A stretch of 64,000 bases of DNA from Paramoeba atlantica (taxonomy: Eukaryota > Protista > Discosea): contig CDRNVI010000087.1 of the NCBI GenBank assembly GCA_977017575.1, forward strand, positions 248,001 through 312,000, given 5' to 3'. The notes beneath the pieces are model-generated. The model was not told the origin of the DNA and did not search any database. It saw only the letters and a list, made by a program, of their open reading frames with translations. Both the position numbers and the translations under genes were made by a program. This document shows, piece after piece, positions 1 to 64,000 of this stretch. Within the stretch, counting starts at the first letter, position 1; the number at the start of each line of letters is the position of its first letter.

Positions 1-2780
1 CGTCCAGAACACATCCAGGCCGCCATTTTGGAACACGCCGACAAGAAGGTGGGTCCTCTTTCGTTCCTCACTCGCCTCGTGAACCACATGCTCCAAGGAA
101 AGGCACCGCCAGAGGTACAACTGTTCTACGCTGGAGCCCGTCTCTGCGCTCTGGAGAAAGGTGAAGAAGATGTCCGACCCATAGCAGCAGGCGAAACCCT
201 CAGACGTCTAGTAAGCAAAGCGGCATGCGTCGCCGTAAAGGAGAAGGCTGAAACTTTATTCCGGGGAAGACAGTATGGTGTGGCTGCATCCGCGGGGGCC
301 GAACGAGTAATTCATCTGTGCCGGAAAACAATGCTAAACAACATGGGGAGCGACAGTCTTGTTCTCTGTAAGGTAGACCTCAGAAATGCGTTCAACAACG
401 TCAGCAGGCCTGTCTTCACTTTGCTCACACGTCTCAATTTTCCAGAACTTTCACCCTGGGTGGAATGGTGCTACACAAACCCGAGTTGTCTTACCTACGG
501 GAATCACTTCCTATCCTCAGCCGAAGGCGTCCAGCAAGGTGACCCATTGGGTCCGCTTCTCTTCTCTCTAGTCCTTTCTGGGGTAACCGAGGAAATATCA
601 TCCCGATCAAACCTAGATTCGCAACTATGGTATTTGGACGACGGAGTTCTCATGGGGGAGGCGGCGGAGGTTCGAAAGGCGCTTGACGTTTTTTCCGAGG
701 TTGGTTCACAATGCGGGCTATTTCTGAATCCGAACAAGTGTGAAATAATAACGCCACCTGCCTCAGCCCATCACACGACTTTATTTCCGGAAATACCTAC
801 CGCCAAAATTCGTGTTGACGGGAATTTCGATATTCTCGGATCCCCGATTGGGTCTGCGGAGCACTGCGCGGAGTTCCTAATGTCTCACGCCATCGAACCC
901 GCACGCGAGACTCTCGCAGCAATAGGGCTAATAGGCGATCCACAAGTTGCCATCGCCCTCATCCGCCAGTGCACTGGCTTCTGCCAAATGGTGTACACTC
1001 TCCGCACCACACCCCCCCAGGCTCTTTTTCAACTTTGTAGCCTACTAGACGAAACCGTTCTTAAAGCTGTCGAGTGGGCACTTTTCCCCCTGGAACCCCA
1101 CGCACGTGACCAAATCCAACGAAGGAAACGCCACGGAGGTTTCGGCCTTAGGTCTGCAACACTCCACGCGACAGCCGCTTACGTTTCTTCCGTCGCGCAC
1201 GCCGCCGACATAGACGACTGGGATCCTACAGAGGCTGATGGATTCGCCATTTCGGTACAAGACGTAAACCGTAAAGCAGGAGTAGCGCTAGTGGATCCCA
1301 ACACGGGGCGCACACCCAAGCAGGACAAGCCACTCCCATACTCAGGCCACCATCACAACTTCCTCCCGAAAAGGAAACGCCCACGGAGCACTCAAAACAA
1401 AATGGAAGCGGACAGGGCAACCGCGCCGGAGATGGTCATCCCTCGACAGCAGCAACTCAGCCAGGCTATCTCACAGCAGGAATTCACCACAGCACCGAGC
1501 AGGCTGACCCTCGCACTCGCGCACGGTGGGTTTCAGAGTCGGGTAAGGGAGCAGGTAGCTGGGCTTTCGTGACGCCCTCTAGGAGCAAAGGATACGCCTT
1601 CACACCAACAGAGTTCCGCACGCTGTCCCGCTGGTGGCTGGGATCCGACATCTATCAAGAAGATCGCCCTTGCCCAGCGAAGGGATGCACATTACCTCTG
1701 CAGAAAAATGGGGAACATGCATTGTTATGTAAGAACGGACATGGCCTCATCACCCGTCACAACGCGGTCTGTGAGCAATTCACAGCATTCTGCAGAAAAG
1801 CCGACATAGCTCCGCAAAGGGAGAAAAGCCTGGGAAATCGTGGTCCAAGAGGGGGTCTCACCAGACCTGCTGACGTGTTTCTCCCGAATTACACCCTGGG
1901 AAGTGGTATGGTGTTAGACTTCGCAGTCACCCACGCACAGCAACTAAAGTATTTGGACTCTGTCCGGAATGCTAGCTGGGTGGCTGCGGGATCTTTCGCT
2001 GAACACTACTCAGCAACGAAGGATAAACAACGCCAGGAAGCGGAGGAAGCGAAATTACTTTTTACGGCCATGGTAGTTGAATCCTTTGGCTCGTGGAGTA
2101 AAAGCGCGATGGCTGTTTTGTGGAAGGTGGGGGCGTTACGCGCAAACGCGTCAAACGGTCTACTCACAGACACTCAAGCCCGAAATGACCTTCTCAAAGA
2201 GCTGAACGTGGCTCTCATGCGCTCCCAGGCCCGGATGATGGTCTCTAGGATAGTCGTCAGTGACCCTGACGCTCCCCTGGAAGGGGCCTAAGGGATCTCG
2301 GGAATACCCACTGGGACATAAACCGCTGGTCCGGATGCTGGTCGGTGCCGACAGGGTCTATGCTCACGCCTAGTCCGTCAGGGCTAGGTACCCCAAGTGA
2401 GGTAGGACAAGGGTAGGGAACTTTGTTCCTCCCCGTCGGCCAGCATCATGCTCCGCGACCGTGCCGCTGTCGGCACAGGCCCATTGCTTGCGCCCTCTCG
2501 TACAACAAGAGAAGGGTTAACAAGGCAAGCTGGGAGTGGTCGAAAGACCCGGTTCGGAACATGCATGAGGAAGATGGGAGCGCGAATGGATTGGAGAAGA
2601 CCTCGCCTCCCCCCTTTTTTATCATCAAAAACCCTCTTGTGGCGTAGGTGCGAGGCGAGGCAGAGGGAGACCTTACCCTCCCTGGAAAGGTGGAAGTTCG
2701 GTAAGGGGAAGTGGGAAAGTTGGGAAGTGGGAAAGTTGGGAAGTGGGAAGGTTGGGAAGTGGGAAAGTTGGTTCGCTAGT
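1..2780 (+). mobile_element. CRE-clade non-LTR retrotransposon (5' part outside window; 3' end approximate)
   Basis: RT motifs RPIAAGETLRRLVSK, VDLRNAFN, GVQQGDPLGPLLFSL, YLDD and the CRE-typical RHGGFGLRSA..TAAYVSS. Downstream CCHC/RLE: CPAKGC...GEHALLC...RHNAV...RPADV...DFAVTH...K. Structured 3' UTR follows. Confidence 0.85.
28..2291 (+). pseudogene. CRE RT-RLE polyprotein, frameshifted near 1485-1500
   Basis: ORF 28..1572 (RT) and ORF 1569..2291 (RLE). The -1 frame from ~1490 reads STEQADPRTRARWVSESGKGAGSWAFVTPS and runs into the second ORF, so one indel separates them. Confidence 0.8.
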
Positions 2781-3510
2781 TTTTATATAGTTGTTAAAAA
2801 GAGGAAAAAGATTTAAATAAAGAAAAATATAATCTTTAAAAAAATTGCTAATTTGATTGCTTGTTTTCAAATCACTACCCCCCCCCCCCCCCAATGGACC
2901 TACTTGGTTCGTGTACTGGGTAAAAATATAGAGGCAATGCCGCGTTTCAAAAATTATAATACAAAAATAAAACAGGCCCGCGCCTGCGCCCTCCCGTATA
3001 ACAAGGGAAGGGTTCACAAGCCAGGCCGAGGAGTGGTCGAAAGACCCGGTCCGGAACGCGCGAATGGTTAGGGAGTCACCCGCACGCCGGGTGAGGTGAA
3101 GCTGAGGGAGACCTTACCCTCCCTGAGAAGTTGAAAAGTGGGGTAGGGGAAAGTAGAGAAGTAGGGAGAAAAGTGGGAAAAGTAAGTCAAAGGGGGAGAA
3201 AGTGAGAGAGAAAGAGGGGAAAGTGGAAAAAAAAAAAAAAAAAAAAAAAAACAGGCCCGCGCCTGCGCCCTCCCGTATAACAAGGGAAGGGTTCACAAGC
3301 CAGGCCGAGGAGTGGTCGAAAGACCCGGTCCGGAACGCGCGAATGGTTAGGGAGTCACCCGCACGCCGGGTGAGGTGAAGCTGAGGGAGACCTTACCCTC
3401 CCTGAGAAGTTGAAAAGTGGGGTAGGGGAAAGTAGAGAAGTAGGGAGAAAAGTGGGAAAAGTAAGTCAAAGGGGGAGAAAGTGAGAGAGAAAGAGGGGAA
3501 AGTGGAAAAT
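2474..3510 (+). repeat. Three copies of a structured ~260-300 bp module (CRE 3' UTR-like)
   Basis: Diverged copy 2474..~2775. Identical copies start at 2973 and 3252 (period 279, poly(A) 3227..3251 between them). Shared motifs GGTCGAAAGACCCGG, GCGAATGG and GAGGGAGACCTTACCCTCCCTG, then a purine-rich GGGAAAGT tract. Confidence 0.85.
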
Positions 3511-3684
3511 TTTCAACTCAATAAAATACATCCCACCTTTATGCCTTACAGATCAATGTTAATGGAGCCCATGCAAGTGGGGCTTGCACTGGCTGGCACA
3601 GATTGGCACTGGCTGGCATATAATTTATTTTATTTTATCACCCCATGCTGAGTCACAGGCCGCAAAAAACACACGTTCCGCCAG

Positions 3685-4254
3685 TTAACCACTTCCGATC
3701 CCCTGGAAAAATGGCCGTTGTGGCTTGCACTGGCTTGCACAAGTTGGAACTGGCTTGCAGTGGCGGTATGCATGGGGTCCAATAGGGTATACTATGCTTT
3801 CTTCCCATCCCTCTGTCGTCTCATCTCCTATATCAGTGTCTTTGATGAGTTGGACGACTGTCTCCATATTTTCATCATCCTCACTGTTGTCCCCTTCCTT
3901 TATGTCGCTACTCTGTTGTGCAGGCAAAGGTGATGGGATCCCCAAAACACTTGGATACCAAGTCTTCGCAATGTTCTTCCTCGTGAGTCTGTTCTGTACG
4001 CCGTTAGGGAATAACAGCGAGTATAGGTTATTCACAACATGCAATCCGCATTCATTCGTTAGCGGTTCTTGCTGCTGAACTTTCGCATATTTTACTTTTA
4101 CGTTGCTTGCAGAGGTGCCGATAATAGGCCTTAAGTGCGAAGCCAAGCTTTCCAAGTAGTCCTGGCGGGCAGTGGGAGAAAATGCCTGGTAACTGTCAAA
4201 TACGGTCATTCCCAATCAGTGGTAATGCACAAGAATGAAATGGCCGTTGAAGAT
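3685..4254 (-). pseudogene. Ulp1-like (C48) cysteine protease remnant, transposon-associated
   Basis: NGHFILVHYH*LGMTVFDSY...QQQEPLTNECGLHVVNNLY gives the H/D/Q/C catalytic set, with an in-frame TGA at 4216-4218. Homologous to 52603..52905. Truncated by the retroelement 3' end at ~4255. Confidence 0.7.
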
Positions 4255-5773
4255 TTCATTTCAGTTTCATACCGGGCGAGCCGGCAGAGAATTTAATTCG
4301 GTTTGCACACATACAACGTGTCTAACGAAAGTCTAATCAATCTTGGCGTGGTTCATCGGACCATGCGGGGTCCTCGCGCCGTGTCCAGATCACATAACTC
4401 CCGAAGATTGCACTTCGGATCATGTGTTGTACGCAGGAAGATGCCTCTTCTTCCCCATCGAACAGGACACTGACTAGTGAGGAGGTCGTGTTAGGCATTC
4501 CACGCGCTCCTATTTCAAAAACTATCGAATAGCAGGGTACATTTTCTGCACGACGCTTGAACATTAGCTGGTTGTACTTGTTTCGTTTGCGCTGATGAGC
4601 CTCAGCGAGATTCTCTTCCCAAGGTACTGTGAGTTCGATAATGTATTCGCATCCATTCTTGAGTTGCACTCAGCCGTCTGGCCGCAACAACGATAGATCG
4701 TTTGCCATCCAGTTCGGGGGGTTGCGCAGTCCCGGAATGTCAAAATGGGCTTTCGAAGTGTACGGAGACTTTAGGACATGAGTCGCGAGCTCTTGAAGCA
4801 CCAGATTATGTCGATATGAGTATCGTCCTTGCTCCAAGGATAAGGTACAGGAGGAGAGGACGTGACGCGGTGTTTGTATTTCTCTAGAACATACATGTAT
4901 GGGGCATGTCGTATTTGAGTGTGATGATATTCCCCATCTGTGGAGAGCGGCGCGGGAGGGGAGAGGTGTCAGGGTCATAATCGATGCTGCAAATCGGGAA
5001 AGCTTATGGTTATTTATTCCATTTATCGCTGCCGCAAACTGTTTAGCTGTGTCAGGATCAGCCGGGAGGTCCCACCATTTTGAACTTAATGAGGCCCGTT
5101 TTTTCAGTTTCTCTAACGTGTTCGTTTCATACTGTTTGCGTAGGGTCTCCTTGGCTCGGTTGATATCTGCAAGATCATCAAGAATATAAGTTGCTGGTCT
5201 TATCAAGCCTCGGCGGCGTAGATTCTTCTCTTCGTCTACCGTTACCCCCCCCCCCCCCCCCCCCTTACTTCACCACATTTAGCCACTCCGCATGTGGTGA
5301 AGTAAGGGGGGTGTCAGAATTTTCGCCCGATTCCTACTCTGTGATAACAGTTAACCCAGGTCAGAGATTGTAAATTTTCATTGATTTCAATATTTATTCA
5401 ATACACGATGGCCCCACCACTTCTATTCTTTAACGCGAGCCAAGTGACTCTATCCTCACCGTTGCCACACGAAACTGTTGCCGTACTGCCCTTCCCCGAT
5501 GATACTTCACCTACCCCATCCACCGCATTAATATTGAATGCATCTAACCATCTTGCTGAGCAGCCGCGGAAGGTTCGGATGGATCTTACCATACAACAAA
5601 AAAACAACCTATGTGCTAGTATAGATGCCGGCAAGTCTGTAAGCGTCGCCGCCCGAGATTACAAGGTCGAGGTAAGCACGGTACATAGAGTTTATCGGAA
5701 AAAAGAAGATTGGCATAAATTTACTCAACTTGGCTTTGGGAAATTGTTTCAGTACCACCCCCCTCGAGCAAAT

Positions 5774-5976
5774 CCAGGCATAAAGGGGCGAGGGAGATAC
5801 GAAGCAACAGATGTAGCAGATTCCCATTGAAAAGAAATCGTATCTCCGTGCACGAGAAATGCCTACCTATGCGCTCGCCTGCTTGGAGTCAACTTCGTGC
5901 AGGGAGATACGAATTCCTTTCAGTGGGAATCTGCTACATCTGTTGCTTCGTATCTGCCTCGCCCCTTTATGCCTGG
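5774..5976. mobile_element. MITE-like foldback (~75-80 bp inverted arms), probable AT target duplication
   Basis: CCAGGCATAAAGGGGCGAGGGAGATACGAAGCAACAGATGTAGCAGATTCCCA... is mirrored at ~5900..5976 and flanked by AT on both sides. Confidence 0.65.
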
Positions 5977-6094
5977 ATTCTACAAAAACAGTTTCGTCGC
6001 ATCAATCAGTAAAATTCATGGGCGTCATGGAAGTAAGAATTGACAAAAAATGTCAATCTTCTTCTCAAAAGTGGCTACTGAAGGCTTCTGAAAA

Positions 6095-7335
6095 AGTGTC
6101 CAGCTGACCACCCCCAGAAAAAGTGTTCAGCTGGCCACCCCCTGAAAAAGTGTCCAGCTGACCACCCCGTGGAAAAATGGCCAGCTGGCTACCCCCTGGA
6201 AATCTGGCCAACTGGCCACCCCCTGAAAAGTTGACCAGCTGGCCACCCCCTGGAAAAGTGGCCAGCTGACCACCCCCTGGAAAAGTGGCCAGCTGGCCAC
6301 CCCTTTAAAAAGTGGCCAGCTGGCCACCTCCTGGAAAAGTGGCCAGCTGACTACCCCCTGGTAACGTGGCCAGCTGACCACCCCCTGGTAACGTGGCCAG
6401 CTGGCCACCCCCTGGAAAAGTGGCCAGCTGGCCACCCCTTTAAAAAGTGGCCAGCTGGCCACCCCCTGGAAAAGTGGCCAACTGGCCACCCCCGTGAAAA
6501 GGTGGCCACCCCCTGGAAAAGTGGCCAGCTGACCACCCCCTGGAAAAGTGGCCAGCTGACCACCCCCTGGTAACGTGGCCAGCTGGCCACCACCTGGAAA
6601 AGTGGCCAGCTGACCACCCCTTTAAAAAGTGGCCAGCTGGCCACCCCCTGGAAAAGTGGCCAAATGGCCACCCCCTGAAAAGTGACCAACTGGCCACCCC
6701 CTGAAAAGGTGGCCAGCTGGCCACCCCTTGAAAAAGTGGCCAGCTAACCACCCGCTTAAAAAATGGCCAGCTGACCATCCCCTGGAAAAGTGGCCAGCTG
6801 ACCACACCCTGGAAAAGTGGCCAACTGGCCACCCACTGGAAAAGTGGCCAGCTGGCCACCACCTGGAAAAGTGGCCAGCTGACCACACCCTGGAAAAGTG
6901 GCCAACTGGCCACCCACTGGAAAAGTGGCCAGCTGGCCACCACCTGGAAAAGTGGCCAGCTGACCACCCCTGGAAAAAGTGGCCAGCTGACCACCCCCTT
7001 AAAAAGTGGCCAGATGACCACCCCTTTAAAAAGTGGCCAGCTAGCCACCCCCTGGAAAAGTGGCCACCTGGCCACGCCCTGAAAAGGTGGTCAGCTGGCC
7101 GCCCCCTTAAAAAGTGGCTAGCTGGCCGCCCCCTGAAAAAGTGGCCAGCTGAGCACCCCCTGAAAAAGTGGCTAGCTGGCCGCTCACTGAAAAAGTGGCC
7201 AGCTGGCCACCTCCTGGAAAAGCGGCCAGCTGGCCATCCCCTGGAAAAGTGGCCAGCTGACCACCCCCTGGAAAAGTGGCCAGCTGACCACCCCCTGGAA
7301 AAGTGGCCAGCTGGCCACCCCCTGAAAAAGTGACC
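6095..7335. repeat. 27-bp minisatellite with palindromic core (~45 units)
   Basis: Consensus GAAAAGTGGCCAGCTGGCCACCCCCTG; the core GTGGCCAGCTGGCCAC is a perfect 16-bp palindrome. Degenerate units continue to ~7500. Confidence 0.95.
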
Positions 7336-10300
7336 AGCTGCTCTTTCATGCAGGAGGTGGCCAGCTTGCGACTTTTTTTGGACGTCGCCATTCATCTTGA
7401 GTATATGAAATGCAAACTGTGTTTTTTGGTAGCCAGCTGGCCATTTTTCAAGGAGGTGGCCAGCTGACCATTGTCTCAGGGGGTGGCGAGCTGGCCACTT
7501 TTTGAAGGGCGAGAAAATCATACCTTTTTTTCGTTCATTTGTTATGCCGTCGGCGAGTGAAACGCGTTTCAAAAAGTGGTTCTGGAAGTTAGTTTAGGAG
7601 CTGAAAAATATTCCCCAAACGTTCAAACAGCTGTAGTCTGTTTGTGTGGGGAACATAATCAAGCATCTTCGCGTTTTTTCTGATTTGAAATATCCGTCTC
7701 TGAGCTGAATTCCGAGTCGCATTTTTGGTAAAAGGGCTCTAAAAACTGTTGAGTGTACTCGTTTTTTTTCATTTTTGGAGCATTACAGAGATTGATTGAA
7801 GAAAAATGTCTCTGTTTTTAAAAATTTGAAAAAATCGTTTTTATGCTCGTTTTATGCCCATTTTGGGCTCGCGGAATTAACCTTAGTAAGCGAGTTAGAT
7901 ACTCACCGTATCTCCCTCAATAAAAAATTATATGAAAAAGGGTTGCCGCAACTGCTTTTGCTACGCGAGTCTCTTTCGGCAGTCACGAAACCGACAATGT
8001 TGGGGTACTTTGCTGAAATTTCAGAGCACTTCTGTTCCCTTACCGACAAAGGAAAAGAAAAATTTTGGATTCGTATTTGCACCTTCGCCAATATTTCGCG
8101 ACGGAGTCAACGGAGCAACCCAAATGGTCCCAAAAGACATGGACGAGCGTATAGAAGCCTTTTTGAATATGATAGCTCTGCGAAATTGTGATCGCGTGGA
8201 TACGCTGTAATCGTAACAGGGGACGAGACCTGTGTTGTGTGGGAGCCCGTCAATGAAATCACATACGACACTAAAGGGACAAAGCGCGTAAAGGTTTTAA
8301 CTACAGGGAAGGAGAAGAAGACACTGGCTGCGTGGTTTTGGGGCCTCTCTGTTACGAACCAACGGCATGCAGAAAGCACGTGGGAGCATAAGGTGTTTCC
8401 TCCGCACTTAATTTGGGAAGCCCATTCAGATTCTGGAAAGGTTTCCAAAGAGGTGCTCCGGGCGGCAGAAAAGTACAATTGTACGGCAACAACGACAACA
8501 AGCGGGTGGAACACAGGAGAGTCATTTAAAAAATGGGCTGAAGCGGAATTCTTTGACAGAATGAAGTATCCTCCGCGGAAAACACTTATTATTTTGGATC
8601 TGTACGCTGCTCATCGGACAGCGGAATTATTATTGTTCTTTCGTGAGAGAGAAATCGATGTTCAATTCGTTCCAGGAGGTTGCACTTCCAAAGGACAGCT
8701 CATGGATATGGCCATCAACCAGCCTTTTAAAAAGTACTACAAGGAATGTTTTGCCTCCTGGCGTGCGTCGACGCATCATGAAATTGTCCGGCCGACGCGA
8801 AGTCTTATAACAAAATTTGCGACTCAGGCTCTGGCAAAAGTGAATTCAGAAGAATACGAAATCGAATTTAATAAGTTGCTTGTTCCAGCACTTTCCAAAA
8901 ATCTCGCACAGATTCCCATAGAATCCAGAGCCGAGCTCAGACTCTCCTCAAGCGTTATCACGGAGTCAATGGTGGATGCATCAGCCATCGCTTCACGCGT
9001 ATCACAACTGAGCATTGTCGAGGAATCTCTTGAACCAAATCAGGTCCCTCGCCTGCCACCGCGCGTTCCTGTAAAAAATCGAATTAGTCCCGCAATCGCA
9101 GCGAAAGCCATGAAGTCCGCCATAGAGTCAGCGCGTAACAGGAACTCAGCGCTTAACGCAACCCCAGTACAGGAGTGTTGTTATTGCACGCGAGCGAATT
9201 TAACTCTACGGGAGTGTAGTGAACCTGGGTGTTTAACGAAATTTCATCACATGTGTGCAATTGAAGAAAAGGGGGAAGAGAATGACAATTTCTGCGCAAA
9301 GCACTAACGATGGCCGCAGGTCAGGGCCACTGCATATATTTTCGGCAGTGTTGGGGCTTAGCGCACCTCACCTTCCCCAGCTTTTTACCTCCACAGCACC
9401 GTTTTTAATATTCGTCGTATCTAGGTTTTTCTGTGGTTTTACTTAGTGTCTTGCAAAGACGGGCGATAAGGGTTTTACTGGAGGAACTTGACAACTTAAT
9501 ATTCCCCCCCTTACTTCACCACCCCCCTTACTTCACCACAAAGTATGGGTTTTGGGCCAAAAAGTGGAGGCTAAGTAAGGGGGGGGGTAACGGTATTCGG
9601 GAGCGGAGGGCTTGTAGCACATTCGGGTCACGAGAGCTTTGCATATGGCAAAGAGCTTCCCCGGTGCAAAGGTGCCATAATTGCGATATGTTTGTAAGAT
9701 TCCATCCGCGTGAGGTATATAAGGTTTCACTACTGGTGGCAGAGGCAAAGTTCATCCACTTCTTGATATGGCGGGTAGCTCTTTTTTGTAGGCGGAGTAT
9801 CAATGAATGAGTAAGGCTGGCATGAACAACGAATTGAAAACGCAACTTTGATAGGACGGCGTGTTGGTAGATCCATAGTTTGGATGAGAGGCTGTGTGCA
9901 TTGGCGCTGATTTTTTCGAGCCACGTTATCAGATTTTCGTCCGTTTATTTGAAGAGGATTTTCGACTGCTGGGCCCCTGGAGCAAGAGTCATTCCTAGAA
10001 AGCTGCTACCTTTGTCACATATATGGGGGATGCTGCTCCCGTGAATCAAAATCTTCGGTCTTCGAGTCATATAACCGGGATGGTTTGTGCCCTTCTCCAT
10101 AGACATACACTGTATTGATGTTTGTTACGTCTGCGTCGAAGAAGGAGATCACTCAAGGCTTGGGTGTGCTCAAGAGTCCCGTTAAGCTCCGGAAGAAACC
10201 CTTTCTGTATTGTAGGGTCAATGACACCAGCTTCCAGAAGATGAGTTATAAGTCGGTGCCCGATGATGCTGTGGAACAGTTTTCCGACAGCACTTGTAAG

Positions 10301-12025
10301 GGATATTGGTCGCCAATTTTTCGGATTTCCAGTGTCACCTTTCTTGTACGTATGAGTTTCGTTACAGCTGTCTTCCAAGTTTGAGGACAGATTTCATGAC
10401 GTAAGAGATCATTGTACGTTTGCGCCAGTGTTGAGTAGAGGGAAGGGCACCTTTTTAGAATTGCATTTGTGACAGTGTCGCTCCCCGGAGCGCTGCTAGA
10501 TCTTTTCCCTTTCAGAGCTTGGGCGATGTCGTCGCTAGTAATGTCTGCCCATTTCATTTCCACAAGTGCTCGGGGTCCGAGGAAACTGTACTCTGGAAGT
10601 TTGAATTCAGTTTCGGGCGCTGTCAGTACTTTATCAAAATGATCTTGGACATCGGCCAGCTGACACGTCGGGAATTGAGGCGAGGCTTGTGCATCTCGTA
10701 GTTCAGGTCGGCTTAATGTTTCCGCTGCCGCTGTCTATGGATTCCGTGTGAAACTTTCAAGGGCCCACCTTTCTTCCATCTCTTTTCGTTGTAACCGTGA
10801 TTCCTCCTTGTAAATCCTGATCAGTCTACTGCTCTCTTTAATTTGGATCTTTACTTTTTCACGATTAGATTTTCCGTGCGTATAGCGGAGAGATATTTTT
10901 TGGTGTCGAACATCTTTTTCAAGTTCCAGGATATTTCTTTCAAGCGCAAGGGGTCGGCAACGATTTTGAGCATGACCATTGCGAGTGCGTAAGAGAAATC
11001 CTCGTGTTGGGTTGATCTCAGTGGCCAGGTCGTATGCTGATACAGCAAGAGCTGCACATAAGACTTGTGCGTTCTCGAGGGCTTCTGATGGACTCGTAGC
11101 AGGACGCAGTAACTCCGCGCATTTTGCGTATGCATTTTTCTGGACTGTTTCCCATTGGTCATCGCTTAGTTTAACCATTACTTTACCCCCTTCTATTGAA
11201 CGGTGTGTTCGAAACAGCTGCTCCACAGCAATCTGGCGGTTTGAACTTTGTGGAGTGGCATTCTTGTCACCATGAGGGGTTGAAATTGTAGTCGGAGGTA
11301 CGTCTTCGGTTTCTTGAGTCGGAAGGGAAGGAGGTCTAGTGATTTTGCAACATGGGTGTTTGTACTTCATTTTGTCTTTACACTTGTGGTGACATGGGCT
11401 AGATTTAGTTGTCGTAGCTATCTTCCCAGTTTCTGTTTGTCTAATGTTGTGTGGAGATTCTTTCTGGATTACCGTCTGTTGATAGTCCGGGGTATCGATA
11501 GCGTCTTCTTCTTTTTTCAGTGTAATGGAAAGGTGGCGGAGCGCTGGGATGTCTTGCCCACCAAGCCGCTTCCGGATAGCTTTTCCCAGCGAACCCGGTG
11601 ATTTGTATTTGGCGGAGAGCTGCAACACAGGGTCGTTTAGGAGAGTGAACCAGCTTGTATGCCGATGAACGATATCCGGAGTCCCTGTTCTATGTATTTC
11701 GATGTAGTCGCATGCGTTGTTCGATATCAGCTCTGTTATCGTAGCGGCTTCGGCCACAAGGTCGTGAGCTTGAGACTGTTTGGCTAATAGTTTCGTAATT
11801 GCGGCTTCGGCGCCCTGCAGGGATCCTATTCGTTTTCTAACAAGTGCAGATTTGCAGGCTGATTTTACATCGGGAAAGTAATGCCAACAGGATTCGGTAA
11901 TAGCCCGGATTTTAAGGGGGCGTGTCCTGCTTTGAATAAAATGCAGGAGGTCCTGCAGCGCATGCTTATGAGTTTTCTGTGGGTGGCTCGGAGTCATAAA
12001 GGAGAAAACATATAATATAAGAAAT

Positions 12026-12044
12026 CAACAAGGTACAGAAACTG
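12026..12044 (-). other. Spliced-leader relic (19 nt) at 5' end of retroelement
   Basis: Minus strand CAGTTTCTGTACCTTGTTG, then a 28-nt UTR and the ATG at 11997. Confidence 0.8.
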
Positions 12045-12939
12045 AGGGAGTTGGTCCATCCTTGTTCAGTATACTGGCCAAGGATAGCAACTCCCCATTA
12101 TCTCGGCGTAGCAAACACGCCTTGGCTTGCCTGGCACTGAGATCAGCCAATGGAAAAAAACGCTTTTTTTCGTTAGAGGCCTCCTTTCTCAGCCCAGGGG
12201 CTTCCCACTTAAGGGGCCCGTTCCCATAACCAAGTGATCTCCCCGGCAACACGATTTCATTCGTGCGTCAAGAAGGCTGGGCTATGGGACCAGGGAGCTC
12301 TAGAACAAGTGCAGCAACTTGTGAGCCTAATTCGTTGGACATGAAATGATAGTGTGATTAAATTAGTTCATAGTAAAATTATTTATAAAAAATAATTACA
12401 TATTCGCTTATTCTGAAAATTGGTAATGCAAACGTTTGAACGGCGGCCATTCTCATGTATTGGTCGCTTTGCTCTTGCATAACTTCCGCATGCCACCTTT
12501 TCTTCATCACCCTTTTCATAGGAATAAATTGTTGTTCGGAGAATGGTTTTTTGGAGAATGTTTTACTGTTACTATTTTGTCAGGGCGCGGAATAACATCT
12601 AAACTGATATTTATACTGATATTTTCTGGGATTTTGTCTCATGTTTTGTCTCATACTTCTCAAGACCATTAGAGCTACACTTTTTCCCCATACTTAAATT
12701 TAGCTTGTATTATTGCAACGCGCGATATTTTGTGCTTACCCATACAGTAATAGTCAACACAATAAGCTTAAAATATGATAATGACTAGTACGGTGATAAT
12801 TTTCTGTATCTCTATTTTAAGAAATTTTATTTATCCGTGCATTTAAAAACAATTCAATGCTGACACACGCGACCCCTTCCCTCACGGCCTTCATCTTAGC
12901 TTCAATCCACCCGAAAAGGGTAGATTGAACCGGTAACCA

Positions 12940-13700
12940 TTCTGTCCAAAGTTCTGCAGGTGTTAATGAGTATCGACGACTACGATAACTGTTTCATTTA
13001 TCAGCGCCTTGATGCGTTGAATGATGATGTCTACTGCATCTTGTGGGCTATACGCTTTTGCAACAGCACGTCCGACAGCGGTATTATCTGTTAAAATAAA
13101 AGCGACGGATGGATTGTGTGCCATCAACTGATTTTTCACAACCCTTTTTCGAAGGCTATAGCCTCGTCCATAGCAATCGGCAGTTCCTCCCCTTGCAAAC
13201 TTTGATATTCAACACCTCTTTCATTTCTAAATACTCCTCTTCGTATGGCAGTAATCTCATCACTCAGAGTGTAAGTAGCCCAACGGGTAGGTGTGGGATC
13301 GACTGTTATGCTCAAAATAGAATCTTTTTATGTGGTATAGATGCGATTTTGCATGGGACCACAAAGGCTTTAATGACAATATCAAATGTTTCATAGAATC
13401 GACAGGACTCTTGATTTCGTCCAATTCCGCGTCCCAGTTGACCATTTTGCCAAGAGAACTCTGAGCTTTCGATGCTCTCCCGAGTCCTATACGGTCCGCT
13501 GCCACTACTGATCCCGCGAAGCGGTAAAAACCTAGGAGGCTAAAGTACGTACGAGGAGTGTATTTCATTGTTGTCCGCACTATTTGATGCCATGGTGGTA
13601 AGGGAGTTCAGCACACGCATATCTAATATCGCCCGAGCCTTTGATTCAGTTTTCAGCACGGCCAAATACTTAGATAGAACAGGTATTGTGCCAGTGGGGT
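12940..13700 (-). pseudogene. DIRS/VIPER/TATE-like RT-RNase H relic (unit 1)
   Basis: SKYLAVLKTESKARAILDMRVLN (RT N-terminus); RT core deleted; linker YFSLLGFYRFAGSVV...WD; RNase H ITVDPTPTRWA / IAMDEAIAF / ILTDNTAVGRAVAKAYS. Frameshifts and stops. Confidence 0.65.
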
Positions 13701-14381
13701 TGCTTTGAAGTCCTCAAGAGCGCCACACGACGTGAGGTACGCCAAGTGCCGAAACCAACGTTTTCCGAATGTATTAGTTGTGTTCCGATGTATTAGTTGT
13801 GATGGGCAGTGGTTCCTTATTCTGAAGAGGGTCCCTATTCAGAAGGCTAGTCGCGTGCACTGTATAAGGTGTATTGGCTATGGATGTGCCAAGCTCAAAT
13901 CTGCCACCTCCTACGGTTTTTAACTCCGCAAGAGGTATATCGTTGTCCGCTATTCTCCCGCGAACGCCGGCCGTTTCTTTGCTAGAGAACGAAACATGAT
14001 GCAAGACAATACCTGGACCCGAACTACGCGTACTATCTAATTGTGCAAAGTCTCTCTTTTTGATTATTGAGCTCTCACGACACGAATTTTATACCCCCCC
14101 GGAAATTGGTGACCCCCCTGTATAGTTACTATAAACTTTTTTTAAAAACTTTAAAAAGGTTCGGCGAAAGATTTTCGCCAAGTTGATATTTTAGTTAATT
14201 GTTTTTCCGGAAAAAAATCCGATCTTGGTGGACCCTTCCTGTAGATACCGGGGGGTTATTTGTTCACCTTTTCAGTAAGCGGTCGTAGTAAGTAGGTGCC
14301 TCCACAGTCATCCCAGTGTGAAACACAACCTGTAATTGTACTTATTTACACTACTTCAAGGTTAGGTAAACATTGATTATT

Positions 14382-15107
14382 ATGATGTTTTGCTCACTGC
14401 TTTCGGCTGATGTAACGGAACCGTTAAGAAAGGAAGCCCGAAAAGAAACGAACTCTTCTGACACGACGCTTTCCACAAGTAGTTCTAATGTGACTGGAAA
14501 ATCTCGTCCATCCAAAGTCAGTGCCGTATCGTTACCCGTGGAGTACGATTTGATGAGACTCGTAGAAAACCCTCCACGCTCATGGTCCACCGATACTCCG
14601 GGATGTAGATGGGATGGGGTCAGATGTAACGACAAGGGCGACGTGATTTGGATGAACTGGAGTGGCAGGATGGGCGAGGACAGTAGCAAGAAACTGCAAG
14701 GTCAGTTCAATGTAAAATATTTGCCGTACGAACTGAAACATTTACGCCTAACGGGAAATTCTCTGTCGGGTGAGTTTCCGTTCGATCAGTTGCCTCCGAA
14801 ATTGGAAGACATTGACATATCGAGGAACCAGTTCACGGGTACTCCAGATTTTCGTCATTTGCCACCCTTTCTAGTCTATCTTAATATGTCCGACAATAGA
14901 TTTCATGGTCATATTGAATTTGATTTCGTGCACGAAAACTTGCGTCAAATGAGCTTAGCTTTTAATGCAGAACTTGAAGGCTTCCTAAAAATCAGAGACG
15001 AGATAAAGAATCTGTATTATACTGTAGCACGAACAAAGATTACAGTAAGCAATGGTGTGATGGTCCTAAATCGACCGATCGGGAGCGTTTGTGGAATATG
15101 TGGATGA
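14382..15107 (+). CDS. LRR protein (plant-type N-cap W...C.WDGV.C plus LxxLxLxxNxLxG repeats), array copy 1
   Basis: Open ORF from ATG 14382: SWSTDTPGCRWDGVRC, LKHLRLTGNSLSGEF, LEDIDISRNQFTG. Confidence 0.85.
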   Translation: MMFCSLLSADVTEPLRKEARKETNSSDTTLSTSSSNVTGKSRPSKVSAVSLPVEYDLMRLVENPPRSWSTDTPGCRWDGVRCNDKGDVIWMNWSGRMGEDSSKKLQGQFNVKYLPYELKHLRLTGNSLSGEFPFDQLPPKLEDIDISRNQFTGTPDFRHLPPFLVYLNMSDNRFHGHIEFDFVHENLRQMSLAFNAELEGFLKIRDEIKNLYYTVARTKITVSNGVMVLNRPIGSVCGICG

Positions 15108-15861
15108 AGGTACGTTGATATCTACAGTGGGGAATAGGCACGGAAAACGTCAGCATACAAAAAATACTTCAACGGTTGCAAAGATATAATACATTGTGTT
15201 AGATGGGCCTATTTGAACAATAAATAGCGTTATAATAGGCGCAATAATGCTTCACTTTGACCATAAAATAATAATATAGTGTTAGTTTGAATATTATCTT
15301 GTTATTTATAAAAAATAATTACATATTCGCTTATTCTGAAAATTGGTAATGTAAACGTTTGAACGGCGGCCATTCTCATGTATTGGTCGCTTTGCTCTTG
15401 CATAACTTCCGCATGCCACCTTTTCTTCATCACGCTTTTCAGAGGAATAAATTATTGTTCGGAGAATATTTTTTTCGGAGAATGGTTTACTGTTACTATT
15501 TTGTCAGGGCGCGGAATAACATCTAAACTGATATTTATACGGATATTTTCTTGGATTTTTCCATGTTTTGTCTCATACTTCTCAAGACCATTAGAGCTAC
15601 ACTTTTTCCCCATACTTAAATTTAGCTTGTATTATTGCAACGCGCGATATTTTGTGCTTACCCATACAGTAATAGTCAACACAATAAGCTTAAAATATGA
15701 TAATGACTAGTACAGTGATTATTTTCTGTATCTTTATTTTAAGAAATTTTATTTATCCGTGCATTTAAAAACAATTCAATGCTGACACACGCGACCCCTT
15801 CCCTCACGGCCTTCATCTTAGCTTCAATCCACCCGAAAAGGGTAGATTGAACCGGTAACCA

Positions 15862-16622
15862 TTCTGTCCAAAGTTCTGCAGGTGTCAATGAGTATCGACG
15901 ACTACGATAACTGTTTCATTTATCAGCGCCTTGATGCGTTGAATGATGATGTCTACTGCATCTTGTGGGCTATACGCTTTTGCAACAGCACGTCCGACAG
16001 CGGTATTATCTGTTAAAATAAAAGCGACGGATGGATTGTGTGCCATCAACTGATTTTTCACAACCCTTTTTCGAAGGCTATAGCCTCGTCCATAGCAATC
16101 GGAAGTTCCTCCCCTTGCAAACTTTGATATTCAACACCTCTTTCATTTCTAAATACTCCTCTTCGTAAGGCAGTAATCTCATCACTCAGAGTGTAAGTAG
16201 CCCAACGGGTAGGTGTGGGATCGACTGTTATGCTCAAAATAGAATCTTTTTATGTGGTATAGATGCGATTTTGCATGGGACCACAAAGGCTTTAATGACA
16301 ATATCAAATGTTTCATAGAATCGACAGGACTCTTGATTTCGTCCAATTCCGCGTCCCAGTTGACCATTTTGCCAAGAGAACTCTGAGCTTTCGATGCTCT
16401 CCCGAGTCCTATACGGTCCGCTGCCACTACTGATCCCGCGAAGCGGTAAAAACCTAGGAGGCTAAAGTACGTACGAGGAGTGTATTTCATTGTTGTCCGC
16501 ACTATTTGATGCCATGGTGGTAAGGGAGTTCAGCACACGCATATCTAATATCGCCCGAGCCTTTGATTCAGTTTTCAGCACGGCCAAATACTTAGATAGA
16601 ACAGGTATTGTGCCAGTGGGGT
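15862..16622 (-). pseudogene. YR-retroelement RT-RNase H relic (unit 2)
   Basis: Copy of 12940..13700 at +2922. Confidence 0.65.
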
Positions 16623-17303
16623 TGCTTTGAAGTCCTCAAGAGCGCCACACGACGTGAGGTACGCCAAGTGCCGAAACCAACGTTTTCCGAATGTATTAGT
16701 TGTGTTCCGATGTATTAGTTGTGATGGGCAGTGGTTCCTTATTCTGAAGAGGGTCCCTATTCAGAAGGCTAGTCGCGTGCACTGTATAAGGTGTATTGGC
16801 TATGGATGTGCCAAGCTCAAATCTGCCACCTCCTACGGTTTTTAACTCCGCAAGAGGTATATCGTTGTCCGCTATTCTCCCGCGAACGCCGGCCGTTTCT
16901 TTGCTAGAGAACGAAACATGATGCAAGACAATACCTGGACCCGAACTACGCGTACTATCTAATTGTGCAAAGTCTCTCTTTTTGATTATTGAGCTCTCAC
17001 GACACGAATTTTATACCCCCCCGGAAATTGGTGACCCCCCTGTATAGTTACTATAAACTTTTTTTAAAAACTTTAAAAAGGTTCGGCGAAAGATTTTCGC
17101 CAAGTTGATATTTTAGTTAATTGTTTTTCCGGAAAAAAATCCGATCTTGGTGGACCCTTCCTGTAGATACCGGGGGGTTATTTGTTCACCTTTTCAGTAA
17201 GCGGTCGTAGTAAGTAGGTGCCTCCACAGTCATCCCAGTGTGAAACACAACCTGTAATTGTACTTATTTACACTACTTCAAGGTTAGGTAAACATTGATT
17301 ATT

Positions 17304-18029
17304 ATGATGTTTTGCTCACTGCTTTCGGCTGATGTAACGGAACCGTTAAGAAAGGAAGCCCGAAAAGAAACGAACTCTTCTGACACGACGCTTTCCACAA
17401 GTAGTTCTAATGTGACTGGAAAATCTCGTCCATCCAAAGTCAGTGCCGTATCGTTACCCGTGGAGTACGATTTGATGAGACTCGTAGAAAACCCTCCACG
17501 CTCATGGTCCACCGATACTCCGGGATGTAGATGGGATGGGGTCAGATGTAACGACAAGGGCGACGTGATTTGGATGAACTGGAGTGGCAGGATGGGCGAG
17601 GACAGTAGCAAGAAACTGCAAGGTCAGTTCAATGTAAAATATTTGCCGTACGAACTGAAACATTTACGCCTAACGGGAAATTCTCTGTCGGGTGAGTTTC
17701 CGTTCGATCAGTTGCCTCCGAAATTGGAAGACATTGACATATCGAGGAACCAGTTCACGGGTACTCCAGATTTTCGTCATTTGCCACCCTTTCTAGTCTA
17801 TCTTAATATGTCCGACAATAGATTTCATGGTCATATTGAATTTGATTTCGTGCACGAAAACTTGCGTCAAATGAGCTTAGCTTTTAATGCAGAACTTGAA
17901 GGCTTCCTAAAAATCAGAGACGAGATAAAGAATCTGTATTATACTGTAGCACGAACAAAGATTACAGTAAGCAATGGTGTGATGGTCCTAAATCGACCGA
18001 TCGGGAGCGTTTGTGGAATATGTGGATGA
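17304..18029 (+). CDS. LRR protein, array copy 2
   Basis: Translation identical to copy 1. Confidence 0.85.
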   Translation: MMFCSLLSADVTEPLRKEARKETNSSDTTLSTSSSNVTGKSRPSKVSAVSLPVEYDLMRLVENPPRSWSTDTPGCRWDGVRCNDKGDVIWMNWSGRMGEDSSKKLQGQFNVKYLPYELKHLRLTGNSLSGEFPFDQLPPKLEDIDISRNQFTGTPDFRHLPPFLVYLNMSDNRFHGHIEFDFVHENLRQMSLAFNAELEGFLKIRDEIKNLYYTVARTKITVSNGVMVLNRPIGSVCGICG

Positions 18030-18783
18030 AGGTACGTTGATATCTACAGTGGGGAATAGGCACGGAAAACGTCAGCATACAAAAAATACTTCAACGGTTG
18101 CAAAGATATAATACATTGTGTTAGATGGGCCTATTTGAACAATAAATAGCGTTATAATAGGCGCAATAATGCTTCACTTTGACCATAAAATAATAATATA
18201 GTGTTAGTTTGAATATTATCTTGTTATTTATAAAAAATAATTACATATTCGCTTATTCTGAAAATTGGTAATGTAAACGTTTGAACGGCGGCCATTCTCA
18301 TGTATTGGTCGCTTTGCTCTTGCATAACTTCCGCATGCCACCTTTTCTTCATCACGCTTTTCAGAGGAATAAATTATTGTTCGGAGAATATTTTTTTCGG
18401 AGAATGGTTTACTGTTACTATTTTGTCAGGGCGCGGAATAACATCTAAACTGATATTTATACGGATATTTTCTTGGATTTTTCCATGTTTTGTCTCATAC
18501 TTCTCAAGACCATTAGAGCTACACTTTTTCCCCATACTTAAATTTAGCTTGTATTATTGCAACGCGCGATATTTTGTGCTTACCCATACAGTAATAGTCA
18601 ACACAATAAGCTTAAAATATGATAATGACTAGTACAGTGATTATTTTCTGTATCTTTATTTTAAGAAATTTTATTTATCCGTGCATTTAAAAACAATTCA
18701 ATGCTGACACACGCGACCCCTTCCCTCACGGCCTTCATCTTAGCTTCAATCCACCCGAAAAGGGTAGATTGAACCGGTAACCA

Positions 18784-19544
18784 TTCTGTCCAAAGTTCTG
18801 CAGGTGTCAATGAGTATCGACGACTACGATAACTGTTTCATTTATCAGCGCCTTGATGCGTTGAATGATGATGTCTACTGCATCTTGTGGGCTATACGCT
18901 TTTGCAACAGCACGTCCGACAGCGGTATTATCTGTTAAAATAAAAGCGACGGATGGATTGTGTGCCATCAACTGATTTTTCACAACCCTTTTTCGAAGGC
19001 TATAGCCTCGTCCATAGCAATCGGAAGTTCCTCCCCTTGCAAACTTTGATATTCAACACCTCTTTCATTTCTAAATACTCCTCTTCGTAAGGCAGTAATC
19101 TCATCACTCAGAGTGTAAGTAGCCCAACGGGTAGGTGTGGGATCGACTGTTATGCTCAAAATAGAATCTTTTTATGTGGTATAGATGCGATTTTGCATGG
19201 GACCACAAAGGCTTTAATGACAATATCAAATGTTTCATAGAATCGACAGGACTCTTGATTTCGTCCAATTCCGCGTCCCAGTTGACCATTTTGCCAAGAG
19301 AACTCTGAGCTTTCGATGCTCTCCCGAGTCCTATACGGTCCGCTGCCACTACTGATCCCGCGAAGCGGTAAAAACCTAGGAGGCTAAAGTACGTACGAGG
19401 AGTGTATTTCATTGTTGTCCGCACTATTTGATGCCATGGTGGTAAGGGAGTTCAGCACACGCATATCTAATATCGCCCGAGCCTTTGATTCAGTTTTCAG
19501 CACGGCCAAATACTTAGATAGAACAGGTATTGTGCCAGTGGGGT
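18784..19544 (-). pseudogene. YR-retroelement RT-RNase H relic (unit 3)
   Basis: Copy at +5844. Confidence 0.65.
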
Positions 19545-20225
19545 TGCTTTGAAGTCCTCAAGAGCGCCACACGACGTGAGGTACGCCAAGTGCCGAAACC
19601 AACGTTTTCCGAATGTATTAGTTGTGTTCCGATGTATTAGTTGTGATGGGCAGTGGTTCCTTATTCTGAAGAGGGTCCCTATTCAGAAGGCTAGTCGCGT
19701 GCACTGTATAAGGTGTATTGGCTATGGATGTGCCAAGCTCAAATCTGCCACCTCCTACGGTTTTTAACTCCGCAAGAGGTATATCGTTGTCCGCTATTCT
19801 CCCGCGAACGCCGGCCGTTTCTTTGCTAGAGAACGAAACATGATGCAAGACAATACCTGGACCCGAACTACGCGTACTATCTAATTGTGCAAAGTCTCTC
19901 TTTTTGATTATTGAGCTCTCACGACACGAATTTTATACCCCCCCGGAAATTGGTGACCCCCCTGTATAGTTACTATAAACTTTTTTTAAAAACTTTAAAA
20001 AGGTTCGGCGAAAGATTTTCGCCAAGTTGATATTTTAGTTAATTGTTTTTCCGGAAAAAAATCCGATCTTGGTGGACCCTTCCTGTAGATACCGGGGGGT
20101 TATTTGTTCACCTTTTCAGTAAGCGGTCGTAGTAAGTAGGTGCCTCCACAGTCATCCCAGTGTGAAACACAACCTGTAATTGTACTTATTTACACTACTT
20201 CAAGGTTAGGTAAACATTGATTATT

Positions 20226-20951
20226 ATGATGTTTTGCTCACTGCTTTCGGCTGATGTAACGGAACCGTTAAGAAAGGAAGCCCGAAAAGAAACGAACTCT
20301 TCTGACACGACGCTTTCCACAAGTAGTTCTAATGTGACTGGAAAATCTCGTCCATCCAAAGTCAGTGCCGTATCGTTACCCGTGGAGTACGATTTGATGA
20401 GACTCGTAGAAAACCCTCCACGCTCATGGTCCACCGATACTCCGGGATGTAGATGGGATGGGGTCAGATGTAACGACAAGGGCGACGTGATTTGGATGAA
20501 CTGGAGTGGCAGGATGGGCGAGGACAGTAGCAAGAAACTGCAAGGTCAGTTCAATGTAAAATATTTGCCGTACGAACTGAAACATTTACGCCTAACGGGA
20601 AATTCTCTGTCGGGTGAGTTTCCGTTCGATCAGTTGCCTCCGAAATTGGAAGACATTGACATATCGAGGAACCAGTTCACGGGTACTCCAGATTTTCGTC
20701 ATTTGCCACCCTTTCTAGTCTATCTTAATATGTCCGACAATAGATTTCATGGTCATATTGAATTTGATTTCGTGCACGAAAACTTGCGTCAAATGAGCTT
20801 AGCTTTTAATGCAGAACTTGAAGGCTTCCTAAAAATCAGAGACGAGATAAAGAATCTGTATTATACTGTAGCACGAACAAAGATTACAGTAAGCAATGGT
20901 GTGATGGTCCTAAATCGACCGATCGGGAGCGTTTGTGGAATATGTGGATGA
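20226..20951 (+). CDS. LRR protein, array copy 3
   Basis: Translation identical to copy 1. Confidence 0.85.
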   Translation: MMFCSLLSADVTEPLRKEARKETNSSDTTLSTSSSNVTGKSRPSKVSAVSLPVEYDLMRLVENPPRSWSTDTPGCRWDGVRCNDKGDVIWMNWSGRMGEDSSKKLQGQFNVKYLPYELKHLRLTGNSLSGEFPFDQLPPKLEDIDISRNQFTGTPDFRHLPPFLVYLNMSDNRFHGHIEFDFVHENLRQMSLAFNAELEGFLKIRDEIKNLYYTVARTKITVSNGVMVLNRPIGSVCGICG

Positions 20952-21705
20952 AGGTACGTTGATATCTACAGTGGGGAATAGGCACGGAAAACGTCAGCAT
21001 ACAAAAAATACTTCAACGGTTGCAAAGATATAATACATTGTGTTAGATGGGCCTATTTGAACAATAAATAGCGTTATAATAGGCGCAATAATGCTTCACT
21101 TTGACCATAAAATAATAATATAGTGTTAGTTTGAATATTATCTTGTTATTTATAAAAAATAATTACATATTCGCTTATTCTGAAAATTGGTAATGTAAAC
21201 GTTTGAACGGCGGCCATTCTCATGTATTGGTCGCTTTGCTCTTGCATAACTTCCGCATGCCACCTTTTCTTCATCACGCTTTTCAGAGGAATAAATTATT
21301 GTTCGGAGAATATTTTTTTCGGAGAATGGTTTACTGTTACTATTTTGTCAGGGCGCGGAATAACATCTAAACTGATATTTATACGGATATTTTCTTGGAT
21401 TTTTCCATGTTTTGTCTCATACTTCTCAAGACCATTAGAGCTACACTTTTTCCCCATACTTAAATTTAGCTTGTATTATTGCAACGCGCGATATTTTGTG
21501 CTTACCCATACAGTAATAGTCAACACAATAAGCTTAAAATATGATAATGACTAGTACAGTGATTATTTTCTGTATCTTTATTTTAAGAAATTTTATTTAT
21601 CCGTGCATTTAAAAACAATTCAATGCTGACACACGCGACCCCTTCCCTCACGGCCTTCATCTTAGCTTCAATCCACCCGAAAAGGGTAGATTGAACCGGT
21701 AACCA

Positions 21706-22466
21706 TTCTGTCCAAAGTTCTGCAGGTGTCAATGAGTATCGACGACTACGATAACTGTTTCATTTATCAGCGCCTTGATGCGTTGAATGATGATGTCTAC
21801 TGCATCTTGTGGGCTATACGCTTTTGCAACAGCACGTCCGACAGCGGTATTATCTGTTAAAATAAAAGCGACGGATGGATTGTGTGCCATCAACTGATTT
21901 TTCACAACCCTTTTTCGAAGGCTATAGCCTCGTCCATAGCAATCGGAAGTTCCTCCCCTTGCAAACTTTGATATTCAACACCTCTTTCATTTCTAAATAC
22001 TCCTCTTCGTAAGGCAGTAATCTCATCACTCAGAGTGTAAGTAGCCCAACGGGTAGGTGTGGGATCGACTGTTATGCTCAAAATAGAATCTTTTTATGTG
22101 GTATAGATGCGATTTTGCATGGGACCACAAAGGCTTTAATGACAATATCAAATGTTTCATAGAATCGACAGGACTCTTGATTTCGTCCAATTCCGCGTCC
22201 CAGTTGACCATTTTGCCAAGAGAACTCTGAGCTTTCGATGCTCTCCCGAGTCCTATACGGTCCGCTGCCACTACTGATCCCGCGAAGCGGTAAAAACCTA
22301 GGAGGCTAAAGTACGTACGAGGAGTGTATTTCATTGTTGTCCGCACTATTTGATGCCATGGTGGTAAGGGAGTTCAGCACACGCATATCTAATATCGCCC
22401 GAGCCTTTGATTCAGTTTTCAGCACGGCCAAATACTTAGATAGAACAGGTATTGTGCCAGTGGGGT
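21706..22466 (-). pseudogene. YR-retroelement RT-RNase H relic (unit 4)
   Basis: Copy at +8766. Confidence 0.65.
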
Positions 22467-23147
22467 TGCTTTGAAGTCCTCAAGAGCGCCACACGACGTG
22501 AGGTACGCCAAGTGCCGAAACCAACGTTTTCCGAATGTATTAGTTGTGTTCCGATGTATTAGTTGTGATGGGCAGTGGTTCCTTATTCTGAAGAGGGTCC
22601 CTATTCAGAAGGCTAGTCGCGTGCACTGTATAAGGTGTATTGGCTATGGATGTGCCAAGCTCAAATCTGCCACCTCCTACGGTTTTTAACTCCGCAAGAG
22701 GTATATCGTTGTCCGCTATTCTCCCGCGAACGCCGGCCGTTTCTTTGCTAGAGAACGAAACATGGTGCAAGACAATACCTGGACCCGAACTACGCGTACT
22801 ATCTAATTGTGCAAAGTCTCTCTTTTTGATTATTGAGCTCTCACGACACGAATTTTATACCCCCCCGGAAATTGGTGACCCCCCTGTATAGTTACTATAA
22901 ACTTTTTTTAAAAACTTTAAAAAGGTTCGGCGAAAGATTTTCGCCAAGTTGATATTTTAGTTAATTGTTTTTCCGGAAAAAAATCCGATCTTGGTGGACC
23001 CTTCCTGTAGATACCGGGGGGTTATTTGTTCACCTTTTCAGTAAGCGGTCGTAGTAAGTAGGTGCCTCCACAGTCATCCCAGTGTGAAACACAACCTGTA
23101 ATTGTACTTATTTACACTACTTCAAGGTTAGGTAAACATTGATTATT

Positions 23148-23873
23148 ATGATGTTTTGCTCACTGCTTTCGGCTGATGTAACGGAACCGTTAAGAAAGGA
23201 AGCCCGAAAAGAAACGAACTCTTCTGACACGACGCTTTCCACAAGTAGTTCTAATGTGACTGGAAAATCTCGTCCATCCAAAGTCAGTGCCGTATCGTTA
23301 CCCGTGGAGTACGATTTGATGAGACTCGTAGAAAACCCTCCACGCTCATGGTCCACCGATACTCCGGGATGTAGATGGGATGGGGTCAGATGTAACGACA
23401 AGGGCGACGTGATTTGGATGAACTGGAGTGGCAGGATGGGCGAGGACAGTAGCAAGAAACTGCAAGGTCAGTTCAATGTAAAATATTTGCCGTACGAACT
23501 GAAACATTTACGCCTAACGGGAAATTCTCTGTCGGGTGAGTTTCCGTTCGATCAGTTGCCTCCGAAATTGGAAGACATTGACATATCGAGGAACCAGTTC
23601 ACGGGTACTCCAGATTTTCGTCATTTGCCACCCTTTCTAGTCTATCTTAATATGTCCGACAATAGATTTCATGGTCATATTGAATTTGATTTCGTGCACG
23701 AAAACTTGCGTCAAATGAGCTTAGCTTTTAATGCAGAACTTGAAGGCTTCCTAAAAATCAGAGACGAGATAAAGAATCTGTATTATACTGTAGCACGAAC
23801 AAAGATTACAGTAAGCAATGGTGTGATGGTCCTAAATCGACCGATCGGGAGCGTTTGTGGAATATGTGGATGA
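23148..23873 (+). CDS. LRR protein, array copy 4
   Basis: Translation identical to copy 1. Confidence 0.85.
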   Translation: MMFCSLLSADVTEPLRKEARKETNSSDTTLSTSSSNVTGKSRPSKVSAVSLPVEYDLMRLVENPPRSWSTDTPGCRWDGVRCNDKGDVIWMNWSGRMGEDSSKKLQGQFNVKYLPYELKHLRLTGNSLSGEFPFDQLPPKLEDIDISRNQFTGTPDFRHLPPFLVYLNMSDNRFHGHIEFDFVHENLRQMSLAFNAELEGFLKIRDEIKNLYYTVARTKITVSNGVMVLNRPIGSVCGICG

Positions 23874-24627
23874 AGGTACGTTGATATCTACAGTGGGGAA
23901 TAGGCACGGAAAACGTCAGCATACAAAAAATACTTCAACGGTTGCAAAGATATAATACATTGTGTTAGATGGGCCTATTTGAACAATAAATAGCGTTATA
24001 ATAGGCGCAATAATGCTTCACTTTGACCATAAAATAATAATATAGTGTTCGTTTGAATATTATCTTGTTATTTATAAAAAATAATTACATATTCGCTTAT
24101 TCTGAAAATTGGTAATGTAAACGTTTGAACGGCGGCCATTCTCATGTATTGGTCGCTTTGCTCTTGCATAACTTCCGCATGCCACCTTTTCTTCATCACG
24201 CTTTTCAGAGGAATAAATTATTGTTCGGAGAATATTTTTTTCGGAGAATGGTTTACTGTTACTATTTTGTCAGGGCGCGGAATAACATCTAAACTGATAT
24301 TTATACGGATATTTTCTTGGATTTTTCCATGTTTTGTCTCATACTTCTCAAGACCATTAGAGCTACACTTTTTCCCCATACTTAAATTTAGCTTGTATTA
24401 TTGCAACGCGCGATATTTTGTGCTTACCCATACAGTAATAGTCAACACAATAAGCTTAAAATATGATAATGACTAGTACAGTGATTATTTTCTGTATCTT
24501 TATTTTAAGAAATTTTATTTATCCGTGCATTTAAAAACAATTCAATGCTGACACACGCGACCCCTTCCCTCACGGCCTTCATCTTAGCTTCAATCCACCC
24601 GAAAAGGGTAGATTGAACCGGTAACCA

Positions 24628-25388
24628 TTCTGTCCAAAGTTCTGCAGGTGTCAATGAGTATCGACGACTACGATAACTGTTTCATTTATCAGCGCCTTGA
24701 TGCGTTGAATGATGATGTCTACTGCATCTTGTGGGCTATACGCTTTTGCAACAGCACGTCCGACAGCGGTATTATCTGTTAAAATAAAAGCGACGGATGG
24801 ATTGTGTGCCATCAACTGATTTTTCACAACCCTTTTTCGAAGGCTATAGCCTCGTCCATAGCAATCGGAAGTTCCTCCCCTTGCAAACTTTGATATTCAA
24901 CACCTCTTTCATTTCTAAATACTCCTCTTCGTAAGGCAGTAATCTCATCACTCAGAGTGTAAGTAGCCCAACGGGTAGGTGTGGGATCGACTGTTATGCT
25001 CAAAATAGAATCTTTTTATGTGGTATAGATGCGATTTTGCATGGGACCACAAAGGCTTTAATGACAATATCAAATGTTTCATAGAATCGACAGGACTCTT
25101 GATTTCGTCCAATTCCGCGTCCCAGTTGACCATTTTGCCAAGAGAACTCTGAGCTTTCGATGCTCTCCCGAGTCCTATACGGTCCGCTGCCACTACTGAT
25201 CCCGCGAAGCGGTAAAAACCTAGGAGGCTAAAGTACGTACGAGGAGTGTATTTCATTGTTGTCCGCACTATTTGATGCCATGGTGGTAAGGGAGTTCAGC
25301 ACACGCATATCTAATATCGCCCGAGCCTTTGATTCAGTTTTCAGCACGGCCAAATACTTAGATAGAACAGGTATTGTGCCAGTGGGGT
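24628..25388 (-). pseudogene. YR-retroelement RT-RNase H relic (unit 5)
   Basis: Copy at +11688. Confidence 0.65.
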
Positions 25389-26069
25389 TGCTTTGAAGTC
25401 CTCAAGAGCGCCACACGACGTGAGGTACGCCAAGTGCCGAAACCAACGTTTTCCGAATGTATTAGTTGTGTTCCGATGTATTAGTTGTGATGGGCAGTGG
25501 TTCCTTATTCTGAAGAGGGTCCCTATTCAGAAGGCTAGTCGCGTGCACTGTATAAGGTGTATTGGCTATGGATGTGCCAAGCTCAAATCTGCCACCTCCT
25601 ACGGTTTTTAACTCCGCAAGAGGTATATCGTTGTCCGCTATTCTCCCGCGAACGCCGGCCGTTTCTTTGCTAGAGAACGAAACATGGTGCAAGACAATAC
25701 CTGGACCCGAACTACGCGTACTATCTAATTGTGCAAAGTCTCTCTTTTTGATTATTGAGCTCTCACGACACGAATTTTATACCCCCCCGGAAATTGGTGA
25801 CCCCCCTGTATAGTTACTATAAACTTTTTTTAAAAACTTTAAAAAGGTTCGGCGAAAGATTTTCGCCAAGTTGATATTTTAGTTAATTGTTTTTCCGGAA
25901 AAAAATCCGATCTTGGTGGACCCTTCCTGTAGATACCGGGGGGTTATTTGTTCACCTTTTCAGTAAGCGGTCGTAGTAAGTAGGTGCCTCCACAGTCATC
26001 CCAGTGTGAAACACAACCTGTAATTGTACTTATTTACACTACTTCAAGGTTAGGTAAACATTGATTATT

Positions 26070-26801
26070 ATGATGTTTTGCTCACTGCTTTCGGCTGATG
26101 TAACGGAACCGTTAAGAAAGGAAGCCCGAAAAGAAACGAACTCTTCTGACACGACGCTTTCCACAAGTAGTTCTAATGTGACTGGAACATCTCGTCCATC
26201 CAAAGTCAGTGCCGTATCGTTACCCGTGGAGTACGATTTGATGAGACTCGTAGAAAACCCTCCACGCTCATGGTCCACCGATACTCCGGGATGTAGATGG
26301 GATGGGGTCAGATGTAACGACAAGGGCGACGTGATTTTGATGAACTGGAGTGGCAGGATGGGCGAGGACAGTAGCAAGAAACTGCAAGGTCGGCTCAATG
26401 TAAAATATTTGCCGTACGAACTGAAACATTTACACCTAACGGGAAATTCTCTGTCGGGTGAGTTTCCGTTCGATCAGTTGCCTCCGAAATTGGAAGACAT
26501 TGACATATCGAGGAACCAGTTCACGGGTACTCCAGATTTTCGTCATTTGCCACCCTTTCTAGTCTATCTTAATATGTCCGACAATAGATTTCATGGTCAT
26601 ATTGAATTTGATTTCGTGCACGAAAACTTGCGTCAAATGAGCTTAGCTTTTAATGCAGAACTTGAAGGCTTCCTAAAAATCAGAGACGAGATAAAGAATC
26701 TGTATTATACTGTAGCACGAACAAAGATTACAGTAAGCAATGGTGTGATGGTCCGAAATCGACCGAGCGGGAGCGTTTGTGGAATACATGGACCAAGGTA
26801 A
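26070..26801 (+). CDS. LRR protein, array copy 5 (variant)
   Basis: Several substitutions (K>T, W>L, QF>RL, R>H) and a different C-terminus (GIHGPR). Confidence 0.85.
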   Translation: MMFCSLLSADVTEPLRKEARKETNSSDTTLSTSSSNVTGTSRPSKVSAVSLPVEYDLMRLVENPPRSWSTDTPGCRWDGVRCNDKGDVILMNWSGRMGEDSSKKLQGRLNVKYLPYELKHLHLTGNSLSGEFPFDQLPPKLEDIDISRNQFTGTPDFRHLPPFLVYLNMSDNRFHGHIEFDFVHENLRQMSLAFNAELEGFLKIRDEIKNLYYTVARTKITVSNGVMVRNRPSGSVCGIHGPR

Positions 26802-27910
26802 GTTAATATCTGTAATGGGGAATAGGCACGGAAAACGTCAGCATACAAAAAATATTTCAACGGTTTCAAAGATATAATACATTGTGTTAGATGTCCCTAT
26901 TTGAATAATATAGCGTTATTTGAATAATATAGTGTTAGTTTGAATATTATAGTGTTATTTATAAATAGTGTTTACAGATTCGCATATTCTGAGGATTGGT
27001 AATGCAAACGTTTGATCGGGGCCATTCTCATGTATTGGTCGCTTTGCTCTTGCATAACTTCCGCATGCCACCTTTTCTTCATCACCCTTTTCATAGGAAT
27101 AAATTATTGTTCGGAGAATGTTTTTTCGGAGAATGTTTTACTGTTACTATTTTGTCAGGGCGCGGTATAACATCTAAACTGATATTTATACTGATATTTT
27201 CTGGGGGTTTTTCCATGTTTTGTCTCATACTTCTCAAGACCATTAGAGCTACACTTTTTCCCCATACTTAAATTTAGCTTGTATTATTGCAACGCGCGAT
27301 ATTTTGTGCTTACCCATACAGTAATAGTCAACACAATAAGCTTAAAATATGATAATGACTAGTACAGTGATTATTTTCTGTATCTTTATTTTAAGAAATT
27401 TTATTTATCCGTGCATTTAAAAACAATTCAATGCTGAAACACGCGACCCCTTCCCTCACGGCCTTCATCTTAGCTTCAATCCACCCGAAAAGGGTAGATT
27501 GAACCGGTAACCATTCTGTCCAAAGTTCTGCAGGTGTCAGTGCTTATCGAACATCCAAAGAAGTACGTGAAAGCCAAAACGTATGGTGGTGAAAGTGGAG
27601 TGAGTGTAGTGACCCAAAAAGTAGTGAGTGTAGTGAGGTCACTACAGACCACCTCCAGGGTATGAATAATCCCCCTCGTCACCTGTTTCTTGATCAGATT
27701 CATCTGGAGAAGGTTTCCGAGTCTGACGCATTTATCAGATAATGATTTCTTCTCTCTCTTACTTACTTTATTCTTTTATTCAATTTTCCACAAAATAGGC
27801 AAAATACATGGAACCTGTTTAAACGTTTATAAAGAGTCAGGTTAGAGAACTTGAAAAACGCAGAGGAAACGTCGCAGAGGAAAGCAAATTAACCAATTTC
27901 TCTTTGTTCC

Positions 27911-28776
27911 ATGATTCAGTTTTTGCAGTGTAGTGAACACCAAGAACCACTAAAGAAACGAATAAAGAAGGAAAGCGACCTGTCCACGGCTGCACCTACG
28001 GGAATCGCGTCCTCCACTAGAGGTACCCAGCCTGGGAAAGTAAAAGGCGCAACGTTCCCGCAAGAATACGACTTAATGCGACTTGTTGCTAATATCGTAT
28101 CATATCATGATCGTAATAATATGTGTAGAGAATGTATTTGAGGCACTAAATCCCGATCTTTTCCCCACAGGTGGATTCGCTTCACATTCTTGGAGTACAA
28201 ATACATCGGCATGTGAATGGATGGGCGTAAAGTGTGATGAAAATGGATTTGTTCGTGAAATTCAATGGTCGAATCTCGGTCTTACTGGTGGGTGGAAGTT
28301 CAAATTTTTGCTCTCAACGTTAATACAATTTTCCGTTGGACAAAACTTTCTGTCTGGTGACTTTTGTGTTGAATATTTGCCTCCCGCTTTGGAAAAGCTT
28401 GCTATTAACAACAACAAATTTACAGGAACCCTTGATTTACAGAAATTACCGGCTTCTATTATATATTTTGACGTTCGTTGCAACTCGCTAAAGGGTCATG
28501 TTTCTTTTCATTCCCTGCCGCCTCATCTGAAAACATTTTTTAACATTGCTCAATAATATTTCAGGGAAAGTTGATTTTTCTGCGCTTTCTACTTCATTGA
28601 AGAATTTTGGTGTTTGTGGATGCGATCTTGAAGGAACGTTTGATGCCAATTTGAAAGATTTTTATTACAGTGTAAGTCTTACAAATATTACCGTGATCAA
28701 CGACGGGCTTTCCCGCTCGGAACCAAAAGAAGAAGAAGAGATTCAGATAGTGGAGGTTAATATGGTACATGTGTAG
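27911..28776 (+). pseudogene. LRR pseudogene (frameshifted)
   Basis: Three overlapping ORFs (27911..28141, 28083..28556, 28546..28776) together give KV.GATFPQEYDLMRL, SWSTNTSACEWMGVKC, the LRRs and the C-cap. Confidence 0.8.
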
Positions 28777-28843
28777 CAATTTTCATCCTCCCGTGGATGG
28801 GGACCCCATGTCGGGGGTTATTTATATTGGTTCGATAGAAATA

Positions 28844-29286
28844 AAGGGGGGGCTCGTCTATTGTTGGCAACTTTTTTTTTGCCAACAATAGCCGATTGCC
28901 AACAATAGATGATACAATACCCCCCTTAACCAACAATAGATGGAACGGCAATAACATCATCTATTGTTGGCAATCAAGGTAACTTGCACTACTTTTATCA
29001 CCTACACTACCGACAGCCCCCCTCACATACATACATAGTATGAATAGGGTCGAGGATACATACATCCTATGTATGTATCCTCGAAAAAGTGGAAAAAAGC
29101 GGTCTTAAGCGGATATTCCACCTAGGATGACAAGTCACCTAGTACCGATTTCGAGTTCATACATGGCTATGGTTCAAAACAAAATCAAAATTAATTAAAT
29201 GTCAACAATAGCCGATTGCCAACAATAGATGATTTTATTAGTTTGCCAACAATAGATGATTGCCAACAATAGACGCACCCCCCCTT
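28844..29286. mobile_element. MITE with TA target duplication
   Basis: TIR AAGGGGGG(G)..CGTCTATTGTTGGCAA at both ends; TA at 28842-43 and 29287-88; many internal CCAACAATAG motifs. Confidence 0.75.
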
Positions 29287-29772
29287 TAGTTGAAAATAAA
29301 TAGAAGAGATTCTAATTGCATAGTTGGTTTAATATTAATTTTACATTGTATCACAGCAAGTACGTAACTTAAATTGTAAACACCAGTAATTGGATCTTAC
29401 TGAATGTTCGTCTTGTACAAGCGATCTCACCTTAGCCGTAAAAATATAGCCTACACATACAATTTAAATATTTTTATAACGAACGTTTACCAATTACAGT
29501 TCACTAACTGAAAACGTGTACAATTCGACGATAGAAAATATCAATTTAAGTTTTATTTATCTCCTACTTTCCCTATTCAGAGCCATGTAATGAACTTGAA
29601 AAGCCCCATGACCAAAAAATCCCCAGGAAGCCAGTGCTACGAAAGGCACCAGTTACTTCTACAAACACATTAGATATACTCTTACATGTTACGGGTTATA
29701 ACACAGTTTTATTTTGAAAGGACTTTACCTAATAATTTTACATATACGTTTTATATCCTTGAATCTCACATT

Positions 29773-30125
29773 ATGGACGATGGGTCAGACCTCAGACGTG
29801 GAAAAGTACGCCGTGAATTATTACCACAGGAAAACGTACTTGAAGAATTTTTAAGAGGGGAAACACTTCGACATCCTACATGGATTACAGAAAAGAAACG
29901 ATTCTTTGGAGGCATCAAAAAGGTGTCTCCATGTACATGGAGAGGCATCACGTGCGACCCGGAAAATAATATCATCAGCATCATTGGGAGTTACGGCTCT
30001 CCGATCCTTGAAGGGAATTTAAGTTGGCGTGATCTCCCACCCACACTGGTCAGGTTGCAGTTACATCAGTACCCCAAACTTCGCGGCGTTATCGACTTGA
30101 CCAATTTTCCTCCATGTCTTAATCG
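29773..30125 (+). pseudogene. LRR gene, 5' half (split by retroelement)
   Basis: SPCTWRGITCD...LEGNLSWRDLPPTL...GVIDLTNFPPCLNR ends at the SL relic of the element. Confidence 0.8.
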
Positions 30126-30153
30126 ATAAAGATACAGTTTCTGTACCTTGTTG
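30126..30153 (+). other. Spliced-leader relic (28 nt)
   Basis: ATAAAGATACAGTTTCTGTACCTTGTTG; compare the trypanosomatid SL 3' end ...CAGTTTCTGTACT(T/A)TATTG. Confidence 0.85.
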
Positions 30154-30188
30154 CTTGTTGTTTTTTTTTTCTAAACTGTATCTCCAAC

Positions 30189-33100
30189 ATGTCCGACAAT
30201 CCCACTTCTCCGCGGAATGTTGACGATGCGCTGCCGGACCTCCCTCGAGCTTCCGGCGGCGTACAGACGCAAACCCTGCACTTCGTCCACAGCAGATCAC
30301 GGCCCGTTAAGATACGACGCCTCACTGATCTGCATTGGACGTATTTCCCGGACATTAAGACCGCGAGCCAATGGTCCATAGTCAGACAAAGAATTCCATC
30401 CCGACAAGGTGCGGAAGTAGCTATCACGAAACTGCTGAGTAAGTGTGCATCAGCACACGATCTCGTAGCTGAACACACCACCTTTGAGGAGCTCGTGGAG
30501 CATAACGCGTGCGACTATATAAAGGTTACGAGGAATGAACACCCCTACACCATCTCCCTGCACCCAAACTGGGTCTCGATGCACACCGACCCTGCCCTCA
30601 GCCTGCGAGACAAGTATTCCACCCCAAGCACGCTAAATAAGGCAGCCCTGAAGGCCATACAGGGAAGAGAAATATCGGGACTGAAGCACATAAAAATCGA
30701 GCTCATAAGAAACCAGGAATCACCAAGCACTGAAACCGCGGAATACGAGAAGCCGCGCAGGATAGAAGAATCCCCTCATAAAATCGCTCCCCCAAGAACG
30801 CCAAAGCCCCAGAAGGGTAAAACTGATCAACACAAGGGACCATGCAAGCACCGCTGCTTGAGCAAACTCTCCTGTGCTCACAAGTGCTGTAAAATCTATG
30901 GACCGCTGCCGAGTGAGGACGCTACATATTGCTCATCAGAAGGAGCACTGCCACCTGAGATCGTCCCAGAAGGAACCGCAAATAACACCAACCCAGGAGA
31001 TCCAAGTAAATATACGCCGGAAAGCACCTCTTCGGAACCTGCGACACATACAAAATGCAACACACATGCGTCGAACGGTCACCGCAAACCTACCGTACAT
31101 GATGAACCTTCCGCCCCGCATCCATGTCGTCATTCCTGCAAGAACAAAGCTACGTGCGGACATCTATGTTGTAAACGAGGCATTAAATCTTCGCATCTGG
31201 ACTTTCCAACTTCCGCGACTTCTACAAATGAAAATCTACAAACGAAGCTATGCAACGCAATATCACGGGAGGGCGCTCACACAACTTTAGAACGCGGGTT
31301 AAACCCGGCAACACAACCTCCACCTGATGTCCAAATGGTCCCACCTGCCGAGGGAACCCAAACAGAGGGGGCCGACGTCAACCAGAACTCCGTAACACCA
31401 AACCTCAACGACAACGATAGTGATTTCCTACGGAAAGCTGCTAAATTGGCTGGTTGGGCCATGCGTAACGTTATAAACTTCTACCGCCTTCCCAATACTA
31501 GCATCAACGGACCAACAAACGGGAACCAGCAAACTGTGCAAATCACGGATGCGACGTGCACTGACAACAAAGATAGCACTATGCACAACCCTGCGCCACT
31601 CCCTGACGCGACGCCTAGCAGTGCAGCGCATTACCCACAGAACACCGTACACGTGGAACCATGTCGTCACCGATGCTCGGCCAAGCTACGCTGTCTGCAT
31701 AAATGCTGTAAGATATATGGACCGCTTAGGTACAATGAGCCCCTCGTCCGACCTTCTCCTCTTCCTCCTCCTTCGCACACTACGGAACTTCGAGTTCCAT
31801 CATGGGATGAAACCAGCGAAAGGGAGCGCCTCCATCTGCTTGAACAACACAAAACCATAACAGGGGGAAAAATGTGCCTAAAGCTTAACGACGATCAATG
31901 GAAGGCGGTTGAAAACAAGGCATACGATACATGTCGAAGGCTGCAATACCCAACAGTAGACACCCCGGAAATCGCAGTGAAAAACGCAGAACTCCTGGGT
32001 GCCTCTCTGGCAGTGGCGGCATACGAAATTGCACAAGAGATTAACCCCACTAAAGGTTTCCTCACGCGATCGAAACGCGGACACGCCCGATTCAAGCACC
32101 GGCCACTTTCGTCTGAAAATGCAGCCCACGAAATGACGAAACACATACGCAACCAAAAGAAATCACTACGCTACACACACGGAACGGAACGCCAAGAGCT
32201 CCGTCGCTGCATTAAGGAAAGTGAGAAGCTAGAGAAAACATACACAGAAGAGGCCAAAGCACATAGGAAACAGCTAGAAAGACAATGGGCCCATAGCAGA
32301 TTCACGCGGAACCCGTGGACAGCAGCATCCGAGGCCTTGGACCGCCCCTCGACCTCCGCCACCGCCGAATATCCTGAATGCGATTTACCTACGATAGAAA
32401 AATATTTCACAGAAAGCACAGCACCTCCCGCCGAAGAGCATCGCCTGCCGCCGAACAACGTACTTGGTCCTCTACCCATCAACGAAATGGAATGGTCTCC
32501 ACTGACCGCGCAAGATGTCGCAGACGCGCTCAGCAGCAAAAGAAGCGCAAGCGCGCCAGGGCGTGATACGATTACAAACGCACTTCTAAAACAATGCAAA
32601 TACCTGTACCCCCGTATAGCGAACACGTTTAATGATCTTCTGCGCTACGGCGTCTGCCCGCCATGCTGGTCCTCCGCCGTAGTTAAACTCATTCACAAAG
32701 GAGGCGAAAAACACATCCCGAAAAACTGGAGACCTATCTCCCTGACTAGCGCTCTAGGCAAACTTTTCAATAGCATGATCGGACACCAAATTTTGACGCA
32801 TACCGTGTCCTCCGGCCTCCTAGATACAAGCGTTCAAAAAGGCTTTCTTCCGAAGATGAGTGGTACACTGGAACACACGCAAGCTCTCTCCGAAATACTA
32901 CAATATTACCGCCGAAACAAAAGGCAATATTGTCTCACGCAGTTTGATCTCAGCAATGCATTCGGCTCGGTCCCCCATAACATCATCTTCGAGGCACTGC
33001 GATGGGCAAACGTCTCGCCACAAATCGTGTCCTACGTTGAAAGCATGTATTCACATGCGGAAATGCGTATTAAGTGTGTCGAAGGTTTGTCACGTGCTAT

Positions 33101-34775
33101 ACCGATACACAGAGGCGTACTACAAGGTGATACCCTGTCGCCCATAATTTTCAACTTAGTGATGGAAACTGTACTACGATACCTCAAGCAATCGTGCCCC
33201 CGGTATGGCCTTGACTACCCAGATACTCCAAGGCATTTCCTGAAAGCCTACGTTGACGACCTGACGATACTGACTAGCAGCGATACCGACATGCAGCACG
33301 CGACCAACACACTCGAAACTGCACTGAGACGAATAGGACTCTCAATCAACGTAGACAAGAGCCGTACACAGTGCATGTCCATGCGTGAAGGCAGTGAGCA
33401 CCCGGGTTACATGACCAGGAAGCCGAGACTCAGTATCGAAGGCAAAGCGATACCACATATATGTGACCGTGGAAGCACTTTTCTTGGAATGACCATAGCA
33501 CCAGGAGCACAGCAAGCGAAAGAACTTTTCAAAAAGCTGGATGTCAGACTAAGAACATGGCTTCGGAATGTCGACGAGAGTGCACACAGTCTCCCCGAAA
33601 AACTTTGGATCTACAACAGAGCGATCGTATCCCGTCTGCGCTACGCCCTCACCGTTCACCCGTGTGTCACTTTCAACTTTGTATTGCGATTGCAGAAAAG
33701 AATTACACGTCACCTTAAGAAATGGATCAATGCAGCATCCACGACTTGCACCGAAATTCTTTATACTGAACGAGGGTGGAACCTTAAAAGTTTATCCAAG
33801 CTGTGGTCCGAATGCTCTATCCTAGCCTTAACACAGATGCACAAGTCGCGGGACCCATCGATACAGGCGGCACTACGAGCCCGAATCAAGCAAGAAGAAG
33901 AAAAACGATCCTCTGGTTATATTCGTCCAAGCGCTGACGCCATTCAACACCTTCATGACGCGCGGAAGGCGCAACAGATAGCCCGTGATAACCATGAATC
34001 TTACGTCATAAATCAGCTTCAGAGACGGGCACCGACAGCAGCAAAGTGGTGGAGCCTCCCCTCCGAGGCTGATCTCGCGAAAGAGTTCTCAGCGGCCCTG
34101 AACAACCTCAACAGTGAAAAACTTTCTCGCTTCGCAGCTTCAGTACTAACGCTTTCACCCCTACCATCCAGAACCAATCTTCGGCTTTGGGGTCTCCGGC
34201 GTGAGAGTGTAACATGTCCCATATGTAAACTCGAACCTCAAACAACAAGGCACGTGCTCTCGGGGTGCAAAGAGTCCCTTCAGCAAGGGAGATACACCCT
34301 CCGTCATGACATGTTACTTGAAGAGCTCGGAAAACACTTGCTGCGTTCGCCGTATACCAAGAGCGTACACCTAGATATCCCCGGATTTAGGAATGCCCCG
34401 GCATGGCTCGGCACCCGTGAGGACCTTCTTCGCCCCGACGGTTTGATTACACTTAAGGATGGAAGTGAGTTCATCATTGAGCTCACTGTGCCCTGGGAAG
34501 AGAACCAGTCTCAGGCGCACGAGGGCAAATCCCGTAAATATAATGCTCTCTTCCATGAACGACGCATTAATCACCCTAGGACGGCCCTTGTTGTATTCGA
34601 AGTGGGAGCCCGCGGCTCGTTACTCACATCTTGTCGAAACCTCAACCTCCTCTTTGACGAGGACACAAAGCTTGCGGAAAAATGTCGAGAAAGTCTAATG
34701 CAGACCGCCCTTCGAGGCAGTTTCATTATCTGGCAGAACCGCGAGTCTGCCGTTTGGACAGAAGGACGGGTATAA
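30189..34775 (+). CDS. RT-RLE polyprotein, 1528 aa, with three Cys/His zinc-finger repeats in the N-terminus
   Basis: NWRPISLTSALGKLF, QKGFLP, FDLSNAFGSVPH, GVLQGDTLSP, YVDD; CPIC..QTTRHVLSGC; GRYTLRHD; RPDG...IIELTVPWEE...K..KY. Confidence 0.95.
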   Translation: MSDNPTSPRNVDDALPDLPRASGGVQTQTLHFVHSRSRPVKIRRLTDLHWTYFPDIKTASQWSIVRQRIPSRQGAEVAITKLLSKCASAHDLVAEHTTFEELVEHNACDYIKVTRNEHPYTISLHPNWVSMHTDPALSLRDKYSTPSTLNKAALKAIQGREISGLKHIKIELIRNQESPSTETAEYEKPRRIEESPHKIAPPRTPKPQKGKTDQHKGPCKHRCLSKLSCAHKCCKIYGPLPSEDATYCSSEGALPPEIVPEGTANNTNPGDPSKYTPESTSSEPATHTKCNTHASNGHRKPTVHDEPSAPHPCRHSCKNKATCGHLCCKRGIKSSHLDFPTSATSTNENLQTKLCNAISREGAHTTLERGLNPATQPPPDVQMVPPAEGTQTEGADVNQNSVTPNLNDNDSDFLRKAAKLAGWAMRNVINFYRLPNTSINGPTNGNQQTVQITDATCTDNKDSTMHNPAPLPDATPSSAAHYPQNTVHVEPCRHRCSAKLRCLHKCCKIYGPLRYNEPLVRPSPLPPPSHTTELRVPSWDETSERERLHLLEQHKTITGGKMCLKLNDDQWKAVENKAYDTCRRLQYPTVDTPEIAVKNAELLGASLAVAAYEIAQEINPTKGFLTRSKRGHARFKHRPLSSENAAHEMTKHIRNQKKSLRYTHGTERQELRRCIKESEKLEKTYTEEAKAHRKQLERQWAHSRFTRNPWTAASEALDRPSTSATAEYPECDLPTIEKYFTESTAPPAEEHRLPPNNVLGPLPINEMEWSPLTAQDVADALSSKRSASAPGRDTITNALLKQCKYLYPRIANTFNDLLRYGVCPPCWSSAVVKLIHKGGEKHIPKNWRPISLTSALGKLFNSMIGHQILTHTVSSGLLDTSVQKGFLPKMSGTLEHTQALSEILQYYRRNKRQYCLTQFDLSNAFGSVPHNIIFEALRWANVSPQIVSYVESMYSHAEMRIKCVEGLSRAIPIHRGVLQGDTLSPIIFNLVMETVLRYLKQSCPRYGLDYPDTPRHFLKAYVDDLTILTSSDTDMQHATNTLETALRRIGLSINVDKSRTQCMSMREGSEHPGYMTRKPRLSIEGKAIPHICDRGSTFLGMTIAPGAQQAKELFKKLDVRLRTWLRNVDESAHSLPEKLWIYNRAIVSRLRYALTVHPCVTFNFVLRLQKRITRHLKKWINAASTTCTEILYTERGWNLKSLSKLWSECSILALTQMHKSRDPSIQAALRARIKQEEEKRSSGYIRPSADAIQHLHDARKAQQIARDNHESYVINQLQRRAPTAAKWWSLPSEADLAKEFSAALNNLNSEKLSRFAASVLTLSPLPSRTNLRLWGLRRESVTCPICKLEPQTTRHVLSGCKESLQQGRYTLRHDMLLEELGKHLLRSPYTKSVHLDIPGFRNAPAWLGTREDLLRPDGLITLKDGSEFIIELTVPWEENQSQAHEGKSRKYNALFHERRINHPRTALVVFEVGARGSLLTSCRNLNLLFDEDTKLAEKCRESLMQTALRGSFIIWQNRESAVWTEGRV

Positions 34776-34868
34776 CGTCTGTAAAAGATAGGTCTGGGCA
34801 GCGTCATATGCGCCCCCCAGGCCTATCCGCATATTCTCTGCCTTATAAAGGTATGATAAATTAAATAA

Positions 34869-35402
34869 GTCATCAAGACGGGATTGTCCGGGACGGTAAC
34901 GTTCGTCCATCTCCCGCTCATGATAAAAAACATAAAACTCAATGAGAGCCTTTTTACAGGCGAGATCGATTTCGCCACCCTACCGGTAAATTTAGGATTG
35001 CTGGGATTACGCGGGAACCAGTTCACGGGCCTTGTCGCACTCACCGCATTGCCCGCGGGGCTACGGACGTTTGACGTGGCCTCAAACCATTTTACGGGAC
35101 AGCTCGATCTAAGTGCTTTGCCTCCGAATATGGTACATCTCAATCTCAGTAGCAATGCCTTCGAGGGGGCGCTCGTCTTCCACGCGAATCTTCCGTCCTC
35201 GTTGCTCTATCTCGGACTCTATGGCAATGCGCTCTCCGGGATTGTTGATTTTTCTCCCATCATGGAGCACAAAATCTTAACGCGGTGTCGTTACCTTTCA
35301 CGCACGTATGGGATTAATTTGTACAAAAACCATTTTACGGATTGGGGCCCAAAAAATAGTAAATTTGGAGGAAGATTGCCGATGGGTGTGCTGTTTACTT
35401 AG
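34869..35402 (+). pseudogene. LRR gene, 3' half
   Basis: VIKTGLSGTVTFVHLP...LGLLGLRGNQFTG...LRTFDVASNHFTG resumes right after the element tail. Confidence 0.8.
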
Positions 35403-35635
35403 TGCCTTTGCATGCCTTGGTGTGAGGTGTGTGCGTGTCTTTTAAAACCATAATAAAGAATAAACTCGTATTATGAACAAACCTTTTTTTGTTAATCATC
35501 AAACCTTTTTTGTTCATCATCGGCGGTTGGTTAAGAGTAGATGAAAGACGAACTACTACCCCCTTTTTCAAGAATGATAGATGCAAGCCAGGGCATGCCT
35601 ACCCTCTGGGGCTAGGGGCTGATTCCACTTATCCA

Positions 35636-36385
35636 CTAAGCAAGGACGAAGGCCATTGTAAAGACGTCCGCGCCTAGCCTAACGAACGGGTTAGAGCGCG
35701 GAGCTCCGTGGGAGAGAAGGTGAACCCCATTTCGCTCCATGGGAGAGCGAACACCCCATTCTGCCCCTTCCCCAGTTTGAAAAGGCAAAGCTATAGCCTG
35801 AGATGCGGCCTCCCGGGATCCGTGGGCATCCAATGGATCCCACTCATCATGTTGGGCAGAGAAAGAAACCGAAGCGACGTATGCCGCGGCACAGTAGAGA
35901 GACGAAGAGTGCGGACCAAAGCCCCCATGCTTTTTTCCTCGTTGGGCCTGGGTACGTCCGGAGGGATTCCGTGAGCAGATGACATCTTCGAGGGCGCGTA
36001 CGACTGCGTTATCGAGGCTTGAACAGAGACCCAACATGGATTTGGGGAGTATGGTGCGGAGAGGAAAGACGAGCTAGCAGAAGCCTGAATCTTGGCGGAC
36101 GAAAGTTAAAGCGCTTTGACGACCGTCGATCTTCTTTATAGCCCTGAGTGTCGATATCGCAGTCGCCAAAGCGTGCTCGCGAAGATAATCGCAGCAGTGT
36201 TCTGCCGACCCAACAGGGCTGACATAGATGTTAAAGTTGCCATCAAGGTGTATTTTTTCCATGGGGATCTGTGGGAATATTGTGCTGCACTGTGCACATT
36301 CTTTCTTCGTGATGCAAGCGAGATAGAAGCTTTTCTGCTTGTGCCAACACCTCTTTCTGCAGGCAGGCTTTGTACTTCTCATCAA
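35636..36385 (-). pseudogene. Decayed CRE-clade RT fragment
   Basis: IHLDGNFNIYVSPVGSAEHC and GKKHGGFG...AAAYVASV...DEWDP align with ORF 28..1572. Confidence 0.8.
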
Positions 36386-36583
36386 TTGGTTTTTTTAAAA
36401 CTCATAAAAATATATTTTCGCACAATTTCGTTTCTTTGCGGCAGCGAATAATAGCGGGAACGTCTAGAACGCGAAATTCTACACGAAAATGTGCTATGTT
36501 ACCCCCTCCACACAGATTTCTGACTATGATAACTTATCCGTGACGCGGGGTATAATTTTGTGCTTCATTTCACATTGTTCTTC

Positions 36584-37324
36584 ATGTTCTATACCTTTCT
36601 AGCAGCGGATGTTCCAGAGTCGCGTGTCATAACTCGCGCAGCCAAAGTGAGCGCGACGAATCTTCCGTCAGAATACGATCTTGTGCGACTGGTGCGTAAC
36701 ATTGAGAATCCACATACCTCGTGGAGTACATCAACCCCGGCTTGCGAGTGGGATGGCGTGTCTTGTAACAAAGAGGCTGAGATAACGGGGATTAATTGGC
36801 CCTCAAGAAAACTAACCGGTGAGCTAAGCTTTAGTTATCTACCGAAAACACTGCATACTTTGTACGCTTATGTAAACAAGCTTTCCGGTGAATTGCAATT
36901 TGATACGTTTCCTGTTACATGTATGATGCGTACGTTAAGTCTTCGGGACAATGAGTTAAGTGGACCATTGGACTTAACGGCTCTTCCTCCAAAACTGAAG
37001 ACGTTAATACTCTCTGGGAACCAATTTACGGGTGACGTTTGTTTGACGAAATTACCGTCAGAGCTCATAAATCTTTGTCTTGGTAGGAACAAGCTATCCG
37101 GAGAGCTTTGCTTTAGTGAACTACCGAAGGTCGTTATGCTCCGACTTGAAAACAATAACTTTTCCGGAAATATTGATCTAACAGGAGTTCCACCTTCATT
37201 GGGAGACCTTCATTTGTCCAACAATGTGAATCTATTTGGCGAAATAGAAGAGCGTCTTTTTTCCGAAAAACTGCGCAAAGGTCTGAAAATTGAAAACACC
37301 AACATTACGCGTTTAACATCTTAA
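36584..37324 (+). CDS. LRR protein
   Basis: MFYTFLAADVPE..., TPACEWDGVSC, six to seven LRRs, intact frame. Confidence 0.88.
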   Translation: MFYTFLAADVPESRVITRAAKVSATNLPSEYDLVRLVRNIENPHTSWSTSTPACEWDGVSCNKEAEITGINWPSRKLTGELSFSYLPKTLHTLYAYVNKLSGELQFDTFPVTCMMRTLSLRDNELSGPLDLTALPPKLKTLILSGNQFTGDVCLTKLPSELINLCLGRNKLSGELCFSELPKVVMLRLENNNFSGNIDLTGVPPSLGDLHLSNNVNLFGEIEERLFSEKLRKGLKIENTNITRLTS

Positions 37325-38333
37325 TGTTTTTCTTGCTTAAATCATAAGCTCAGCGTTATAAACCACAGTCAGGTTTAAGATTCCTGTAGCCTTATAACAT
37401 TCAGGGGGAATATGTTTCGATGTCCCACGCATTTTTTAAACTCACCGTCCTGAACATTTCTTATATCGTATAATTTAAATGATGTTGGAGAGTATAATCC
37501 ATTAAGCACCTATTTAAATTTTAGAACGAGGGGACGCTGTGGTGCAATTTTATGACCAAAGCGATGTTGAAACCGACACGGAAGAAAACCGCTCTGAATT
37601 AGAAATGGCTCATCCAATCCAAATCATTCCGGAATGTCCCAGAAGGTCACTGGCAAGCCAGGCCCTTCACACACAGAGTTGGAAGTTCCGAGGCCGAGAG
37701 AACGTTGGAAAGTTAATTTAGGCTCTACGTTAAACGTGGTGGTTGTTTTCAACTTAGAAGTCACTCATGCTGCGCGCTTCGCGTTGAAAACTACCACCGC
37801 GTTTAACGAAGAGCCTAAAAAAGAAAATTCGGCCCGGAAAGCTAAAGAAAACACAAAGATTATTGCCAAAAATAGCCGATTTTAGGGTAAAAATGGGATG
37901 ATTTTTGCGTATTTTTGCTCTCAGAGCACTAAATCCGATATTTGCGTGTGAGAAATCACTCGTACGCGACTCCAACCACACCATTCTTTTGACATAAAAA
38001 AGTTCCCTTTAGGTCCGAAAATTACTTTTTCGCATTTTTTGGTCAAAAATGGGGCATTTTGGGAGGCGTACCACGGCTTCAAGAAGCGACATCTCGCAAA
38101 AATACAATAGGCGAAACAATTTTGGAAAATTATTTTTTTTATCATTTTTTTCGTCAAGTTGAAACTTTTTTCAAAAACAAATTCCGAAAAAATCCGAACT
38201 TGACGGACCCGTCCTGCGCATACGAGGGGGGGTCACCCCTGGGTAGGGGGGTGGAAAATACGCGCCAAGACCCCGGCTACCCCTTCTGCTATTCGAGCGG
38301 GCACTTCTGGCCTACCGCCAACATGGGCCACTA

Positions 38334-38612
38334 ATGTCAACTACAATAATAAGGATAGACAATACTAGTGTGGAATATGCCCTACGGAAAAAATGGGCAG
38401 AATCTCCCAGTATTGCCCAGGTTCTTGCTCGACTACTCGAGCTCATGAATAAGAACGGTATCCGTCTAATTCCACAATATGTAAACACAAAGGAAAACTT
38501 GGCAGACCCCTGGAGTCGAGATAAATTTTCCACTTGGCGAAACGGGGGAATATTTGAACTGTCCTCGAAGGAGACTGGCGAATGGGGCGGGTGCGGATGT
38601 CCCCTTCGTTAG
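38334..38612 (+). pseudogene. DIRS/VIPER-like RNase H C-terminal fragment
   Basis: IRIDNTSVEYALRKK...GIRLIPQYVNTKENLADPWSR matches the YR-retrotransposon RNase H motif DN...N.AD..SR. Confidence 0.7.
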
Positions 38613-39157
38613 TCCTTTAGCAAGTTATGATGAAATAGATTTGAGTATATATATAGTTTAACCCGTTTCTTAGAAGTTGATAAGAGCATTACGTAGCAGC
38701 AAAAGATCGTTACAATTATGAGCACTCATTACTTACGTACTTATTAAGAAAATGAAATAGTGAGGGCCCGCGCGATGTCACCAAGGCCTAATTATGGGAT
38801 CTTGCGTGAGTAATTCGGCATAAGTGGGTAATAAAGAGGAGGCGAACATAAATTATAATTGTATGATATTCGAACTAGTTCACTTTCTTTGATATTATCA
38901 TTTACCTGTGTCATTTTGTTTTACCCGCCCACCTCCCCTCTACTGAGTGCGGACGTCCCCTTCGTTAGTCCTTTAGCAAGTTATGATGAAATACATTTGA
39001 ATATACAGTGTATATATAGTTTAACCCGTTTCTTAGAAGTTGATAAGAGCATTACGTAGCAGCAGAAGATCGTTACAATTATGAGCACTCATTACTTACG
39101 TACTTATTAAGAAAATGAAATAGTGAGGGCCCGCGCGATGTCACCAAGGCCTAATTA
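38591..39157. repeat. Direct repeat ~205 bp (38591..38794 and 38947..39157)
   Basis: GTGCGGA(T/C)GTCCCCTTCGTTAGTCC...CCAAGGCCTAATTA present twice with few differences. Confidence 0.9.
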
Positions 39158-39491
39158 AGAGCAATATTATGTGATACATAAGTGCTGTAGTATTTTATAC
39201 TCAACTACAACGAGAAACTTTGACTTCAAGACGTTATTCGTGACACCAAGACAAACCACAGAAATCTCGGATGCGATAATACAAACGAAAAGATAAACAG
39301 AGCTGTGGACGCGAAAATAACACACATGCTTCAAAATTAAAGCCCATTTGGAGATACATGTAATTGAACGCTTTTTGGTGACAAAGCATAGCCCAAATTT
39401 AGAGAAAGTCACTGCAACTTTTGAGTTGAAAAGTAGTTTTTGTATGCGCATTATCCAATAAAACAAATCCGAGAATGAAAAGGAAATTCAC

Positions 39492-40514
39492 TCATTCCTG
39501 CGAGCTGTCTACCAACAGAGTTGGTCGAGACCCCTCCTTGAACTCACATACCTCATCTTGGGAGACCCCTGGGAGAAGGATATTCGAAAACAATTCTTTA
39601 GGGGTTGCGTCTTGGAGTACATCGAGGGGTCGTCTGTTGATGGAATCGCACACTGTTTGAAGAACAGCTTGGGTAATCCCGGTGAATTTAAGCGCTTTCG
39701 GATAAAAATCGCGGACTACCCCATTAAAACGCTTTACACCACCCTTCTCCCAACTTGCGTACGGTTTGCAGAAGAAAGAGACGCATCCGAACGACTCATT
39801 GACTTTCTCATGCTTCGCGAATTCTGTTCCGTTGTCATACGTAACAGTATGAACGAAGAAGCCCCGTAAAGCCTTGTTGACCTCCTGGGCAACAAGTTCG
39901 GAATTCTTTGAGGAAAGAATGCGTAGGATACCGAAACGGCTCTTCCGTTCTACTAAACTTAGGAAATAGCCTGAGTGTTTCGTACCTTCAATTAAATCGC
40001 ACTCCCAGTCTCCATATCTGGAGCGGATGATGATAATATCAGGACATTCGCTGATGTCAGTACAGTTCGGGATTTTTAATCGATTAAGACCACGACGCCG
40101 TCTTCCGCGACCACCTTTGCGTCGAAGGTATTGCGTCACGTCGCCGCCTTTATCTTCCCGTTTGATCTGGCCATATATTGCCACGCGCGAAATCTTAAAT
40201 CCGTCGTCTTTCCATAGCGTTTTCGCGATTTGCTGTGGACTAAAGCGTTCCTTTAGCAACGAGATGACTTTGTCCTTTATTCGACCACATACCTTGGGGC
40301 GTTTGTGCTTTCGCGTGGTCTTGGTAACCATGGCCGCTTTCTGAGCCCGTTTAGCGTCATAGTGGCCCTTTCGAGAGCCTCGAGTGAGCTCACGACTTAG
40401 AGTTGATTGCGAAACGCCGAGCTTTTCAGCAATCTCTTCTTGAGAAAAATTTTGCTGGTTGTATAACACTTCTATCGTTCCGCAGTCCTCTGCATCCAGT
40501 TGCTTTTTGGTCAT
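39492..40514 (-). CDS. IS30-family transposase (bacterial type), third catalytic residue E>K
   Basis: From ATG 40514: HTH SQEEIAEKLGVSQSTLSREL, FSPQQIA, IS..AIY, R.RYGDWECDLIEG, LVERKSRF, TYDNGTEFA, FCKPYASWEKGGVKRFNG, INRRP. Spacing is DD33, with K at the E position. Confidence 0.85.
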   Translation of the reverse strand: MTKKQLDAEDCGTIEVLYNQQNFSQEEIAEKLGVSQSTLSRELTRGSRKGHYDAKRAQKAAMVTKTTRKHKRPKVCGRIKDKVISLLKERFSPQQIAKTLWKDDGFKISRVAIYGQIKREDKGGDVTQYLRRKGGRGRRRRGLNRLKIPNCTDISECPDIIIIRSRYGDWECDLIEGTKHSGYFLSLVERKSRFGILRILSSKNSELVAQEVNKALRGFFVHTVTYDNGTEFAKHEKVNESFGCVSFFCKPYASWEKGGVKRFNGVVRDFYPKALKFTGITQAVLQTVCDSINRRPLDVLQDATPKELFSNILLPGVSQDEVCEFKEGSRPTLLVDSSQE

Positions 40515-40860
40515 AAGGAGCACAAAAAAAGAGCAGAAAGTAAAGGAAGACAAATTAATACTCCATAGGATGTAATGCAAACAGATAGTGGCAGACGGTG
40601 ACAGATGGTGGCAGACGGTGGCAGACAAAAAGACCACTTGGTACACTATTTTTTTCGTCTAGCATAGATAAGCCGCTTGCCAACATTACCTTTTCGAAAG
40701 TTCACATCCCCCCCCCCTGACCAGTCGTTCAAAAAACACGATCGACCCTGTAATATCGAGTTTCTAAAAAATCCAAAACGTAGCACTACGTCGTTAGATG
40801 AGTTCTTTGATAAACGAGAGGAATAAAGCAAAAAAATGTGTTACCAAGTTAAAAATCTAA

Positions 40861-41538
40861 TTATGAACTCAAATCAATCTCATCGACTGAGTTAAAGTAG
40901 TCCCGAGAGTCGCTTTGAGTATGAAATACGTAAGCGTCCATTGGCCCCGTTTTACTAAGCTGCTCGGGAGCTGGATATCGAGAACTCTGATTTTCATGTT
41001 TTTCAATGATGTCTTCGATTTCCCGGATTTTGTTACATGTTAATGCTTGATATCTACCCTTTGCTCCGTGACGATGAAAATTATCAATGTTGTGTACAAT
41101 GAGAGCGCAGCAGAAAGCGTGAAACAACATTTCCGAGTTTCAAGTCCACTGCTTAAACGCCAGAAAACGACCGACATTGACACGCCCGAATACGTGTTCT
41201 ATACGAGCGCGAAAAAAATAAAGGCTTTCGTTTATTTTTAACGTGCGCTTCTGTCATATACTCTCTATTGCTCAAACGACTTCGTGAAAATTGTGGCCAT
41301 ATCTGCGATTTGGAAAATGGAAGTATAGCCCTTGTTGTGGCTCCGTTGTAGAACCCTCCGTCTGCAAGAGCACACAAGCCTTTTCTATCCAGGAAATTCA
41401 TCACACCGCAAGCGCCTTGTATGACAGAATCCGACGACGCCCCACAATACAGCGAGTCGCCAACGAAACATACGTACCCACTCAATGTGCATGCAACAAA
41501 CGCTTTAGCTACGTGCGTTGAGTATTTGGGTTGATAGT
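40861..41538 (-). pseudogene. ISL2EU/PIF-Harbinger-like (DDE_Tnp_4) transposase fragment
   Basis: K....AKAFVACTLSGYVCFVGDSLYCGASSD..I...LADGGF, then FCCALIVHN. The 5' part is lost at the duplication junction 41539. Confidence 0.65.
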
Positions 41539-41710
41539 TCCCAGTTGTCCACGTCTGTGCAAGCCCCAAACAGACAAACCCGGGACAGGGTTTATGTTTA
41601 ACAATATCTCTACACACATCTCTAAATTTTTATGTACAAAAACATGTAGAAAATGTTAGAAAATTGTTCAATAAAAAAAAGAGTTTTTTGGCCGGAAGTA
41701 TAAAGGGAGG

Positions 41711-42207
41711 TACTGATTCTTCGTCTGTATAAAATTTTGTTTTGTCATGCACTTGTAGTGCAGAGGTAAGCCCCAGTGTCTTTACCCGCATACGACGGGT
41801 GGATCACGCGAGGGTTCGTCTTCGCCTGTGGTAAGTGGGTGCAGAGAGATCGGTTGTCATGTGCGGGTGCAGAGAGCTGCGACAGAGCCGAGGTGCAGAG
41901 AGCCGGGAGGCTCGTGGGCGGAAGACACGTCTAGTGGTCCTCAAGGGAGGCCACCGTGACGCATTACCTCCTCGGAAAGGCGGGCACGGGAGAAAGAGAA
42001 GCCGAGAGAGGGAAGCACACTCACTCCAGGGGAGTGAGTCGGGAAGGGGTGAAGGGGTGGAAGCGCGTCCCCTGCTTCAACAATAGAGAGGGACAGTTTC
42101 GGCCTTAGTGCCGGCCGGCAACGGGCATAAAAATACAGTAACAGTATGCCCGTTGCCGGGGAAAGAAAGGATGAACTAAGGAAAAAGGACGAACAAGGTA
42201 CAGAAAC
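41711..42207 (-). mobile_element. SL-headed SINE-like element, copy A, 17-18 bp TSD
   Basis: Flanked by (C)GGAAGTATAAAGGGAGG at 41693..41710 and 42207..42224. SL relic 42192..42207. 3' hairpin 41748..41762. No ORF of note. Confidence 0.8.
42176..42191 (-). promoter_or_regulatory. Candidate trans-splice acceptor (polypyrimidine tract + AG)
   Basis: Minus strand CGTCCTTTTTCCTTAG|TTCATCC. Copy B has the SL joined directly to TTCATCC. The same site is at 62631..62646. Confidence 0.7.
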
Positions 42208-42279
42208 GGAAGTATAAAGGGAGGGGAGACAGTACGTTTGAAATTAGTATGCCTAGAACTTACGGTTTTGTTTTACACC

Positions 42280-42756
42280 ATGTTTTATACCTTTCTAGCA
42301 GCGGATGTTCCAGAGTCGCGTGTCATAGCTCGCGCAGCCAAAGTGAGCGCGACGAATCTTCCGTCAGAATACGATCTTGTGCGACTGGTGCGTAACATTG
42401 AGAATCCACATACCTCGTGGAGTACATCAACCCCGGCTTGCGAGTGGGATGGCGTGTCTTGTAACAAAGAGGCTGAGATAACGGGGATTAATTGGCCCTC
42501 AAGAAAACTAACCGGTGAGCTAAGCTTTAGTTATCTACCGAAAACACTGCATACTTTGTACGCTTATGTAAACAAGCTTTCCGGTGAATTGCAATTTGAT
42601 ACGTTTCCTGTTACATGTATGATGCGTACGTTAAGTCTTCGGGACAATGAGTTAAGTGGACCATTGGACTTAACGGCTCTTCCTCCAAAACTGAAGACGT
42701 TAATACTCTCTGGGAACCAATTTACGGGTGACGTTTGTTTGACGAAATTGCCGTCA
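42280..42756 (+). pseudogene. LRR gene, 5' part (split by retroelement)
   Basis: Nearly identical to 36584 and 62735; ends at ...LTKLPS. Confidence 0.9.
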
Positions 42757-45700
42757 TGTTATGATTATCATGCAGTAAACTGCAGAGATTAAAACAGAAG
42801 AAGATCGGGTGTATCCCTTTAGTGCGCCCAAAACGCACTTCTTCTTCTGACATGCCCACCTCATTGGAAGCTTGGCATATACCAGTTGGGGTTCTCCCGT
42901 TGTTGGTATATGTGGAAACTTCCTAGTAGTGCTCGCTGCACTAGTTTTTCCCTACACTTGGAGGCTTCAGCCTTAGTTCCAAAGAGGGAGTTTATCGCAC
43001 GTGCGGAGGAGTTCAGCTTTCCTCTCGCACCAACTTCAAAAACCAGGAGAAAGGTCGACGGATTCGCTAGCCTGCGCTGCGTGTAAAGATGTGTGTACTT
43101 ACGAACCTTCCGTTCGTGGGCGTATTCCAAGTTCTCTTCCCATGGGGATGTAAGTTCAATTATGTACTCGGACCCGTTGTGCAGCCGCACCCATCCATCT
43201 GGTCTCAGTTCAGTTCCGTGCGAGAGCCAGGGAGGAGAGTTGCGGTACAGGTCCACATCAAAGTGGTACGAGGATGTGGTGGGAGAGTTGGCAACAGCGT
43301 CTGCAAGGGCAAGTAGTATAAGATCATGGCGGTATGTATACCGTCCTTGCTCAAGGGACACTTTGCAGCCTGTTAAGATGTGGCGCGGGGTCTGGGTCGC
43401 TTCGCCACAAATTGGACATGTGACGTTCGTGTGTGACGATATGCCCCACCGGCGGAGAGAGGAACGCGTAGGAAGTGGAGTTTGAGTGAGCACGGATGCC
43501 GCGAAGCGAGAGAGGGAGGAGCTTTTGATATTACATAGGACAGAAGCGAAGTCTTTCGCTAGGTCGCTTTCTGTAGCCATTTGAAACCATTCGCAGGCTA
43601 TGGTGCTGCGGCGTTGTACTGACTCGATCAAGTGCCTTTCATGCTCATCGTTAATTGTTCTTCGGAGGTTATCGGGGTCACCCCGCATATCATAGAACCT
43701 CGCTGCGGGCCTCACATGTCCTGATGAGCGTCTACGTTGCTCGTTGGCTATCCTGTGTCGTAATGCGTACTGTACCGCTGGGTCACGAGATTTGGACATT
43801 TGCGAGATGGCTGTGGCCGTACACTGCAGCCAAAGCTTAGAGATGCTCATCATCCGCCAGCCGCGCTCAGAGTAGAAGAGTTCACTTGTGGCCGTTTTCG
43901 CAACGTTAAGTCATTTCCTGATTTGGTTTGTGGCCAACTTTTGGAGACGTAGGATATAGTTGAAAGTGATCCCTGTGTTCACAGTCAGGACGTACCGGAG
44001 ACGGGAAATTATTGCGTTATTGTAGATCCACATTTTCGCTGCTTGATCAAATGCGCTTTCCGTAATGTTTCCGAGCCACTTCCGCAACTTACATTGCAGG
44101 GTTTTGAATAGAACTTTTCCTTGTTGTGCCCCAGGAGCTAGCGTCATTCCGAGAAAGAGACTTCCCTTGTCACAGATATGTGGAATTACCTGCCCATCCG
44201 TGACTATGCGAGGGCGATGTGTCTTGTAACCTCCGTTGAGGACTGCCATGTGTTGCACTCGGCACTTCCCGACGTTCAGCCGGAGCCCCATAGTGGTGAG
44301 AACCCGGTGCAGAACGTTGGTCGCCCGCTGTAATTCGTCAGGGGTGCCCGCGACAAGGGTTAGGTCATCAGCAAACGCTTTTATGAAGGTTTCTCGCGTG
44401 TCCCATACAATACCATATTTTGGCAGGCTAGATCGGAGGTACCGAAGGACCACTTCCATTGCGATGAGAAAGAGAACAGGAGATAAGGTATCGCCTTGGA
44501 GAAAGCCACGTGTTATAGAGATATCTCCGGTCAATCCCTCTGCACACTTCACTTGCATGGAAGCTCCCGTGTACAGGGCTCGAACTGGTACAGGGCACCA
44601 ACTCTAACGTTGGTGGGAAGGCGAGCCCATTCCAGGGCAGAGAAGAGCACCTAGTGTGGGAGTGAACCAAAGGCATTCTTGAGGTCGTACTGTCCAAGGC
44701 AGTATTGGCGTTTGTGTTGCCGTTGGTGGTCAAGAAGTTCACAAAGCGCTTGGGTATGTTCGATACAGCCATTCACACCAGGCAGGAATCCCTTCTGGAT
44801 TGTAGTATCTATTACTCCCGATCCTGTGACATGTTCCTGAATCCGGTGGCTGACAATGCTGTGGAAGAGTTTCCCGAGACAGCTCGTAAGGCTTATGGGC
44901 CGCCAGTTGGAAACGTTCTGCGTAGGGCCACTTTTATGCACAAGAAGGGTAACCGCTTTCTTCCAGTTGTCGGGACAGACCCCAAATTTGAAGAGGTCGT
45001 TAAACGATTGGGGTAAGAAAGGGTGTAGCGCGGGGCAGCGCTTTAGCAGCGCATTGCTAACGGTGTCAGAGCCTGGTGCCGCTGTATGGCGCTTCGATGA
45101 TACAGCGGCTGCGATCGTGGCGCTATCTATTGCTTCCCATGTCATGTCTCTATCCGCCTGGGGGCCCAGAAGCTCTGTTGGAGGAAGTCCACATTCTTGA
45201 GTTGTTTCCATAGAGCCCCTGAAATAGGACTCTACTTCGGCGGGGGCGATGTCTGGATGCTTCCCATTACGTTGCTGTGCTTCTTTTTCGTGGTTATCAA
45301 TACATTCACTACCTGCCGTCCAGGGATTCCTTTGAAATCTTGTGTGGGCCCAGCGCTGAGCCATCTCCAGTCGCTGCGCTTCTCCTTCTGCCATGTAGAC
45401 CTTCTGAAGTTTTACAGCCTCTTTCAGTTGACCCTTGACGTGGTTCCGCTCGGCCCGTCCGTGGGTATATCGCAATGTTGCTTTCAGTTGTCGAACGTGA
45501 GTTTCAAGCTGCTTGGCCGAGCGCTCCGCTGCCAGGGGGCGTGTTCTGCGACGGTTGTGACGCGCGTTTGTTCTAATACGGAATCCCCCGGTTGGATCTG
45601 CCTCGCTGGCCACCTCGTATGCCGACACCGCGAGACATGCCGTGAGTAGTTCTGCTTGTGCGGTAGCCTCGTCGGCACTCTCTGCGGGACTCAGAAATTT

Positions 45701-47693
45701 GGTACATCTTTCCAGTGCCTTTTCCTCCGTGCGCTGCCACTGTGCAGAGGAAAGATGTATCATGATGCGGCCTCCTTCTATGGTGCGTAGTGTGGATAGA
45801 AGAGTTCCGGGTGTATCCTGCACGTTCTCCAATCGGGACGTTGCGGCCCTCGATCGGTTCGCATTAGCCATCAGAGAGCGGGAAGATCGAAGCAGTGGCG
45901 GTTCAGGCTGGTTCTCAGGGTTCCTTATCAATTGGGGTGAGTTGGGAGTTGGTTGATCGTTCTCATCCCCCGACGAGATCGAGTTTCTCTGACCGGTGGA
46001 TCGCGTCTGGCTGCTTGAGGTCGTCGATGTGGTTGTCGGCGTGGTGGTTGGTGTCTCTTCCTTGGATTGGTTGAGGCGAGAGTTTTGACTTCTGGAAATA
46101 CTGATGTTTTGCACGGATCCGTCGGGGTTGATCTGTCTCTCTGCTGGGGGTCGTGACCCTAGGAATAGACTTCGAAGACTCCAGATGACGATTCAGCGGA
46201 TGAGGGCCGCGCGGAAACTAGTACTCCTTCTTTGCAGCACTTGTGTAGGCATCGGGCTTTGTCCTGGCATTTATGCAGACACGGTCGTCTATTGACTTGT
46301 ACCTCATTGCTAAGGGCAGGTGTGGAGTTGTTGGGAATCGGCAGCGGATCGGGAAGTGCTGTGACATGAGGGTTACTGTCTTCTAGTGGGGCATTTGCTG
46401 CATGGGTCTCGGTTGTCACGTTGTCAGAGAGCTGCGCTCGCTCATTTTATGAGGTCCACGGTATGAGACTCCTCAGGGACCAACGGGCTGCAGAGGGGCG
46501 CGTTTTCGAGGCTCTATCGCTGTCGTAGTCGTGCGCACGCCTGGTTTCACGGCTCTGGTACGCACGGGGTTCATGTAGTGCTGATTGGACGGTTCGGGTG
46601 CTCCGCTCGTCAAGGGAGGGTGTGAGAGGAGTTGCCGTTGCTGGGTGAGGATCCCGTTCTGGGTGAGGACGAGGGGAGATGGGGACTCCCACCTTGCAGC
46701 ATCGATGTTTGCAATTCGCTTTATCTCGGCATATGTGCTTGCAGGGCCGATGCGTCACCGAGGTGGGAGGGCTGCTTGGCGTGGAGGGAAGTGGTGCTGG
46801 AGTGAGATTTTCTGCATGCAGCTCGCTAGAGGAGTCAGTTGTGGTTGGTACCTGCATAGCTGCGCTTACGGGTTCAGGTAAATGAGGATTTCCGCTTTCC
46901 GGGTCGGTGATTTTGCAGCAGGGATGTTTGCATCTCATTTTATTGAAGCAACGGCGTGCGCAAGGTTCGGTGCGTGCTGATGTAGGGGCCGGTTCTGCGG
47001 GGGTGTTCCGTGTGGGGAGGATTCGGTAGGGTTCGTCAAATCGGATTTTCGGCTTGGTCCACCCGATATCTGCATCTTGTTGCGGCTCAGGGGAGACATG
47101 TGATATTGCGAAGCGGGCCAGTGAGGGTATTACACGTCCGTTGAGTCGTTTTTGTATGGCCCGTCCTAGGGATCCCGCTGAGGAATAATCCTGGTCGAGC
47201 TTCATGTCTTTGTCATTATACGCTGAGGCCCAGCTTGTGTGTCGGTAGGTCGAATATGGCGCCGAAGTTTCGCGGAAGAGGAAGAAATCGCATGCTTTGT
47301 GGTCCATAACGTCGTTCAAAGTGCATCTTTGGACCACGATTCCGTCGGAGCGCTTCGCTCCTGATGAGAGAGTTCGTGCGAGGGAAAGCTCCGCTGTGAT
47401 TTCCGCTTGGAAATGGTCCTTCTCAGTTAGGAATAAGGCTGCCGCGTGCGTGTCGGGGAAGTAAAGCCAGTGTGGAGACTCCGAGTTTCTGAGACGTAGG
47501 GATACTGCCCGATTCTGGGTGAGGCGGAAGCTTTTCTCTCGAGGTGGGGGCGCGCTGGCAGATCCTCGAGGGAGGTCGCCTGGCGCTAGGGGGGCGGGGT
47601 AGGAGGGTGAAGTGTCATGCCCCAATGGGGGAAAGTAACAGTTAGTACGAAATTGAAAATAATTCAACAAGGTACAGAAACTGTATCTTTATA
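42757..47693 (-). mobile_element. NeSL/HERO-like RLE retrotransposon copy 3, full length but frameshifted, SL-headed
   Basis: ORF pieces 46447..47670, 46159..46419, 44651..46114, 43911..44558 and 42861..43853 (FADD, GRYTYRHD, RPDG..IELTSPWEE). SL relic 47665..47693; 3' hairpin 42771..42784. The empty site at 63201..63220 shows no TSD beyond one A. Confidence 0.92.
47665..47693 (-). other. Spliced-leader relic (29 nt, longest in window)
   Basis: Minus strand TATAAAGATACAGTTTCTGTACCTTGTTG. Confidence 0.85.
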
Positions 47694-47957
47694 GAGCTCA
47701 TAAATCTTTGTCTTGGTAGGAACAAGCTATCCGGAGAACTTTGCCTTAGTGAACTACCAAAAGTCCTTATGCTCCGACTTGAAAACAATAATTTTTACGG
47801 AAATATTGACCTAACAGGAGTTCCACCTTCATTGGGAGACCTTCATTTGTCCAACAATGTGAATCTATTTGGCGAAATAGAAGAGCGTCTTCTTTCCGAA
47901 AAACTTCGCAAAGGCCTGAAGATTGAAAACACGAACATTACGCTTTTGACCACCTAG
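47694..47957 (+). pseudogene. LRR gene, 3' part
   Basis: ELINLCLGRNKLSGEL... resumes exactly where 42756 stopped. Confidence 0.9.
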
Positions 47958-48180
47958 TTTCTGTTTTAAAATCATGAAGTAGACAGCTCTACAGAGAAGG
48001 ACGTTATAGAGAGCGGTTGCTTCAGTAAAAAAAAGTTCCTAAACGTGTTATTTTTTTCGGGTTGAGCGTTATAATTTGGAACGCTGAACCTGTCGTTTAT
48101 AATAGAGGACATTCTGGCTTAATATTGCTACGCGTGTCACGAGTCAAATATTGTGTCATTTTTAGACCACCTACTACTGT

Positions 48181-49026
48181 ATGTTAACACTTAGTATTCA
48201 TCTGGCTGATACGCAGCCATTGCGGCTTAAACAACAGAGAAAGGAATCCAACACTGCATTGCCGTTAGGAGGAGATAACACATTAGAAGATAAAATACCT
48301 GTTGTCCGCACGGGTAAGGTACGAGGATCGGAATTACCACAAGAATATGAACTGGCACGACTTATTGCGAATATTGAGAATCCACGTTCCTCTTGGAATG
48401 TTTCAACCGCGGCGTGTGAGTGGAAAGGTGTGACTTGTGATGAACACTCACGCGTCACAAATATTGAATGGAAGACCCCTGCGCTAGATTCTGATCTGGG
48501 AACTATGGAAGCACTTTTAGAGGGAACGCTGCAATGGGAATATTTGCCCCCCACTTTGCTTTATTGCATTGTTATGAATAATCAACTGTCAGGAACGGTA
48601 CCGCTTGATTCACTGCAGCCGAAGCTGATATACTTTGTCGTAAGCTATAATGTGTTTAGCGGTGAATTGAATTTGAAACATTTGCCACAGACCTTAGAAA
48701 GGCTTTATCTCGACCATAACGAGTTTGTCGGACCTGTGGATTTGACTCATTGGCCACCGAATTTAGTTTTGGTTAGCGTCTCGAATAACCACCTTTCAGG
48801 GAGGATTGATCTGTCTTGTTTGCCTGACTCTTTGATACAGGTACTTTTGGCGGACAACATGTTTAAAGACTTCGTGACATTCGACAAAATTCCTTCAGGC
48901 CTAAAATACTTAGGCCTCAAGAACAACGGAAAGCTTTGTGGTGAGATTGATCTGTGTTTTTTTAAGAGACGAGGCCAAACGATAAGCTTTTCAGGGACTA
49001 AGATTAAAAGGAAGCAGTTTGATTGA
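48181..49026 (+). CDS. LRR protein, 281 aa
   Basis: TAACEWKGVTCD cap plus ~7 LRRs, intact. Confidence 0.88.
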   Translation: MLTLSIHLADTQPLRLKQQRKESNTALPLGGDNTLEDKIPVVRTGKVRGSELPQEYELARLIANIENPRSSWNVSTAACEWKGVTCDEHSRVTNIEWKTPALDSDLGTMEALLEGTLQWEYLPPTLLYCIVMNNQLSGTVPLDSLQPKLIYFVVSYNVFSGELNLKHLPQTLERLYLDHNEFVGPVDLTHWPPNLVLVSVSNNHLSGRIDLSCLPDSLIQVLLADNMFKDFVTFDKIPSGLKYLGLKNNGKLCGEIDLCFFKRRGQTISFSGTKIKRKQFD

Positions 49027-49066
49027 CAGGAAAAGAGATTGATTTATACTGTGCCCCCCCCACTTA

Positions 49067-50604
49067 CAGGGGTGCGAATCTAAAGGTGGGGGGGTCTAAA
49101 ATTCGTAAAAGTTGTCCAATTTTGGAAAATAATAGCGCATTGGATAGCTCTCACAGAGTTGTATGTTTTAGGATAGGTAGCATCCGGGGTTTGGGGGGTA
49201 CCCCCCTTTCATGTAAGGGTCAAAAACACATATTGCAATACTTTAGTGATGTCAATAATTTCTGTAATTTGGATTGCAAAAGACAATTAGTAACCACAGT
49301 GCCCCCCGTTCCCACTAATAACAATTTCACAACGCTTCCTGAAACTCTTCAACGTTTTCTGAACCGTTGCAGAGTGGGCCTGTTTCAATTTAAGGAAAGA
49401 CCCCTCAATGGCGGCTTCCAGTTGCTGTCGATTTCGGGGTCGAAGAAGATTTTTGTCTGTGTCCATCACAGACCACAAATTTTCGATCTGATTCAGGTCT
49501 GGAGATTTTGCAGGCCAGGGGAGAACGGAAATTCCTGTATCACGGAACGTGGCACGCGCCTTGTTGTGGGCCGGGCAGTTGTCCATGGCAATCGTGGCCG
49601 CTGGATGTCGCTTTAAATATTGAAGAAAGCCCCGTGGCTTTTTCATAGCCTGATCAAAAATTTCACCCGTAACGGTGAGTTTCTGGCCTTCTGAATTTTG
49701 AGGAGGGAAAATGTGGAGATGGAAGCCGTGTTTGAGGCTCACACCCATCCAAACCATAATCCCATTTCCGCCGTACCATGATTCTAGCTCGCCTCGTTGT
49801 TCCTTATGGGGGTCCGTCCTCCGACAAAGGTAAGTTCGCCCGGAACACCCACGACCGCAAGTAAACTTCTTTTCGTCACAATAAACAAAATGAAGGAGAT
49901 GAGCGTCGCTCTTCTCGAGCATCGCCTTACAAAATTGCAACCGTTTCTCCTTGTGTTCGAGTGTGAGTGATGGTCGTCGCCGAAGAGTGCGGAGCACAAC
50001 GCCTTGCTTCTTCAATGTGTCGACTAGGGTCCGTCGATTGCAGGTGAATCCTTGGCTACGGATCTCTCGCAGAAGATCGCTCCAGCTCTCTACGCCGTAA
50101 ACAAGGTCGCAATACCCCTCGTCGACAAGCTTGAGAGCCACATCCAGGAACGCAGGGGTAACCACCGTCGAGACACGCTCTCGGGATGCCTTCAACACGT
50201 CACCCGTAAGGGTAAAACGTTCAACCCAACGTTTTACAGTGTTCTCATGAACACCAAAGTGCTGCGCCGTAGCGGAGTACGATCCTGTGCGCTCGTATTC
50301 CGCCACCAAAAGCATGCGGTGACTCTCTTTGACGGGGGCGGGGGAAGAATACGATCTATCGCTCAGTACTCCACGGGAAGTCTTCGAGCGAGCGCGCTTT
50401 TGGGGCATTTTCTAGTAAAAAATGTAATTCCTGCGAGGGAAAAAAGCGAAATGTTGTATCAAAAAATATGTACGTTAAAATCACAGGATTTTAATGCGCC
50501 TAAAACATACAACTCTGTGAGAGCTATCCAATGCGCTATTATTTTCCAAAATTGGACAACTTTTACGAATTTTAGACCCCCCCACCTTTAGACCCGCACC
50601 CCTG
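49067..50604 (-). mobile_element. Tc1/IS630-like element, 106-bp TIRs, TA TSD
   Basis: TIRs 49067..49172 and 50499..50604 (two mismatches); TA at 49065-66 and 50605-06. Confidence 0.93.
49287..50408 (-). CDS. Tc1/IS630-like transposase, 373 aa, DD32E
   Basis: HTH (SYSATAQHFGVHENTVKRW), VYCDEKKF, MDNCPAH, WPAKSPDLNQIENLW; 32 residues between the second D and the E; intact frame. Confidence 0.9.
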   Translation of the reverse strand: MPQKRARSKTSRGVLSDRSYSSPAPVKESHRMLLVAEYERTGSYSATAQHFGVHENTVKRWVERFTLTGDVLKASRERVSTVVTPAFLDVALKLVDEGYCDLVYGVESWSDLLREIRSQGFTCNRRTLVDTLKKQGVVLRTLRRRPSLTLEHKEKRLQFCKAMLEKSDAHLLHFVYCDEKKFTCGRGCSGRTYLCRRTDPHKEQRGELESWYGGNGIMVWMGVSLKHGFHLHIFPPQNSEGQKLTVTGEIFDQAMKKPRGFLQYLKRHPAATIAMDNCPAHNKARATFRDTGISVLPWPAKSPDLNQIENLWSVMDTDKNLLRPRNRQQLEAAIEGSFLKLKQAHSATVQKTLKSFRKRCEIVISGNGGHCGY

Positions 50605-50741
50605 TATAGTGCCGCGGGGTACCCCCCCCCACTTATAGTGCCGTTTAGAAGAAAACAAATTGTCCGCAAAAAAATTGATCAATTCTTTTTTTTACAAAAA
50701 AGGTAGAGTAAATGTAGCGTAAATTTCTAATATTTTCTTTT

Positions 50742-52905
50742 ATGGAAATCATTGAAACTTTATTGATAGTTCCCTTTATCCTTTCAATGACTGTCGATTC
50801 GAACGAGAACGAGCCGCTAGACAAAGCGCACACTCGTGGATCGGCGATTTCAGGTCCTTTGGGACGCTGGTTTACGGTGATTCCGCCAGCGCCGAGAATT
50901 GGTCCCCAAGTGGCCAGCCGTCGTCCCCCCAACACACTTGATTCTCTTCCGATGAGCACACCTAGAACCTCTAGAGTGTGTTTGACTATGCAAGAGAAGT
51001 TGAATGTGTGTCTGAGCGAATTGGACACAAAAAAGCTGAGCGAAAAGTATCGGATCAGTTTAAGAACTGTCCGAAGTATTAAAAGCAACGGTGCCTCTTT
51101 TTATCAATCACGTATTAATCGTGGTCTCAAGGGAAGAAAGCGCCAGAGAGGCTTTAACAAAGAGCGGAAGGCAATTTTAAGGAAAGTGCACCTTAAATTG
51201 CTCCAAGAAATCAATGGTAAACATGCTGTAACGAAGGCATTTGTCTTTTCCGTTATGGAAACATACGGAATACAGCTTCAAGGCTTTGCCGATGAGACGA
51301 AGGAACGCATATACAAGCGCTTCAAGCGTCTTTTCGGGTGGACAAACCGAAGATTTGGACGTGTCCACTACGTGAGTCCTTCCGACGTGGGCTCGCGAAT
51401 ACGAGCTTGGGCACGGCACAAAATCAAGTCCGTTCATACGCGTATGTGATATTTGGGGATAAAACGTCTCTTCCGGTTGATGGTGAAAATACGGGAGTAA
51501 CATTGGCTCCCATAGGGCTTCGTAACGTGCAAGTCGTAACCACCAACGACAAGGAAAGTATAACTGTTTTTCTTTCCGGTGTTTACGATGTTCACAACAG
51601 AAAAGCTCTTCCCCTTCCTCCTACGGTACTGTTCAAGTCCAATGCAGAAGATGAAAAGTCCCGCATACTGTGAGACGCTCAACGTCATGTTGCTCGGACG
51701 CTCGACAACGCTTTGAAGGTGTACGTAACTTCGATTGGTTGGATGAACCGTCAAGTATTTGAAGAGATCATGCACGATCAAGCTTCCTTACTTGGAGGTT
51801 CGCAACCTGCGACAGCTCTTGTAGTGGATGAGTACACAGCCCATCGGGTTCATAGAATCCCCACTAATTGTGACTTCCACAGGATTCCTGGGGGCTGTAC
51901 TTATCTCATTCAAGTACACGATCTTCGGATTATTGTATTCTTCAAAAGCGAATACGAATTAGCCTTACGGCTCTGGCGCCTAAAAGCTGGTGATCACATA
52001 AAAGTGAATCGCCATGTAGTATTAGGGCTGATTAAGGTTGCCCATGAACTTACTTGGGCAAAATATGGCACCCAGATACAAAAAATATGCCAAACCCATC
52101 TCCTTGAGCCCATGACCAAATATCCGTTGAATTTGAACTCTAAGGATGAAACATCTGACTCAAGGCGAAAGCTGAAAAAGAGAGCCAAGGCATCTGTTCG
52201 AAACGAAAGCGGGGCGAAACCTAATAAGATACCAGTATCACCAGAAACCGGAAGACGATTAATGGCCTCTGCGTTGGCTTCACGTAAGAAACTTTTCGAA
52301 AAAAATGATCAATCAACAAAATTAAATAAGATCGATGTAGATGCTCTGCCATCAACTGAATAAAGGGGATCCTTGGACAACTCCTACAAAGGGGATCGAT
52401 GGAATGCTATCCGCCGCCGGGGCTCTCTTATCCCATGTGGACTTCTCGATATTTTATGCAACCGAGTAGTCGAAAAATACAATTCGACACAAACGGGTGT
52501 AAAGGTCGCACTGTGGAATGTGTGGCAAACACAGGCACTTCTTGGGTTTGGGACTGTCCCTGAACTCGATCCTGTGACGGAGTTGTACTATCTTCCTCAC
52601 GCTTGTATTACGAAGTTCACTTCGTACTTGTTCGGGTCTCTTCCAACACCCTTCTAGTCTTTGACAGTTTAAAACAACACGCTCCTCGTGCAGCAATGGA
52701 CAACTTAAATCGCTTTGTGGAAACCTTAAAATTATCGCACGAACGATATCATGGACTACAGGTCACATATGTTGATTGCGTGCAACAAGCTCCTGGAGAC
52801 AATGACTGTGCATTGCACGTCGTAAATAATTTATATATGAACCTCTTCTCCAGTGATACTCCAGTCATTAGTCAGAAAACTGCAAAGGAATCTTGGTATC
52901 CATAG
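50742..52905 (+). pseudogene. pogo-like transposase (HTH + DDE_1, DD30D) followed in frame by an Ulp1-like protease
   Basis: Pieces 50742..51449, 51338..51673 (TGA) 51713..52363 (TAA) 52373..52657, 52603..52905. Motifs FGDKTSL, GWMN, VVDEYTAH, IPGGCT..IQVHD; HFVLV, VFDSL, QQAPGDNDCALHV. Confidence 0.75.
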
Positions 52906-53300
52906 GATTGATATGTTATATTAAAGCCCCAACTGTTCGGCTCGAGGGCATGACCGTTCAGCAGAAAAAAAGACCCAAGAAGCGACTCTAAAGTGGGCGG
53001 TCGTTAATAAAAAAAGAAAAACAACAAAAAAAGAATAAAAAAGAAAAACAACAAAAAAAGAATAAAAAAGAAAAACAAAAAAATAAAAAAAATAAAAAAA
53101 CAAGTTTGATACAGGATAAATGGGGAGGGCACCTCACCTATATCACAAGACGGACACGTATACATAAAGTGTTGTATGTATGTAATCTTTGAAATTATTC
53201 GTTTGACAGTCGTAAAAAGATTCTCTTTTTATGTTTGGCGATGGATTCCCCGATCGCATAGTTTACATTGATAATGTGGTTATGATAAGGCCTTAATATA

Positions 53301-54232
53301 AACCCCCGCTCACGAATAAGTGACCCCCCCCTTATTTTTAGCACAGGGGGGCGTCGGTGGGTTATCATATCACTTTTTCGTTCAAAATTTCGAGATCTGT
53401 ACGTTCCCGCTGTTTTTAGCTCATTTTAAAATTTTAAAATTTAGTCAAAAAACATAATTGGTTTTTCAACTTTTTTCCAAAAATGACCAAATCACCATAT
53501 CGGCTCCCAGAAGGGGGGCTTACGGATAGTGGTAAGGTTCTTTTGAAGATGAGACAGGCAGAAGGTGTTCCGATAAAACAATTATCCCGTGATTTTAACG
53601 TCTCTAGAAGGATAATCAAAAAATATCTGAACGAAAAAAAATCTAGCGGGGAATACACTTTGAGTACTGTGACCATCTATTACAAGTGAGACATCTACAA
53701 TGACACATCTATTACAAGTGAGACGTACATAGAAACATCAAAACATGTAGATTTCCCCCCTAATAGTGCATTTCAACAGGATGGGGCAACGGCACATACT
53801 GCCCGTGCCTCCAAAGAGTATATTGAGAATTGAATGAGTGATGTTCTAAGAAACTGGCCCCCCAACTCGTCCGACCTTTCCCCCATAGAAAACGTCTGGT
53901 CTATGGTCCAAGAGGCGGTAGACGAACAAACCCCATCGGACAAACCTTCACTTATCCGATGTGTACGTAAAGCATGGTCTTCTTTAACTCAAAAAGTGAT
54001 CGACAAAACAGTATTAAGTTTTGATTCTCGACTTAAGGGGTGTATAAGATTGAAGGGCGAAAAAGTGACAAAATGGTAAATCTTCTCTAAATTGTGCGTA
54101 TTCGTTTCTTTTTGTCTCATTTCTGCACGCGCAAAGTCCTTGTGTTGAGATCTGCAAAATGCAACAAAAAACAGCTCAAACTGACATTTGTACGAAAAAA
54201 AAGAGGGGGGTCACTTTTCGTGAGCGGGGGTT
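53301..54232 (+). mobile_element. Internally deleted Tc1-like element (DD35E remnant), TA TSD
   Basis: TIR AACCCCCGCTCACGAA(T)AAGTGACCCCCC; HTH 53483..53689; FQQDGATAH...WPPNSSDLSPIENVW with an in-frame TGA; TA at 53299-300 and 54233-34. Confidence 0.8.
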
Positions 54233-55522
54233 TAATAAGGCATTTCAAATATATTTCGTTGATTAATTTATGTAGAAAAGCAATGGATGTTATTTTGAAT
54301 GCAAGCATCGGTTTGGGCTCACAGTTTGTAATTTTTTCTTTCGAATCTCTAGAATTGAGTCGAGTACTTCATGGAATTCTTTCACCGTGCTCTGCCACAC
54401 ATTAACCAACCAGACCTCTTGTCTTGCGCATTATTGTCCTCTCTTTTCCCACTAACACCCCATCACCCGATTACCCATACACAGCAGTGGAGTAGAAACT
54501 CCATTTACAGCGCTTAGGCACTCAAAAACACATGATAGAAAGAATTGCGCCGCGAAGCGGCGCGCTTTTTTTTTGAGGGGGAAAAATTTTGATCCTCGAC
54601 CTGAAACATACTACCCTCCCCCCACTTATAGTGCCGTTTGGTCGAAAACCGCGGCACTATAAGTGGGGGGGGCACAGTAACTTAAGAAAGCACGTGCAGT
54701 GATGACCAAAGTAATACCCCCTCACGATCGGCTCTTTTATATCTGTTTCTGCTATTTTTTGTTGCATTCGAGATATCTCGTTCTCGTAGCGCGTTGGTGA
54801 TATTTTGATTTTTTTAGCCTTTCCAGTTAAAAGAGGACCCAAGAGGGACCGTAATTGCGCTTGTATTTCTTGGCGCAGTGCCGCACACCATCCGCCAATT
54901 CTATTTCGTTTAGCGATGAGGGCGTGTTGTTTTCACAGATCAGTAACAGTAGAAGGTTGTTGCGAGGAGGGTTGTCTGTGGAAAAAGGGATAATGTTGTG
55001 AGGCCCTCCTTGCAACAATCCCGTGGCCTCGAAGTCACACTTCACGCACAGTGCTTCCCTTCAGCGAGATGGGATCCTATGAGGCTAAGGATGATTTTTC
55101 TTCAACAAGCGAACCCTCGACACCCCTGGCCTTAGGTCACTTACCATACATGTAGATGAATGTGTATTGTTTTCTACGGCATTATTGACGAATTCATTGA
55201 AGAATTCGTACGGCGTGAAATTTTTTTGGAGAACACGGAGAATCTTGGCTTGATGAATCGACAGATTTGCACCCTGTCGATCTAAGACGTTAACCCACAT
55301 TTTCGGTCCCGTCCATTATTGACCAAATGATCGTGCTGGCCATCGGAGCCAATGCATAACCCTTTTCTTGGGCAGCGGCACGCGCCTCATTATAATACTT
55401 TTCATTCCTCATTTCGTTCGAAGAGTACGAGCTGTTACGGGTGGGGGTCCCTAGTAGGACCTCTTACTGTCTTGTATGGCAGAGACGTCCACCCGTTTTT
55501 CGAAATCCCCCGTCTTTGCGCT

Positions 55523-55568
55523 GGGACAATCTTTCTGCAAGTGTCCAATTTGATGACAAATAAAACAC
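55523..55568 (-). other. CCHC zinc-knuckle coding relic in a decayed region
   Basis: Minus strand translates CFICHQIGHLQKDCP (C-x2-C-x4-H-x4-C); no long ORF around it. Confidence 0.45.
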
Positions 55569-56658
55569 ACGCTTTTTTCTTCCGAAGCTACCTGATCCCG
55601 TTTTCGCTTTGATTTCCTGTACGTTCTTCAGCCTCTATTTTCGAATGGATCGGTTCTGCATCAATCAAAGTTACATAAATCAAAGTTCGCGAATTAATTC
55701 TCGTAATTTCAGCGGATCTCCATCATGTGCCATCCACAATTTACATGTTAGGGGATCCATTGCAAGTTGTACGCATCTCCCCGACGTTCCACCTCGTTAT
55801 CAACTTCGATATCCTGAGCCCCTGGCTTTTCGTAGTACACACTTGAGCTGGAGAAGGCCTCCGCCTCAGCTGATGCCGAGCCCGCACCGAACCCGCAGCC
55901 CCTCAACTGCTTTCACAAAGTCCGCAGCAGGAAACAGCTTGTGAAATTTCTTAATCTTTCCTGGTGAGGTATAGAAACGTACGCTCAAAACACCACGGGA
56001 ATCCCTTGAGCGAACTCGCTTATGACGCTTAAATGGGGGGAAAACTTGGCATATTTTCGCATAAACGTATAAAAATCAATCAATAACAGTTCATTTTAAT
56101 ATAACTTCTTAATGTGCTTTTTCACCTCGAACCCAACGCAACTTTACGCGCTCTCACTGAACGATTCACCAACTTCGACGGCGTCAGTAGATGTGCTGTA
56201 GTTTGAGTTACTGACTTCTTCGCTCCCGTCCAGTTCCCCGTACCCGTAGTATTGAGCAACGCAATCCATCATGTTCACAAATCTCGTCTGCAAAGAGTGC
56301 TCTCGGTTGCTGTGCACCTCTCCAAACTAAACATACTGGGGTGCAACGTTCCTCCGCACTTGTGAAGTGTGGGGGAATGAAACGACGCTTGACTAGTTTC
56401 CAACGTGTGCGCCCCATGTCGTGACCTTTTACTTCCATCACAGTAGCGAACCACCATCCAACTTTACCGGTCTGTTTCCCCAGATGATATTTCCTTTTGC
56501 CAATAAAGGTCTAGTCTGCTTGCACTTTTGAAAAATTGTACGTACTCGTTTCTTCTTGGCAAAGAACCGCATTACCCGAATGGCTTAATATCGTTTCAGC
56601 TGTCTTGCGCCGTATTCCATGATTCCTTTGCGATTTGACCCATACACAAATTGTTACC

Positions 56659-56782
56659 TTGAATTTGAAACATTTGCCACAGACCTTAGAAAGTCTTTAT
56701 CTCGACCATAACGAGTTTGTCGGACCTGTGGATTTGACTCATTGGCCACTGAATTTAGTTTTGGTTAGCGTCTCGAATAACC
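56659..56782 (+). pseudogene. Orphan 124-bp LRR fragment
   Basis: Matches 48667..48790 with two substitutions; flanks are unrelated. Confidence 0.85.
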
Positions 56783-57000
56783 TACATCCCCTCGCAATGG
56801 TATCGAACATTTAATGATTAAATTTTAATCGATTCGAATGTCCTTTACCTCGAAAGTACAAACCGACATGTGGCTTTTTCCGGGCACATCCTTCATGTAC
56901 AAAATTCTATGGCCAGAGCAAGCGGGAAGACGCAAAAGGCCGTGGCTCCCCACAGTGTACTGCGTTCTCCCCTTGTGTGATCTCCCCGAGACTTCGCCAG

Positions 57001-57556
57001 TTTGTTTTGTCATGCACTTGTAGTGCAGAGATAAGCCCCACAGTGTCTTTACCCGCATACGACGGGTGGATCACGCGAGGATTTGCCCTCGCTGGAGGAG
57101 AATGGGTGCAGAAAGCTGGCGTCCCAGGTGCAGAGAGCTCGGTTGCCATGTGCGGGTGCAGAGAGCTGTAATCCCCATATTACAGTTTCGGAGGCAATCC
57201 GGGTGCAGAAAGCTGCGACAGAGCCGAGGTGCGGAGAGCTGGGTGACCGCCAAGTGCGGAGAGCCTAAACGCGGGCAGCGAGGGACAGGTCTAGTGGTCC
57301 TCAAGGGAGGCCACCGTGACGCCTAGCTCTCTCGGGGAGGCAAGGATTGAGAAGAGAGCCGAGAGAGGGAAGCACACTCACTCCAGGGGAGTGAGTCGGG
57401 AAGGGGTGAAGGGATGAAGGAGCGTCCCCTGCTTCAGCGAGAAAGAGAGACAGTTCTGGCCTTAGCGCCGGCCGGCAACGGGTATGTAAATACAGTAAGA
57501 GTATGTCCGTTGCTGGGGAAAGAAAGGATGAACAACAAGGTACAGAAACTGTATCT
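57001..57556 (-). mobile_element. SL-headed SINE-like element, copy B (divergent)
   Basis: 24-nt SL relic 57533..57556 joined to TTCATCC; body homologous to copies A and C; 3' hairpin 57013..57027; no TSD found. Confidence 0.8.
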
Positions 57557-58034
57557 GTGGGACGCAAGAGAACCCAGGGCAACCTGTGCATACTGGCCTG
57601 ACCTCAGCATTGTGCCACGTTGCAGGCAGAGTTTCCGGTGCAGTGTTTAATTCACGTGATGCTTCAGCCTCAAATGCTACCTTAAAACGTAAGGAAATGT
57701 GCTCGCTTTCACGGTTTGACGGAGTATTGCTGTCAATTTTTACGGAAAACTAAAAGAGTGCTTAATAACATATAATCTAACTTCTCATCGAAGTAAACCA
57801 CTGTCCAGCTTACCATGCCCCCCGTTGAGAAGCTCGTTCAACTTCTACGGAAGTTAAAACCCCCACCGCGTTTAGCGGAGCGACTAAAAATGAAGAATTG
57901 GCTAAGAAAGCGGAAGAAAGCAGAAGGATTAGTATCAAAAATAGCCAATGTTTTTAACGAAAAATAGGGTAAAATAATTAATGTGACTAACAAATTGAAG
58001 ATTCCATAAAAAAATACATATAATTTTTGGTTTC

Positions 58035-58821
58035 ATGTTTCGGCCCATTCATGCCGCGGATATTCCAGCGCCGCAAATAGCAAGACGTGCAGCAAAGGAT
58101 TCATGCCGCGGATATTCCAGCGCCGCAAATAGCAAGACGTGCAGCAAAGGTGAGTATAACAAATCTTCCACAAGAATTTCAACTTGAGCAAGTTGTACGC
58201 GATGTTGAAAATCCGAATTCATCATGGACTACATCTACTCCGGCCTGTAAGTGGAGTGGTGTCGATTGCAACAACACCGATAGTGTAATGTCCATATCGT
58301 GGTGGTCGAGGGAATTGAAGGGTTCGTTAAACTACAGCCATCTGCCCGAAACGATTCACATCTTTTACGCCAACGTTAACCAACTCTTCGGCGAAGTGTC
58401 ACTTGAAACGTTTCCTCCGAAGCTGCGTACGTTAAGCCTTCGCAACAATCAGCTCAGCGGAACATTGGACTTGACAGCTCTCCCTCCTGATTTAAAGACT
58501 TTGGTTCTCTCTGGTAACCAATTTACAGGAGAAGTTTGCCTGACCAAATTGCCGTCGCAGCTTCGATACCTCTATCTTGGCAGGAACATGCTATCCGGAG
58601 ACCTTTGCTTCAGAAAACTGCCTAATATGGTTATACTCCGGCTTGAAGAAAATGATTTTTCTGGAGAAATTGATCTTCGTAGCATTCCACGTTCATTGGA
58701 AGAGTTAAATTTAGCAAACAACATTAATCTTTGCGGTAAGTTGAAAGAATATCACATTCCCCTACTGCTGCGCGCAGGTCTGAAGATTAAGAACACAAGG
58801 ATTGCACGTTTATTAAAATAG
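58035..58821 (+). pseudogene. LRR gene frameshifted by a 52-bp tandem duplication
   Basis: The ATG at 58035 (MFRPIHAADIP, homologous to MFYTFLAADVP) is put out of frame with the LRR body by the duplication 58047..58098 / 58099..58150. Confidence 0.75.
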
Positions 58822-60236
58822 CGTTTCTTTTATTTTGTGGACAAAATCTCAATTTCTTTTAAAGATTAGAGTTGTAGTACTGAGAAGAGTGACTCTGGGT
58901 GGGATCTCCTGGTAGCGCCTAGAAGAGCCAAGGACCTTTGTCTTAAATTTTCGTTCTACGCTTCGTTAATATAGCACATTTCGCTTATTAACACACCGAA
59001 ATACAAATATTATATTGTTGTTTATTGTTTTTTTCGTTAATCTTTTTTGCTTCAGTTAGAGGATGCGGCAATCATGTTTTTCATTGAACATTTTTAGCCT
59101 ACAGAACTATCGTTTTTTTTCCTACTCTGGACCACCAGAGCTCCCAAGGGGGGTGACTTATTCGTGTCGATCGGTTTAAATATTTACTAACGATAATACG
59201 CAATGTCTCAATATACAATGTCCACTCTTCTGGAAAATGACCTCACCGAAGAATGTGATACCTCGCTAAAGAAGCGGAAGCACTTGCACGAATCAGAGAT
59301 GAATTTGAGTTCAGCTCCGGGCGATCCTGACAAGCGCTTCATCAGTGTGGAACATCTTCCGTCAGAAATGAAGAAAAATCATTTAACTGATTTAACTGAC
59401 GCCTTCTTTGGTGACGCAAAACGTTTTCATAATTTTCTTCTCCACCTTTTCCCCTCTCAAAACCCATACTGCTCCGTTTACCAAGTAAAGTATTACTTAA
59501 CAAGCAAAGTTGATATATCATAAGGTGTATGATTCCACATCAGTTGTATGATCGTTTTCGTCACCAAATATTTTTAGTCACTTCATCAGGAGGTAGTTTT
59601 CAACGCGAAGCGCGCAGCAGCAGTGATTTCTAAGTTGAAAACGTAAAAGCGACTGAAAAAGAAATTACACTACACATGTGAGCGGTTGCGGATGACGTTA
59701 GCCGTGGCCTATTTGGGCCCGCCGGAAATTGTTGGCCCCCGTATACAAAGTAAAAATTCTTTTTTACCAAATTATGCCCTACTCTCCATCCAGGGACACG
59801 AAACGTGAATTATGTTGTCCCTCAAAGCCGAAAGCAAGGCGCGGTCTTGTATGCCACGACCCGCAGCCCCTCATGTGTACCCAACTTGTTGTACCCTACT
59901 CAAATGATATAGCTGCGGCACAATCTGCCACTTCCTTGGACAAGATTTTAAAAAAATACAAAAATATAAAAAGGCAGGGTTCGCAGAAACTATAAAACTA
60001 TCAATATAGTACTATATAGTTACTATAAACTTTTTTTTAAAAACTATAAGAAACTATATTTTTTGTTTCACATTTTAAGCACTCCGAAGCACACCAACAC
60101 GCCATAAATACACAGAGAATTCATTTGTGTACGATTTTTCTATTTTTAAACCCGAAAATTGATGCCCGAAATAAAAGGTACGAGGGGTAGTTTCTGCAAA
60201 GATTATTTTATTGAAGTGTTGCGCACGGAGGGAAGT

Positions 60237-60385
60237 AAAGAAGCGGTTGAATGTAACTTATGTCAGGAGGGGACGTACCCCAGTCCCATCGTGTGGCCTT
60301 GACAGATGGCCTTATGCGAATCTCACTACATTACTGTCGCCGTGCATTGGCTGGAGCCACCGACGTTATGTCTTGGGACTGAATA
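60237..60385 (+). pseudogene. Possible hAT transposase relic
   Basis: Short frameshifted pieces AVECNLCQ, GLDRW and HYITVAVHW resemble the BED finger and first catalytic motif of hAT elements. Confidence 0.3.
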
Positions 60386-60844
60386 ACCGCGGCTCACAAT
60401 TTTATGAATTTGAATAAATATAATCTTATGAGTTTGAATAAATTACGCGGTGTGTTGTCCGGTGGAAAGTGTGTGTTTACTATCGTCACTCCTTTCGCAT
60501 GCGCTTCACTGCTATTTCAGATTTCTATTTTTCATTGCTATTTTCGAGGAGATAACGCACTAGTCGATGATTTTTTTCGGCGGTGAAACCTCGGGGAAGA
60601 GGAAGCATGTTTCGATAGCTATGTAACCCAGGCTAAAGTGGACAAGAGAGGTTCTAAAAGCATCTTTAAACAACCCCAAAAATGGAATGGTCTCTTCCGG
60701 TTTGTAAAGGATTCCGATGTGACAAAAGAATCTTTAAGGGACACGCCCTTCCATTTTTAGCGTTATTATATATTATAGCGTTATTATATTATAGCGTTAT
60801 TGTCTTCATGAAATGGGTGACAGGCATGAATTTAGGGCTGTTGT

Positions 60845-61020
<176 letters not shown>

Positions 61021-62165
61021 TCTTTTCTTTTTTTCTTATCTTTCAGTGGGTAAAGTGATCTACGTTGATAACGTAGTATATCACTTCTACGCCAAATACT
61101 TCCACCTATCTTCCTCACACTTCGCTCCAATGATATTAGGTATCAGCGAAGCGACGCCGGGCTTGGAACCGGTATCTAGCGTGTTTACGTAGGTGGTGAT
61201 AATGGGCGTATACTTGAGGGGCTGCGGGTGACGTTAACCGCGGTCTCGCGCGCCACGACCCGCAGCCCCTCACTTATATAGGATCTCTACCAAGTGCGAT
61301 ATTCACACAAAATGAAATTCTGCAGAAAATCCAGGCAGCAGAAAACGAGCCAAAGGAGAAATAATAAAATTCGTACGTATACTTGCAGTGTTAGACCTTA
61401 AACGTTAGTTTTCAGGTTTTGCTTATGCCCATGGGGTCGAAGAAGTGGGTTCTACCATTAAAAGAGTCAAAAAAGAGAGGAGAAATCCCAATTTTTGGAC
61501 TTTTTTAAATAAAAATTTGCTCCCAAGAATAGTGTCGGAAAAATAGTCGCAAAACGTCAAGAGCGATTTAGAAGAACATTTAGGCACATGTAAAGCGCAA
61601 AAAGACTGCATTTCACGTTACTTTTTGCACGTTAAAATTACTTTTTCGGACAAAAATGGATCATTTTGACCCCAAATGCAAAGCGCGGGTTCGGTGCGGG
61701 TCCGGCGATGCACACCCGCAGCCCCCCACATTTCAAGATCCAGGCTCGTGATGATGGCAACTCTTGATGTGGGATTTCCCAGGAACTCCGTGTTTCGGGC
61801 ACGCAGGGTGAGTAGGAAACCCGTGATGGTGCATCCCATTTTCGGCGTTCGCACCAAGGGGGATGTTCGCAACACTTCGCCTGTGCTTTATACAGTTGAA
61901 CACCGGACATCGCGTACAAATGGGGCGCAATGGGGTATCACGCCAGAGATCAGGATGACGGAGCCGGGGATCTTGAATTGTCGCCGGGGCGTCTCCCAGT
62001 TGTCCACGTCTGTGCAAGCCCCAAACAGACAAACCCGGGACAGGGTTTATGTTTAACAATATCTCTACACACATCTCTAAATTTTTATGTACAAAAACAT
62101 GTAGAAAATGTTAGAAAATTGTTCAATAAAAAAAAGAGTTCTTTGGCCGGAAGTATAAAGGGAGG

Positions 62166-62662
62166 TACTGATTCTTCGTCTGTATAAAATTTTGTTTTGC
62201 CATGCACTTGTAGTGCAGAGATAAGCCCCAGTGTCTTTACCCGCATACAACGGGTGGATCACGCGAGGGTTCGTCTTCGCCTGTGGTAAGTGGGTGCAGA
62301 GAGATCGGTTGTCATGTGCGGGTGCAGAGAGCTGCGACAGAGCGGAGGTGCAGTGAGCCGGGAGGCTCGTGGGCGGAAGACACGTCTAGTGGTCCTCAAG
62401 GGAGGCCACCGTGACGCATTACCTCCTCGGAAAGGCAGTCACGGGAGAAAGAGAAGCCGAGAGAGGGAAGCACACTCACTCCAGGGGAGTGAGTCGGGAA
62501 GGGGTGAAGGGGTGGTAGCGCGTCCCCTGCTTCAACAATAGAGAGGGACAGTTTCGGCCTTAGTGCCGGCCGGCAACGGGCATAAAAATACAGTAAGAGT
62601 ATGCCCGTTGCCGGGGAAAGAAAGGATGAACTAAGGAAAAAGTACGAACAAGGTACAGAAAC
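62166..62662 (-). mobile_element. SL-headed SINE-like element, copy C (duplicate of A)
   Basis: TSD at 62148..62165 and 62662..62679; SL relic 62647..62662. Confidence 0.8.
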
Positions 62663-62734
62663 GGAAGTATAAAGGGAGGGGAGACAGTACGTTTGAAATT
62701 AGTATGCCTAGAACTTACGGTTTTGTTTTACACT

Positions 62735-63475
62735 ATGTTTTATACCTTTCCAGCTGCGGATGTTCCGGAGTCGCGTGTCATAACTCGCGCAGCCAAAGTG
62801 AGCGCGACGAATCTTCCGCCAGAATACGATCTTGTACGTCTAGTACGTAACATTAAGAATCCACATACCTCGTGGAGTACATCAACCCCGGCTTGCGAGT
62901 GGGATGGCGTGTTTTGTAACAAAGAGGCTGAGATAACGTGGTTTGATTGGCGCTCAAGGAAACTAAGCGGTGGGCTAAGCTTTGGTTATCTACCGAAAAC
63001 ACTGCATACTTTGTACGCTTACGTAAACAAGCTTTCCGGTGAATTGCAATTTGATACGTTTCCTGTTACATGTATGATGCGTACGTTAAGTCTTCGGGAC
63101 AATGAGTTAAGTGGACCATTGGACTTAACAGCTCTTCCTCCAAAATTGAAGACGTTGATACTTTCTGGGAACCAATTTACGGGTGACGTTTGTTTGACGA
63201 AATTACCGTCAGAGCTCATAAATCTTTGTCTTGGTAGGAACAAGCTATCCGGAGAACTTTACCTTAGTGAACTACCGAAGGTCGTTATGCTCCGACTTGA
63301 AAACAATAATTTTTCCGGAAATATTGATCTAACAGGAGTTCCACCTTCATTGGGAGACCTTAATTTGTCCAAGAATGTGAATCTATTTGGCGAAATAGAA
63401 GAGTATCTTCTTTCCGAAAAACTGCGCAAAGGCCTGAAGATTGAAAACACGAACATTACGCTTTTGACCACCTAG
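62735..63475 (+). CDS. LRR protein (intact paralogue of the split gene)
   Basis: Uninterrupted frame, MFYTFPAADVPE...ENTNITLLTT. Confidence 0.88.
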   Translation: MFYTFPAADVPESRVITRAAKVSATNLPPEYDLVRLVRNIKNPHTSWSTSTPACEWDGVFCNKEAEITWFDWRSRKLSGGLSFGYLPKTLHTLYAYVNKLSGELQFDTFPVTCMMRTLSLRDNELSGPLDLTALPPKLKTLILSGNQFTGDVCLTKLPSELINLCLGRNKLSGELYLSELPKVVMLRLENNNFSGNIDLTGVPPSLGDLNLSKNVNLFGEIEEYLLSEKLRKGLKIENTNITLLTT

Positions 63476-63698
63476 TTTCTGTTTTAAAATCATGAAGTAG
63501 ACAGCTCTACAGAGAAGGACGTTATAGAGAGCGGTTGCTTCAGTAAAAAAAAGTTCCTAAACGTGTTATTTTTTTCGGGTTGAGCGTTATAATTTAGAAC
63601 GCTGAACCTGTCGTTTATAATAGAGGACATTCTGGCTTAATATTGCTACGTGTGTCGCGAGTCAAATATTGTGTCATTTTTAGACCACCTACTACTGT

Positions 63699-64000
63699 AT
63701 GTTAACACTTAGTATTCATCTGGCTGATACGCAGCCATTGCGGCTTAAACAACAGAGAAAGGAATCCAACACTGCATTGCCGTTAGGAGGAGATAACACA
63801 TTAGAAGATAAAATACCTGTTGTCCGCACGGGTAAGGTACGAGGATTGGAATTACCACAAGAATATGAACTGACACGACTTATTGCGAATATTGAGAATC
63901 CACGTTCCTCTTGGAATGTTTCAACCGCGGCGTGTGAGTGGAAGGGTGTGACTTGTGATGAACACTCACGCGTCACAAAGATTGATTGGAATCCCCTTAC
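63699..64000 (+). CDS. LRR protein, partial (paralogue of 48181..49026)
   Basis: MLTLSIHLADTQPLRL..., runs off the window. Confidence 0.8.
   Translation, partial: MLTLSIHLADTQPLRLKQQRKESNTALPLGGDNTLEDKIPVVRTGKVRGLELPQEYELTRLIANIENPRSSWNVSTAACEWKGVTCDEHSRVTKIDWNPL

Follow-up and report, generated by a model that had tools for sequence, protein, structure and literature searches.

How does a retrotransposon copy inside a protein-coding gene come to begin with the end of its host's spliced leader (SL)? Within the window, by which we mean the whole 64,000-nt stretch of DNA analyzed here, exact copies of the 19-mer CAGTTTCTGTACCTTGTTG lie at 12026-12044 (-), 30135-30153 (+), 47665-47683 (-), and 57533-57551 (-), and copies with two mismatches at 42191 (-) and 62646 (-). 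Chance matches were ruled out, with zero occurrences expected by chance in the window. The original prediction held that the shared sequence is the host leader and that the dispersed copies are SL-headed cDNAs.

The host spliced leader and its genes

The 19-mer corresponds to the last 19 nt of the 38-nt SL exon of the host. The exon is followed by the intron start GTATGAG in 36 genomic units, and a conserved upstream block with exon nt 1-10 is present in 35. The SL RNA genes form tandem arrays adjoining 5S rRNA genes, away from the elements in the window, and the 107-nt gene unit folds like an SL RNA (z = -5.8). The intron-bearing genes in 5S-linked arrays and the SL-RNA-like fold establish the identity of the host SL, as had been predicted, and the host SL exon is the source of the head sequence. 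The 15-mer at the SL 3' end matches that of T. brucei at 13 of 15 positions (PMC11613528). A literature search for the SL string returned no match. We also observed the 38-nt SL joined to a different leader in a high-depth contig, from a run guessed to be RNA.

Exact 19-mers number 768 across the genome, compared to only 36 SL genes. About 730 tagged copies are present in 46 Mb, among them autonomous LINEs, a SINE, and other element classes, and the SL RNA has itself been retro-copied (L045). The heads of the elements in the window lack exon nt 1-10, the upstream block, and the intron of SL RNA genes; their SL ends at the exon 3' end, and transcript sequence, not intron, comes next. Three further statements of the original prediction were borne out: the matches end at one TTG and are followed by unrelated short UTRs (T-rich leaders of 28-45 nt to the ATG), no GT donor follows the SL heads, and no SL is found at the 3' side.

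The elements and their insertion sites

Table 1. Features of the SL-headed elements and their flanks, in window coordinates
Feature	Position	Strand	Basis
Upstream half of element-split LRR gene	29686..30125	+	ORF ending ...GVIDLTNFPPCLN
SL head, host SL exon nt 11-38 (28 nt)	30126..30153	+	Exact match to SL RNA gene exon
35-nt 5' leader: CTTGTTG (7-nt SL-end repeat), T10 run, unique part to ATG	30154..30188	+	Sequence reading
Intact ORF, 1528 aa	30189..34775	+	Translation, Pfam, R2 alignment
3' UTR: TCTCTG-hairpin-TATGA and short A/T tail	34776..34865	+	Where similarity of copies stops
Downstream half of split LRR gene	34868..35402	+	Frame reads VIKTGLSGTVTFVHLPL...NESLFTGEIDF
Second family, old copy, broken frames	42757..47693	-	tblastn, 27-51% identity to intact ORF; SL nt 11-38 at 47665-47692
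Third family, nested insertion with DDE_1 transposase ORF	4254..12044	-	SL nt 20-38 at 12026-12044
Repeat with palindromic end adjoining SL nt 20	12045..12320	.	Similarity to L040/L047 upstream sequence
SINE copy, SL nt 15-38 straight after internal pyrimidine-AG	57001..57556	-	Comparison with 24 SINE heads
Degenerate SL head (2 mismatches), old SINE-like copy	42191..42209	-	Duplicate at 62646-62664

The ORF of the intact element encodes, in order, three Cx3Cx6CxHxCC knuckles, a reverse transcriptase, a CCHC knuckle, and a restriction-like endonuclease (RLE). Pfam placed RVT_1 at residues 836-1073 (3e-32) with a weak zf-RVT match, and gave no match to Exo_endo_phos, the AP endonuclease, in this ORF. 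Residues 772-1478 align to the R2 proteins 9nl3/9dou (E = 4e-32) across the CCHC and PD..D/E..K region, the alignment with 9nl3_A covering CPIC...HVLSGC and RPDGLI...ELTV...K. With its LINE-type reverse transcriptase, C-terminal CCHC followed by a PD-(D/E)xK endonuclease, and apparently sequence-specific target choice, the element is of RLE type, and 30126-34865 is a recently active, single-ORF non-LTR retrotransposon of the R2 supergroup. Its nearest outside relatives in homology searches are ~30% identical; arthropod relatives were also returned. A ribozyme was not found at the 5' end, no Rfam family reaching its gathering score in the whole window.

The element is 4.74 kb long and has 7-9 near-identical copies. 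Similarity across nine copies stops at 34865-34867; the nine 3' ends are at least 99% identical, and the tail ends ...GATAAATTAAA with no poly(A). All seven 5' ends of the family (98-100% identity), known for the other copies from BLAST ranges and pattern matches only, bear SL heads beginning at nt 9-17, and the SL/leader junction is identical in six other copies (98-99% identical). The family is young. The CG at 30124-30125 also equals SL nt 9-10, but it fits a codon of the split LRR gene. Assembled contigs, including the run guessed to be RNA, contained no element transcript and no empty-site joint, an absence that does not show the element to be silent.

Across three or four families that have diverged deeply, and in a 580-bp SINE, unrelated leaders follow the SL exactly at its exon end. 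The families are 27-60% identical in protein, and their leaders do not align. Like the copies of the intact element's family and the SINE, those of at least two or three sister families begin with SL nt 11-38. A 3' hairpin design is common to the intact element, the other families, and the SINE. The third-family copy was recovered by tblastn in pieces at 11946-9594 and 5239-4355 (39-61% identity to the intact ORF), with the transposase ORF at 8237-9307 inside it. The SINE is non-coding and has both LINE ends, namely the SL nt 11-38 head and the 3' hairpin; its 24 compared heads read SL, GTACATTTTCCCTTTAG, and then TTCATC..., and the internal pyrimidine-AG is kept in about 135 other SINE copies.

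The intact element lies within an LRR gene, and all eight of the readable, distinct 3' flanks of its family are LRR coding sequence in the sense frame. The same LRR repeat position was hit at six of the eight sites, usually just upstream of L-x-x-N-x-F-x-G codons. Insertion is blunt or nearly blunt, with target duplications of 0-2 bp, and an uninterrupted paralogue at 36583-37317 reveals a precise insertion with a 0-1 bp duplication at the second-family copy. The predicted LRR flanks were thus found, while Ulp1 coding DNA, also predicted, was unconfirmed on search near 12044. We rejected the idea that the LRR targets are SL look-alikes reflecting SL-gene ancestry, as their alignments were no better than shuffles at seven of the eight sites.

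No copies of the family were seen inside SL genes. None of the 36 SL-plus-intron units was opened at nt 10-12, and all 34 of the promoter-bearing SL genes in the arrays run uninterrupted from an unbroken exon into the intron, as a search of the arrays suggested by the original prediction confirmed. CRE-style occupancy of SL genes was rejected on the intact array genes and the LRR flanks. In this kinetoplastid-type protist genome, SL-headed R2-like copies land mostly inside LRR genes, not in leader genes.

Head lengths and junctions

The heads in the window had been described as nested truncations of 19, 28, and 29 nt. The matches themselves stand; the head at 47693, however, is 28 nt plus a T, which may be a 1-bp target duplication, and starts pile up at nt 11. 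In a genome-wide count, exact identity to the SL breaks off at nt 12 in 17 copies, at nt 11 in 79, and at nt 10 in 32, and SL nt 1-8 are absent from every head of the R2-like lineage. Among sampled loci, none of ~30 heads of the R2-like group exceeds 31 nt, compared to 34-38 nt for 25 heads of other classes. In poly(A)-type LINEs the SL extends to nt 2-3. The base next to the cap is not constant in them (A/T/C), not even among members of a single family, a pattern that fresh cDNA of capped RNA should give.

The 19-nt head at 12044 has a different context. The repeat beside it is ~80-85% identical over 270 nt to sequence upstream of the L040 and L047 SINE heads, where the repeat is also found inverted, 1.3 kb away. 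Eleven other places have a GCAACACCCT terminus directly beside SL nt 20, these two SINE copies among them, and the window copy of the terminus reads CCAACTCCCT, which is closely related. Since a recurrent repeat of at least 270 bp adjoins SL nt 20, this head is not a plain truncation against host DNA.

At the other end of the head, the dinucleotide before the junction is TG, not AG, in every genomic copy of the family, which rules out a second round of splicing there for SL-headed copies. The 5' leader of the intact element contains zero AG, and a search of the near-identical copies for a source that lacks the SL but has an acceptor found none. Recycling at AGs inside the SL was rejected because the short relics CTTGTTG and TACCTTGTTG, the latter a short SL-end repeat at the junction in L008, do not come after AG. 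Head-to-tail joints of poly(A) or (GT)n with SL were seen, as well as one inverted SL piece.

Origin of the leader heads

The host SL, the exact joins to its exon end in divergent families, the LRR flanks, the intact SL genes, and the youth of the family together argue that the dispersed copies derive from SL-headed RNA, in agreement with the original prediction. On balance, the copies are probably cDNAs of SL-bearing RNA that was most likely trans-spliced. The template RNA would have carried the SL most simply because the element mRNA was trans-spliced, like every translated mRNA in such organisms, and the leader would then have been copied into DNA by target-primed reverse transcription. The machinery of this lineage may drop the cap-proximal 10 nt, with heads beginning at nt 11 or later as a result.

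Several observations count against this reading, among them the missing acceptor at the junctions, the lack of an SL-less source copy, and an SL gene locus, described below, with an element leader at its exon end. The same first bases (AATT...) follow the SL in 268 copies from several families, a start that looks inherited and not independently spliced. The sharp start at nt 11 is likewise not predicted by simple run-off reverse transcription. We regard a second reading as possible, though unlikely: SL nt 11-38 may now be element DNA, transcribed in each generation and defining the 5' end, which entered once from a trans-spliced or SL-gene-derived ancestor and is kept SL-identical as the element protein or translation needs it. 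A junction without AG and the lack of an SL-less source copy fit such a module, as does a sharp nt 11 start, which resembles a defined RNA 5' end. That the SINE has the LINEs' 28-nt head and 3' hairpin is expected of cis-signals, and L1Tc shows that a kinetoplastid LINE can use transcripts that come from an internal 5' element and are not spliced (PMC1874656). However, a neutral 28-mer would not stay SL-identical across families of 27-60% protein identity, so this reading requires strong selection. The SINE copy at 57551, moreover, has its SL at a different, canonical acceptor, and other element classes bear full SLs with a variable cap-adjacent base. We think it decidedly unlikely that SL nt 11-38 is a working 5' signal, such that the R2-like protein recognizes the SL in RNA or cDNA and stops or trims each copy at nt 10/11, where SLACS/CZAR-type endonucleases cut SL genes; on this view, a lineage that formerly occupied SL genes would have adopted its target sequence as a 5' terminus, passed it to a SINE, and then switched to a family of protein-coding genes.

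The original prediction had itself named the contrary case, in which master copies sit in SL genes and the leader is co-transcribed target. One locus on another contig (G000:C41:280814-280890) fits it, with 26 nt of SL-gene upstream sequence and the full exon fused to a AATTATTTTCTTT leader, so in this genome an SL promoter could drive co-transcription. This leader, however, is of the AATTATTTT type and belongs to another LINE group, not to the family of the intact element, and an insertion that made its 5' junction through SL homology would explain the locus just as well. The 28-nt head does equal the exon part downstream of the CZAR/SLACS insertion point (PMC5814959). Against this, the 34 other promoter-bearing SL genes are unbroken, no SL-plus-intron unit is opened at nt 10-12, and 7 of 7 full-length family copies have truncated heads in non-SL flanks; we therefore judge it very improbable that SL-promoter-driven source copies at an SL gene exon end supply the heads without trans-splicing, as in CRE/SLACS. 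Barely credible, to our mind, is a jump of the reverse transcriptase from the 5' end of unspliced element RNA onto the 3' end of an SL exon set free as a splicing intermediate. Such jumping would yield a precise exon-end junction without AG, and T-runs and SL-end repeats do occur at junctions (CTTGTTG|CTTGTTG in the intact element, the relic in L008); the poly(A)/(GT)n-SL joints and the inverted SL piece suggest that jumping is frequent. Yet the free exon is a rare intermediate, and a jump would account for neither the nt 11 limit nor the SINE copy whose SL follows a canonical acceptor. Trans-splicing followed by reverse transcription thus remains the explanation that we favor.

Known systems share parts of this arrangement. 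In the hosts of CZAR and SLACS the SL exon is 39 nt long, so that 28 nt lie downstream of the insertion point. That point, in the CRE clade (CRE1/2, SLACS, CZAR), is between SL nt 11 and 12 (PMC5814959, PMC12278014). CRE elements resemble those described here as single-ORF non-LTR elements with reverse transcriptase and RLE, in SL-using euglenozoan hosts and with a tie to the SL, down to the 28 nt that equal the head length. They differ in lying inside SL RNA genes, whereas the elements here lie in LRR genes with the SL piece on their own 5' end, and in making target duplications and usually poly(A), in contrast to 0-2 bp and a hairpin tail. R2 is alike in domain order, a structured 3' end that is not poly(A), near-blunt site-specific insertion, and host-derived 5' sequence, but it targets 28S rDNA and owes its 5' end to co-transcription and a ribozyme. 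Relict-DinoSL retrogenes of dinoflagellates are also DNA copies of trans-spliced RNAs with a 5' SL (PMC5585692, PMC6050394), although they are host genes with relics stacked at an AG inside the SL, whereas here retrotransposons are tagged and relics do not follow AG. The kinetoplastid L1Tc/ingi LINEs have a conserved 5' module, Pr77, common to their non-autonomous partners, but it is an internal promoter of unspliced transcripts and not SL sequence (PMC1874656), and L1Tc also differs by its AP endonuclease and poly(A). The T. cruzi retroelement TcTREZO is likewise site-specific and lies mainly within the MASP family of surface-protein genes (PMC5814959), but it is built differently, and an SL head is not reported for it.

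What is new here is that the heads are not random truncations but peak at nt 11, that their junctions lack an acceptor, that no copy lies in an SL gene, and that a repeat stands beside the 19-nt head. In favoring a single position in LRR genes, the family is an uncommon example of an RLE element that has specialized on a protein-coding gene family, and this may shape how the LRR genes evolve. SL tags are a built-in record of reverse-transcribed RNAs in a trans-splicing organism, and they pose the puzzle of how elements whose copies lack a splice acceptor keep making SL-headed RNA. The contrast between a sharp nt 11 limit in one lineage and full leaders in another gives a way into the question of how R2-like elements complete their 5' ends, the least understood step of target-primed reverse transcription.

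The shared head sequence and the host spliced leader

The exact 19-mer CAGTTTCTGTACCTTGTTG occurs in the window at 12026-12044(-), 30135-30153(+), 47665-47683(-) and 57533-57551(-), and thus at all three sites named in the original prediction. Degenerate versions lie at 42191(-) and 62646(-), and shuffled sequence contained no 19-mer matches. Every match in the window stops at TTG, after which a differing short T-rich leader and an ATG follow. Across the 45.7-Mb genome there are 768 exact copies, 36 of them directly continued by GTATGAG, and a conserved upstream block with exon nt 1-10 (numbered along the spliced leader [SL] exon) was found in 35 places. SL units form tandem arrays on contigs C97, C107, C11, C74, C3 and C24 and adjoin 5S rRNA genes of the opposite strand. 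When folded, the 107-nt unit forms three stem-loops, with the splice donor within the first (z = -5.8). The 38-nt SL exon opens with AACT and closes with TTG; in its 3' part, 13 of 15 positions agree with the T. brucei 15-mer TTTCTGTACTTTATT (PMC11613528). A very deep contig from a sequencing run of 2015, presumed to be RNA, carries the identical 38 nt joined to an unrelated leader. Based on the GTATGAG units, their arrays and 5S linkage, the fold, the T. brucei match and the deep contig, we conclude that the shared head sequence is the host SL exon. The ~730 remaining 19-mer copies are not SL genes.

A variant SL gene, with TGTCCC for TGTACC, was observed 297 bp after a normal one (sampled locus L051:1771-1830). 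On C74, the SL unit spacing is 7.3 kb vs. 2.6-2.7 kb, as if the spacer held a 4.7-kb element. A retro-copy of unspliced SL RNA (L045, G000:C6:27083-27117) comprises the exon from nt 3 and the intron, ends in an A-run and lacks the upstream block.

The focal element, its relatives and their tails

Coordinates of the element copies, tails and adjoining repeat
Feature	Position	Strand	Remarks
Focal element	30126-34865, ends ±2	+	4.74 kb
Focal ORF	30189-34775	+	1528 aa
Second-family copy	42757-47693	-	27-51% protein identity to focal ORF, broken frames
Third-family copy	4254-12044	-	39-61% identical to focal ORF
3' tail, TCTCTG-hairpin-(C/T)ATGA + A-rich run	34836-34865	+	
3' tail, same design	4254-4292	-	
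3' tail, same design	42757-42790	-	
3' tail, same design	L032:2036-2070		
Repeat, palindromic terminus ...GCAAC(A/T)CCCT	12045-12320		abuts SL nt 20

The focal ORF contains three Cx3Cx6CxHxCC knuckles, a reverse transcriptase (RT) domain (Pfam match at 3e-32), a CCHC knuckle and a PD..E..K endonuclease, and over residues 772-1478 it aligns with R2 proteins of solved structure (E = 4e-32). The element's 3' end recurs at 99-100% identity in nine places, in all of which similarity breaks off after ...GATAAATTAAA and poly(A) is absent. Its 5' end recurs at 98-100% identity in seven places, all starting within the SL at nt 9-17, as read outside the window from BLAST ranges. The LRR coding flanks originally predicted were borne out for the focal family: all eight distinct 3' flanks are LRR-family coding sequence in the element's orientation. 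Six start at one repeat point, immediately ahead of (L/V)-x-x-N-x-(F/L)-x-G, and another falls within the N-terminal cap motif. The window's own LRR gene is split between ...FPPCLN and VIKTGLSG....

An intact paralogue (36583-37317) shows that the second-family insertion was precise, with ≤1 bp duplicated. The third-family copy holds a nested insertion with a DDE_1 transposase ORF, and in a fourth family (L023 = P0005) a (GT)n run precedes a head of SL nt 12-38. Mobile elements abound in the window, which is a cluster of LRR genes. Five LRR gene units of 2922 bp stand in tandem at 14373-26801, and there are IS30-like transposase (39492-40646), Tc1/mariner-like (49287-50408) and pogo-like DDE_1 (8237-9307 and 51713-52363) ORFs.

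SL followed by GTAC, found in about 135 places, marks a 580-bp non-coding element (SINE) that starts at SL nt 11-13 and ends in TCTCTG-hairpin-CATGA plus a short A-rich run. The SINE has this tail design in common with the window's three LINE families, each with stem letters of its own, and the tail is a likely RT recognition signal. With an SL head and a matching tail design, the SINE and the LINEs have both ends in common. At L053, L054 and L059, SINE heads lie directly behind RLE LINE copies, which end there in the 3' tail or in (GT)n, as head-to-tail joints.

Head lengths and the limit at nt 11

Genome-wide, 79 exact SL matches end at nt 11, 17 at nt 12 and 32 at nt 10, and 480 more extend to nt 9 or beyond. 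Head lengths in the sampled loci are bimodal, at 19-31 nt (mode 28) for this LINE/SINE group and 34-38 nt for all other SL copies. The pile-up at nt 11 and the two length classes do not agree with the simple nested truncation proposed originally; the heads are not random truncations. The long class sits mostly behind a poly(A) run, on other elements such as LINEs whose N-terminus is LsmAD-like and which have a C2H2 finger. The cap-adjacent base of full-length copies after poly(A) is A, T or C, even inside one family (L001-L030), consistent with capped RNA having been freshly reverse-transcribed. Some loci (L007, L010, L025 and L029) hold partial SLs in tandem or inverted.

A T stands before nt 11 in 40 of the 79 cases, in line with either a 1-bp duplication or a target preference. 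A head of 28 nt is as long as the exon stretch 3' of the point where CZAR/SLACS insert (PMC5814959). Since no SL gene interrupted there was found in the genome, a link between the nt 11 limit and the CZAR/SLACS cut position is only a lead. A cap-proximal RNA piece resistant to RNase H, a cap-bound protein or a defined RNA 5' end are other possible causes of the limit.

At 12044, the SL begins at nt 20, straight after a repeat whose terminus there is CCAACTCCCT. A copy of this repeat with about 80-85% identity over 270 nt adjoins nt 20 of a SINE head at L040/L047 and recurs inverted 1.3 kb away (inverted ends in L047). With the closely related junction GCAACACCCT plus SL nt 20 in 11 further places, such a repeat abuts nt 20 in at least 12 places. 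Rather than a 5' truncation against host DNA at 12044, this looks like another mobile element tied to the nt 20 position, perhaps a DNA element that goes with SL sequence.

Acquisition of the leader

On balance, the sequence comparisons favor the copies being cDNA of an SL-bearing, most likely trans-spliced element RNA, whose reverse transcription would yield SL-headed genomic copies. This part of the original prediction is supported by the exact exon-end junction across deeply divergent families, by the spread of SL tags over different classes of element and by a SINE copy joined at an acceptor. In that copy (57001-57556), the SL lies right behind the family's internal ...CCCTTTAG, which is the strongest individual indication that trans-splicing used a canonical acceptor, although a 17-nt GT...AG piece may instead have been removed in cis. 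A simple cycle of this kind is opposed by the TG that precedes every genomic junction, the focal family's leader without AG before the ATG, and the failure to find an SL-less source among near-identical focal copies. Also against it, 268 SL copies from several otherwise different families continue with the same AATT(ATTT...), as at L005, L007, L015-L017 and window 47665(-). Inheritance of the SL as a 28-nt module is a possible but doubtful alternative, and a template jump seems very improbable.

Co-transcription from an SL promoter appears unlikely, and evidence for it comes from the solitary SL gene G000:C41:280814-280890, where a 26-nt piece of the upstream block and the complete 38-nt exon are fused to AATTATTTTCTTT in place of the intron. 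This sole such fusion among 35 promoter-bearing SL genes also speaks against a simple trans-splicing cycle. The original prediction had raised source copies in SL genes, and here an element leader does adjoin an SL gene exon, but AATTATTTTCTTT is the kind of leader that LsmAD-type LINEs carry, a different LINE group from the focal family. The fusion could also be a 5' junction formed via SL homology. The C41 locus shows that in this genome an element can occupy an SL gene at its exon end.

What the first reader, a model, noticed from the sequence alone, without database searches (positions are those of the whole stretch)
42176..57556. Fossil of trans-splicing: one SINE copy keeps the AG acceptor where another has the SL
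Seen on the minus strand. Copies A and C read GTTTCTGTACCTTGTTCG-T(C/A)CTTTTTCCTTAG|TTCATCCTTTC (AG at 42176-77 and 62631-32). Copy B reads AGATACAGTTTCTGTACCTTGTTG|TTCATCCTTTC (57533). The SL in B therefore replaces exactly the polypyrimidine-AG stretch present in A/C. A/C themselves carry an SL relic (with one extra or changed base) ~16 nt upstream. Inference: alternative or successive trans-splice acceptors were captured as separate insertions. This is internal evidence that the leader is added by splicing and that an SL-headed copy can be re-spliced.
Basis: partly seen in the sequence, partly recalled or inferred. Interest (0 to 1): 0.87.

Follow-up and report, generated by a model that had tools for sequence, protein, structure and literature searches.

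The report
Spliced-leader-headed SINE with internal acceptor
In a euglenozoan protist genome, a short mobile element normally starts with a copy of the host's spliced leader plus a 15-base pyrimidine-AG piece, and one old copy has the leader joined exactly after that AG, which is best read as a rare record of trans-splicing followed by reverse transcription but is not shown at the RNA level.

Summary
The sequences are as described. A and C read SL tail, 15 bases ending in CCTTAG, then TTCATCC. B reads SL|TTCATCC, and the difference is a clean 15-nt indel.

Corrections:
- A and C are one insertion that was later copied by a 1.2-kb segmental duplication.
- Their "extra or changed base" is a G-to-C change of the last SL base.
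- The AG-bearing form is not special. Using ORFs across the element I fetched 11 more loci of the same organism. 15 of 16 independent insertions, in two diverged subfamilies, carry SL head + (G)TAC-T-run-CCTTAG + body. Only B lacks the 15-mer.
- The 15-mer is ancestral and lies in a conserved RNA fold. SL GUACC pairs with GGUAC, CCUUAGU pairs with ACUAAGG (with compensatory changes), and SL ACAGUUUC pairs with a conserved GAAACUGU in the body.

B is nested among linker-bearing copies. Its junction (exact SL exon end, first base after polypyrimidine-AG) is what trans-splicing predicts and is very unlikely for a random deletion. However, it is a single case, a nearby non-AG 4-nt deletion exists, and the available runs were contigs only. 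No RNA evidence that this AG is used was obtained.

How the standard form acquires its SL is unresolved. Other first-stage notes in this scan flagged SL-headed elements elsewhere in this genome.

The parts
41735..42207 (-). SINE copy A. The SL tail is at 42191-42207 (last base G>C). The 15-nt linker GTCCTTTTTCCTTAG is at 42176-42190. The body runs from 42175 to about 41735 and ends ...GCATGACAAAACAAA.
62190..62662 (-). SINE copy C, a duplicate of A. The SL tail is at 62646-62662. The linker GTACTTTTTCCTTAG is at 62631-62645. The body starts at 62630.
56999..57556 (-). SINE copy B. A 24-nt SL head (57533-57556) is joined directly to the body (57532 downward), with no linker. B is the most diverged copy of subfamily 1.
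41539..42756 (.). Segmental duplicate of 61994-63211 (97%). It holds the SINE, its flanks and the start of an LRR gene on the + strand.
42757..47692 (-). RT-encoding element 'LINE2', inserted into the LRR gene of locus A after the duplication. The inserted DNA starts with exactly 28 nt of SL (47665-47692), as judged against the empty site at 63211 in locus C. Its 3' module is shared with the SINE.
30118..34868 (+). RT-encoding element 'LINE1' (1528-aa ORF). Its SL head is 28 nt (30126-30153) and probably about 36 nt from 30118. The same 3' terminal motif is present.
42093..42109 (-). Body segments of copy A that pair with the head. ACTAAGG (42103-42109) pairs with the linker's CCTTAGT. GAAACTGT (42093-42100) pairs with SL ACAGTTTC.
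42207..42224 (-). An 18-mer, CCTCCCTTTATACTTCCG, repeated at 41693-41710 (and at 62662-62679 / 62148-62165). It is not a target-site duplication. It is a pre-existing direct-repeat pair of another repeat family, into which the SINE inserted.
12026..12044 (-). A further SL tail of 19 nt, heading an unrelated sequence with a 420-aa ORF.

Best explanation
The element is a 500-580-nt non-coding retroposon (SINE-like) of a euglenozoan.

Standard form of its RNA template:
- It begins with the host spliced leader.
- A 15-nt piece, GTAC-TTTTT-CCTTAG, follows.
- The body, TTCATCC..., comes next.
- The RNA ends in a terminal stem-loop module that it shares with the RT-encoding elements of the same window.

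New copies are made by reverse transcription. They keep the SL's 3' end intact and lose a variable part of its 5' end. A/C is an ordinary copy of this kind that was later duplicated with its surroundings.

B is a rare by-product. A transcript that still carried the 15-mer was trans-spliced at its pyrimidine-AG, so a leader was joined directly to TTCATCC, and that RNA was then retroposed.

Shown: the anatomy, the ancestry of the 15-mer, the derived state of B, the conserved fold, and retroposition of SL-headed RNA.

Inferred: that B's junction was made by splicing, and which transcript was spliced (an SL-headed genomic copy or an unseen master).
For: - Junction census: 15 of 16 independent insertions, with different flanks and different SL truncations and in two subfamilies with about 53% body identity, read SL + (G)TAC-T-run-CCT(T)AG + body. 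Only B lacks the piece.
- Tree: B is nested in subfamily 1, inside a 10-row clade with support 93/97, on a long end branch of 0.12. The loss is therefore derived.
- B's junction has the exact exon end on one side. That is the same end that precedes GTATGAG in a real SL RNA gene. On the other side is the first base after CTTTTTCCTT-AG.
- Chance estimate: about five deletions of 4 nt or more are seen in 18 copies over about 165 columns. I estimate roughly 1e-3 to 1e-2 that one of them matches both borders.
- SL-headed RNAs do integrate. LINE2's insert starts with SL nt 11-38 relative to an empty paralogous site.
- SL heads are identical (28/28) between subfamilies whose neighbouring sequence has diverged. 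The head is therefore renewed or strongly constrained.
- The 3' module TCTCTGC-hairpin-ATGAYAA is invariant in the SINE and in both LINEs, with a compensatory stem change.
Against: - Only one linker-less copy was found in about 253 kb sampled.
- L002:7918 and L002:10006 share their 5' flank yet differ by a 4-nt deletion right after the SL. DNA-level, non-AG indels therefore occur at this border.
- The AG lies inside a conserved helix (98% of cells paired, 3 of 7 pairs changed on both sides). Its resemblance to an acceptor may be partly incidental.
- No RNA reads were available. Contigs of the RNA-like run X3 did not show the SL|TTCATCC joint, and the joints in run X2 may hide intervening letters.
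- No master copy with a non-SL upstream sequence and an AG before GTAC was seen.
Confidence: 0.62

Rival explanations
1. B is an ordinary linker-bearing insertion that later lost 15 nt by a DNA deletion. The match to the SL end and to the AG would then be coincidence.
For: - Small indels cluster at this border. There is a 4-nt deletion in L002:7918 relative to its duplicate L002:10006. One G is missing in L003, L004:14847 and L012. L005a, L007, L010 and L011 carry 1-2-nt insertions.
- B is old (branch 0.12) and has had time to decay.
- Only one such copy is known.
Against: - Both borders are exact, with only 1 nt of microhomology (G).
- The only direct repeat nearby (CCTT) would give a different product.
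- My estimate of the chance is about 1e-3 to 1e-2, given the indels seen.
Confidence: 0.15
2. The SL head plus GTA of the standard form is not acquired by trans-splicing. It would be copied from an SL RNA gene: exon plus the first intron bases.

Under this reading, master copies sit in, or arose from, SL RNA genes and are transcribed from the SL promoter, as SLACS is. The 15-mer would be element sequence, and B would still need a separate event.
For: - The base after the exon is always G-T-A, as in the real intron GTATGAG.
- GGUAC pairs with SL GUACC exactly as GGUAU does in the real SL RNA.
- The modal head of 28 nt (6 SINE copies and LINE2) starts at the point, 28 nt from the exon end, where CZAR/SLACS insert in trypanosome SL genes (PMC5814959).
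- The daughters have no AG before GTAC, so they cannot regenerate this RNA by trans-splicing.
Against: - Beyond GTA there is no similarity between the SINE and the SL RNA intron. The local alignment score is below the mean of shuffles.
- No copy was seen inside an SL gene or followed by TGAGAAGC.
- LINE1, LINE2 and the copy at 12044 have the SL joined to unrelated sequence without GTA. SL addition at the exact exon end therefore does occur here.
Confidence: 0.25
3. An unseen master locus has two acceptors 15 nt apart, AG|GTAC... and ...CCTTAG|TTCATCC. The upstream one is used almost always and the downstream one rarely. Neither A/C nor any other SL-headed copy is ever re-spliced.
For: - It explains the identical, always intact SL 3' end in both subfamilies.
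- It explains the 15:1 ratio.
- Use of neighbouring AGs is common in kinetoplastid trans-splicing (general knowledge).
Against: - No such master was seen in about 253 kb.
- It does not explain why the 15-mer is conserved as part of a fold, unless the mature RNA needs it.
Confidence: 0.3

Closest known systems
Relict spliced leaders in dinoflagellate retrogenes ('recycled' cDNAs; Slamovits & Keeling 2008, reviewed in PMC6050394)
   Same: A genomic copy of the trans-spliced leader marks DNA made by reverse transcription of a mature RNA. Retroposed copies can be transcribed and spliced again, which leaves a record in the sequence.
   Different: - Here the carrier is a non-coding mobile element with LINE partners, not host retrogenes.
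- No SINE copy carries two leaders in tandem.
- The new leader would be added 15 nt downstream of the old one, at a pyrimidine-AG. In dinoflagellates it is added at an AG inside the relict.
- The organism is a euglenozoan with a kinetoplastid-type leader.
Scattered SL-exon fragments in the Diplonema papillatum genome (supplement of PMC10161547)
   Same: Hundreds of partial SL exons lie outside SL RNA genes. The authors attribute them to retrotransposon activity on mRNAs.
   Different: That paper gives no element family, junction analysis or acceptor. The leader differs (...CTGTACTTTATTG there, ...CTGTACCTTGTTG here), so the species is another one.
CRE / SLACS / CZAR site-specific retrotransposons of trypanosomatid SL RNA genes (PMC12278014, PMC5814959)
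   Same: These are retroelements tied to the spliced leader. Their insertion point leaves 28 nt of exon downstream, the same length as the modal SL head here.
   Different: The copies here are dispersed (in an LRR gene and in other repeats), not in SL genes. The SL piece lies at the element's 5' end and is fused at the exon's 3' end. Clade membership of the RT proteins was not tested.
SINEs with small-RNA-derived heads (tRNA, 7SL, 5S, snRNA) and a LINE-matching tail
   Same: The element is short, non-coding and multi-copy, and its 3' terminal module is shared with RT-encoding elements.
   Different: The head is the 3' part of a spliced-leader exon. No Rfam family matches. The body shows no similarity to the SL RNA intron.

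Membership tests
SL-tagged retrocopy (dinoflagellate-type relict SL) | The leader at the 5' end of the inserted DNA ends exactly at the exon's 3' end | tested here: met
   All 16 SINE insertions, LINE1, LINE2 and the copy at 12044 end at ...CCTTGTTG. This is the same end that precedes GTATGAG in a real SL RNA gene. LINE2's borders were checked against an empty site.
SL-tagged retrocopy (dinoflagellate-type relict SL) | Two or more leaders in tandem, recording repeated cycles | tested here: not met
   No SINE copy has two leaders. LINE1 repeats only the last 7 nt, CTTGTTG, after its head. L012:8399 has a partial internal duplication of the head. Both are ambiguous.
Trans-splice acceptor site | A polypyrimidine tract directly upstream of an AG | tested here: met
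   CTTTTTCCTT-AG is present in 15 of 16 insertions.
Trans-splice acceptor site | RNA molecules with the leader joined at that AG | tested here: inconclusive
   Only Logan contigs were available. Joints 42175|47665 appear in run X2 only, and intervening letters are 'not known'.
SINE | Short, non-coding, many dispersed copies | tested here: met
   The element is 500-580 nt, and only short ORFs without consistent frame were found. There are 16 independent insertions in about 253 kb. Contig depth over the element is about 30 times that of the flanks in run X2.
SINE | 3' end shared with an autonomous LINE | tested here: met
   TCTCTGC-hairpin-ATGAYAA is invariant in 5 SINE copies, LINE1 and LINE2. 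The stem is GCAC/GTGC in the SINE and GCAG/CTGC in LINE2.
SINE | Head derived from a Pol III small RNA | tested here: not met
   There are no Rfam matches in the window at gathering score.
SL RNA gene or SL-RNA-derived element | The sequence after the exon is homologous to the SL RNA intron | tested here: not met
   Only GTA is shared. The local score is 13 against a shuffle mean of 16.1, and 1870 of 2000 shuffles score at least as high.
CRE/SLACS/CZAR | Insertion inside SL RNA genes at a fixed exon position | tested here: not met
   The copies lie in an LRR gene and in other repeats. No flanking SL intron was found.
CRE/SLACS/CZAR | RT with a restriction-like endonuclease, of the CRE clade | not tested
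   Only Pfam RVT_1 and zf-RVT were recorded for the window's RT ORFs.

The most novel reading that the evidence does not exclude
The standard SINE RNA would be a mimic of the spliced-leader RNA. Three features suggest this:
- It carries the SL exon with an intact 5' splice site, G|GUA, held in the same stem-loop I as the real SL RNA.
- The exon is locked to the element's own body by a conserved anti-SL octamer.
- The modal start of its head coincides with the cleavage point of SL-gene-specific retrotransposons.

Under this reading, master copies live in or derive from SL RNA genes and are transcribed from the SL promoter. The RNA might even donate its leader in trans-splicing. That would make this a new class of SINE, built on the SL RNA gene head.
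Probability: 0.2. Interest if true: 0.85.

Novelty: new variant of a known kind. Interest (0 to 1): 0.55.

Why it matters
Genomic leader copies are a built-in tag for reverse-transcribed RNA. So far they have been exploited mainly in dinoflagellates.

Here a euglenozoan mobile element carries the tag as a constant and structurally integrated part of its 5' end, and one copy appears to record a second splicing event. If RNA data confirm use of the internal AG, the family would allow counting of splice-and-retropose cycles. It would also allow a test of how non-autonomous elements obtain a capped 5' end in organisms with polycistronic transcription.

The pairing between leader and element body, and the 28-nt modal head, suggest a link between SL-gene-specific retrotransposons and dispersed SL-headed elements. 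That link can be tested directly on the whole assembly.

Tried and rejected
- **18-nt target-site duplication around A/C.** Rejected. The same 18-mer pair with a 26-nt spacer occurs without any SINE in L001 (4678/4722) and L004 (762/806). The 25 bases I first took for a 3' extension of A/C are that spacer.
- **SINE body derived from the SL RNA intron.** Rejected by alignment against shuffles.
- **Reading the read laying joints as exact junction variants** (42181|47665, 42176|47664, 42108|47665, 42225|47665). Abandoned. The tool marks them 'between: not known', and they are explained by linker-bearing or subfamily-2 contigs whose diverged part is not aligned.
- **Paper searches for the leader string.** They found nothing relevant.
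- **Protein search with the 3' sense ORF of B.** No hits.
- **Findings search by sequence.** Blank.
- **Other copies of LINE1, LINE2 or the 12044 unit with an unspliced acceptor.** None found in the fetched loci.
- **Rfam at E-value threshold on L007 and L008.** Only the 5S rRNA and chance miRNA hits.
Full report
**Observation.** On the minus strand, copy A reads a 16-nt spliced-leader (SL) tail, then C, then GTCCTTTTTCCTTAG, then TTCATCC. The AG is at 42177/42176. Copy C reads the same with GTAC and has its AG at 62632/62631. Copy B reads 24 nt of SL followed at once by TTCATCC, with the last SL base at 57533. A three-way alignment shows a single clean 15-nt indel between B and A/C. The SL tail occurs six times in the window against 0.06 expected. 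It heads two RT-encoding elements, at 30126 (+) and 47692 (-), and an unrelated unit at 12044 (-).

**The leader is real.**
- A JGI metagenome contig (L008) holds the same exon, AACTTTAACG plus the 28 nt seen here.
- In L008 the exon is followed by GTATGAGAAGC and a terminal stem-loop, and a 5S rRNA gene lies next to it (98 bits). This is the usual euglenozoan SL-5S unit.
- In the RNA-like run X3, more than 30 different contigs diverge just past this exon end.
- The Diplonema papillatum leader is similar but not identical.

**A and C are one event.** Positions 41539-42756 match 61994-63211 at 97%, including flanks and the start of an LRR gene on the + strand. After that duplication, LINE2 inserted into the LRR gene of locus A. 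Locus C keeps the empty site. This shows that the inserted DNA begins with exactly 28 nt of SL, with no target duplication and no poly(A).

The 18-mer that brackets A/C looked like a target-site duplication but is not one. The same 18-mer pair with a 26-nt spacer occurs without any SINE in L001 and L004. The SINE therefore sits inside another repeat and ends at ...GCATGACAAAACAAA, like the other copies.

**More copies.** The frame through the SL and the 15-mer is open, so I searched the protein collections with ORFs that cross the element. I then fetched the encoding contigs. This gave eleven loci, about 187 kb, from one ENA assembly. They share the window's LRR family at 86-88% and a repeat at 97%.

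Together with the window there are 16 independent insertions with a readable 5' junction. They have different flanks and different SL truncations.
- Fifteen of the 16 read SL head + (G)TAC + T-run + CCT(T)AG + body. They fall into two subfamilies whose bodies are about 53% identical.
- Only B lacks the 15-mer.
- In most of these copies the SL ends TTG and is followed by GTAC. Three have one G fewer, and L002:7918 lacks GTAC. The oddity in A/C is therefore a G-to-C change of the last SL base.
- A maximum-likelihood tree of the bodies places B inside subfamily 1 on the longest end branch, 0.12. The 15-mer is thus ancestral and its absence in B is derived.

**The 15-mer is part of a fold.** The first 164 nt of a young copy fold far better than shuffles (z = -4.4). 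The fold has four helices.
- H1: SL ACAGUUUC pairs with GRAACUGU in the body, in one of the best conserved blocks of the element.
- H2: SL GUACC pairs with GGUAC at the junction. This is the same stem-loop that GUACC and GGUAU can form in the real SL RNA.
- H3: CCUUAGU, which contains the AG, pairs with ACUAAGG.
- H4: a 14-bp hairpin.

Across 18 copies, 95.8% of cells are paired, against 29-39% when the partners are slid. In H3, three of seven pairs change on both sides between the subfamilies (CCUUAGU:ACUAAGG versus UCCUAGC:GCUAGGA). These changes come from one lineage split, so they count as few events. Even so, they show that the helix is kept. B has lost H2 and H3.

**Partner elements.** The last 30 nt of the SINE and of both RT-encoding elements share TCTCTGC, a short hairpin and ATGAYAA. 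The hairpin stem is GCAC/GTGC in the SINE and GCAG/CTGC in LINE2. This fits mobilisation of the SINE by these elements through recognition of the 3' end.

**What made B.** B's junction has the exact exon end on one side and the first base after a 10-nt pyrimidine run plus AG on the other. That is what trans-splicing of a 15-mer-bearing transcript would give.

A random deletion would have to hit both borders. Only 1 nt of microhomology is available, and the nearby CCTT repeat would give a different product. With about five deletions of 4 nt or more in the aligned 5' regions, I estimate the chance at 1e-3 to 1e-2.

Four points count against over-reading this.
- It is one copy in 16.
- L002:7918 and L002:10006 share a flank, so they arose by DNA duplication. 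They nevertheless differ by a 4-nt non-AG deletion starting at the same left border.
- The AG lies in a conserved helix.
- There is no RNA-level evidence. The RNA-like run X3 shows no SL|TTCATCC joint.

**How the standard form gets its leader is open.** The heads are identical (28/28) between subfamilies, so they are renewed or tightly constrained. Yet SL-headed daughters have TTG, not AG, before GTAC and cannot regenerate this RNA by splicing at that point. There are two options.
- Unseen masters with an AG before GTAC.
- Masters in or derived from SL RNA genes. Three observations favour this second option:
  - GTA is also the start of the real intron.
  - H2 copies stem-loop I of the SL RNA.
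  - The modal head of 28 nt equals the exon part downstream of the CZAR/SLACS insertion point.
- Two observations count against the SL-gene option. The SINE shows no similarity to the intron beyond GTA, and no copy was seen in an SL gene.

**Comparison with what is known.** Relict leaders that mark retroposed cDNAs, and their re-splicing, are established in dinoflagellates. Scattered SL-exon fragments were noted in Diplonema. I found no description of an SL-headed SINE/LINE system with an internal acceptor and a leader-pairing 5' domain in Euglenozoa. That search covers only the held library.

**Verdict.** This is a new variant of a known kind. Other first-stage notes of this scan flagged SL-headed elements elsewhere in this genome. 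I used them as leads only.

Noticed in passing
window 47665-47692, 30126-30153; L005:17463, L007:8, L009:10563, L010:10386, L011:10505: The SL heads pile up at exactly 28 nt, starting ATAAAG. This holds for six SINE copies and LINE2. It is the same distance from the exon end as the nt 11/12 insertion point of CZAR/SLACS in trypanosome SL genes (PMC5814959). Other heads range from 7 to about 36 nt.
   Followed up: partly
window 30118-30175 (+): LINE1's head probably extends to about 36 nt (CTTAATCG against CTTTAACG of the real leader). After the exon end it repeats the last 7 SL bases, CTTGTTG, before a T10 run. This may be a short relic of an earlier head.
   Followed up: no
L012:8380-8430 (-): A subfamily-2 copy has a partial duplication inside its SL head: GATACAGTTTCTC, then AA, then AGACACAGTTCCTGTACC.
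   Followed up: no
window 41693-41710 / 42207-42224 and 62148-62165 / 62662-62679; L001:4678/4722; L004:762/806, 3925/4006: This is another repeat family with two 18-nt direct repeats, C(C/T)CCCTTTATACTTCCG, separated by a 26-nt spacer. It lies next to a DDE_Tnp_4 ORF (41153-41617). Contigs of run X3 join SL-like sequence near its start (42225).
   Followed up: partly
L008 (JGI metagenome contig Ga0316204_10168667): This is a complete SL RNA-5S rRNA repeat unit whose leader is identical over at least 34 nt to the heads in the window. The organism or a close relative is therefore present in that environmental sample.
   Followed up: partly
window 12379-27550: A tandem array with a period of 2922 bp, about five units at 97-99% identity. 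Each unit holds a 244-aa LRR ORF with an LRRNT_2-like start.
   Followed up: no
window 39492-40646 (-): A 384-aa ORF with HTH_38 and an integrase core (IS30-like transposase), among the LRR genes and retroelements.
   Followed up: no
L002:7850-8150 and L002:9930-10480: Two SINE copies share about 70 nt of 5' flank, so they arose by an old DNA duplication. One of them has lost 4 nt directly after the SL and is truncated at 231 nt.
   Followed up: partly
L005:10457-10745, L007:8-299, L010:10386, L011:10505: A sub-lineage has the linker GTACA-TTTCC(C)TTTAG and the body start TTCATCT. Its 3' half differs from that of the other copies.
   Followed up: no
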